The notes under the pieces: model-generated
Seen by the model: only the letters and a program-made list of their open reading frames with translations
What the model was told of the DNA's origin: nothing
Database searches by the model: none
Translations under genes and position numbers: made by a program
Shown: positions 1 to 32,000 of the stretch, in pieces
How positions within the stretch are numbered: position 1 is the first letter of the stretch
How the letters are laid out: each line of letters opens with the position of its first letter
Source of the DNA: Candidatus Didemnitutus sp.
Lineage (GTDB): Bacteria > Verrucomicrobiota > Verrucomicrobiia > Opitutales > Opitutaceae
NCBI GenBank assembly: GCA_035545955.1
Contig: DASZXI010000045.1
Coordinates: 26,053-58,052, forward strand
Length of the DNA: 32,000 nt
Direction: 5' to 3'

Positions 1-1785
1 CAGCTCGGCGCGACCGTCGGCGGTCGGCGTGGCGTTGAGCGCCACGGTGATGCGGCGCTGTTCGCCGGCGGACTGGAGTCCGTTGAGAAAGATTTCCTGA
101 AACGCGTGGGCGAGGCTGGTGCGGTTGCAGCGCAGCATCACGGGCGGCAGGTCGCTCTTCACCTCCAGTTCGGCGGTGCCGCCCGCGTAGGCCCGCGATT
201 TTTCGAAGCTCGACTGCAGGATCTCGTCGAGCGGGGCGAGTTCGGACGCCGGCTGATCCGAGCGGTCCAGCAGCAGCATCTGGTCGGTGAAGCGCTGGAT
301 GCGCTGTGTTTCGCGCGCGAGCGCGGTCTTGAGCGACTCGCGGAAATCGGGATCGTTGATCTCGGCGTCGAAGAGCTGCTCATGCGTCGTGAGCGGCACG
401 AGCGAATTGCGGATCTCGTGGGCGAAGCGGCGCGCGATGAGCGAGATCAGTTTGAGATTCGAAGACTCAATTTCCGCGCGCTGGGCGGCGCGAATGCGCG
501 TGAAATCCTCGAGCAGCAGCATCGCGGTCGGCGGCACGCGCTCGGCGGCGGTGCGGAGCGGGATGACCGTGGCGCGAAACACCGTGCCGGCGGCCTCATG
601 GAAAAACGGCTCGACGGTGGCGCCGAGGTCGATCACCTCGTGCACCCGCGCCGAGATGGCCGGCGGCAGATCGCCCAGCTCGATCGGGCGACCCTGCTCC
701 GTATGAAGAAATCCGGCGAGCGCGCGATTGGTGTAGAGGACGCGTCCGCCCGCGCCGGCCACGAGCGCGCCGACGGTGAGGCCGTCGAGCACGCTGGCGA
801 ACAGGTGATGGCTGCCGACGAGCTGGTGGTGGAGCCAGGAATTCTTGATCGCGAGTCCAAGTTCCTCGAGCAGGTGAAACACCAGCAGAAGTTCGTCGTC
901 CGAAAAATCCCCGCCCATGATGCGGCCGCCGAGCACGGCGACACCGAGCGTGCGCTCGCGATCGTTGACCGGGATCGCGATGCGTCCGCCGAGCACATTG
1001 AACTCGTGGATCACGCGATCGTCGAACAGCGGCGGCATGCTGCCCGTGGGCGCGCGGAGAATCTGCGGGTTGACCGTCAGTTGGCGGCCGAGACCGCTCT
1101 TGCGCGACAGCGAGAACGACTCGACGAGGTCGGCCGGAAATCCGATCGACGCCGCGCACGGCAGATGGGAGCCATCGACTGCGGGTGCGCCCGGCAGCGC
1201 CTCGGGCGCGGGCGGTTCGAGGAAAATCGCGATGCGGGCGATGCCCACGACCTCGCGCAGTTTCAGGATGAAGTGTTGCGTGAGGGAGCGCGTGTCGAGC
1301 GAGTAGCCGAGCACTTGCGAGAAATCGCGCAGCACCTCGAGGGCGGAAGACAACGCGGCCGCGCGCGGATTGAGCGTCGCCCGGGCCGGGGCATACGGAT
1401 CCTCGCCGGGGGGCTTCGCCGGCGCGCGTCGGGCGAAGCGTTCGAGCATGGCGGTCAACGTTGGCGCCTCGATCGGCTGGAACAGGACCAGGTCGACCCC
1501 AAGATTGAGCAGTTTCTGCTGGGCATCGGTGCCCGTGCCGGTGGCAAGCAGCACGACCAGGGGCAGGGTGGGGGCGATGATTCGGGCCGCGGAAACCTCG
1601 TCACAAAATGAGGCATCCACCTTGGCCGGAGCGAAAAGGCACACTTCGAAGGCCCCGGCCACCAAGGCTCCCCGGGCGTCCGCAATCCGGTTGCGGTGAC
1701 GGACCATGAAGTCGGCGGCGGAAGACAGTGCCGTTTGGAGCGGTAACGGCGGGTTTTCTTCAGCAATTAGGAGCAGCCGGGTCAC
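1..1785 (-). CDS. Sensor histidine kinase (receiver-like N-terminus + GAF + PAS-like + HisKA/HATPase_c); C-terminus runs off the window at base 1
   Basis: Not in the ORF track because the frame is open at position 1. Hand translation of the reverse strand is continuous from GTG (1785-1783; V/M-TRLLLIAEENPPLPLQ...) to base 1 (...ITVALNATPTADGRAEL). The H-box 'LISLIARRFAHEIRNSLVPL' is encoded by the reverse complement of ~391-456. GAF-like stretch: '...IPVNDRERTLGVAVLGGRIMGGDFSDDELLLVFHLLEELGLAIKNSWL'. The + strand ORF 106..1611 is its Arg/Ala-rich antisense shadow. The start codon choice (GTG 1785) is tentative. Confidence 0.85.
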   Translation of the reverse strand, partial: MTRLLLIAEENPPLPLQTALSSAADFMVRHRNRIADARGALVAGAFEVCLFAPAKVDASFCDEVSAARIIAPTLPLVVLLATGTGTDAQQKLLNLGVDLVLFQPIEAPTLTAMLERFARRAPAKPPGEDPYAPARATLNPRAAALSSALEVLRDFSQVLGYSLDTRSLTQHFILKLREVVGIARIAIFLEPPAPEALPGAPAVDGSHLPCAASIGFPADLVESFSLSRKSGLGRQLTVNPQILRAPTGSMPPLFDDRVIHEFNVLGGRIAIPVNDRERTLGVAVLGGRIMGGDFSDDELLLVFHLLEELGLAIKNSWLHHQLVGSHHLFASVLDGLTVGALVAGAGGRVLYTNRALAGFLHTEQGRPIELGDLPPAISARVHEVIDLGATVEPFFHEAAGTVFRATVIPLRTAAERVPPTAMLLLEDFTRIRAAQRAEIESSNLKLISLIARRFAHEIRNSLVPLTTHEQLFDAEINDPDFRESLKTALARETQRIQRFTDQMLLLDRSDQPASELAPLDEILQSSFEKSRAYAGGTAELEVKSDLPPVMLRCNRTSLAHAFQEIFLNGLQSAGEQRRITVALNATPTADGRAEL

Positions 1786-1941
1786 TTCCGTGTTATTGCA
1801 TGAACGAAACCGTCCGGCGATGCCCTAGGCAAGCGTTAACTCATCATGTGAACAACATCCGAAAATCGCGACACTACGGGACTTGCTCGTTGATTTTGGT
1901 TAAAAAAATGACACACACTGCCGCGCCGGCCGGCTTGTAAA
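1786..1941. promoter_or_regulatory. Divergent promoter/regulatory spacer between the minus-strand kinase and the LuxD-like/methyltransferase operon
   Basis: 156-bp non-coding gap, visibly more AT-rich than its flanks (e.g. 'ttgattttggttaaaaaaatgacacacac', 'cttgtaaaatg'), between two divergently oriented starts. No individual -35/-10 pair could be assigned with confidence. Confidence 0.4.
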
Positions 1942-3639
1942 ATGATCGCAGACTCCACGCCTGTTCAGGCGGGTCAACTACGCACCGATTTCGTCAGCTT
2001 CCCGAACCGCACGGGATTGCGGTTGGCGGCCTGCCTCGACCACACGGGCGACCTGACCGGAAGGCCCTGGGTCATCGTCGCCCCCAAATACGGGGAGACC
2101 AAGAAAAACAACCTCCAGTTGTCCTACTACCTCGCCAGCAACGGCCTGAATGTGCTGCGGTTCGATCAGACCAATCATTTGGGCGAAAGCGAGGGTCGGA
2201 TGCAGGATTTCAGCCTGCCGGGCGCGGTGGATGACATCCTGGGCTGCCTCGATTTTCTCGGATCGCAGTACCAGGCGGCAGGTGCGGTATTGATTTCCAA
2301 CAGTTTGTCGGCGCGCTGCGCCTACCGCGCGGCGGCAAGAGACTCCCGGATCACGCGCGTGATCAGCGTGGTGGGCGTCGTCAACATGCAGTCGACGCTG
2401 CGCGAGGTCTACAAGGACGACATTTTTGGCACCTACCTGGCGGGCCGGCACTGGGGCCTCACCGACATCCTGGGCTTCGACATCAACGGTGAGATCTTCC
2501 TCGGCACCGCGGTCGAGGCGGGAATGCACGATCTCGCCGGTACGATCACGGACATCGCGCGCATCCGGGTTCCGATGGTATACTTCTTCGCGATGAACGA
2601 CACGTGGGTCACCTACGACGATGTGTTGCGCGCGACGGAGAATCAACCGATGTGCCGGCTCATCGCGGTTGAAGGGGCGATGCACGAGGTGCGCGAAAAT
2701 CCGCGCGCGGCCGAGGGCGTGTTCCGGCAGATCATCTGGGCGTGCCGGCACGACACCGCGTATCCCGGCGACGAACAGGCGCGCCTCGAAATACCCGACA
2801 TGAAACTGATCCTGGCGCAGAATCGCCAGGAGCGGGAGCGCATGCGCCGATCGGAGGCGCCGGCGGAATCGGAGCACACGTTTTGGTCGGGCTACCTCGA
2901 GAAATACAGCGTGCTCGAGAAATCGGAGGACTATCATCAGTACATCGCGTTGCTCGGCCGACTGTGCGCGTTTCGTCCGGGCGCACTCGTGCTCGACGCC
3001 GGCTGCGGCAATGGAATGTTCGGGCTCTGGGCGCTGCGCGAGGCCCTGACGCAGCGGCGTGTGGTGACGGCGCGCGATCTGCCGGCGATGTACGTGGGCA
3101 TCGATCTCACCGAGCGTGGACTCGGTGACGCCGTGGGCCATCATCGCGGCGCGCTGCGCAAGGGCGCGGGCGAGCTCGCGCACCGGGCATCTCCGGGGAC
3201 CGGCTATCTGCGTTTTGATTTCAACGATCTGCTCGACGAGCGTGGCGGCCCGCGGCTGCCGTTTGCCGATCAGACTTTCGACGTGGTCTGCTGCAGCCTG
3301 GTGCTTTCGTATCTCAAGCGGCCCCAGGCGTTGTTGAAGGAACTCGCGCGCGTGGCGAAACCGGGCGCCGTCCTGGTCACCTCGAGCATGAAGCCGCATT
3401 GTGACATGTCGGTGATCTACCGCGATTTCATGGCGCAGCAGGTGACTTCGGAGGAACTCGAGGCGGCGCGCGATCTGCTGCGCGCGGCGAGCAAGATCCG
3501 ATTGAAGGAGGAAGTAGGCCATTATGCGTTCTTCTCGGACACCGAACTTGCCGCGTTGGCCAGCGAGGCCGGATTCAGCGTGCAGGAGAGCTTTCACTCG
3601 CTCGGTAATCAGGCGATCGTGATCAAGGCGCAGAAGTGA
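1942..3639 (+). CDS. Two-domain enzyme: LuxD-family acyl transferase/thioesterase (alpha/beta hydrolase) fused to a class I SAM-dependent methyltransferase
   Basis: 565-aa ORF. The N-terminal ~290 aa match LuxD as I recall it: 'SNSLSARCAY' (LuxD 'AASLSARVAY'), 'VVGVVNMQSTLREV' (LuxD 'AVGVVNLRDTLEKA'), 'FFAMNDTWV', 'EGAMHEVRENP'. The C-terminal ~250 aa carry methyltransferase motifs: 'VLDAGCGNGMFG' (motif I), 'YVGIDLTE', 'FDVVCCSLVLSYL', 'LARVAKPGAVLVTSS'. Confidence 0.85.
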   Translation: MIADSTPVQAGQLRTDFVSFPNRTGLRLAACLDHTGDLTGRPWVIVAPKYGETKKNNLQLSYYLASNGLNVLRFDQTNHLGESEGRMQDFSLPGAVDDILGCLDFLGSQYQAAGAVLISNSLSARCAYRAAARDSRITRVISVVGVVNMQSTLREVYKDDIFGTYLAGRHWGLTDILGFDINGEIFLGTAVEAGMHDLAGTITDIARIRVPMVYFFAMNDTWVTYDDVLRATENQPMCRLIAVEGAMHEVRENPRAAEGVFRQIIWACRHDTAYPGDEQARLEIPDMKLILAQNRQERERMRRSEAPAESEHTFWSGYLEKYSVLEKSEDYHQYIALLGRLCAFRPGALVLDAGCGNGMFGLWALREALTQRRVVTARDLPAMYVGIDLTERGLGDAVGHHRGALRKGAGELAHRASPGTGYLRFDFNDLLDERGGPRLPFADQTFDVVCCSLVLSYLKRPQALLKELARVAKPGAVLVTSSMKPHCDMSVIYRDFMAQQVTSEELEAARDLLRAASKIRLKEEVGHYAFFSDTELAALASEAGFSVQESFHSLGNQAIVIKAQK

Positions 3640-5735
3640 CGCGGTACCTCATCGTCTCCTCGTTCCTGAACTTCCTCGCGGCGGGCATGCTCGCCTTCGC
3701 GGTGGTGGTGCGCGGACGCAAGGACAGCATCAACGTGCGTTTCGGCGTGTTCGCGCTGGCGATCGGCAGCTGGTCGGCGGGCTACCTGCTCTGGCAGATT
3801 TCCGAGGACGCCGTGCGGGCACTGTTTTTCACCCGGCTGCTGATGTTCTTCGCGTACTTCGTGCCGACGACCTTCCTCCATTTTATCGTGGAGCTTTGCG
3901 GCGAGCGGAAGCGCACCTGGGTGCGGATCGCGTACGCGGTTTCAGCCGTGTTCGCCGGGCTCAACTTCACCTCGCTCATGGTCGACCACATCGAACCGGT
4001 GCGGGGCTTTCCCTACTGGCCGATCGCGGGCGCGTGCTACTGGCTTTACCTGTTGTTCTTTGCCGCCTGCACCGTTTACGCGGGCTGGCTGCTGGTTTCC
4101 AATCTGCGCACCGCCACCGGCGGACGCGCCGTGCAGCTGCGTAACATCCTGATCGCCTCGATCGTCGGGTTCGGCGGCGGTGCCACGAACTTCCCGCTCT
4201 GGTACCGGATTCCGCTGCCGCCGCTCGGCATGCCGCTGATTTTCCTCTACCTCGTGATCATGGCGCACGCGGTGTCGCGCTACCAGTTGCCGCTGGTGAC
4301 GTATGATTTCATGCACGCGGCGGTGCACGTGGGCTTCAGCGTCACCATCGCCGTCATCTATCTGGTGGTGCTCGCGGCGATCTCGCCGTTCATCGACTAC
4401 CCGCTGACGCCCGAAACCCTGCTCACCCAGTTCATGCTGTGCGTGGTGGTCTGCCTGTTTTTCATCTGGGCGGTGCCGCGCATGAACCGCGCGGCCAACC
4501 GGCTGATGGCGGAAACGTACCTGCGCCGGCGCAATACCCAACAGATGAACTTGAAGGAGCTGAGCCGACGCATTGCCGCGCTCGGCAGCGAGCAGGAAAT
4601 CTTCGAGAACTCCGTGCGCGAGATCACCCGCGCCTTCGGCCTCGGGGCCGCGGCGGTCTACGCCCGCAGCGAATTTGACCACGACTATCAGCTGCGGGCC
4701 ATGCACGGCTGGTCGCGCTGCCCGCCGGCGCTGCCGCTGAGCTCGCCGCTCGCCCGCGTGTTCGCCCAGCGCATGGCGCCACTGCTGATCGACGGCACCG
4801 AGCTCGAGCTCGGCCCCGCCGTGGCGGGAGAGATCGAACAATTCCGGCGTGAACTCGCCTTCGAGGCCGCGTTTCCGGTGGCGTCCGACGACTTCCTGTC
4901 CGGCCTGCTCCTCCTTGGCCGGCGCGAGGGCGGCGAGCGGTACACGGAAGCCGAGCTGAGCCTGCTCGAGTCCACCTGTCTGCAGATTGCCGTGACGCTG
5001 CGCGCGCGCCAGCTCGAGCGCCGCGCGAGCCAGACCGAAAAACTGATTTCGCTCGGCACGCTCGCCGCCGGCCTCGCGCACGAGCTGCGCAATCCGCTGA
5101 CCTCGGTGCAAACCTTCACGGCGCTGCTCAAGGAAAAGCATCCCGATCCCGAGGCGTTGCACGAGTTCAGCAGCGTGGTGCTCCGCGACGTCAACCGGAT
5201 CACCAGCATCGTCGAAAACGTGTCGGCCTTTGCCGAGAGCAACATCGTCGCGATGACCTCGGTGCATCTGCCCGACGTGCTGCAGACAGTGGCGGACATC
5301 GTGCGGCCGGAGCTGACCCGCACCGGCGTGAAACTGGAGGTGCCGGTCGTCACCGTGCCGCCGGTGCGCGGCAACAACAGCCAGCTTTTGCAGGTGTTCC
5401 TGAATCTCACGCAGAACGCGATCCAGGCGCTCGACGGCAAGCCGGGCGGTCGCATTTCCTTCGGACTCGACACACGCGTCACCGACGTGCCGCAGCCCCT
5501 GCTCTTCGTCAGCGTGGCGGACAATGGTCCCGGCATCGATCCCGACGTCCTGCCGCGGATTTTCGAGCCGTTCACCACGACGAAGGCGACGGGTGCGCGC
5601 ATCGGCAAGCACGGCATGGGGCTCGGCTTGGCGATCGTGAAGCGCATCATCCAGCATCATCACGGCGACATCGACGTGACCAGCGCGGTCGGAGGAGGCA
5701 CGACCTTCCGCGTGCAACTGCCGCTTTTCGCGTGA
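3636..5735 (+). CDS. Membrane-embedded sensor histidine kinase (about nine N-terminal TM helices, GAF, HisKA, HATPase_c)
   Basis: 699-aa ORF. The GTG start overlaps the upstream TGA (GTGA, 3636-3639). The first ~300 aa are almost entirely hydrophobic helices with short loops, resembling the histidine-kinase N-terminal 7TM type. GAF-like: '...FLSGLLLLGRREGGERYTEAELSLLESTCLQIAV'. H-box: 'LAAGLAHELRNPLTSV'. ATPase motifs: 'LNLTQNAIQA', 'DNGPGIDPDVLPRIFEPFTTTK', 'GMGLGLAIV'. Confidence 0.9.
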   Translation: MTRYLIVSSFLNFLAAGMLAFAVVVRGRKDSINVRFGVFALAIGSWSAGYLLWQISEDAVRALFFTRLLMFFAYFVPTTFLHFIVELCGERKRTWVRIAYAVSAVFAGLNFTSLMVDHIEPVRGFPYWPIAGACYWLYLLFFAACTVYAGWLLVSNLRTATGGRAVQLRNILIASIVGFGGGATNFPLWYRIPLPPLGMPLIFLYLVIMAHAVSRYQLPLVTYDFMHAAVHVGFSVTIAVIYLVVLAAISPFIDYPLTPETLLTQFMLCVVVCLFFIWAVPRMNRAANRLMAETYLRRRNTQQMNLKELSRRIAALGSEQEIFENSVREITRAFGLGAAAVYARSEFDHDYQLRAMHGWSRCPPALPLSSPLARVFAQRMAPLLIDGTELELGPAVAGEIEQFRRELAFEAAFPVASDDFLSGLLLLGRREGGERYTEAELSLLESTCLQIAVTLRARQLERRASQTEKLISLGTLAAGLAHELRNPLTSVQTFTALLKEKHPDPEALHEFSSVVLRDVNRITSIVENVSAFAESNIVAMTSVHLPDVLQTVADIVRPELTRTGVKLEVPVVTVPPVRGNNSQLLQVFLNLTQNAIQALDGKPGGRISFGLDTRVTDVPQPLLFVSVADNGPGIDPDVLPRIFEPFTTTKATGARIGKHGMGLGLAIVKRIIQHHHGDIDVTSAVGGGTTFRVQLPLFA

Positions 5736-5804
5736 GCAATTTGTTCGCTTCCCGCGCCGTCCTCGCGCAATGACTTCGAGCGCTTCCGCCACCCCTGTTG
5801 CCCA

Positions 5805-7160
5805 ATGACATTGCTCGCCCCCAACACCATCACGATGGACGGGCCGGCGGCGCTGCGTGCCCTCGCGCGGGCGTTCGCGCATCTCGGCGACTTCGATCGT
5901 TTCGTGGCGGGATTGCAGGCGGCGCTCGACCGGTCGTCGCTGTTTGCCCGGACCACGCTGGCGATCGATCGCGGGATCGCGGGCGAGCGTTTTCCCGCCG
6001 GCACGATGAGCCTGCCGTTGGGGGACGGCGTCCATCCGGGCGGACACCTGCAGGCGGTCGCCGGAGGAGAGAACCGGCAATTCGGAGCCGAGGACCTGCA
6101 CCTGCTGGCCGGACTCGCGGATTTTCTTTCGTCCGCGCTGGCCGCCTCGGCGCAGATGCAGGCGGCGGGTCAAGCGCGGGAGCTGCTCCGTTTCCTGCTG
6201 AATCAGGCGCCGGTCGGCCTAGCCGCCTTCAACGCCGACCGCACGCCGGCGGTGGCCAACGATCTGGCGCGACGGTGGCTGGGCGACGCCGCGCTGCCGA
6301 TCGAGGATTTCGAAAAGGCCACGGGCGGCTTTCATCTGCGCGCCGGCGGAAAACTCATCTATGGCGAGGCCCGGCGCATGCCGGCGCCGTGCGAAGGCCT
6401 GTGGATGGTGGCACTGCACGACCTCACGGCCGACCAGGCCCGGCTGCTGGAACTCATCCGGCGCGAAACCTATCGCGCCCTCGCGCAAAAGGGAAAATTC
6501 GGCTTCGCCCTGATCGAGGGCACCGCCATGGCGGACGGCGTCCTGCGGCGCCTGCCTGATCTGCGGGCGGCGTTGACGCTCGGCGAAACCGGCGGGCCGT
6601 ACGATGCGCACCGCCTCGGCATCGTTTTCAGTGAAGTCAACGGACTCGCCCTGCGCGCGCGTCTCAGAAAAATGCGGTCGGTCTTCGCCGGAGTCGAAGG
6701 CTTGCGCGTCGGCTACGCGGAACTCGGCCGCGGCGGATCGACGCCGGAAAGCCTGCTCGAGGCGGCGCTGCAGGCGTCGGCGCCCTACGACGACGCCGTG
6801 CGCTCGGCGGTGCTGGTGCACGACGAGAATCCCGCCGTCACCGACACCTTTGCGCTGCTGTTGGGGCGCGACTTCAATGTGGTCAAGAGCTCCCAGGCCG
6901 CGCGCACGCGCGAGCTGCTCGAGCGCGGAATGTACGAGGGATTCGTCGCCGAGCTGGAGTCGCGCAATGGACCCGACGGTGCCGAACTGATGAAGTTTGC
7001 GCGCGCCAAGCTGCCGGGCATCCGTCCCTTTTTTCTCACCGCGCGCCATCCCGCACTCGATGGCAAGGGCGAGACCGGCAAGGAGGACGCCGTGGTGATC
7101 GAAAAGCCGTTCGACGTCTCTGCCGTCACGCAGATCGTCCGGGAAAAGCTGGCGGATTGA
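5805..7160 (+). CDS. Multidomain signalling protein: GAF-like + PAS-like + degenerate GGDEF-like + C-terminal receiver-like domain
   Basis: 451-aa ORF, 69 bp downstream of the kinase. PAS-like: 'LLRFLLNQAPVGLAAFNADRTPAVANDLARRWLG'. The GGDEF-like core has its signature replaced: 'GGPYDAHRLGIVFSEV' where R-Y-G-G-D/E-E-F is expected, followed by 'VGYAELGRGGSTPESLLEAALQA'. Receiver-like tail: 'AVLVHDENPAV...PFFLTARH...VIEKPFD'. Domain calls are by eye only. Confidence 0.75.
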   Translation: MTLLAPNTITMDGPAALRALARAFAHLGDFDRFVAGLQAALDRSSLFARTTLAIDRGIAGERFPAGTMSLPLGDGVHPGGHLQAVAGGENRQFGAEDLHLLAGLADFLSSALAASAQMQAAGQARELLRFLLNQAPVGLAAFNADRTPAVANDLARRWLGDAALPIEDFEKATGGFHLRAGGKLIYGEARRMPAPCEGLWMVALHDLTADQARLLELIRRETYRALAQKGKFGFALIEGTAMADGVLRRLPDLRAALTLGETGGPYDAHRLGIVFSEVNGLALRARLRKMRSVFAGVEGLRVGYAELGRGGSTPESLLEAALQASAPYDDAVRSAVLVHDENPAVTDTFALLLGRDFNVVKSSQAARTRELLERGMYEGFVAELESRNGPDGAELMKFARAKLPGIRPFFLTARHPALDGKGETGKEDAVVIEKPFDVSAVTQIVREKLAD

Positions 7161-7346
7161 TGTAGGGCGGGGCCGCCGAACCCCGCCTTTGGTTCGGGCA
7201 GGTGCCCACGAAATAACACGAATAGCAAAGCCCGACCAAGTCGGACAGGTTTTCACTTCGCCGGATTTTCGTTCTTTTCGGTGGGGGATCGATTTGGCGG
7301 GGTTCGGCCCATTCGACAGGCTCAGGGCAGGCGAACCCGCCCTACA
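7161..7346. repeat. REP/REPIN-like composite: truncated inverted copy (7161-7187) plus full copy (7296-7346) of the GTAG-hairpin repeat
   Basis: 7161-7187 'TGTAGGGCGGGGCCGCCGAACCCCGCC' is the reverse complement of both ends of 7296-7346 'GGCGGGGTTCGGCCCATTCGACAGGCTCAGGGCAGGCGAACCCGCCCTACA'. The same ~50-nt unit recurs at 12257-12306, 12397-12446 and 21717-21766. The interior holds a degenerate CACGAA/CACGGA word (7204-7226). Confidence 0.65.
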
Positions 7347-7409
7347 CCAGGCAGCTGGCCGGTTTTGCGAATCACCGAAGGTCGGCGCGGAAATCGATCC
7401 CGATCAGGA

Positions 7410-7436
7410 AAACGCGTTGGGGACAACGCGTTCCAC
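7410..7436 (-). terminator. Hairpin immediately downstream of the ABC ATPase stop codon (member of the AACGCGTTG hairpin repeat family); possible intrinsic terminator
   Basis: On the minus-strand RNA: GUGGAACGCGUUG-UCCC-CAACGCGUU followed by UUCC. It starts 1 nt after the stop codon at 7438-7440. Nearly the same hairpin occurs at 16208-16236. The U-tract is short, so terminator function is uncertain. Confidence 0.45.
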
Positions 7437-7437
7437 C

Positions 7438-8421
7438 TCATTGCGCCGTCGCGCCGCGCGAAAAGATTTCGCTGATGATGTCCTCGAGCGGCACGTCCTG
7501 GATCGTGATGTCCTCGACCGCTCCCTGATTGAGAATCTGCTGGCAGACGTCCGTGATTCGCTCGCTCGGCACATGCAGCGTGATCTCGCCGTCGTCACCG
7601 GTGCGCGCCGTGCCGTGGGCCGGTTTCCAATCGGGCGGAAACGCATTGTCGCCCGGACGGAACTTGATGATCCGCTGGCGCGCGCCCGCGCCGGCGATGC
7701 GGTCGAGGGCGCCGTCGTAGATCTTGCGGCCATGATCGATCACGATCACGCGTTCGCACAGTTGCGAAATGTCGGCCATGTAGTGGCTCGTGAGCAGGAT
7801 GGTCGTGCGGTGCCGGCGGTTGTAGTCGCGCAGAAAATCGCGCACGGCCTTCTGCGAGATGACGTCGAGTCCGATTGTGGGTTCGTCGAGAAAGAGGACC
7901 CGCGGTCGATGCAGGAGCGCCGCGATCAGTTCCATCTTCATGCGCTCGCCGAGCGACAACTCGCGCACCTGCACGTTGAGTTTGTGGCGAACTCCGAGCA
8001 GATCGACCAGCTCGTCGAGCGTCGCCTGGTATTGCGCCGGATCGAGGTCGTAGATGGCGCGCAGCAGATAGAACGACTCGAGGGCCGGCAGGTCCCACCA
8101 CAGCTGGTTCTTCTGTCCGAGCACGAGGGCGAACAGGCGCCGATAGGCATTTTCGCGTTTGGAGGGATCGAAGCCGGCGACGCGCGCCTGGCCACTGGTC
8201 GGGTAGATCAGGCCCGAGAGCATCTTGAGCGTGGTGGTCTTGCCGGCGCCGTTCGGGCCGAGAAAGCCGACGAATTCGCCCTCCTTGATCGAAAACGAAA
8301 CATTGTCCGCCGCGCGGGTCTCCTCGAAGTCGCGCTTGAAGAGCCCTTGCAGGCCGCCCCAGAACCCGGGCTTCTTCTTGTAGGTGCGGAAGACGCGGGT
8401 GAGGTTTTCGACTTCGATCAT
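7438..8421 (-). CDS. ABC transporter ATP-binding protein (ABC-2/'uncharacterized transport system' type with C-terminal extension)
   Basis: Walker A 'GPNGAGKTT', signature 'LSLGERMKM', Walker B 'VLFLDEPT', H-loop 'LTSHYM'. The ORF track starts at 8448 (MFPCSLGAR-). The second Met (MIEVENLTRVF, ATG at 8421) fits the usual N-terminus of this family better. Confidence 0.9.
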   Translation of the reverse strand: MIEVENLTRVFRTYKKKPGFWGGLQGLFKRDFEETRAADNVSFSIKEGEFVGFLGPNGAGKTTTLKMLSGLIYPTSGQARVAGFDPSKRENAYRRLFALVLGQKNQLWWDLPALESFYLLRAIYDLDPAQYQATLDELVDLLGVRHKLNVQVRELSLGERMKMELIAALLHRPRVLFLDEPTIGLDVISQKAVRDFLRDYNRRHRTTILLTSHYMADISQLCERVIVIDHGRKIYDGALDRIAGAGARQRIIKFRPGDNAFPPDWKPAHGTARTGDDGEITLHVPSERITDVCQQILNQGAVEDITIQDVPLEDIISEIFSRGATAQ

Positions 8422-8580
8422 GCGGGCGCCGAGTGAACACGGAAACAACCCGGATGCAAACCCGACGCGCCGCCAAGCCGGCCTTCAGGGGGCCATAAGG
8501 CGGTTTACAATCCTCCTACGAGGCTCAAGAACCGTCCCGTTGAGCCGATCTTCCGGGCAGCTCCGGAAGCCATCCCTCTC

Positions 8581-11500
8581 GTGTCAGCAGTTCGTCATAG
8601 CCTCGACCGGCATTTGTCCGGCCGAAGCGCCATCATCTTTGCCTGGGTCGCGGGCCTGACCCTCGGGATAGCTCTGCGTGCCCAGCCGGCGCCTCCCCAT
8701 ACGTCGGGGCCGATCCTGTCGGCCGGCGAGATTTGGACGGTCCCGGAACCGCTGCGGAAGACGAGCTTCCCGGTGAAAATGGAGTTCACCGCGAACTATT
8801 ACGACGCGGCGTGGCATCTCCTGTGGGGCGAGGATGGCGGTGGCTGTTTTTTCCTTCCGATTACCGCCAATCCCCTGGCCATCCGAAGCGGCCAGCGGGT
8901 GCGCGTCGAGGGCACGGTGGTGCCGGCGGACGGACTCGATGGGCCGCAACTCAAGATCACCGTGCTGCAACGCGATGCCTGGGCCGAACCGCGCCCGACC
9001 GCGGGACGCGTCGACGATGTGGCCGCGCTCGATCCGCGCTGGGTCGTCGTGACCGGCTACGTCGTTGGCCAGCAGGAGGTCGATTCGACGCATTTTCTGA
9101 TCACCGTGCTGAGTGATGGGCGGCTCATTAACGCCCGCGTCCAGGTCGGAGCCAACGACCCGGTGCCGCAGTTGATCGGCGCGCGCGTCCAGCTCTACGG
9201 CGTCTACATCGCCAATCGCGACCCGGCCGGAGCGTTGCACGACATCAACCTCTGGGTTCCGCGACGGCAGGACGTTCGCCTGCTCACGTGGTTGTCCGAT
9301 GACGCCCGGTTTCTGCTGCCGCGGACGGCGCTGGCCTCCCTCGCGGAATCGGCCGCCGCGCCGTGGATTCGCGCGATCGGCGAGGTCAAGGCGACGGAGC
9401 CCGGGAAATCAATCACGCTGCGGGACGACACCGGCCAGATCACAGTCGCAACCGCGCAGCTGGGTGATTTTCCGGCCGGCGCCAAGGTCGAGGTCGTCGG
9501 CCACCCGGTGAGCACGAATGCCGGCTGGGTGCTGGGCGATCCCATTTTCCGGCGGAAGGAGGATGGAGCCGGCGAGAAGGCGCTCGCGTCGACGACGGAC
9601 GTCCTTTCTCGGCTCCGACTCGCCCAACAAGTTCTCGCTCTCCCCAGTGCGGACGCCGAACGGGGCTTTCCCGTGACGCTCCGCGGCGTCGTCACGTGGG
9701 TGGACCGCCGGGCCGACATTTTCTACCTGCAGGACTCGAGCGGGGGCGTCCGGGTGCGCTGCTTCAATGTCGCCTCGCCGCCGCCGATCGGAGCGTCCGT
9801 GTCGATGACCGGTTTGACCGTGAGCGGCTCGTTTGCTCCCGAGGTCCAGATGCGCGACTTTCATGCGGTCAGTCCGCTGCCGCCGCCTCCGGCGCATCCA
9901 CTCTCGCTGGAACAGGCATTGACCGGCGCGTACGAAAGCCAATGGGTCGAGATGCGGTCCTATGTGCACGCGGTCGAGGACGAAGGTGACTGGACCCGCC
10001 TGGACTTGACGGCCGAGACCGGCGAGTTCAGCGCCTATGCGCCAGCCGAGAAGTCCCTGCATGCGTTGGTGGGGGCCGTTGTCCGGCTGACCGGAGTATG
10101 CATGGCCGAGGTGAACGGCAACCGCGAGTTGACCGGCATCAGGTTGTGGGTGCCGAGTCGAGACTCTGTGAGCGTTGACGATACGCCGGCGGCCGATCCC
10201 TTCGGCAGCGCGGTCCGATTCATCGCGAGTCTGCGTCAATTCCGAGGGTCCGGCGAGGCCGGGCGTCGGGTGCACGTCGCCGGTTGCGTGCAAATGACCG
10301 GATCGAAGCACTATTTTCATCTGCAGGACGCGAGTGGCGGCATCCTGGTGCTGACGCGCGATCCGCGTCCGCTGGCTGTCGGCGACTGGGTCGAGGTGGT
10401 CGGATTTCCCGGACGCAGCGGCAGCCGCCCGGTGTTGCGCGAGGCGGTGTGGCGGTCGATGCCGGCGGGAGAACCGATCGACGCCGCGACGATCACGAAC
10501 ACGGCGATCATCAGCACGGAGCTGGATACCCGCCTCGTCCGGGTGGAGGCGACGCTGCGACAGGTTGGATTGGAGCCCGACCGGACCAAGCTCGCGCTCA
10601 ATGCCGATGGAATCAATTTCGACGCGGTGCTCGACGGCGGGCATCCCGATCCCGTGCCGCCGCCGGGCAGCCGGTTGCGGGTGACTGGAATCTATCTGGT
10701 CGAATACGACGAGGACCATCAACCGCGTGGTTTCCGCCTGCAGCTGCGCTCGCCGGACGACGTCGCCGTGCTGGCGCCGCCGCTCTGGTGGACGCCCGGC
10801 CGCGTGATGCTGGTGGCCGCGGGATTCGCCTGCTGCACCGTGCTCGGATTCGTGTGGGTGACGCTGTTGCGGCGTCGCGTGCGGCGGCAGACCGAACAGA
10901 TCCGTCTGCAAATGGAAAAGGAGGCGCGCATGCAGTCCGAACTCGAACGCTCGTCGCGTCTCGATTCGCTCGGCGTGCTGGCCGGTGGCATCGCGCATGA
11001 TTTCAACAACCTTCTGACGGCGATCATGGGCAACATCGGGCTCCTCCGGCTCGATCCGGGCGTGATGAGTTCCGCGAGCGAACAGGTGCTGGCGGCGGAG
11101 CGCGCCGCCAAGCGGGCCGGCGACGTCACCCAGCAACTCCTCACCTTTGCCAAGGGCGGCGATCCGGTGCGCTCGATCGTCGACCTGCCGGAACTTGTGC
11201 GCGAGGCGGCGGGTTTCGCCCGTCACGGGTCGAGCGTGCGCGTGGAATTCAATTTTCCCGCCGACCTGCCGCCGGCGGACGTCGACTCCAGCCAGATCAG
11301 CCGCGTGGTGCACAACCTCGTGCTCAACTCGGTGCAGGCCATGGCCACGGGCGGCGTGGTGCAGATATCGCTCGCGGCCTTCCACCTGGCGGCGGGCGAG
11401 GTGCCTCCGCTGATGGCGGGACGCTATCTCCGTCTGACGATTGCCGACAATGGTCCGGGGATTCCCGCGGCGCGCCTGTCGCGCATCTTCGACCCCTATT

Positions 11501-12096
11501 TCTCGACCAAGGCGAAGGGAAGCGGACTCGGACTCGCGACCGCGCACTCGATCGTGAAGAAACACCAGGGCACCATTGCCGTGGATTCAACCCTCGGGCG
11601 TGGCACGACCTTCCACATCTGGTTGCCGGCCGCGGTGCGACCGGCGACGGCCACCCGGGTGCCCACGGCGGATCCGGGCTTCGGCGTTCACGCCCGCATT
11701 CTTTTCATGGATGACGAGGAGGTCCTGCGCAATCTCGTCCAGAGTTTCCTCGCCCGATCCGGCCACGAAGGCACGCTGGTCGCCGATGGCGCCGCGGCCG
11801 TTGCGGCCTACGCCGAGGCGCGGGCGCAGGGGCGCGGCTACCAAGTGGTGATCCTCGACCTCACCGTGCCGGGCGGCATGGGCGGGCGGGACGCCGTCGC
11901 GGAGTTGCGTCGGATCGATCCGGAGGTGTGCGCGGTGGCCTCGAGCGGCTATTCCAACGATCCGGTCATGGCCAATCATCGCGCCTACGGATTCGCCGCG
12001 GTGATGCCGAAGCCTTACGACTTCGAGACTTTCAACCGCGTCATCGGCCGACTTCAGCTCTCGCGCAAGTCCGCGTCCATCGCACCGGCGGTCTGA
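8581..12096 (+). CDS. Hybrid sensor histidine kinase/response regulator with a ~700-aa periplasmic domain built from repeated OB-like modules
   Basis: 1171-aa ORF with a GTG start. Signal/anchor 'RSAIIFAWVAGLTLGIALRAQ'; second TM 'VMLVAAGFACCTVLGFVWVTLL'. H-box 'LAGGIAHDFNNLLTAIMGN'. ATPase motifs: 'DNGPGIPAARLSRIFDPYFSTK', 'GSGLGLATAHSIV'. Receiver: 'RILFMDDEEV...VVILDLTVPGGMGG...ASSGY...MPKPYD'. Confidence 0.9.
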   Translation: MSAVRHSLDRHLSGRSAIIFAWVAGLTLGIALRAQPAPPHTSGPILSAGEIWTVPEPLRKTSFPVKMEFTANYYDAAWHLLWGEDGGGCFFLPITANPLAIRSGQRVRVEGTVVPADGLDGPQLKITVLQRDAWAEPRPTAGRVDDVAALDPRWVVVTGYVVGQQEVDSTHFLITVLSDGRLINARVQVGANDPVPQLIGARVQLYGVYIANRDPAGALHDINLWVPRRQDVRLLTWLSDDARFLLPRTALASLAESAAAPWIRAIGEVKATEPGKSITLRDDTGQITVATAQLGDFPAGAKVEVVGHPVSTNAGWVLGDPIFRRKEDGAGEKALASTTDVLSRLRLAQQVLALPSADAERGFPVTLRGVVTWVDRRADIFYLQDSSGGVRVRCFNVASPPPIGASVSMTGLTVSGSFAPEVQMRDFHAVSPLPPPPAHPLSLEQALTGAYESQWVEMRSYVHAVEDEGDWTRLDLTAETGEFSAYAPAEKSLHALVGAVVRLTGVCMAEVNGNRELTGIRLWVPSRDSVSVDDTPAADPFGSAVRFIASLRQFRGSGEAGRRVHVAGCVQMTGSKHYFHLQDASGGILVLTRDPRPLAVGDWVEVVGFPGRSGSRPVLREAVWRSMPAGEPIDAATITNTAIISTELDTRLVRVEATLRQVGLEPDRTKLALNADGINFDAVLDGGHPDPVPPPGSRLRVTGIYLVEYDEDHQPRGFRLQLRSPDDVAVLAPPLWWTPGRVMLVAAGFACCTVLGFVWVTLLRRRVRRQTEQIRLQMEKEARMQSELERSSRLDSLGVLAGGIAHDFNNLLTAIMGNIGLLRLDPGVMSSASEQVLAAERAAKRAGDVTQQLLTFAKGGDPVRSIVDLPELVREAAGFARHGSSVRVEFNFPADLPPADVDSSQISRVVHNLVLNSVQAMATGGVVQISLAAFHLAAGEVPPLMAGRYLRLTIADNGPGIPAARLSRIFDPYFSTKAKGSGLGLATAHSIVKKHQGTIAVDSTLGRGTTFHIWLPAAVRPATATRVPTADPGFGVHARILFMDDEEVLRNLVQSFLARSGHEGTLVADGAAAVAAYAEARAQGRGYQVVILDLTVPGGMGGRDAVAELRRIDPEVCAVASSGYSNDPVMANHRAYGFAAVMPKPYDFETFNRVIGRLQLSRKSASIAPAV

Positions 12097-12110
12097 CGTG
12101 CGGGGCAAGG

Positions 12111-12138
12111 ATGCAGGGCGGGATTCGGCGATCCCGCC
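12111..12138. repeat. Minimal copy of the GTAG-hairpin repeat (stem only, GCAG variant)
   Basis: 'TGCAGGGCGGGATTCGGCGATCCCGCC': stem GGCGGGAT/ATCCCGCC, the same stem variant as the full copy at 12397-12446. Confidence 0.55.
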
Positions 12139-12154
12139 ACCATTCGAACCCCAT

Positions 12155-12240
12155 GTGACCGCGGATTTCTCGGATAACACAAATCGATCCACGGAGCCGT
12201 GCTTGATAATCCGTGTCATCCGTGAAATCCGTGGTCAAAA
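12155..12240. repeat. Inverted pair of CACGGA-word arrays forming a long imperfect palindrome
   Basis: Left arm 'GACCGCGGATTTCTCGGATAACACAAAT'. The reverse complement of the right arm is 'GACCACGGATTTCACGGATGACACGGAT' (about 22/28 identical). The centre is 'CACGGAGCCGTG'. Related arrays are at 17614-17645, 17742-17776 and 21607-21638. Confidence 0.6.
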
Positions 12241-12256
12241 GGTTCGATCGATCAAC

Positions 12257-12306
12257 GGCGGGGTTCGGCCCTTCGACAAGCTCAGGGCGAGCGACCCCGC
12301 CCTACA
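12257..12306 (+). repeat. GTAG-hairpin (REP-like) repeat, full copy
   Basis: 'GGCGGGGTTCGGCCCTTCGACAAGCTCAGGGCGAGCGACCCCGCCCTACA'; stem GGCGGGGT/ACCCCGCC. Confidence 0.65.
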
Positions 12307-12396
12307 GCCGTGGAGACGTCACGAAGGAACGAACTGAACTGCCTGGGCAGATTTTCTCTGCGCTGGAAACTCGTGATATTCGTGGGCGATCGTTTT

Positions 12397-12446
12397 GGCG
12401 GGATTCGGACCTTCGACAGGCTCAGGTCAGGCGATCCCGCCCTACA
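12397..12446 (+). repeat. GTAG-hairpin (REP-like) repeat, full copy
   Basis: 'GGCGGGATTCGGACCTTCGACAGGCTCAGGTCAGGCGATCCCGCCCTACA'; stem GGCGGGAT/ATCCCGCC. Confidence 0.65.
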
Positions 12447-12464
12447 TCCGGAGAAGCCGGGAAA

Positions 12465-13280
12465 TTACGGATGCCCCAGCCGGCGATAATCGAGAATCGT
12501 GTGGCTGATCGCGCCGGCACTCACGCATTTCAGATCGGAAAGCGGCGACGCCGGGGAAACGTCCTGTCCCTGCGTCCAGATCAGGCGGTGGGTGCCGTCA
12601 TCGGCCGCCGGACTGAAAAGCCCGGGGACGAAGAACTGGGCCGGGACGGTTCGCCGAACGGGGGCGTCGGGACGACACGGAAACGGAAAGTTCAGGTTGT
12701 GAACCGTGAAGCTGCGCGGCGCGGTCGCCGGGAGCAATTCGGCGGTGAGGCGGGCTGCGTGCGCCGCCGAGACCTGCAGCGTCGCGAGCAAGGTCTCGTC
12801 CGGCCGCCCGCCGTGATCCTTGAGATATTTGTAGGTTTCCTCGGTCACATCCTGCGACACGGCCAGCGCGGGCAGGCCGTGGAGCGCGCCTTCCCACGCG
12901 CCGGCGATCGTCCCGCTGGCGAGGATGAACCCGAGCGTGCAATTGAATCCGACATTGATGCCGCTGACCACCCCTTCGACGCATGTTGTTTGCTCAGGGC
13001 CTGCGGCGCCCTCGACTCGTCTCTTCGGGAGGAGATGCGCCAGGGCGATGTTCACGCAGTCGGACGGAGTGCCGTCGACGGTCCAGGTCGGGCAACCGAA
13101 GCCGCGCTCGCACCGTTCGGATTTCACGCCGCGGGCGCGGGTCTTCGATGCACCGGTCCAGCTTTGCTCGTGGACGGGAGCGACCACGAACAGCTCATGT
13201 CCGGCGTCCCGCAGCGCTGCGATGAGAGCGTGAAGGAAGACGGAGCCGATTCCGTCGTCGTTGGTGACCAGCAGCTTCAT
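12465..13280 (-). CDS. surE: 5'/3'-nucleotidase SurE
   Basis: 271-aa ORF with 'MKLLVTNDDGIGS', 'VVSGINVGFNCT' and 'ASGTIAGAWEGAL', the hallmark SurE motifs. Confidence 0.9.
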   Translation of the reverse strand: MKLLVTNDDGIGSVFLHALIAALRDAGHELFVVAPVHEQSWTGASKTRARGVKSERCERGFGCPTWTVDGTPSDCVNIALAHLLPKRRVEGAAGPEQTTCVEGVVSGINVGFNCTLGFILASGTIAGAWEGALHGLPALAVSQDVTEETYKYLKDHGGRPDETLLATLQVSAAHAARLTAELLPATAPRSFTVHNLNFPFPCRPDAPVRRTVPAQFFVPGLFSPAADDGTHRLIWTQGQDVSPASPLSDLKCVSAGAISHTILDYRRLGHP

Positions 13281-13290
13281 CTCGCGGGGC

Positions 13291-13803
13291 TCAGCCCTCC
13301 GCGGGAGGCACGACCTCGGCCTGACGGCGCTTGGAGTCGGCGAGCAGCCACACCATGTAGGCCACCACGATGAGATTCAGCATCAGGGTCGAGTAGCGGA
13401 CCCAGGTCGGGTGTTTGGCCAGTTCGAAGACCTCGATCGGAATGTAGACGCCGCCGCTGAACGCCGCGAACCACTCCGCCCATTTGCGCTCGAACCACAA
13501 GCCGTAGGCCTCGATGAAACGCACCGTCGCGTAAAGCGCCGCCACTCCTGCCAGCAGCCAGAGCTGGGTGTCCGTGACATTCGACATCCACTCCACGAAA
13601 GCCTTCATGTAGTGATTCGCCGGGTCCAGATGCATCCGGACGATCAGCTTCTCGGCGATCTGCTCCGCGTCGCGTCCGAGCAGGCTCAGACCGCTGAGTC
13701 CCGCCACCAGGCCCAGAAATCCCTTGAACGCCTCGAAAACGGCGATCGGACGAAGGGCCTTGTGGGCAATCGATTTCACGGGGCCGATAACCCTAGGCCA
13801 CAT
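13291..13803 (-). CDS. DUF2127-type small integral membrane protein
   Basis: 170-aa ORF with four hydrophobic helices. '[27 protein letters not shown]...' and '...[40 protein letters not shown]' resemble the DUF2127 family as I remember it. It lies 10 bp upstream of surE. Confidence 0.65.
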
Positions 13804-13811
13804 CCGGTCCG

Positions 13812-13848
13812 CGGAAAGAAAAAAGCCACGGCGATCGGCCGTGGCTTT
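13812..13848 (-). terminator. Rho-independent terminator downstream of pnp
   Basis: Minus-strand RNA: AAAGCCACGGC-CGAUC-GCCGUGGCUUU followed by UUUCUUUCC (stem 13822-13832/13838-13848, U-tract 13812-13821). It begins ~20 nt after the pnp stop at 13868. Confidence 0.75.
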
Positions 13849-13867
13849 GTGACGATTTTGGCGGGCG

Positions 13868-16063
<2,196 letters not shown>

Positions 16064-16175
16064 ATTTCTAGCAGGTGCGCCGGGCGACCCGACGGGGTGC
16101 CGGCGCGGGGAGGTTTGTCCTTTTTCGTTCCCCCGAATCAGCTTCTGAGAAATTTCGGATTACGGCTCTCGTCGG

Positions 16176-16236
16176 GTGGAGCGCGTTGTCCTCAACGCGC
16201 TTTGCTCGTGAACGCGTTGGGGGCAACGCGTTCCAC
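16176..16236 (-). promoter_or_regulatory. 61-nt double palindrome in the rpsO-pnp spacer (two inverted copies of the AACGCGTTG hairpin repeat); candidate pnp-leader processing or regulatory structure
   Basis: 'GTGGAGCGCGTTGTCCTCAACGCGC tttgctc GTGAACGCGTTGGGGGCAACGCGTTCCAC'. Each half is itself a hairpin. Alternatively the outer arms pair 12/13 and the inner arms pair 8/8, giving a ~25-bp duplex. Confidence 0.5.
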
Positions 16237-16282
16237 TTGGGGAGAGAAGTAAGCGGAAATGTCCCGTCGGACTGGCTTCGGA

Positions 16283-16320
16283 GGAAAAGCGAAAGGCGGC
16301 CCGACGATGGACCGCCTTTC
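16283..16320 (-). terminator. Intrinsic terminator/attenuator downstream of rpsO
   Basis: Minus-strand RNA 11 nt after the rpsO stop: GAAAGGCGG-UCCAUCGUCGGG-CCGCCUUUC followed by GCUUUUCC. Confidence 0.6.
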
Positions 16321-16331
16321 GTGAAAACGGG

Positions 16332-16595
16332 TTATTTGCGCAGGTTAAGCTTCTGCAGCAAGTCGTTGTATTTGGCCAGGTCTTCGCGCTTGAGGTAATC
16401 AAGCAGCTTACGACGGCGGCTGGCCATCTGGAGAAGGCCGCGGCGGCTATGGAAGTCCTTGCGATGCGTGCGGAGATGCTCGGTCAAGTGATTGATCCGG
16501 GCGGTGAGCAGCGCGATCTGGACGTCGCTGGAGCCGGTGTCCTTCTCGTGGGTTTTGAACTGGGCGATGACTTCGGATTTAACGGGTTGTGGCAT
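16332..16595 (-). CDS. rpsO: 30S ribosomal protein S15
   Basis: 87 aa from the internal Met of ORF 16332..16748: '[87 protein letters not shown]'. The upstream 51-codon extension of the ORF covers the structured leader and is not S15-like. Confidence 0.95.
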
Positions 16596-16623
16596 GGTTA
16601 TTTGGTTGATGGCGCGGTCGTTA

Positions 16624-16735
16624 TGGGAGCCTTGCGGCCCCGTGCCGCCCGCTTTTGGAAGGCCGGCGGCACCGTTAGTGTCCGGTTGCCCGGACTGACC
16701 GTGGTGGGAGCCTGCGACCAGCAGGCTTCCACTAA
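16624..16735 (-). promoter_or_regulatory. Structured 5' leader of rpsO (hand-folded three-way junction plus two further hairpins); candidate S15 autoregulatory element
   Basis: Coordinates refer to the minus-strand RNA. P1 is UUAGUG (16735-16730) / CACUAA (16680-16675). It encloses the hairpins GCCUGC-ugguc-GCAGGC (16726-16710) and UCCGG-GCAA-CCGGA (16694-16681). Next come GUGCCGCC...GGCGGCAC (16672-16642) and GGGGCC-GCAA-GGCUCC (16641-16626), which contains a G-U pair. The ATG is at 16595. Confidence 0.45.
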
Positions 16736-16818
16736 CGCAAGTGACCATTAATCAAACTGACAGGCCGGCGCGCAAGCGTTATTTTTCGACAACAGAATTC
16801 AAACTAAGGGAATTATCG

Positions 16819-17196
16819 TCAGTGGGTTGCGGGTATTCCCGCCGGCAGGAAGGCGGCGATCAATACACCCACGACATAATTTGCCGCCACAAACCACACC
16901 AACGTGTGGACCACGAGTTCGATGGTGCGACTGCTCGCTTCGTCCTGGGACCGTCGCTTGACGTACCAAATCGCGGCGACCAAGGCGAGAGCCAGGACCA
17001 ATGGAAACACGCTCGCCAGTAAACGGTGCTCGAGCAGGAGACGCGTCGGACCGGGCAACCCGGTTATTTTCCTGTCGCGGATCATGGCTTCGCTGACACT
17101 GACCAATATTTTCGTCGTACCGCTGCTGGCGGAAAGAAACAGCAGCGGCACGATCGCGACGATCCAGCTCAGTTGAGTCCGTGATTCGGGCTTCAT
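16819..17196 (-). CDS. Hypothetical small membrane protein (3-4 TM helices)
   Basis: 125-aa ORF with hydrophobic stretches 'LSWIVAIVPLLFLSA', 'LLASVFPLVLALALVAAIWYV' and 'LVVHTLVWFVAANYVVGVLIAAFL'. I recognise no family. Local GC is about 52-57% (hand count of 16801-16920), below the window average. Confidence 0.5.
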   Translation of the reverse strand: MKPESRTQLSWIVAIVPLLFLSASSGTTKILVSVSEAMIRDRKITGLPGPTRLLLEHRLLASVFPLVLALALVAAIWYVKRRSQDEASSRTIELVVHTLVWFVAANYVVGVLIAAFLPAGIPATH

Positions 17197-17225
17197 GGTT
17201 TGCGGTCAGCGCTGCATTTAGCCGC

Positions 17226-17606
17226 TCAACTCGACCGCAGGTGGATCGACTTGATCTCCGCGCAACCGGGCAGTGCCCGGAGCTTTGCGACGATGCCGGC
17301 GCGGTGAAGAAAAAGCTCGTTGCGCACGACGGCATGCGAGACGAGCACGATGAGCTGGTTGCGTTCGATCGTCAGCGGATGGGAAAACGACGCGTTGGCC
17401 GCGCCGACCAGCTCGCTCCAGCGCGCGCGCAGCTCGTGCTCGATCGAGTCGCGCCCCACGCGATGCTTGATCAGCAGCGCCTCGACCAATGCACCGAGCT
17501 CCTGCGTCGGCCGGCGACGGGAACGACCATCGTCGGTCGGAACCTCGCGGAGGTCGGCGATCAGGTTCTCAATCTCGCGACTAAATTCTTTGGGCTCGGA
17601 TGGCAT
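17226..17606 (-). CDS. DUF721 (DciA-like) protein
   Basis: 'ELRARWSELVGAANASFSHPLTIERNQLIVLVSHAVVRNELFLHRAGIVAKLRALPGCAEIKSIHLR' follows the DUF721 pattern (W..ivG....h..p..l..g.L.v.v.s......l......i...l). I prefer the ATG at 17606 (MPSEPKEF) over the GTG at 17618, which lies inside the adjacent repeat. Confidence 0.7.
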   Translation of the reverse strand: MPSEPKEFSREIENLIADLREVPTDDGRSRRRPTQELGALVEALLIKHRVGRDSIEHELRARWSELVGAANASFSHPLTIERNQLIVLVSHAVVRNELFLHRAGIVAKLRALPGCAEIKSIHLRSS

Positions 17607-17613
17607 TGGGTTG

Positions 17614-17776
17614 CCCACGGATTACACGGAAGCACACGGATGAACCGACCGATGCGCCGAGTCCGATATGTTTGGAATATTCATTGGAGCCCTGGATCTC
17701 TCATGCCGTGGGAAGAGCGTGTGAGCGACGACGCGAATCATATCCGTGATCATCCCGAGAAATCGGTGGTCAAAAT
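17614..17776. repeat. Inverted pair of CACGGA-word arrays filling the msbA-like/DUF721 spacer
   Basis: 17614-17645 'CCCACGGATTACACGGAAGCACACGGATGAA'. 17742-17776 'ATCCGTGATCATCCCGAGAAATCGGTGGTCAAAAT' (reverse complement 'ATTTTGACCACCGATTTCTCGGGATGATCACGGAT'). Confidence 0.55.
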
Positions 17777-17781
17777 CTGTC

Positions 17782-19626
17782 TCAAGCCGGGCTCGTCTGA
17801 CGGTCGTAGAGCGAGCGATAAAGCGTGTTGCTCGCGTACAAGGTTGCATGGTCGCCCTGCGCGATGACCTGGCCCTTGTCGAAGACGAGGATCATCGACG
17901 CATCGCGGATCGTGCTGAAGCGATGGGCGATGATCAGCACGGTTTTCCCCACCACGAGATGGCGCAGGGCGTCCTGGATCGCGGCCTCGCTCTCAGAATC
18001 GAGCGCGCTGGTGGCCTCGTCGAGAATCAGGATGGGCGCCTGCCGCAGAAACGCGCGGGCGATCGCGATGCGCTGTTTTTGCCCGCCGGAGAGCAGGGCG
18101 CCGCGTTCGCCCACGACGGTTTCGTAGCCCTGGGGCAACTGGCGGATGAACTCATCAGCGTGCGCGGCGATGGCGGCGGTCATGACCTCGTCGCGCGTTG
18201 CGTCGGCCCGGCCCAGCAGGAGATTTCGGTAGATCGTGTCGTTGAACAGCACGGGCTCCTGGGAAACCAGCGCGATGTTGCGGCGCAGGTCGGCGAGTCG
18301 CATCGACCGCACATCGATGCCGTCGAGGCTGACCGCGCCCGCACTCGCCTCGTAGAATCGCGGCACGAGATTGACGAACGTGCTCTTGCCGGCTCCGCTC
18401 GGACCAACCAACGCGCAAACCGTGCCGGCGGGGATGCTGACGGCGACGTTTGCCAGCGCGACGGCGTCGCCCGCATAGGAAAACGAAACGTCCCGAAAGG
18501 TCAGGTCGCCGCGCAGGCGGGTCACCGTCACGGGATCGACCGGATCGGCGACGGCGATCGGCTCGTGCAGGATTTCCTCGATGCGGGTGAGCGAGGCCGC
18601 GCCGCGCGTGAGCTGGCCATGCAGGTTGCCGAGTTTTTTCATCGGCTCGTAGCAGACGAACAACGCGGCGAGGATCGAGACGAACACGGTCAGACTGATG
18701 CCGGCGTAGTAGGCGTAGTAGAGGGAGAATGCGATGCCCAGCGAGGCGACGACCTCGATGGTGGGGGAGAGCACCTGGGAATATTTCACCACCTTCATCT
18801 GCACCTTGAAAAGCCGGCGGGACGCCTCCTGGAAGCGTGAGGTCTCGTGTTCCTCCAGGCCGAACGCGCGCACCTCGCGCGCCGCCGCCATGTTCTGGCT
18901 CGCGAGATCGGTGATGTCGCCGAGCAGCGCCTGGTTCTCCTCCGCCCGGCGCAGCAGGTTGCGTCCGACCAGGCGCACGGGAAAGATGATGGCGGGCACC
19001 GCGGCGAGCGAGGCCAGGAAGAGGCCGACGCCCTGGTTCTCGATCGCAGTCTTGGCGAGAAAGAAGATCGCGCCGAGAAGCGTCATCGGCTGGATCACCA
19101 GGTCGCTGGAACTGGTCGTGATCGTCTGCTGGACGATCTGCGTGTCGGAGGTGAGTCGCGAGAGCAGATCACCGGTGCGGTTGCGCCCCATGTAGCCGAG
19201 CGAGAGATGCTGCAGCTTGCGGTAAAGTTCGACGCGGATGGCCTCGAGCACCCCAACGCCGCAATAGCTCATCAGGTAGTTGTTGAGAAATCCACTGACC
19301 GCCCGGATCAGGAATATCATCGGCAGCAGCAGGGCGTAGCCGACCACCTGGGTGCGCGAAAGCGTGCGCCGGGCCTGGACCTGTGCGACGTCCTGCGCGG
19401 GAGCGGACGGAGAGGTGGCGGCGGTGCCATGCGAGCCGGGCATCAATTGCGGCACGGCTCCGGCGTGCCCGGACGCGTCCACGAAAATCCGGGGGAAGAC
19501 CTCGTTCAGGACCTTCGGCAGGCCCCAGCCGTAGACCAGGCCGCTGATGGCGCCGCAAAAAAGCGCGGTGAAGAGGGCAATCCGGCGACCGCGCAGGTAG
19601 CGCAGATAGGGCAAAAACCGTTTCAT
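17782..19626 (-). CDS. ABC exporter, fused permease/ATPase (MsbA/lipid-exporter-like)
   Basis: Six-TM domain followed by Walker A 'GPSGAGKST', 'LSGGQKQRIAIARAF' and 'ILILDEATSALD'. The start is set at 'MKRFLPYLRYL' (ATG 19626) rather than ORF-track 19698, which would overlap the upstream permease by 32 nt. Confidence 0.9.
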   Translation of the reverse strand: MKRFLPYLRYLRGRRIALFTALFCGAISGLVYGWGLPKVLNEVFPRIFVDASGHAGAVPQLMPGSHGTAATSPSAPAQDVAQVQARRTLSRTQVVGYALLLPMIFLIRAVSGFLNNYLMSYCGVGVLEAIRVELYRKLQHLSLGYMGRNRTGDLLSRLTSDTQIVQQTITTSSSDLVIQPMTLLGAIFFLAKTAIENQGVGLFLASLAAVPAIIFPVRLVGRNLLRRAEENQALLGDITDLASQNMAAAREVRAFGLEEHETSRFQEASRRLFKVQMKVVKYSQVLSPTIEVVASLGIAFSLYYAYYAGISLTVFVSILAALFVCYEPMKKLGNLHGQLTRGAASLTRIEEILHEPIAVADPVDPVTVTRLRGDLTFRDVSFSYAGDAVALANVAVSIPAGTVCALVGPSGAGKSTFVNLVPRFYEASAGAVSLDGIDVRSMRLADLRRNIALVSQEPVLFNDTIYRNLLLGRADATRDEVMTAAIAAHADEFIRQLPQGYETVVGERGALLSGGQKQRIAIARAFLRQAPILILDEATSALDSESEAAIQDALRHLVVGKTVLIIAHRFSTIRDASMILVFDKGQVIAQGDHATLYASNTLYRSLYDRQTSPA

Positions 19627-19666
19627 CGGCACGCTGATTGGTGCCACAACCGCGGCACGCGGCAAT

Positions 19667-20557
19667 TCAATCCTTTGACGCCCGGACATCCAGCGCATCG
19701 CGCAGCCCGTCGCCGAGAAGGTTGAGCGAGAAAAGGGTCAGCGAAAACAACGCGCCGGGAAACACCAGCAGCCACCAGAATTCCTCCATTTTTTCCGCAC
19801 CTTCCTTGATCAGCGTGCCCCACGAACTCATGGGAATCTGCACACCCAGTCCGAGGAAGCTGAGGGCGGCCTCGATGAGCATCACGGCGGGAATCGTGAG
19901 GGTCGTATACACGATGATCGGGCCGAGAATGTTCGGCAGCATGTGGCGGAACAGGATCCGCGGCGTGCCGAAACCCATCGTCCGGGCGGCGTCGACAAAC
20001 TCGGCGCGGCGCAACGACTGGATTTGCGCCCGCACGATGCGCGCCATCGTCAGCCACTCGACGGCACCGATGGCGGCGAAGAGCAGGACCAGGCTCCGGC
20101 CGAAGAGAACCGTCAGCAGGATGACGAAGAGCGTGAAGGGCAGCGCGTAGATGATGTCGACCACGCGCATCATGAAGCTGTCGAGTCGGCCTCCGAAATA
20201 GCCCGCGACGGCCCCGTAGCTCACGCCGATCACGAGGGCTACCACGGTGGCGCAGACGCCGATGCCGAGGGAAAGGCGCGCACCGACGAGTATGCGGACG
20301 AAAAGGTCGCGACCGAGGGTGTCGGTGCCGCACCAGTGTCCGAGCGAGGGCGCGGTCGCGCCGAGCGAGAGATTCTGGTCGCGGTAAGTCTGGTGCGAAA
20401 GCAGCGGTCCCACCAGGCACGCGATCGTCAGAAGCACCAGCACCACGGCGGACGCAACGGCGAGACGGTTGCGCTGCAGGCGGTGCCAGGCGTCGGACCA
20501 GAGCGAGGCGCCGGACTCGACCGCCTCGGGAACGAAAATGGCCGGGGCTTCCGTCAT
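19667..20557 (-). CDS. Peptide/nickel ABC transporter permease (OppC/DppC family)
   Basis: 296-aa ORF with 'HWCGTDTLGRDLFVRILVGARLSLGIG' and 'AARTMGFGTPRILFRHMLPN', typical of the C-type permease of family-5 peptide importers. Confidence 0.9.
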   Translation of the reverse strand: MTEAPAIFVPEAVESGASLWSDAWHRLQRNRLAVASAVVLVLLTIACLVGPLLSHQTYRDQNLSLGATAPSLGHWCGTDTLGRDLFVRILVGARLSLGIGVCATVVALVIGVSYGAVAGYFGGRLDSFMMRVVDIIYALPFTLFVILLTVLFGRSLVLLFAAIGAVEWLTMARIVRAQIQSLRRAEFVDAARTMGFGTPRILFRHMLPNILGPIIVYTTLTIPAVMLIEAALSFLGLGVQIPMSSWGTLIKEGAEKMEEFWWLLVFPGALFSLTLFSLNLLGDGLRDALDVRASKD

Positions 20558-20558
20558 C

Positions 20559-21476
20559 TCATTCGAAACGCAGCCGCGGATTCATCCAGACCTGGACGAT
20601 GTCGGCCACCAGGTTCATCCCCACGACGAAGACCGTGTACAACAGCACGAGCCCCATGATGAGCGGATAGTCGCGTGCCGTGGTGCTCCCGATGAACTCA
20701 CGGCCGAGTCCGGGAATTTGAAAAAGAGTCTCGATGATGAACGAGCCGGTCAGGATGCCGGCAATGGCAGGACCGAGATACGTCACCACCGGGAGCAATC
20801 CTCCGCGCAGGGCGTGACGAAAGACCACGCGGCCCTCGCCCGCACCCTTGGCGCGCGCGGTGCGGATGTAGTCAAGGTGCAACACCTCGAGCATGCCGCC
20901 TCGCGTCAGGCGCATGATGTAGGCGGCATAAGCCAGGCCGAGCGTGGCGGCGGGAAGGACGCGATCGTCCGCATAGTCCCAGCCGGACACGTCGAACCAG
21001 TGCAGACCGATGCCGAACACGAGCGACAGCACGGGACCGAGAACGATCGGCGGGACGCAGATGCCGAACAGGCCGATGCCGGTGCAGAGATAGTCGAGCC
21101 AGGTGTTGGGTCGGATGGCGGCGAGCACACCGAGCGGCAACCCGAGTCCGAGCGCGACGAGGAGCGCCCACGCGCCGAGTTCGAGGGAGGTCGGCAGCTT
21201 GTCCGCGACGATCTCATTCACCGTGCGGTTCGAATATTTCATCGAATAGCCAAGATCGCCGCGCACCAGTCGGCTCCAGTAGGTTGCGTACTGTTTCCAG
21301 AGCGGCTGATCGAGGCCGTAGTAGGCCTCGAGATTGCGCTGCACCTCGGGCGCGACTGCCTTTTCCTGCGTGAACGGTCCGCCGGGCACCGCGCGCAACA
21401 TGAAGAACGTGGCGGAGACGACGACGACCACGACCGGCACGAGCTGGAGGAGTCGGCGGATAACGAAGCGGATCAT
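20559..21476 (-). CDS. Peptide/nickel ABC transporter permease (OppB/DppB family)
   Basis: 305-aa ORF with 'MIRFVIRRLLQLVPVVVVVVSATFFMLRAVPGGPF' and 'DYIRTARAKGAGEGRVVFRHALR'. Its stop is 1 nt before the start of the C-type permease. Confidence 0.9.
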   Translation of the reverse strand: MIRFVIRRLLQLVPVVVVVVSATFFMLRAVPGGPFTQEKAVAPEVQRNLEAYYGLDQPLWKQYATYWSRLVRGDLGYSMKYSNRTVNEIVADKLPTSLELGAWALLVALGLGLPLGVLAAIRPNTWLDYLCTGIGLFGICVPPIVLGPVLSLVFGIGLHWFDVSGWDYADDRVLPAATLGLAYAAYIMRLTRGGMLEVLHLDYIRTARAKGAGEGRVVFRHALRGGLLPVVTYLGPAIAGILTGSFIIETLFQIPGLGREFIGSTTARDYPLIMGLVLLYTVFVVGMNLVADIVQVWMNPRLRFE

Positions 21477-21529
21477 CGCGAAATGGAGTCAGAGGCAAAC
21501 GCGCGCGGGCGGCAAGCCGCGGTGCATAA

Positions 21530-21766
21530 TGTAGGGCGGCATCGCCCGCCGTCGCCAAGGCTTTGGCGGGGCGGGGCCGAATGCCGCCGTTGAACGTCCC
21601 CAATCATTTTGACCACGGATTTCACGGACAACACGGATTCCAAACCGAATTCGCTGTGGGAGCGGCTTTACGCCGCGAATGGACCGCGCCCATCGGGGGC
21701 GGCGATTTCAAGACCAGGCGGCATTCGGCCCTTCGACAGGCTCAGGGCAGGCCATGCCGCCCTCCA
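21530..21766. repeat. REPIN-like composite: inverted GTAG-hairpin copy (21530-21588), CACGGA array (21607-21638), forward GTAG-hairpin copy (21717-21766)
   Basis: 'TGTAGGGCGGCATCGCCCGCC...GGGGCCGAATGCCGCC' pairs with 'GGCGGCATTCGGCCCTTCGACAGGCTCAGGGCAGGCCATGCCGCCCTCCA'. Both ends carry the locus-specific GGCAT/ATGCC stem variant. The interior reads 'TTTTGACCACGGATTTCACGGACAACACGGAT'. Confidence 0.65.
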
Positions 21767-21771
21767 TCCAA

Positions 21772-23445
21772 TCACCGTTCCGGCTGCTTCATCATCTCAT
21801 CGCGCCGGGCCTTGAACTCGCTGCCGGATTTCCACTCGGGCCAGCGGTCGCCGTTCGCGATGTCGTAGCCGATCTTGAAAAGCGTCCGGGTATCCTCCGC
21901 GGCGCCTTCGAAATCCCACCAGGGTTGGATCTCGTCCGTGACCTTGTGATAGAAGTTGGCGATGTAGTCGTCGCGCTTTTCGGCGCCGTAACCCGCCGGC
22001 TTTCCGATGATGTCGGTGCCGTAGTGGGTGTAGAACGCGGGCACGCCCACCTTCGCAAACTCGAACTGGTCGGAGCGGAAGAATGCGCCGCGCCCGGGAT
22101 CACCATCCGGGACGAGAACGCGGCCTTCCGCGGCGAGTTCGGCAGCGGCGAGGTCATCGATCGTGCTTCCGCCGTAGCCGATGGATTCGAGATCGCGGGA
22201 CCGGCCGATGAACTGGGCGCCATCCATGTTGATGTTCGCAAGCGTGCGCCGCAGCGGATAGATCGGGTTCAGCGCATAGTGGCGCGAGCCGAGCAATCCC
22301 TGCTCCTCGCCGGTGACCGCGATGAACAGGACCGAGCGCTTCGGCGCGACGGGCAAGGCCTTGAATGCCTGGGCGAGTTCGAGCAGGACCGACGTGCCCG
22401 AGGCGTTGTCATGGGCGCCGTTGAAAATCTGGTCGCCCTGGCGTTTGGGATCGCGTCCGAAATGATCCCAGTGCGCGGTGTAAATCACCCACTCGTCGCG
22501 CAACTTCGGGTCCGAGCCGGCGAGGCGCGCGAGGACATTGCGGGAGTTGATGTGACGGATCGTGCTGTCGATCGAACAGGTCAGTTTCGCCGGCAGCGGC
22601 ACCGGTTTGAAGTCACGATTGAGCGCCGCGCGTTTGAGCGTCGCGAAATCCTTCCCGGCCGCCGCGAACAGTTTTTGCGCCGTCTCCAGGGTGATCCAGC
22701 TCTCGACCGGGACGCGGCCGGCGTTGCCATCGGGTGAATCGAGATCGAAGTTCTCGCGACCCCAGCTGTTCGCGACCACGGCCCACGGATAGGCGGCCGG
22801 ACCGGTCTCGTGCACAATGATGCACGCCGCCGCGCCGCGCTCCGTCGCCATCTCATACTTGTAGGTCCAGCGGCCATAGTAGGTCATGGCCTTTCCCTTG
22901 AACATGGCCGGGTCGAGCTTGGTCGGATCCTTGGGATCGGGAATCGGCGGATCGTTGATCAGCATGACGACCGTCTTGCCGTGCAGATCGACGCCCTTGT
23001 AGTCATCCCAGCCATATTCCGGGGCCACGACTCCATAGCCGACAAACACGAGGTCGCTGTCCTTCACCTCGACGTGACCGGTCACGTGCCGCGAATTGGC
23101 GACGAAATCGTTGAAGAACGTCGGCGTCAGCGTCTGCCCGCCGATGGCGAAACTCATCACGGGTTTGGACGTGAGGCCCACCATCGGCACGGCCTGGATG
23201 TACGTGCCGTTCGAGTTTCCCGGTGCCAGGCCGAGGCGGCGAAACTCCGACTCGAGGTAGGCCACCGTTTTGTCCTCTCCCGCCGTGCCGGGCGCGCGGC
23301 CCTCAAAGTCGTCCGAACTCAGGACGGCGGTGTGATGCCTGATGCTGGCGCCGGAAATCGCATTGAGCGCGGGTGCGACGGAGGGATCGGCGCCCCACAG
23401 GCCGGCGCCAAGAAAAAGCGGAAGACAGGCGAAAAGAGGTTTCAT
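21772..23445 (-). CDS. Secreted M28-family metallo-aminopeptidase with PA domain
   Basis: Signal peptide 'MKPLFACLPLFLGAGLWG'; 'HWDHFG', 'GAHDNASGTSVLLELAQAF', 'FIAVTGEEQGLLGSRHY'. The start is set at ATG 23445, which overlaps the upstream stop (ATGA). ORF-track 23499 adds 18 non-signal residues. Confidence 0.85.
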   Translation of the reverse strand: MKPLFACLPLFLGAGLWGADPSVAPALNAISGASIRHHTAVLSSDDFEGRAPGTAGEDKTVAYLESEFRRLGLAPGNSNGTYIQAVPMVGLTSKPVMSFAIGGQTLTPTFFNDFVANSRHVTGHVEVKDSDLVFVGYGVVAPEYGWDDYKGVDLHGKTVVMLINDPPIPDPKDPTKLDPAMFKGKAMTYYGRWTYKYEMATERGAAACIIVHETGPAAYPWAVVANSWGRENFDLDSPDGNAGRVPVESWITLETAQKLFAAAGKDFATLKRAALNRDFKPVPLPAKLTCSIDSTIRHINSRNVLARLAGSDPKLRDEWVIYTAHWDHFGRDPKRQGDQIFNGAHDNASGTSVLLELAQAFKALPVAPKRSVLFIAVTGEEQGLLGSRHYALNPIYPLRRTLANINMDGAQFIGRSRDLESIGYGGSTIDDLAAAELAAEGRVLVPDGDPGRGAFFRSDQFEFAKVGVPAFYTHYGTDIIGKPAGYGAEKRDDYIANFYHKVTDEIQPWWDFEGAAEDTRTLFKIGYDIANGDRWPEWKSGSEFKARRDEMMKQPER

Positions 23446-25118
23446 GGGGAAACGGACAGATCGAGATACGTGCGGGTCCAGAAAGGGTCGGTCTTCCATC
23501 CCGAAACGCGGGATGAGACCAGAAAAGTCTGCGTGTTGAAATAGAGAGGCACCACCGGCTGATCCTCAAGGAGGATTTCCTCGGCATCGCGAAACCGCTG
23601 GGAGCGGAGAGCGGGATCGCCCGTGCGCGCGGCGGATTCCGCCAAGTCGTCAAAGCGGGCGTTGCTCCAGTGCGGATAGTTTCCCGGCGCTCCGGACTTG
23701 AGCTCGTCGAGCAGCGCCGAGGGATCGTTGTAGTCGGGAATCGCCGGGACGAATCCGAGCGTGAAGTCGCCCGAGCTCAGCGCCGCCGCGTGCACCCGGG
23801 CTTCGCGCACGACGATCGTGGAGCTGACGCCGAGATCGCGCTTCCACATTTCCTGGATGGCCTCGAGCACAGGATTGTTGACCCACGTCGAAATCTCGAG
23901 CGCGGGCAGGCCGCGGCCCCCGGGATAACCGGCCTCGGCGAGAAGCGACCGCGCGGTTTCGAGATCACGCGCGTGGCGGACGGTTGCGTCATCAGGAGAG
24001 GCTTCCGGAATCGCCGCGAGACCCGCCAGGCCGGGCGGCAGGAAAGTCCGGGCGGGTTTCTGTCCACCGCGGAGAACGGCCGTGACCAGCGCTGCGCGGT
24101 CCACGGCCAGCGACAGGGCGCGGCGAACGTGGACGTCGGAGAGCGGTGCCCGCGTCACATTGATCGCGAGATAGCGGGTCTCGGCCAGCGGCTGCGTTCG
24201 GCGCTCGGGGGCGCGGTACTCGTCGAGTCGGGCAATCGGAATGGTCATGGTGACATCGATCTGTCCGGTCCGATAGGCGCGTTCTTCGGTATTCTGGTCG
24301 TCGAATTTGCGAAATTCAATCCCGTCCAGCTCGACGCGGCTGGCGTCGTGATAGTGCGGATTGCGCGCGACCCGGATCACCTCCTGATGTTGCCAGGACT
24401 CGAGCACGAAGGGGCCGTTGCCGACGAAATTTCCGGGGCGTGTCCAGGCGCTTTCGCGCGTGTCTCCGAATTTTTGGAGCGTCGCGGCATGAACCGGAAT
24501 CCACGGTCCGCTGGCCGCAAGAGCGAGCAAATGCGGCGTCGGATGCTCCAGGTCGATTTCCAGGGTGAAGTCGTCGCGCGCGATGGCGCCCACCGGGGAA
24601 AAATCCTTCACCTGTCCGCGATAGAAGGCGGTCGCGTTCTTGACGTCAAAAAAGAGCGCGGCCTTGGGCGCGGCCAGCGACGGTGTCAATGCCCGCCGGA
24701 TCGTCGCCACAAAATCGGAGGCCGTCACCGGATCACCGTTCGACCAGCGGGCGGCGGGATTCAGATGAAACACCCATTGCCGTCCGCTGGAGTCGACTTC
24801 CCAGCTGCTGGCGGCGGCGGGAAGAAAATCGGTCCCGGCCGGATCGCCGGCGGGCGCCGGGCGAACGAGTCCCTCGCTCAGGCTCCGGATCACGAAGAAT
24901 TCGTCGGGCAGCGTCGCCAGTTGCGGATCGAGGGTGGCCGGCTCGTTGAGCTGGCTCAGCCGCAGGACATGCGGCGGAGATTCGTGCCGACGACAGCCGA
25001 TGGCTCCGAGCAAGACCGCCAGCAAGGCGGCGATGCGCAGCGGGAACGAGGCACTTCGGAAAATGCGAACGGGGGGAATGCGACCTTCGGGTGCGTTTTC
25101 CAAGGCATTCCTTTTCAA
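23442..25118 (-). CDS. ABC transporter substrate-binding lipoprotein, family 5 (peptide/nickel, OppA/DppA-like)
   Basis: Lipobox 'LLAVLLGAIGC', then 'LRLSQLNEPATLDPQ', 'ARWSNGDPVTASDF' and 'PHYHD', typical of SBP family 5. The start is uncertain. The only ATG (25256) lies 55 nt inside the upstream gene. In-frame TTG/GTG candidates are at 25193, 25118 and 25103; 25118 (M-KRNALEN...) is listed here. Confidence 0.8.
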   Translation of the reverse strand: MKRNALENAPEGRIPPVRIFRSASFPLRIAALLAVLLGAIGCRRHESPPHVLRLSQLNEPATLDPQLATLPDEFFVIRSLSEGLVRPAPAGDPAGTDFLPAAASSWEVDSSGRQWVFHLNPAARWSNGDPVTASDFVATIRRALTPSLAAPKAALFFDVKNATAFYRGQVKDFSPVGAIARDDFTLEIDLEHPTPHLLALAASGPWIPVHAATLQKFGDTRESAWTRPGNFVGNGPFVLESWQHQEVIRVARNPHYHDASRVELDGIEFRKFDDQNTEERAYRTGQIDVTMTIPIARLDEYRAPERRTQPLAETRYLAINVTRAPLSDVHVRRALSLAVDRAALVTAVLRGGQKPARTFLPPGLAGLAAIPEASPDDATVRHARDLETARSLLAEAGYPGGRGLPALEISTWVNNPVLEAIQEMWKRDLGVSSTIVVREARVHAAALSSGDFTLGFVPAIPDYNDPSALLDELKSGAPGNYPHWSNARFDDLAESAARTGDPALRSQRFRDAEEILLEDQPVVPLYFNTQTFLVSSRVSGWKTDPFWTRTYLDLSVSP

Positions 25119-25201
25119 ACCCGCCCGGAGGTCGGGTTCCACCCGCTGAAGCACGGACGAAATTTGGTGCAACGCTCCTCCTCGATTTTCCACGTGGCTT
25201 G

Positions 25202-26836
25202 CTATTCCAGCCAGATCGCCTTGTACGGGTGATGATCGAGCAAGGTCGGATACCACCCGTGGACCGACCGGTGGACGAGGCGGATGGTTGTCAGGTGATA
25301 GAGCGGAATCAGCGGTGCCTGTTCCAACAGCATGGACTCGGCGCGTTTCAGGTCGTCATTCCGGCGGGCCCCGTCGATCTCGCGCTCGGCGTGGGCGAGC
25401 AGCGCATCGTAGGCGGGGCTTTTCCAGCCGGTGTGATTGTCGCTGGATTCCGAGGTGAAAACGTTCAGGAATGCCAGCGGGTCATTGGCATAGTCGGCGG
25501 CCCAGTCGGAGCGAAGAATCTGATAGGCCATGAGACTGCGCTGCGCGAGCGCGGCCGTCTGTTCCATCGTCACGATGTGAACGTCGACTCCGAGTTCGCG
25601 CCGCCACATGGCCTGCACGGCCTCGGCGATGAGCTGGTGATTGCCGGAAATGTTGATGAGCAGCTCAATCGGAGGCAGGCCCTTGCCGCCGGGATAACCG
25701 GCTTCGGCGAGCAGCTTGCGGGCGGCCTCGGGATCGTCCGACGCCGCGGCGGGCGGATCATAGGTGGGGTCGCAGCCGGGCGGAGTGAACGAGCGCGCCG
25801 GCTGCTGCTGTCCGCGCAGGACGGATTGGACGAGCGCGGTGCGATCGATCGCGAGCGACAGCGCGCGCCGGACGCGGACGTCGTTGAGGACGGGTTTCGT
25901 GACGTTGATCCGGTAAAAATAGGTGTCGAGGAACGGGCTGATCTGCAGGGCGGGATCGTTCGCCTGTCGATAGGCATCGATGCGCGCAATCGGCAGCGCT
26001 TCGGTGATGTGCAATTGTCCGCCGCGAAAGGCCCGTTCCTCGGCGTCGACGGACGCCGACGGAATAAACCGGATGGCGTGCAGGCGAACGTGGGCGGCAT
26101 CCCAGTAGTTGGGCGATTTCTCGACGAGAATGAGCCGGTTGTGCTCCCAGCCGGTGAGGGTGAACGGTCCGTTGCCGACGAAGTGCTCGGGACGCGTCCA
26201 CGGATTGTTCTTTCCGGCGAGGGGCCCGCACGAGGCGATGACGCGCGTGGGAACGGGGAACCAGGCGGGCTGACAAAGTTGCGAGAGCAGCGATGCCACC
26301 GGATGTTCGAGCGTGAGCCGGAGGGTGTGGGCGTCGTCGGCCTTGATGCCCACGTCCTCGAAGCGCACTTTTCCCTCGTGATCTTTGGCAAACGCGCCCG
26401 CATTCTTCAGGACGAAGAGCATCGACACGCTGCTGGCTCCGAGTTCGGGACTGAGCTCGCGGTGGACGGACGCGACGAAATCCTCGGCGGTCAGAGGATC
26501 GCCGTTCGACCAGCGAGCATTCGATCGGAGGTGAAACGTATACGTCGTGCCCTCGGGTGAAACGTCCCACCGCTCGGCGACGCCGGGTACGGGATGGAGG
26601 TCGACCGGGTCCTCGGCGACCAACCCCTCGAATAGTGCCGACGCCACATTGACGCCTGGCAGGCCCGTCACGAGCTGCGGGTCGAGATCGGTGAGATCAG
26701 CGCTCAGACTGCGATACAGGACCTGTTCCCGGATGCCGCGCTCCACGGGCGTGCCATGACGGTTGCATCCGGCAACAAGAACCAGGATTCCGAGCAGGAG
26801 GCCGCCGCGACGAAACTGGGTGAACGCCGACATCAC
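25202..26836 (-). CDS. ABC transporter substrate-binding lipoprotein, family 5 (second paralogue)
   Basis: 544-aa ORF with lipobox 'LGILVLVAGC', 'ARWSNGDPLTAEDF' and 'SPNYWD'. The start (GTG 26836 or ATG 26833) overlaps the ispF stop codon. Confidence 0.9.
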   Translation of the reverse strand: MMSAFTQFRRGGLLLGILVLVAGCNRHGTPVERGIREQVLYRSLSADLTDLDPQLVTGLPGVNVASALFEGLVAEDPVDLHPVPGVAERWDVSPEGTTYTFHLRSNARWSNGDPLTAEDFVASVHRELSPELGASSVSMLFVLKNAGAFAKDHEGKVRFEDVGIKADDAHTLRLTLEHPVASLLSQLCQPAWFPVPTRVIASCGPLAGKNNPWTRPEHFVGNGPFTLTGWEHNRLILVEKSPNYWDAAHVRLHAIRFIPSASVDAEERAFRGGQLHITEALPIARIDAYRQANDPALQISPFLDTYFYRINVTKPVLNDVRVRRALSLAIDRTALVQSVLRGQQQPARSFTPPGCDPTYDPPAAASDDPEAARKLLAEAGYPGGKGLPPIELLINISGNHQLIAEAVQAMWRRELGVDVHIVTMEQTAALAQRSLMAYQILRSDWAADYANDPLAFLNVFTSESSDNHTGWKSPAYDALLAHAEREIDGARRNDDLKRAESMLLEQAPLIPLYHLTTIRLVHRSVHGWYPTLLDHHPYKAIWLE

Positions 26837-27312
26837 ACCGGCACGATCAGAGCCACGGCATGCGCGGCGATCGCCTCGCCGCGACCGATGCCGCCGACCC
26901 CTTCGTTCGTCGTCGCCTTCACGCCTATTTCTTCAGGCGTGAGTCCGGTGGCTTTGGCGAGCACCGCCTTCATGTCCGCAACGCGGGGCGTGATCCGGGG
27001 ACGCTCGGCGACGATCGTGGCGTCGATATTCGAAGGCTTCCAGCCGCGCTCGCGCAGGGTCGCGACCACCTTCTGCAACAGCATTTGGGAATCGGCGTCC
27101 TTCCAGGTCGCGTCGTGATTGGGAAAGAAATGGCCGATGTCGGGAAGGCCGGCCGCACCGAGAAGGGCGTCGCAGATCGCGTGGGTGAGGGCATCGGCGT
27201 CGGAGTGTCCTTCGAGACCGAACTCCGCCTCGAATCTCACGCCGCCGAGAATCAGGCGCCGACCGCGGGCGATGCGGTGGATGTCGTACCCGTGTCCGAC
27301 GCGCACCTTCAT
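26833..27312 (-). CDS. ispF: 2-C-methyl-D-erythritol 2,4-cyclodiphosphate synthase
   Basis: 159 aa from the internal Met of ORF 26833..27711: 'MKVRVGHGYDIHRI...GHSDADALTHAICDALLGA...ATTNEG'. The ATG at 27312 overlaps the ispD stop (ATGA). Confidence 0.95.
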   Translation of the reverse strand: MKVRVGHGYDIHRIARGRRLILGGVRFEAEFGLEGHSDADALTHAICDALLGAAGLPDIGHFFPNHDATWKDADSQMLLQKVVATLRERGWKPSNIDATIVAERPRITPRVADMKAVLAKATGLTPEEIGVKATTNEGVGGIGRGEAIAAHAVALIVPV

Positions 27313-28019
27313 GCCGGGGGGGCCATGAACGGCGCCCGGGAGTCGGTCCGGGGCACGAGCAGGAACTCGAGGTAGGCGAGATCGGCCGGCGTCGTCAGTT
27401 TGGGATTCGGAAAGGGATTCTCGAGCAGGGCCACCGGATGCTTCAGCAATTCCACCGCCGCGGCGTCGTCGGTCAGGCGCCGCTTGCGCGCAATGGCCTT
27501 GGCATAGCCGCGACAGATCAGTTCGCGGGAAAAAACCTGCGGCGTTTCCATCGCCCAGAGCGCGTCGCGATCGAGCGTCGTCAGCCGGCCGTCGCCAAGG
27601 TTGTTTTTGATCGTATCCGTCACGCGATGGGCAAGGACGACCGCGTTTTCGCGCCGCACGATCTTGTGCAGGGCGACCAGTTGTTCGGCGCGCACGAGTG
27701 GCCGCGCGCAATCATGGATGAACACGTACTCAACGTCCTCGGGCAGCTCGGCGAGCGCGGCCGCCACGGAATCCTGGCGCTCGGCTCCGCCGGGCACGAA
27801 GAGCGTCGGGGTGGGCGCGTAGGCGGAAAGCTCGACCAGTTGCTGCTGGCCGCGGTACGTGACGACAAAGAAGTCAATCACCCCGCTGCGATAAAAGGTC
27901 GAGGCCGAGTGGGCGAAAACGGGCTTTCCGGCCAATGGGGCCAGGATCTTGTCGGCCACCAATCCGGCCATGCGACGGCTGCGTCCGGAAGCGAGAAGGA
28001 TGGCGGCGGTGCGGCTCAC
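27309..28019 (-). CDS. ispD: 2-C-methyl-D-erythritol 4-phosphate cytidylyltransferase
   Basis: 236-aa ORF with a GTG start. 'AAILLASGRSRRM', 'VFIHDCARP', 'METPQVF' and 'TDDAAAVE' match IspD. Confidence 0.92.
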   Translation of the reverse strand: MSRTAAILLASGRSRRMAGLVADKILAPLAGKPVFAHSASTFYRSGVIDFFVVTYRGQQQLVELSAYAPTPTLFVPGGAERQDSVAAALAELPEDVEYVFIHDCARPLVRAEQLVALHKIVRRENAVVLAHRVTDTIKNNLGDGRLTTLDRDALWAMETPQVFSRELICRGYAKAIARKRRLTDDAAAVELLKHPVALLENPFPNPKLTTPADLAYLEFLLVPRTDSRAPFMAPPA

Positions 28020-28038
28020 GGAAAAAAAGGCAGAAGGG

Positions 28039-28108
28039 CTGAAGAACTGAAAGGCTGAAGGACTGGAAGCTGAAAAGACTAAGAGACCAAGGGACGAAAG
28101 GACAAAGG
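28039..28108. repeat. Purine-rich octamer array, nine units of CTGAARRR-like words
   Basis: CTGAAGAA/CTGAAAGG/CTGAAGGA/CTGGAAG/CTGAAAAGA/CTAAGAGA/CCAAGGGA/CGAAAGGA/CAAAGG. Units start at 28039, 47, 55, 63, 70, 79, 87, 95 and 103. Confidence 0.6.
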
Positions 28109-28208
28109 CACTAACAGGCTGAATAGCGGAATGGCCTCCTGGCTGAAAAGCGGAAATCGGCGTTGAAAAGACGGCTCGTGCAGCGATTGAGACGAGGTGA
28201 GTGGTCTG

Positions 28209-28257
28209 GGTTTCAGCCCTTCAGTCTTTCAGACCTTCAGACTTTTGTTCCTTCAAG
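28209..28257. repeat. Complementary pyrimidine-rich octamer array (YYYTTCAG words), overlapping the last codons of pyrF
   Basis: TTTCAG/CCCTTCAG/TCTTTCAG/ACCTTCAG/ACTTTTG/TTCCTTCAAG. 28212-28222 'TTCAGCCCTTC' is the exact complement of 28033-28043 'GAAGGGCTGAA'. Confidence 0.6.
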
Positions 28258-28941
28258 CTCGGCCAGAATCTCCCGCGCGGCGGCCGCGGGATCGGCGGCT
28301 TTCAGGATCGGACGGCCGACGACGATGTACGTCGAACCGGCGCGGGCGGCGTCGGCGGGGGTCATGACGCGTTTCTGGTCGTCGCCGCCAGCTTCGCGCG
28401 CGAGGCGGATTCCGGGGGTGATCAGCTGCACATCGGCGGGGAGCGACCGGCGCAGCATTTCGACCTCGAGAGGCGAGCAAACGAGTCCGCGCACGCCGGC
28501 GCCCGCGGCGAGCCGGCCAAGTCGTTCCACCTGTTGGGCTGGGGCAGACGCGACACCGGTCGCGCTCAGGGCGGCGGCGTCCATCGACGTGAGTACCGTT
28601 ACGCCGAGAATGAGAAGGTTGGGGTTCGCCTTTTGCTGCGCCGCCACGGCGGCTCGCATCATCTCGTCGCCGCCGGAGCAGTGAATGGTGAGCATGCGGA
28701 TCGGCAGCGGGCCCAGTGACTCCACGGCCTTGCCGACGGTGTTCGGGATGTCGTGAAGTTTCAGGTCGAGAAAGATGTTGAAGCCCATGCCGGCGACCTC
28801 GCGCACGTAGTTTGGTCCGTACGCGGTGAACATCTGCAGGCCGATCTTCACCCAGCGCAGGTGTCCCCGCAACTGGCGCAAAATCGGCGCGGCATCCTCC
28901 CGGGTCGGTACATCGAGGGCCAGAATCAGGTCGCAGGACAT
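28237..28941 (-). CDS. pyrF: Orotidine 5'-phosphate decarboxylase
   Basis: 234-aa ORF with 'LILALDVPTREDA', 'VKIGLQMF', 'FLDLKLHDIPNTV' and 'IVVGRPI'. Confidence 0.93.
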   Translation of the reverse strand: MSCDLILALDVPTREDAAPILRQLRGHLRWVKIGLQMFTAYGPNYVREVAGMGFNIFLDLKLHDIPNTVGKAVESLGPLPIRMLTIHCSGGDEMMRAAVAAQQKANPNLLILGVTVLTSMDAAALSATGVASAPAQQVERLGRLAAGAGVRGLVCSPLEVEMLRRSLPADVQLITPGIRLAREAGGDDQKRVMTPADAARAGSTYIVVGRPILKAADPAAAAREILAELEGTKV

Positions 28942-29058
28942 GAGGCGTTAGTCACAACGGGAGTTCGGTCCGTGGCAATCCAAGAGAGCGGAGAACAAAC
29001 GCCCGGCCCCGGGGCTTTGGAGGTTGTCACCGAATTGTTGCGTGCATCCACTGGACGC

Positions 29059-29943
29059 GTGGGCGTCACCGTTTTCAGTCCGGCCAAAATCAACCTGTTT
29101 CTGGCGGTGACGGGTCGGCGTTCCGATGGGTTTCATGACCTCGTCTCGGTGGTGGCGCCGCTCGATTTTGGCGATGAACTCGAGGCGCGACGGGTTCCCA
29201 AACGTGACGGTGAGTCGCGATTTTCGCTGACCTGCACGGATCCAGCCCTGGCGGTCGACAGAACCAATCTCGTCCTGCGCGCCGCCGAGGCATTTGCTGC
29301 GGCGACGGGATGGGCGGAGGCGGTCGAGTTTCATTTGCACAAGCGGATTCCGGTCGGCGCCGGGTTGGGCGGGGGAAGCAGCAACGGGGCGGCGGCCTTG
29401 CGGGCGCTGAACGAGCTGTCGGGCGGACTCGCGCGTGCCGACCAGATGACGGCCCTGGCGGTCGGGCTGGGTTCCGACTGCCCGCTGTTTCTGCGCGATG
29501 GGCCTGTCGTTATGCGAGGTCGCGGCGAGCGCGTGGACGATCTGCCGGAGTCGGCGCTTCGGCGGCTTCGGGGTCAACCCGTGTTGCTTTTCAAGCCGAG
29601 TTTCGGCGTGCCGACGGTATGGGCCTACGCACGCATGGCGGCGCGCGGCACGGACTATGTCGCGCCGGCCGAGGCCGAGGCAAAATTGCGCACCTGGATT
29701 GCAGGCGAAGCACCGGCGGCGAAACTGTTGCTCAACAATTTTGAGGGACCCGTGTTCGAGAAATACGTCGCCTTGCCGGCGCTGCTCGAACCCTGGCGCC
29801 GGGAGGGTCGGACCGTCATCCTGACCGGCAGCGGCAGTGCCTGTGTGGCGCTGACCAGTGACGATCCGGTGACGCCGCTGATCGACCGGATTCGCGCGGC
29901 ATGGGGCGAGGCGGCTTTTGTGCAAAGCGCCTGCATTCGCTAG
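29059..29943 (+). CDS. ispE: 4-diphosphocytidyl-2-C-methyl-D-erythritol kinase
   Basis: 'FSPAKINLFLAVTGRRSDGFHDL', 'KRIPVGAGLGGGSSNGAAAL' and 'GSDCPLFL'. The ORF-track start 28753 lies inside pyrF on the other strand. No in-frame ATG exists after pyrF. Candidate starts are GTG 29059 (M-GVTVFSPAKINLF, listed) or TTG 29017/29035 (GGAGG at 29019-29023). Confidence 0.88.
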   Translation: MGVTVFSPAKINLFLAVTGRRSDGFHDLVSVVAPLDFGDELEARRVPKRDGESRFSLTCTDPALAVDRTNLVLRAAEAFAAATGWAEAVEFHLHKRIPVGAGLGGGSSNGAAALRALNELSGGLARADQMTALAVGLGSDCPLFLRDGPVVMRGRGERVDDLPESALRRLRGQPVLLFKPSFGVPTVWAYARMAARGTDYVAPAEAEAKLRTWIAGEAPAAKLLLNNFEGPVFEKYVALPALLEPWRREGRTVILTGSGSACVALTSDDPVTPLIDRIRAAWGEAAFVQSACIR

Positions 29944-29998
29944 AGTTCCGCATTGACCGTTTCCGTCGGCGGCGAGTTAAATTCGCGGAACCTGACCC

Positions 29999-31762
29999 AT
30001 GGAAGCGAACGGCAAACCGGAGATCGCCATCCAGGGAATTGCCGCTTCGCGAGGAATCGCGTACGGACAGGTCTTCCTCTATCTCGAGAGCCAGCTCGAC
30101 ATTCCGCACTACACCGTCGAGCCGATCAAGCGGGCGAGTGAGATCGCACGCTTCGAGCAGGCGCTGGTGACCACGCGGCGGCAGATCGCCCAGATCCAGC
30201 AGCAGGTGAAGCGGAACCTGAGCGAGGAGGAGGCGCTGATCTTTGACGCGCACCAGATGGTGCTCGAGGACCAGGCGTTGATCGGGGAAACGATTCGCGA
30301 GCTCGAGACAACGGGGCTCAACATCGAGACCTGTTTCAACAGCGTCGCCCAGCGCTACATCGAGGCGTTTGCGCAGATCGACGACGAGTATCTCCGGGAA
30401 CGCGCGGCCGACATCAAGGACGTGACCGCGCGGGTGTTGCGCGTGCTGATGGGGCAGGCCACCGCCACACTGAGCGAGCTGGTGGACAAGCGCATCGTCG
30501 TCGCGCACGACATCTCGCCTTCGGATGCCGCGGGAGTGGATCGCAGCGCGGCCATGGGAATCGTAACCGAGACCGGCAGCCGCACGAGTCATGCCGTGAT
30601 CGTGGCGCGTTCGATGAAAATCCCGGCCGTGGTCGGCGCGCGCGGGCTGACGCGCAAGGTCGAGAGCGGCGACTGGATGATCGTCGATGGCTACGAGGGG
30701 CTGGTCATACTCAATCCCACGCCCGCCACCCTTTTCCGCTACGGCAAGATCCAGGAGGGCAAGAAATCGTTCGAGAGCCGTCTGATGTCGGCGGTTGACC
30801 AGCCGGCCGAGACGCTCGACGGAATTCGGGTGTCGTTGCTCGCCAACATCGAGAAGGCCGATGAGGTCAGTCTGGTGAAGCAGTTTCGGGCGGAAGGCGT
30901 CGGCCTCTACCGCACGGAGTTCCTGTTTTTGAGCTCGTCCTCGCTTCCCTCGGAGGACCGGCAGTACGAGGCCTATCGGACGATTGTGGAAGGCCTGGCG
31001 CCGGAGCCGGTCACCATCCGCACGCTCGACGTCGGCGGGGACAAGCCGCTGCCCGGCGACCCGCAGTTGATCGGCGTGGAGGCGAATCCGTTCCTGGGTT
31101 TCCGCGCCATCCGGATGTGTCTGGAGAATCCCGAACTTTTCAAGACCCAGTTGCGGGCGATCCTGCGCGCGAGCGCGCACGGCAAGGTCGAACTCATGTA
31201 CCCGATGATCAGCGGGCCGGAGGAACTCGATCGGGCCAACCATCTCCTGGAGGAGGCGCGCCAGGAACTTCGTGCCCGCAATGTCGCGTTCGATGCACAG
31301 ATGCGCGTCGGCGCGATGATCGAAATTCCGAGTGCCGCCCTGGTCGCCGATGCGCTGGCCGAGAAGTGCCAGTTTTTCAGCATCGGGACGAACGACTTGA
31401 TCCAGTACACGCTGGCGATTGATCGCGGCAACAACCGCATTGCACACCTATATGAGCCGTCACATCCGGCGGTCCTGCGCCTGATCCGGTCGGTCATCGA
31501 CGCCGCCAAGGCGCACGGCATCAAGGTGTCGGTCTGCGGCGAAATGGCAGGCGATGCCATCTACGCGCCGCTGCTGCTCGGCCTGGGGATCGACCAGCTC
31601 AGCATGACTCCTTCGCTTCTGCCGGCGGTGAAATTCCTGGTTCGCAACACGACGTTTGCGGACGCGAAACGACTGGCCGAGGACGTCATGGCCATCCGCG
31701 ATCCCAAGAAGACCTACGCGCTGATCGAGGCGTTCTACAACGAGCGGGTGAAGGCCGAGTGA
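29999..31762 (+). CDS. ptsI: Phosphoenolpyruvate-protein phosphotransferase (PTS enzyme I)
   Basis: 587-aa ORF with 'GIAASRGIAYG', active-site His region 'TETGSRTSHAVIVARSMKIPAVVG', 'GLYRTEFLF' and 'FFSIGTNDLIQYTLAIDRGN'. Confidence 0.95.
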   Translation: MEANGKPEIAIQGIAASRGIAYGQVFLYLESQLDIPHYTVEPIKRASEIARFEQALVTTRRQIAQIQQQVKRNLSEEEALIFDAHQMVLEDQALIGETIRELETTGLNIETCFNSVAQRYIEAFAQIDDEYLRERAADIKDVTARVLRVLMGQATATLSELVDKRIVVAHDISPSDAAGVDRSAAMGIVTETGSRTSHAVIVARSMKIPAVVGARGLTRKVESGDWMIVDGYEGLVILNPTPATLFRYGKIQEGKKSFESRLMSAVDQPAETLDGIRVSLLANIEKADEVSLVKQFRAEGVGLYRTEFLFLSSSSLPSEDRQYEAYRTIVEGLAPEPVTIRTLDVGGDKPLPGDPQLIGVEANPFLGFRAIRMCLENPELFKTQLRAILRASAHGKVELMYPMISGPEELDRANHLLEEARQELRARNVAFDAQMRVGAMIEIPSAALVADALAEKCQFFSIGTNDLIQYTLAIDRGNNRIAHLYEPSHPAVLRLIRSVIDAAKAHGIKVSVCGEMAGDAIYAPLLLGLGIDQLSMTPSLLPAVKFLVRNTTFADAKRLAEDVMAIRDPKKTYALIEAFYNERVKAE

Positions 31763-31766
31763 CGGA

Positions 31767-31800
31767 ATTTTGGATTTTCGATTGGGGATTTTGGATTTCG
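31767..31800 (+). repeat. Two direct copies of ATTTTGGATTT just after the ptsI stop
   Basis: 'AATTTTGGATTTTCG attgggg ATTTTGGATTTCG'. Confidence 0.5.
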
Positions 31801-31910
31801 GGCAGCGGGCAGCGGGCAGCGGGCAGCGGGCAGCGGGCAGCGGGCAGCGGGCAGCGGGCAGCGGGCAGCGGGCAGCGGGCAGCGGGCAGCGGGCAGCGGG
31901 CAGCGGGCAG
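31800..31910 (+). repeat. Perfect heptanucleotide tandem repeat (GGGCAGC), 15 full copies plus 6 nt
   Basis: Hand count: units start at 31800, 31807, ... 31898, all identical. A partial unit GGGCAG at 31905-31910 is followed by T. The repeat is intergenic, 38 nt after the ptsI stop. Confidence 0.97.
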
Positions 31911-32000
31911 TGTCGAGTCCTGGCTAAAAGTTGACACCCTTGTGTTGATGGTTGTTTGAAGAAAAGTATTTTTGGGATGGGGTGCAGGGGAAGGGGCGTA

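Follow-up and report, generated by a model that had tools for sequence, protein, structure and literature searches.

The window analysed here, a 32,000-nt stretch of a Candidatus Didemnitutus metagenome-assembled genome (MAG; Opitutaceae), carries on its forward strand (1942..3639) an open reading frame (ORF) with an ATG start that encodes a 565-aa protein, in which Pfam and NCBIfam matches identify an acyl hydrolase/transferase of LuxD type joined to a class I SAM methyltransferase, and which we propose as a putative signal synthase. The protein is 100% identical to that of a Candidatus Didemnitutus MAG (P0001), and its AlphaFold2 model reached a pLDDT of 80 and a pTM of 0.71. A preliminary description of this DNA had reported a single polypeptide with these two halves; the ORF was found exactly as described, and all the strings quoted for it were located in its translation, i.e., SNSLSAR (residues 119-125), AMNDTWV (217-223), GAMHEVREN (245-253), VLDAGCGNG (350-358), FDVVCCSLVLSYL (446-458), and AKPGAVLVTSS (472-482). 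The same description knew of no characterized enzyme with this fusion, and our literature searches on the fusion and on PF02273 likewise retrieved no such enzyme or paper; searches on PilZ-hydrolase-methyltransferase architectures also returned nothing relevant.

The N-terminal half is an alpha/beta-hydrolase (LuxD-like) domain, at approximately residues 14-270 (1981..2751, forward strand), as supported by alignment with PDB 1THT, Foldseek, and the invariant triad. The Pfam family Acyl_transf_2 (PF02273) matched residues 58-253 with 89.6 bits against a gathering score of 20.3 (E 2.9e-25), far above chance, whereas Hydrolase_4 reached only E 3.7e-5 in the same protein. The best solved relative, both by sequence and by fold, was Vibrio harveyi LuxD (PDB 1THT), the lux-operon thioesterase/acyltransferase for myristoyl-ACP and a member of the same Pfam family, with residues 45-264 of the query aligned to residues 39-257 of the chain (E 5e-20), and with 1THT chains B and A as the top Foldseek matches of the fusion model (E 2e-15, target TM-score 0.82). 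Moreover, Ser121, Asp220, and His248 (codons 2302-2304, 2599-2601, and 2683-2685, forward strand) align with Ser114, Asp211, and His241 of LuxD within the common local motifs SLSAR, NDxWV, and HxxxEN, and are invariant in 16 homologues with identity down to 49%. The LuxD strings cited in the preliminary description (AASLSAR, ANNDDWV, and GSSHDLGEN) do occur in 1THT, aligned at the corresponding positions of the fusion, so that the conserved triad proposed there stands. Nevertheless, identity with LuxD is only about 20-27%, and the LuxD equivalog cut-offs were not reached (NF052253, 89.3 bits against 420; NF010127, 90.3 against 529). While LuxD sits among lux genes, the window lacks luxCABE and holds no luxCDABE operon, the neighbors of the fusion being histidine kinases, an ABC ATPase, PNPase, peptide-binding proteins, and PTS enzyme I; unlike LuxD, the fusion is joined to a methyltransferase and hands no fatty acid to a LuxE/LuxC reductase.

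The C-terminal half is a class I SAM-dependent methyltransferase domain (residues 332-549; 2935..3588, forward strand), supported by matches above cut-off to Methyltransf_23 (56 bits against 27), Methyltransf_11 (45.9 against 21.2), Methyltransf_31, Methyltransf_12, and Methyltransf_25. It follows a family-specific helical lead-in, FWSGYLEKY (2881-2907, forward strand), and contains the SAM motif I VLDAGCGNG (2989-3015, forward strand), whose D352, G354, and G356 are nearly invariant among 151 family representatives. AlphaFold2 models of the whole protein and of the methyltransferase only both present a Rossmann-like seven-strand fold, and the latter model gave 940 Foldseek matches at E <= 0.001, of which the best 50 were nearly all class I methyltransferases. 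In this context, a PDB profile search and the AlphaFold2/Foldseek comparison, both restricted to the methyltransferase, retrieved only generic small-molecule enzymes among the matches listed, the nearest being LahSB, MitM, RebM, PmtA, and Coq5. These mix chemistries (N-methylation by PmtA and MitM, C-methylation by Coq5, sugar O-methylation by RebM, and carboxyl methylation by LahSB); the methyl acceptor is fixed by neither the sequence nor the fold, and a fatty-acid methyl ester is a plausible product.

The small-molecule type of methyltransferase anticipated in the preliminary description was thus recovered, but the relatives that it had put forward for comparison were not. Against Ralstonia PhcB, BLASTP gave E 3.1, and hhalign aligned the methyltransferase core only, with 9% probability; scores for BioC (TIGR02072, 32.7 bits against 184.95; PRK10258, 25.8 against 342) and for the mycobacterial fatty-acid O-methyltransferase Mtf2 (NF045825, 15.7 bits against 400) likewise gave no support for kinship. 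A BioC/BioH-type fusion, Mtf2, and UbiE/MenG were all discarded, at scores far below the curated cut-offs, and no biotin (bio) genes occur in the window.

Regarding the spread of the fusion, which the preliminary description had left to be surveyed, 491 clusters (50% identity) were recovered at E <= 1e-30, from hosts in Verrucomicrobiota, Omnitrophota, WOR-1, and Elusimicrobiota. The fusion is not an assembly artefact, since independent assemblies supply 120 full-length representatives with both domains. Ser-Asp-His is kept in 97 of these 120, and, judging by this and by the near invariance of motif I, the family, so far uncharacterized, is large and under selection. In about 19% of representatives the nucleophile has been lost, so that the hydrolase domain must there serve another role. 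Furthermore, additional N-terminal PilZ, REC-PAS, or SRPBCC domains are frequent among family members, and such fusions, the last with a lipid-binding domain, fit an enzyme whose making of a lipid-like product is under regulation. Cluster look-ups gave only MAG or metagenome sources, with no cultured host found, and a tblastn search of PLSDB yielded single-domain matches only and no plasmid-borne fusion.

Directly downstream of the fusion lies a gene for a 699-aa sensor histidine kinase (3636..5735, forward strand), in which Pfam identifies HisKA_7TM, GAF, HisKA, and HATPase_c domains, and which we propose as a candidate receptor. Its GTG start overlaps the stop codon of the putative synthase by 4 nt (GTGA). 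As in known autoinducer pairs, where the synthase gene adjoins that of a polytopic membrane kinase, a HisKA_7TM-GAF kinase gene comes immediately after the fusion gene at all ten loci examined with an intact triad, namely the window, L001/L002, L003, L004, L005, L034, L035, L033 (Omnitrophota), and L036 and L037 (WOR-1), with the 4-nt overlap in nine of them; the pairing is conserved across at least four phyla. At an eleventh locus (L039), where the triad is degenerate, a HisKA_7TM protein is encoded two genes downstream, and L038 lies on a contig not long enough to show neighboring genes. The alignment of the window kinase with those of Omnitrophota and WOR-1 runs over the whole length, 7TM region included, and on this basis the kinases beside fusion genes are orthologous across phyla. 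The cross-phylum pair is the strongest clue to the function of the fusion. Translational coupling to a 7TM sensor kinase was absent from the preliminary description.

The third gene of the operon in Opitutales (5805..7160, forward strand) encodes a 451-aa signalling protein with GAF-like, PAS-like, and C-terminal receiver-like regions; it has no Pfam match, and a PDB profile search returned receiver domains (FleR, E 5e-7) and weak GAF matches, with Glu in place of the usual phospho-acceptor Asp. Orthologues come after the kinase in L001, L003, L004, L005, and L034. On the reverse strand, a divergent second histidine kinase (1..1785) is partial, with the N-terminal 595 aa within the window and the C-terminus cut off, and presents a receiver-like N-terminus, GAF/PAS-like regions, an H-box, and a weak HisKA match; orthologues of 602-678 aa that include HATPase_c are found, likewise divergent, at this position in L003, L004, L005, L034, and L035. 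The 156-nt intergenic region between the two transcription units (1786..1941) presumably holds the promoters of the synthase operon and of the second kinase, and a divergent gap of similar size (~150 nt) exists in L003 and L004. Convergent to the operon, a 336-aa ABC-transporter ATPase (Pfam ABC_tran; 7438..8448, reverse strand), with no permease gene adjacent, is a conserved neighbor in Opitutales, with counterparts of 324-327 aa at the same position in L003, L004, L005, and L034. Moreover, a FadL/Toluene_X outer-membrane channel for hydrophobic compounds is encoded in L001, L003, L004, and L034, which suggests a hydrophobic molecule crossing the outer membrane. An NtrC-type regulator comes after the kinase in L036, and the Opitutales locus shows no evident response regulator of DNA-binding type.

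From this arrangement, the fusion probably makes a lipid-like chemical signal in a signalling system not previously described. The ORF would encode a cytoplasmic two-domain enzyme, whose LuxD-type Ser-Asp-His domain would load the fatty acyl group of an acyl-ACP (or acyl-CoA) onto Ser121 before releasing it, and whose SAM methyltransferase domain would methylate what is released, the carboxylate being the simplest site, to give a membrane-permeant fatty-acid methyl ester. The second gene of the operon, translationally coupled to the first, would supply the HisKA_7TM-GAF kinase that senses this lipophilic product in the membrane, with output through the divergent second kinase and the GAF-PAS-REC protein, joined in related genomes by a REC-HisKA-HATPase protein of PhcR-like build. 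We infer here the substrate, the methyl acceptor, and the role of the product as the ligand of the kinase; no ligand of HisKA_7TM is named in the literature that we found. If these steps take place, the system would work like PhcB/PhcS, RpfF/RpfC, and CqsA/CqsS, with an unrelated synthase and sensor domain. The same two-step chemistry, an acyl-ACP thioesterase followed by SAM-dependent carboxyl methylation, has been used in engineered fatty-acid methyl ester pathways with Mycobacterium FAMT or Drosophila JHAMT (PMC4823748), where two separate and unrelated proteins were artificially combined, whereas here both domains are naturally fused.

For comparison with the Phc system, a Ralstonia-type phcB was retrieved via published GMI1000 primers (PMC5481312, Table 2). 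Primer phcB-R1 gave only two chance matches among the genome contigs, in an archaeal MAG, while phcB-L2 matched 25 loci among the metagenome contigs, which were then screened for the remaining primers. Locus L015 holds a complete Ralstonia-type phcBSRQ locus, in which PhcB (2959-4353, 464 aa) ends directly against the start of PhcS (stop at 4353, start at 4354). PhcB makes methyl 3-hydroxymyristate or methyl 3-hydroxypalmitate, sensed by PhcS (PMC8578825; PMC6989110), so that Phc signals by way of a fatty-acid methyl ester, the type of product proposed here for the fusion. The proposed logic is alike, with the gene of a methyltransferase-containing synthase abutting that of a polytopic sensor kinase, and the REC-HisKA-HATPase protein of related fusion loci aligned end to end with PhcR (E 2e-21). 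However, PhcB lacks a LuxD or alpha/beta-hydrolase domain (no Acyl_transf_2), and its methyltransferase is kin to that of the fusion at the level of fold only; the sensor region of PhcS is not HisKA_7TM, with the catalytic core alone in common with the window kinase, and no PhcA-type LysR regulator is encoded in the window. A PilZ domain at the N-terminus of PhcB, suspected by eye, was backed neither by Pfam nor by hhalign against the PilZ domains of the family.

A similar balance emerges from other synthase/kinase pairs. The synthases of RpfF/RpfC (Xanthomonas), CqsA/CqsS (Vibrio), and LqsA/LqsS (Legionella) draw on fatty-acyl thioesters, RpfF being a thioesterase/dehydratase that acts on acyl-ACP (PMC7912708), and their receptors are multi-pass membrane histidine kinases encoded beside the synthase, as is the candidate receptor of the fusion. 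These enzymes are of crotonase and PLP type, whereas the fusion combines an alpha/beta-hydrolase with a methyltransferase, and their sensor domains also differ from the HisKA_7TM of its kinase. Taken together, we favor a synthase/sensor-kinase pair that would be a non-homologous functional analogue of Phc, Rpf, and Cqs, and in which the signal is likely a fatty-acid methyl ester; we advance this reading tentatively, at slightly less than an even chance.

The adjacency of the kinase fits a kinase that regulates the enzyme equally well as one that senses its product, and the same chemistry could yield a product that is no signal, with the enzyme remodelling or detoxifying envelope lipids or the acyl pool, and the 7TM kinase sensing the membrane state and controlling enzyme expression or activity as part of a lipid-homeostasis module. 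Polytopic kinases can indeed sense membrane properties, as is well established for DesK; the PilZ and REC-PAS fusions of other phyla typify post-translationally regulated output enzymes more than classical autoinducer synthases, and the NtrC-type regulator of L036 points the same way. Nonetheless, tight translational coupling of enzyme and kinase, conserved in at least four phyla, is what known autoinducer synthase/receptor pairs display, the FadL-type channel suggests that a hydrophobic molecule passes through the outer membrane, and the operon contains no other lipid-biosynthesis genes; we regard lipid homeostasis as rather unlikely. LuxD-type enzymes can also pass acyl groups to acceptors other than water, therefore something other than a free fatty acid may be what is methylated. 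In formal terms LuxD is an acyltransferase that works through an acyl-Ser intermediate, as reflected in the Pfam and NCBIfam names ("acyl transferase"), and the domain could move the acyl group to an amino acid, amine, or alcohol, or free a hydroxy-acid, before O-, N-, or C-methylation, giving, e.g., the methyl ester of an N-acyl amino acid, a methoxy lipid, or an N-methyl lipid, any of which might still be a signal. The diverse acceptors of the closest methyltransferases among the matches listed agree with such a route, against which stand the order of hydrolase then methyltransferase with no third catalytic domain, favoring the simplest two-step route, and the lack of any conserved gene in the locus for an acceptor-supplying enzyme; we consider it distinctly unlikely.

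The two domains might alternatively oppose each other, as methyltransferase and methyl-esterase in a reversible methylation cycle, either for CheR/CheB-like adaptation of the adjacent kinase or for BioC/BioH-like masking and unmasking of the acyl-ACP carboxylate. Serine alpha/beta-hydrolases include methyl-esterases such as BioH, some homologues carry the automatic JGI name "pimeloyl-ACP methyl ester carboxylesterase", and the protein was always beside a sensor kinase in the loci examined. This option appears very improbable, given a hydrolase that is specifically LuxD-like (Acyl_transf_2 far ahead of Hydrolase_4; 1THT at the top by sequence and fold), a methyltransferase that is not CheR-like and scores 32.7 bits against a BioC cut-off of 185, and the absence of biotin genes nearby. 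Finally, orthology with Ralstonia PhcB, which would make the fusion a methyl 3-hydroxymyristate/methyl 3-hydroxypalmitate synthase, draws on the system-level analogy only (a methyltransferase protein followed by a membrane kinase, and the PhcR-like protein in related loci) and is refuted, with a likelihood close to nil, by the missing LuxD domain in the 464-aa PhcB, the non-significant BLASTP match, the 9% hhalign probability on the Rossmann core, and a sensor domain that PhcS does not have in common with the window kinase.

Under the preferred reading of a synthase and its sensor kinase, a wider proposal can be made, which we hold with more caution and place on the doubtful side of possible: that the fusion and the HisKA_7TM kinase form an unrecognized cell-to-cell (or lipid second-messenger) system in Verrucomicrobiota (Opitutales), Omnitrophota, WOR-1/Saganbacteria, Elusimicrobiota, and other poorly studied phyla, with a fatty-acid methyl-ester-type autoinducer made straight from acyl-ACP, the orphan HisKA_7TM as receptor, and production gated in many lineages by c-di-GMP (PilZ) or phosphorylation (REC). 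Literature searches on quorum sensing in Verrucomicrobia found nothing relevant, and, if true, this would be a candidate first quorum-sensing-type system for Verrucomicrobiota, Omnitrophota, and Saganbacteria, none having been found described, and would give the HisKA_7TM sensor domain a ligand class. To our knowledge, fatty-acid methyl-ester signalling is so far known only from Ralstonia Phc; it would then have arisen independently, with a different enzyme, by convergent evolution. A single polypeptide that naturally takes acyl-ACP to a fatty-acid methyl ester would match what biodiesel engineering now builds from two enzymes (PMC4823748), and the PilZ- and REC-fused relatives would tie c-di-GMP and two-component signalling to the production of a lipid signal.

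The open reading frame at 1942-3639 (+ strand; ATG start, 565 aa) is real, as the preliminary description held, and all six peptide strings quoted there occur in its translation (residues 119-125, 217-223, 245-253, 350-358, 446-458, and 472-482). The proposed profile check placed both domains above Pfam cut-offs, with residues 58-253 matching Acyl_transf_2, the LuxD family (89.6 bits vs. a gathering score of 20.3, E 2.9e-25), and residues 332-549 matching the class I methyltransferase families Methyltransf_23, _11, _31, _12, and _25. By sequence, Vibrio harveyi LuxD (PDB 1THT; E 5e-20; query 45-264 vs. chain 39-257) is the closest solved structure; it truly contains the LuxD strings cited in the preliminary description, and the alignment pairs Ser121/Asp220/His248 of the window protein with LuxD Ser114/Asp211/His241. 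Moreover, 1THT was the first-ranked Foldseek match (target TM-score 0.82) of an AlphaFold2 model built from 16 homologues (pLDDT 80, pTM 0.71). Since the reading frame, quoted strings, Pfam domains, 1THT match, and model fold agree, a LuxD-type half and a class I methyltransferase half in one chain are confirmed far beyond chance, and we regard this architecture as practically certain. The enzyme is predicted to be cytoplasmic, with the LuxD-type acyl-serine hydrolase/transferase site and the SAM site both intact.

In sequence and fold searches, the nearest methyltransferases were the carboxyl O-methylating LahSB, the N-methylating MitM and PmtA, the sugar O-methyltransferase RebM, and the C-methylating Coq5, at TM-scores of just ~0.5; since these relatives span O-, N-, and C-methylation, the methyl acceptor is not readable from methyltransferase sequence or fold. 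Kinship to BioC and the mycobacterial fatty-acid O-methyltransferase Mtf2 was not supported, model scores for both, and for UbiE/MenG, lying far under cut-offs.

A Candidatus Didemnitutus MAG (Opitutaceae, Verrucomicrobiota) encodes a protein with 100% identity to the window protein, named "methyltransferase domain-containing protein", and MAGs and metagenomes of Opitutaceae and Opitutales supply more than 100 full-length homologues (49-88% identity), all two-domain. The survey of the fusion's spread that had been called for ran a profile exhaustively against 1.84 billion cluster representatives and returned 491 clusters at E <= 1e-30, with Omnitrophota, Elusimicrobiota, and candidate division WOR-1 among the named sources. 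Among the best 150 of these 491, SAM motif I is nearly invariant and 120 carry the complete module, of which 97 keep Ser-Asp-His. This family size, retention of triad and motif I, and multi-phylum origin identify the fusion as a real, ancient, and widespread module. No source database gives it a specific name and we found neither a paper on it nor a characterised member, in line with the preliminary description, which knew of none.

The triad is lost in 23/120 representatives, mostly very large multidomain forms, where the hydrolase domain may serve for binding rather than catalysis; GDH, NDQ, or DQE, for example, replace Ser-Asp-His while the SAM motif stays intact (P0197, P0233, P0214, P0226, P0241, P0254, and others), and most such proteins exceed 1100 aa and bear REC-PAS-PilZ. 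SRPBCC is a START-like, lipid-binding domain. A stand-alone form like the window protein occurs in 28 of the 120 and an N-terminal extension in 92, the domains in 45 sampled extended proteins being PilZ (26), PAS (~9), receiver (7), and SRPBCC (5). In other phyla, PilZ, REC-PAS-PilZ, or SRPBCC/Polyketide_cyc precedes the module (P0133, P0138, P0141, P0156, P0174, P0189, P0197, and others). The PilZ and REC fusions suggest an enzyme often controlled by c-di-GMP or phosphorylation.

In the window, the stop codon of the fusion gene and the GTG start of a 699-aa histidine kinase (3636-5735, + strand) share 4 nt (GTGA); this kinase has N-terminal HisKA_7TM followed by GAF, HisKA, and HATPase_c. Every informative locus that could be read has an orthologous kinase 3' of the fusion gene. 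The 4-nt overlap recurs in Opitutales (the window, L001/L002, L003, L004, L005, L034, L035), in an Omnitrophota SRPBCC-LuxD-methyltransferase form (L033), and in an unplaced REC-PAS-PilZ-LuxD-methyltransferase form (L036), where an NtrC-type regulator comes next; the gap is 38 nt in WOR-1 (L037). The exception in spacing is a degenerate-triad form (L039), whose HisKA_7TM protein is the second gene downstream, with PilZ fused to a TENA/PqqC/haem-oxygenase-like iron enzyme in between (L039:5239-6573). Because the Omnitrophota and WOR-1 kinases match the window kinase over their full length, seven-helix region included (E 8e-67 and 1e-71), the pair has been inherited together; both the single polypeptide and its predicted co-transcription with a 7TM sensor kinase are conserved. 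L037 also encodes, directly upstream of the fusion gene and besides the full kinase downstream, a stand-alone 308-aa HisKA_7TM protein without kinase domain (6006-6932). In L033 (318-3154), a membrane ICMT/PEMT-family methyltransferase gene, another methyl-ester-forming enzyme, lies directly 5' of a second HisKA_7TM-GAF kinase. The literature found on HisKA_7TM reports no ligand (PMC5847659).

In the Opitutales locus, the third operon gene (5805-7160, + strand) encodes a GAF-PAS-receiver-like protein whose C-terminal receiver has Glu instead of the phospho-acceptor Asp in 5/6 aligned orthologues (A2; Asp only in L001), with Lys-Pro-Phe of beta5 invariant, and may be a phosphorylation-independent pseudo-receiver. 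A divergent second kinase (1-1785, - strand) is cut by the window edge; the 501-aa frame at 106-1611 (+) is its antisense shadow, a long spurious ORF of the sort common at the 65% G+C of this sequence. Beyond the left edge, related genomes encode a FadL/Toluene_X channel, an outer-membrane type that conveys hydrophobic molecules, as well as a REC-HisKA-HATPase protein. Downstream lie an ABC-transporter ATPase without adjoining permease gene (7438-8448, - strand; same convergent position in L003, L004, L005, and L034) and a 1171-aa hybrid histidine kinase (8581-12096, + strand; HisKA, HATPase_c, receiver), whose long N-terminal region, an unusual putative sensor, weakly matches OB-folds (tRNA_anti-codon, Rep_fac-A_3). 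The remaining genes are housekeeping (PNPase, ABC exporter, M28 peptidase, two peptide-binding proteins, PTS enzyme I, GHMP kinase), and the window holds no lux or biotin genes.

The clearest precedent, Ralstonia PhcB, is a methyltransferase making methyl 3-hydroxymyristate or methyl 3-hydroxypalmitate, sensed by the adjoining kinase PhcS (PMC8578825, PMC6989110). A Ralstonia-type phcBSRQ locus, retrieved from metagenome contig L015 by a published GMI1000 primer (PMC5481312), encodes PhcB (2959-4353, 464 aa, both primer-encoded peptides present), PhcS (447 aa), PhcR (REC-HisKA-HATPase), and PhcQ (REC plus an unknown region). Unlike the window protein, this PhcB shows a methyltransferase as its sole Pfam domain, with nothing LuxD-like; BLASTP gave no significant match (E 3.1), profile comparison aligned the generic Rossmann core alone (9% probability), and PhcS shares only the catalytic core with the window kinase. 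PhcB orthology is therefore refuted and the Phc resemblance is one of system design, whereas PhcR aligns end to end with the Opitutaceae REC-HisKA-HATPase protein (E 2e-21). Residues 1-285 of PhcB match no Pfam family, and a PilZ-type beta-barrel perceived by eye in its first 90 residues was unsupported by Pfam and hhalign. The phcB-R1 20-mer also matches exactly two contigs of one Methanomethylophilaceae MAG (L006:214-233, L007:2606-2625), probably a MAG repeat or chance, since L007, the one inspected, has no phcB-like ORF.

The LuxD-type domain would, like LuxD itself, take a fatty acyl chain from acyl-ACP, the C-terminal domain would methylate the released acid, and the hydrophobic methyl ester would enter membranes, where the HisKA_7TM domain of the companion kinase would sense it. 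We hold this whole chain tentatively, at slightly less than an even chance. Its design would be the one shared, to our knowledge, by every known system in which a membrane kinase is the receptor of a lipophilic autoinducer (PhcB/PhcS, RpfF/RpfC, CqsA/CqsS, LqsA/LqsS). RpfF itself is an acyl-ACP thioesterase (PMC7912708). A hydrophobic molecule is in keeping with the FadL-type channel, a lipid-like one with the SRPBCC fusions, and a producer under output regulation with the PilZ/REC fusions. It is rather doubtful that the kinase instead regulates the enzyme, the pair forming a lipid-homeostasis module, and unlikely that the acyl chain passes to an acceptor other than water, with methylation afterwards. 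A methylation/demethylation cycle is highly improbable, given how specifically the hydrolase resembles LuxD.

In brief, a fatty-acyl-derived signal synthase with a membrane kinase is already known as a kind of system, and the fusion enzyme and HisKA_7TM sensor domain match no described system's enzyme or sensor. What makes the fusion interesting is its wide occurrence in understudied phyla and its direct testability by one expression experiment.

Follow-up and report, generated by a model that had tools for sequence, protein, structure and literature searches.

A LuxD-like/methyltransferase fusion gene (g1) and the membrane-embedded histidine kinase gene that overlaps it (g2) look like an undescribed lipid-based signalling system of the Opitutales (Verrucomicrobiota), with counterparts in Nitrospira and Omnitrophota. 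It seems about evenly balanced to us whether the locus indeed encodes a lipid-signal synthase/receptor pair within a multi-kinase relay. This reading builds on what was observed: which domains and catalytic residues the proteins have, that the locus is conserved, that enzyme and kinase are paired across phyla, and that the cassette has a mosaic structure among relatives. The features of the window, the 32,000-nucleotide stretch of Candidatus Didemnitutus DNA analysed here, are:

1-1785, minus strand: g0, soluble histidine kinase, first 595 of ~665 aa; the gene runs off the window
1786-1941: divergent g0/g1 intergenic region, 156 bp, whose g1-adjacent part falls within the variable cassette in certain locus pairs
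1942-3639, plus strand: g1, 565 aa, LuxD-like hydrolase fused to a class I SAM methyltransferase
1942-2811, plus strand: g1 N-terminal domain (aa 1-290), LuxD-like alpha/beta-hydrolase acyl-transferase/thioesterase with the triad S121 (SLSAR motif), D220 and H248
2929-3639, plus strand: g1 C-terminal domain (aa ~330-565), class I SAM-dependent methyltransferase, motif I VLDAGCGNG
1942-5000, plus strand: putative specificity cassette, g1 and the first ~440-460 codons of g2 (TM and GAF sensor half)
3636-5735, plus strand: g2, 699 aa, 9-TM HisKA_7TM-GAF histidine kinase
3636-4490, plus strand: g2 sensor (aa 4-281), nine TM helices of the HisKA_7TM family, predicted N-terminus out and C-terminus in
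4587-5000, plus strand: g2 GAF domain (aa ~318-455), E 2e-5
5016-5735, plus strand: g2 transmitter, DHp/HisKA (H-box HELRNPL; E 2.5e-13) and HATPase_c (E 1.3e-26)
5805-7160, plus strand: g3, 451 aa, with GAF-like (~1-125), PAS (~126-227), degenerate GGDEF-like (~228-325) and pseudo-receiver (~333-451) domains
7166-7194, plus strand: possible operon-closing terminator, GC-rich hairpin and T-rich tail (GGCGGGG-N8-CCCCGCC TTTGGTT) directly after the g3 stop

The first-pass annotation had read g1 as a LuxD-like/methyltransferase fusion, and this is borne out by a match to the Pfam family Acyl_transf_2/LuxD (PF02273; E 2.9e-25, 89.6 bits against a cut-off of 20.3), by a PDB profile match to the myristoyl-ACP thioesterase of V. 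harveyi (1THT; E 3.8e-31) and by an AlphaFold model for which Foldseek returns 1THT as best structural match (TM 0.81). The residues S114, D211 and H241 of 1THT align with S121, D220 and H248 of g1, the nucleophile lying in a common SLSAR motif. This triad is invariant in alignment A1; across phyla (alignment A4) Asp and His never vary, and the nucleophilic Ser is nearly invariant. What had been called a thioesterase-like domain thus truly has the acyl-transferase fold of LuxD, and its Ser/Asp/His triad aligns. It differs from LuxD itself in sharing only ~21% identity with it, in scoring 89-90 bits, far under the NCBIfam LuxD equivalog cut-offs of 420 and 529, and in being fused to a methyltransferase instead of working with LuxE and LuxC, lux genes being absent nearby. 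LuxD takes the acyl group from acyl-ACP onto Ser114, and the free acid is passed to a partner enzyme (PMC6279958). The LuxD-like domain of g1 is similarly predicted to free a fatty acid from the carrier, and the fused methyltransferase would turn the released acyl into its methyl ester or a methylated acyl product close to it.

The methyltransferase domain has an intact SAM motif and matches Methyltransf_23, 11, 31, 12 and 25 of Pfam (E 5e-15 to 5e-9). Its closest PDB sequence match is LahSB (6UAK), its structural matches are generic class I methyltransferases, and comparison with known fatty-acid O-methyltransferases gave no diagnostic similarity (NCBIfam Mtf2, E 0.007). A methyltransferase and an alpha/beta-hydrolase are also what BioC and BioH would contribute to a fusion for pimelate (biotin) synthesis, automatic JGI annotation gives some homologues the name 'pimeloyl-ACP methyl ester carboxylesterase / SAM-dependent methyltransferase', and a weak BioC match is found (E 6e-8). 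This explanation is nevertheless scarcely credible, given that the BioC match reaches 32.7 bits against a cut-off of 184.95, the hydrolase is of LuxD and not of BioH type, bio genes occur in none of the contexts examined, sensor kinases are invariable neighbours, and the fusions to PilZ and REC domains described below would be senseless for a cofactor pathway.

The kinase g2 scores 33.9 bits against the HisKA_7TM family (PF16927; cut-off 28.6). Hydropathy reveals nine hydrophobic segments within aa 4-281, every loop being 14 aa or shorter, in line with the earlier description of about nine TM helices with almost no periplasmic loops, and the charge distribution agrees with the positive-inside rule. 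Direct reading of the DNA confirms the overlap of the g2 start with the g1 stop (GTGA, 3636-3639). The spacing between g2 and g3 is 69 bp (5736-5804).

The locus is kept in 74 Opitutales genomes, and beyond the left end of the window it continues with genes for a FadL channel and a REC-kinase. Among related genomes with enough flank g2 is found in 59 of 59, g3 in 53 of 53 and g0 in 64 of 66 cases, and the 4-nt overlap of g1 and g2 is retained in 48 of 59 loci; the cassette is therefore more than a chance assembly. The REC-kinase accompanies it in 47 of 52 loci and FadL in 46 of 59, the absence of FadL from the other 13 tracking the background phylogeny and not the cassette. The conservation of the neighbourhood, for which the first-pass annotation had proposed a check, thus holds within the order, and the order enzyme-kinase holds even across phyla. 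FadL and the REC-kinase had escaped that annotation, as had the wider enzyme family, its link to PilZ and c-di-GMP, and the pseudo-receiver status of g3.

In other phyla the enzyme module is mostly fused to c-di-GMP-binding PilZ domains (61 of 87 N-terminally extended representatives) or to lipid-binding SRPBCC domains, and REC fusions also occur. In all seven contexts examined in other lineages, among them Nitrospira, Ca. Nitronereus and Omnitrophota, the enzyme gene is directly followed by an orthologous HisKA_7TM-GAF kinase gene. The TM domains of these partner kinases from Nitrospira, Omnitrophota and others share 28-38% identity with that of g2 (E 1e-30 to 2e-49) and are far closer to it than other 7TM proteins of the same loci. 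In several of the contexts genes for fatty-acid or lipid synthesis and for c-di-GMP enzymes are close by: in one the enzyme gene lies within a plsX-fabH-fabD / fabG-acpP-fabF cluster, in another directly after KS-ACP-KS-FAD oxidoreductase genes, and in a further one beside PlsC-like, LpxL-like and MGDG-synthase genes. The versions outside Opitutales, those of Omnitrophota among them, have REC-HD-GYP or GAF-HD-GYP proteins as neighbouring regulators, which couples these systems to c-di-GMP turnover.

Such contexts would also suit a circuit for membrane or acyl-pool homeostasis without cell-to-cell signalling, in which the 7TM-GAF kinase would respond to some physical property or to the composition of the membrane, or to an acyl intermediate. 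The LuxD-methyltransferase would then be a regulated effector by which acyl chains are withdrawn or modified, switched by c-di-GMP via PilZ in other phyla. By its frequent PilZ fusion the enzyme is marked as an effector under second-messenger control, in L079 the gene of a PilZ-enzyme is directly preceded by that of a 7TM-GAF-GGDEF cyclase, the location inside a fab cluster and beside lipid acyltransferase and glycolipid genes fits, and so does a loop-less multi-TM sensor, which is what intramembrane sensing would call for. The PilZ fusion suits a signal synthase and a membrane-remodelling enzyme equally well and to that extent counts against the signalling reading, as does the finding that the Opitutales locus encodes no DNA-binding or enzymatic output domain. 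On the other side, the enzyme gene precedes the sensor gene and is coupled to it in translation, the arrangement known from synthase-receptor operons, and an outer-membrane FadL in the locus suggests a hydrophobic molecule moving across the envelope. We consider homeostasis the less probable explanation, and somewhat unlikely, also because it leaves unexplained the mosaic found among Opitutales.

Pairwise distances of g1, the g2 TM part and the g2 GAF domain correlate at 0.79-0.89 among themselves, but only at 0.38-0.55 with those of g0, the g2 transmitter, g3 and the REC-kinase. The g2 transmitter evolves with this background set (correlation of 0.87-0.92 with g0, g3 and the REC-kinase). The right breakpoint lies at g2 codons 437-461 and is common to six locus pairs, and a left breakpoint 150-347 nt upstream of g1 was found in two pairs. 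In L020 and L041 both flanks are 87-90% identical at the nucleotide level and g0 and the REC-kinase are 89-94% identical, whereas the cassettes lack nucleotide similarity and the g1 proteins share 49% of their residues. Cassettes 61% divergent are found in backgrounds 10% divergent, and the same cassette types recur across differing backgrounds. Judged from these sequences the cassette has a history separate from that of its flanking genes, and synthase and sensor look to be exchanged between relatives as a matched set. A homeostat would not explain why near-identical backgrounds carry discrete and highly divergent alleles of enzyme and sensor that co-vary, nor why the same cassette types recur in different lineages.

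Two properties bear on how this mosaic is to be read. g1 directly adjoins the 5' half of g2, so that the two can easily recombine together as one piece of DNA, and since the cytoplasmic GAF domain lies within the variable cassette, the co-variation could stem from an interface at which the enzyme and kinase proteins meet and not necessarily from ligand specificity. An interface of enzyme and partner or substrate would also be compatible with a methyl-ester cycle, in which the methyltransferase adds and the alpha/beta-hydrolase removes an ester on one substrate. This would be a small molecule, for turnover of the signal, or the neighbouring kinase, whose acidic residues would be modified in a sensor adaptation similar to CheR/CheB. 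Formally opposing esterase and methyltransferase activities are joined in a single polypeptide, and many structural neighbours of the hydrolase are carboxyl-esterases. Yet neither CheR nor CheB is matched in Pfam or NCBIfam, the hydrolase is specifically LuxD-like, 1THT being best by sequence and structure, the ACP, ketosynthase and fab gene contexts suggest an acyl-ACP substrate, and a protein substrate would leave the SRPBCC fusions unexplained, all of which makes such a cycle improbable.

In the signal synthase/receptor reading, the hydrophobic product of g1 would partition into membranes, in most Opitutales crossing the outer membrane via the locus-encoded FadL channel, and we infer that it acts from cell to cell. 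A role of FadL would have a precedent in rhizobia, where it helps to perceive long-chain AHLs (PMC5977203). The nine-helix sensor of g2 and the adjoining GAF domain would detect the product inside the bilayer, upon which g2 might transfer phosphate to the REC-kinase, which is encoded in the divergent operon and has a canonical receiver. Matched enzyme and sensor variants would set separate signal 'dialects'.

The soluble kinase g0 and the adaptor g3 could modulate this relay. The part of g0 in the window comprises a pseudo-receiver that lacks the acceptor Asp, then GAF and PAS domains and a weakly matched HisKA with the H-box His, HATPase_c falling outside. A full-length orthologue (L024:3494-5488; 89% identical) has the complete series of pseudo-receiver, GAF, PAS, HisKA and HATPase_c (E 4e-18; GAF and PAS matches weak), which upholds the earlier reading as a divergent GAF/PAS kinase with a pseudo-receiver. 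The g3 protein of the window has no match in Pfam, but among 30 orthologues GAF is matched in 18, Response_reg in 14, PAS in 7 and GGDEF_2 in 1, and Foldseek relates its model (pLDDT 77.6) to receiver domains (2RDM, TM 0.82), PAS-GGDEF and phytochrome-diguanylate-cyclase chains. In alignment A2 an invariant G-P-Y-D, its Tyr nearly invariant, stands in place of GGDEF, and Glu occupies the position of the phospho-acceptor Asp while K434-P435-F436 is retained. The proposed domain architecture therefore stands, but by its acceptor site g3 is a pseudo-receiver and not a phosphorylatable response regulator.

The locus had been compared to phcBSR of Ralstonia solanacearum (phcBSRQ with phcQ included), where likewise a gene for a synthase containing a SAM-methyltransferase is followed by one for a membrane histidine kinase in one operon and the quorum-sensing signals are methyl 3-hydroxymyristate or methyl 3-hydroxypalmitate. 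The locus also shares with Phc a PhcR-like protein of receiver and kinase and receiver-type proteins without DNA-binding domains (PMC8578825). Moreover, PhcB and PhcS group by signal type and PhcR and PhcQ follow phylogeny (PMC8578825), as g1 and the g2 sensor half co-diversify and the downstream regulators follow phylogeny. In contrast, g1 has 565 aa and an N-terminal LuxD-like acyl-transferase domain, whereas descriptions of PhcB, of 464-468 aa, mention only a methyltransferase domain; the sensor here is 9-TM HisKA_7TM plus GAF, the REC-kinase lies in the divergent operon, g0 is an additional soluble kinase, g3 an additional pseudo-receiver adaptor and FadL a further addition, the PhcA-type LysR gene is absent from this locus, and the phylum is another. 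The proposed interpretation is supported in part: its computationally testable points all speak for it, through the conserved order, the LuxD-type hydrolase, the REC-kinase and the co-diversification, and g3 as phosphorylatable response regulator does not hold up. The analogy to a lipid methyl-ester synthase with an intramembrane receptor gains substantially in strength; likeness to Phc is meant here as an analogy and is no evidence that the locus belongs to it.

In the DSF/Rpf system the synthase RpfF is a crotonase, RpfC the kinase and RpfG a REC-HD-GYP protein. The likeness would lie in a fatty-acid-derived signal and a membrane kinase as its sensor (in part after PMC4504480). HD-GYP regulators adjoin the non-Opitutales versions, including those of Omnitrophota, but the synthase families are unrelated, and the Opitutales locus lacks HD-GYP and has only the degenerate GGDEF-like domain of g3. 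In comQXP of Bacillus the signal-making genes are hypervariable, as is the 5' sensor part of the kinase gene, which varies in step with them, against a conserved 3' kinase core and a conserved regulator (PMC12935306, PMC4408185). The Opitutales cassette is the same kind of mosaic of enzyme and sensor half. The agrBDC pherotype loci of Staphylococcus show this mosaic as well. Both differ in having peptide signals, where a lipid is presumed here, and in being polymorphic within species, whereas species-level representatives were compared here. The alpha-hydroxyketone systems CqsA/CqsS and LqsA/LqsS make a hydrophobic signal from an acyl thioester and encode beside the synthase a multi-TM kinase without periplasmic domain. 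They resemble the present locus in the presumed origin of its signal and the loop-poor kinase, and differ in a PLP-dependent acyl-transferase as synthase, a six-TM sensor of another family and the lack of a methylation step.

A consensus scan of the g0-g1 intergenic region (1786-1941) gave no sigma-70-like promoter. An open reading frame on the plus strand (7189-8436) was rejected as cassette member, being an antisense shadow of a minus-strand ABC ATPase. The hairpin at 7166-7194, seen by direct reading and unreported by the terminator scan, may tentatively be taken as the terminator of the operon.

The three co-oriented genes g1, g2 and g3 occupy the left part of the window (G+C ~65%) next to the divergent gene g0. 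Proteins with 100% identity to g1 and g3 occur in a Candidatus Didemnitutus sp. MAG (Opitutaceae, Verrucomicrobiota). The GTG start of g2 overlaps the TGA stop of g1 by 4 nt and g3 follows after a gap of 69 bp, the arrangement that the first-pass annotation had read from the sequence, and its coordinates for all four genes are exact.

Genes of the locus within the window
1-1785, minus strand: g0, soluble kinase, extending beyond the window edge
1942-3639, plus strand: g1, 565 aa, LuxD-like domain (PF02273, E 2.9e-25), then class I SAM methyltransferase (Pfam)
3636-5735, plus strand: g2, 699 aa, histidine kinase with HisKA_7TM, GAF, HisKA and HATPase_c (Pfam)
5805-7160, plus strand: g3, 451 aa, starting 69 bp past g2

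What kind of enzyme is g1? Several lines of evidence bear out the LuxD-like/methyltransferase fusion proposed initially. The protein scores 89.6 bits against PF02273 (Acyl_transf_2/LuxD; threshold 20.3), and a profile of 13 homologues matches the V. harveyi myristoyl-ACP thioesterase LuxD (1THT) at E 3.8e-31, with the SLSAR nucleophile motif in common. Ser121, Asp220 and His248 align with Ser114, Asp211 and His241 of LuxD, Ser114 being the residue that is acylated (PMC6279958). The triad is invariant in the Opitutales alignment (A1), and in the cross-phylum alignment (A4) Asp and His are invariant and Ser nearly so. Moreover, the best Foldseek structural match of the AlphaFold model (pLDDT 77) is again 1THT, with a TM score of 0.81. 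The likeness to LuxD thus extends to family, fold and catalytic residues, but g1 is not the lux-operon equivalog, as it reaches 89–90 bits where the NCBIfam cut-offs are 420 and 529 and has no luxCDABE context, lux genes being absent from the window and the related loci. The methyltransferase half carries a SAM-binding motif; its sequence and structure matches are generic, so that the methyl acceptor is one we infer. A role of this methylation in a methyl-ester cycle or in CheR/CheB-like adaptation is improbable and was rejected as poorly supported. The same holds, at a still far lower probability, for a BioC/BioH fusion, since g1 scores 32.7 bits against BioC (cut-off 184.95), its hydrolase is LuxD-type and not a BioH-type esterase, and no bio genes occur in any context examined.

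Hydropathy analysis placed nine hydrophobic segments in aa 4–281 of g2, none of the connecting loops exceeding 14 aa, in agreement with the earlier description of about nine transmembrane helices nearly devoid of periplasmic loops, and the charge pattern is consistent with a predicted topology of N-terminus outside and C-terminus inside. HisKA_7TM (PF16927) is matched with 33.9 bits (threshold 28.6), followed by GAF, HisKA and HATPase_c. A link to PrsK, the kinase of XrtA/PEP-CTERM systems, and to exosortases was rejected, as the TIGR02916 and TIGR03100 matches are weak and far under their cut-offs (102 bits versus 300 for PrsK), the similarity being limited to a multi-TM-GAF-kinase layout. 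The g3 protein of the window has no Pfam match; among 30 orthologues GAF is found in 18, Response_reg in 14, PAS in seven and GGDEF_2 in one. Its structural model matches receivers (2RDM, TM 0.82) and PAS-GGDEF/phytochrome-cyclase proteins in Foldseek. The similarity to diguanylate cyclases is at the level of the fold, without the GG[DE]EF motif: in the orthologue alignment the site reads G-P-Y-D and is invariant except for the nearly invariant Tyr. The architecture of GAF, PAS, degenerate GGDEF and receiver assigned at first stands, with the exception that the receiver lacks the acceptor Asp. The acceptor position at the end of beta-3 is a Glu in the window and most orthologues, with K-P-F kept, and because Glu replaces the phospho-acceptor, g3 is predicted to be a non-phosphorylatable pseudo-receiver adaptor, not a response regulator. 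For g0, the 89%-identical orthologue in the related locus L024 contains a pseudo-receiver, GAF, PAS, HisKA with its His, and HATPase_c, in line with the GAF/PAS kinase with a pseudo-receiver described initially.

How far does the locus extend? One scan of GTDB species representatives yielded 74 related loci, nearly all labelled as Opitutales-type Verrucomicrobiota, including Puniceicoccaceae and the complete genome of the cultured strain IMCC26134, with two MAGs labelled 'uncultured Akkermansia sp.'. The genes left of the window were read from L024 as proxy (88–89% identical). Conservation in related genomes, which the first-pass annotation had named as a check, was found: counting only loci with enough flank, g2 is present in 59/59, g3 in 53/53 and g0 in 64/66, and the 4-nt overlap of g1 and g2 is retained in 48/59. 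Downstream of g0 follow a FadL/TodX outer-membrane channel gene (46/59) and a gene for a REC-HisKA-HATPase_c protein (47/52), a kinase of 421 aa with a canonical receiver that belongs to the divergent operon (REC-kinase). In IMCC26134 this six-gene locus is bordered by unrelated genes, CusBA-type efflux genes at one end and ribF-truB-nrnA-infB at the other. These borders, the antisense nature of neighboring open reading frames and a non-conserved hybrid kinase delimit the conserved unit to REC-kinase, FadL and g0 in one direction and g1, g2 and g3 in the other, the first two lying outside the window.

In 13/59 loci, mostly of more divergent lineages (L019, L040, L053, L054, L057, L058, L060, L061, L064, L066–L068, L071), no FadL gene lies between g0 and the gene for REC-kinase, and L060 carries a FadL homologue at another place in the locus, on the opposite strand. 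On the right-hand side, three candidates for additional members were rejected. An open reading frame at 7189-8436 (plus strand) seemed conserved in tblastn, but its translation is antisense-like and Pfam places an ABC ATPase on the minus strand; likewise, a 1216-aa open reading frame proved to be antisense, and the plus-strand stretch 12213-16252 lies opposite three minus-strand genes. High-GC antisense frames can pass for conserved genes.

Minus-strand genes right of g3 (Pfam)
7438-8448, minus strand: ABC ATPase
12465-13280, minus strand: SurE
13291-13803, minus strand: DUF2127
13868-16063, minus strand: PNPase

The third candidate, a hybrid histidine kinase of 1171 aa at 8581-12096 (plus strand), occurs at this position in none of the 74 related loci and so appears to be a lineage-specific insertion that separates surE from the ABC ATPase gene; its N-terminal ~770 aa give only weak OB-fold matches (tRNA_anti-codon, Rep_fac-A_3). 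Directly 3' of the g3 stop, a GC-rich hairpin at 7166-7194 (GGCGGGG-N8-CCCCGCC, then TTTGGTT) looks like a candidate terminator, although it was not among the output of the terminator scan. A sigma-70 promoter scan gave no match and an Rfam scan of the window no riboswitch or known RNA family at threshold.

Within the Opitutales the locus is a mosaic. In 41 loci with all five genes (REC-kinase, g0, g1, g2 and g3), pairwise distances of the two g1 domains, the TM part and the GAF domain of g2 correlate with each other at 0.79–0.89, and those of g0, the g2 kinase core, g3 and REC-kinase at 0.85–0.92, whereas correlation between the two groups, which we call cassette and background, is only 0.38–0.55. 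Partial correlations with g0 and REC-kinase controlled are 0.70–0.88 inside the cassette and at most 0.27 outside. By sliding identity to the window, loci of equal background similarity fall into discrete classes. Over the whole of g0 these classes differ by about zero; between the g1 start and roughly aa 460 of g2 the difference is +0.13 to +0.59, and it is zero again from g2 aa 481 on and throughout g3. Two related loci, L020 and L041, illustrate this pattern. Their nucleotide identity is 87% as far as 150 nt ahead of g1 and 90% beginning with g2 codon 445, while the interval is almost devoid of nucleotide similarity; at the protein level, identity is 89% for g0, 94% for REC-kinase and 85% for g3, but 49% for g1 and 51% for the whole g2 protein. 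In six locus pairs of different backgrounds the right breakpoint lies within g2 codons 437–461, where GAF and DHp meet; the left one is variable, and the same cassette types are found again in differing backgrounds. FadL was rejected as a member of this specificity cassette, since it tracks the background phylogeny. Because the cytoplasmic GAF domain sits inside the cassette, direct contact of enzyme and kinase is another possible cause of the co-variation, and would still imply a functional pair. L062 and L064, two g0-g1-g2 copies from one MAG (B12_G4), were rejected as a mosaic pair, being uniformly 73–75% identical at the nucleotide level; either the genome harbors two such systems in parallel, or the bin combines two strains.

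A variable 5' and a conserved 3' part of the sensor kinase gene is the pattern known for comP in the comQXP pherotypes (PMC12935306, PMC4408185). Most pertinently, it has been reported for the Phc system, where PhcB and PhcS cluster according to signal type and PhcR and PhcQ according to phylotype (PMC8578825); in the Opitutales, synthase and sensor group by cassette type and the downstream regulators by phylogeny. The phcBSR-like order suggested before, synthase, membrane histidine kinase and receiver-type regulators, holds up, g1, g2 and g3 being co-oriented in the window and their order conserved in 59/59 and 53/53 loci. A PhcR-like protein of receiver and kinase, similar in architecture only, is encoded in 47/52 loci, but in the divergent operon. 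Differences are the extra LuxD domain of the Opitutales synthase and the origin of its sensor from the orphan HisKA_7TM family. As for PhcB, g1 has a class I methyltransferase domain, and no PhcB-named model is among the 25 NCBIfam matches. Phc uses a methyl 3-hydroxy fatty acid as signal, with output through the LysR regulator PhcA; in IMCC26134 (L059), the locus inspected for it, neither the six genes nor their flanks include a LysR-type gene, although such a regulator may be encoded farther away. The Phc literature found gives protein lengths and a 'methyltransferase domain', and no PhcS topology or PhcB domain map. The locus therefore appears Phc-like in several tested respects, by a comparison of architecture and published description that does not establish membership.

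The enzyme family extends far beyond the Opitutales and is linked to c-di-GMP. Searching 1.84 billion cluster representatives with a profile gave 474 at E <= 1e-30, named sources including Omnitrophota, Nitrospira and Ca. Nitronereus, and the best 149 of these include 117 with a complete LuxD-methyltransferase module. Of the 117, only 27 are bare like g1, and 87 carry an N-terminal extension of more than 100 aa. Nine examples were scanned with Pfam and served as seeds for local HMMs; by these scans, 61 of the 87 extensions contain PilZ (17 of these 61 being REC-PAS-PilZ-PilZ) and 11 contain SRPBCC/START-like lipid-binding domains. Such PilZ fusions favor the main rival explanation, a cell-autonomous homeostat of the membrane or acyl pool with the enzyme as c-di-GMP-controlled effector, which we consider unlikely; the allelic structure of the cassette argues against it. 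Even if it were true, an acyl-ACP-withdrawing, methylating enzyme under c-di-GMP control and coupled to an intramembrane sensor would be new to membrane biology.

Is the partnership with the kinase specific to the Opitutales? In all seven contexts from other lineages, picked solely on sequence length, a HisKA_7TM-GAF kinase is encoded directly downstream of the enzyme gene (7/7).

Enzyme contexts in other lineages
L075, Nitrospira: neighbor 7TM-GAF kinase
L076, Omnitrophota: enzyme between plsX-fabH-fabD and fabG-acpP-fabF; two 7TM kinases, REC-HD-GYP
L077: two enzyme paralogues, sigma-54 regulator, REC-HD-GYP
L078, Ca. Nitronereus: neighbor 7TM-GAF kinase
L079: 7TM-GAF-GGDEF protein immediately upstream
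L080: enzyme directly after ketosynthase-ACP-ketosynthase-FAD oxidoreductase genes
L081: PlsC-like, radical SAM, PilZ-methyltransferase, GAF-HD-GYP, MGDG synthase and LpxL-like genes

The g2 TM domain is 28–38% identical to that of the kinases immediately downstream of the enzyme (E 1e-30 to 2e-49) and far less similar to other 7TM proteins of those loci, which argues on sequence grounds that the enzyme and this particular sensor are an ancient pair. The neighboring genes repeatedly point to acyl-ACP/lipid metabolism and c-di-GMP turnover.

The best-supported reading of the locus, to which we would give an even chance, is a lipid-signal synthase with its receptor. It could be imagined that g1 releases an acyl chain and then methylates it, that g2 detects the product within the membrane, and that three kinases together with two pseudo-receiver proteins form the relay in which the signal is processed. 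FadL, which aids long-chain AHLs in rhizobia (PMC5977203), might help the product across the outer membrane. More tentatively, with the balance tipping slightly against it, the LuxD-methyltransferase and HisKA_7TM-GAF kinase pair may constitute a new family of lipid autoinducer systems across Verrucomicrobiota, Nitrospirota, Omnitrophota and other phyla, gated by c-di-GMP through PilZ in many lineages and diversified into private dialects by exchange of matched cassettes. The principle, a fatty-acid-derived signal sensed by a two-component system, is known; in the literature searched the enzyme family and its PilZ fusions are undescribed. Searches found no study joining LuxD, methyltransferase and Verrucomicrobia or PilZ and LuxD, no combination of fatty acid O-methyltransferase and thioesterase, no description of the enzyme-kinase gene pair or of PilZ fusions of the enzyme, and HisKA_7TM only in two census or review papers with no ligand reported. 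If the reading is true, the mosaic of matched cassettes would parallel peptide pherotypes with a lipid as the signal, and be a case of 'dialect' evolution for such a signal; the thioesterase-methyltransferase fusion would be a new signal-synthase family, and its product would provide HisKA_7TM, a widespread orphan sensor domain, with its first class of ligand. The PilZ fusions would tie lipid signaling directly to c-di-GMP. Since no published study of the gene pair was found in that literature, such signaling would be uncharted in Opitutales, Nitrospira and Omnitrophota, poorly tractable bacteria that abound in soil, fresh water and engineered nitrifying systems.

Some further features of the loci in other phyla deserve mention. 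Downstream of the PilZ-fused enzyme of Nitrospira, a 1002-aa kinase (L075:11764-14772) has two tandem HisKA_7TM domains, both matching the g2 sensor (E 1e-34 and 5e-7). Enzymes of c-di-GMP metabolism next to the enzyme-kinase pair comprise GGDEF, 7TM-GAF-GGDEF, REC-HD-GYP and GAF-HD-GYP proteins (L076:6348-6989, L076:15491-16501, L077:20492-21591, L079:6630-8723, L081:13810-14973), and the Opitutales locus retains only the degenerate GGDEF-like domain of g3. Just upstream of the SRPBCC-fused enzyme in L081, a separate PilZ-Methyltransf_20 protein (L081:7251-8600) and a second 7TM kinase are encoded, hinting at a second c-di-GMP-controlled methylation step in this lineage.
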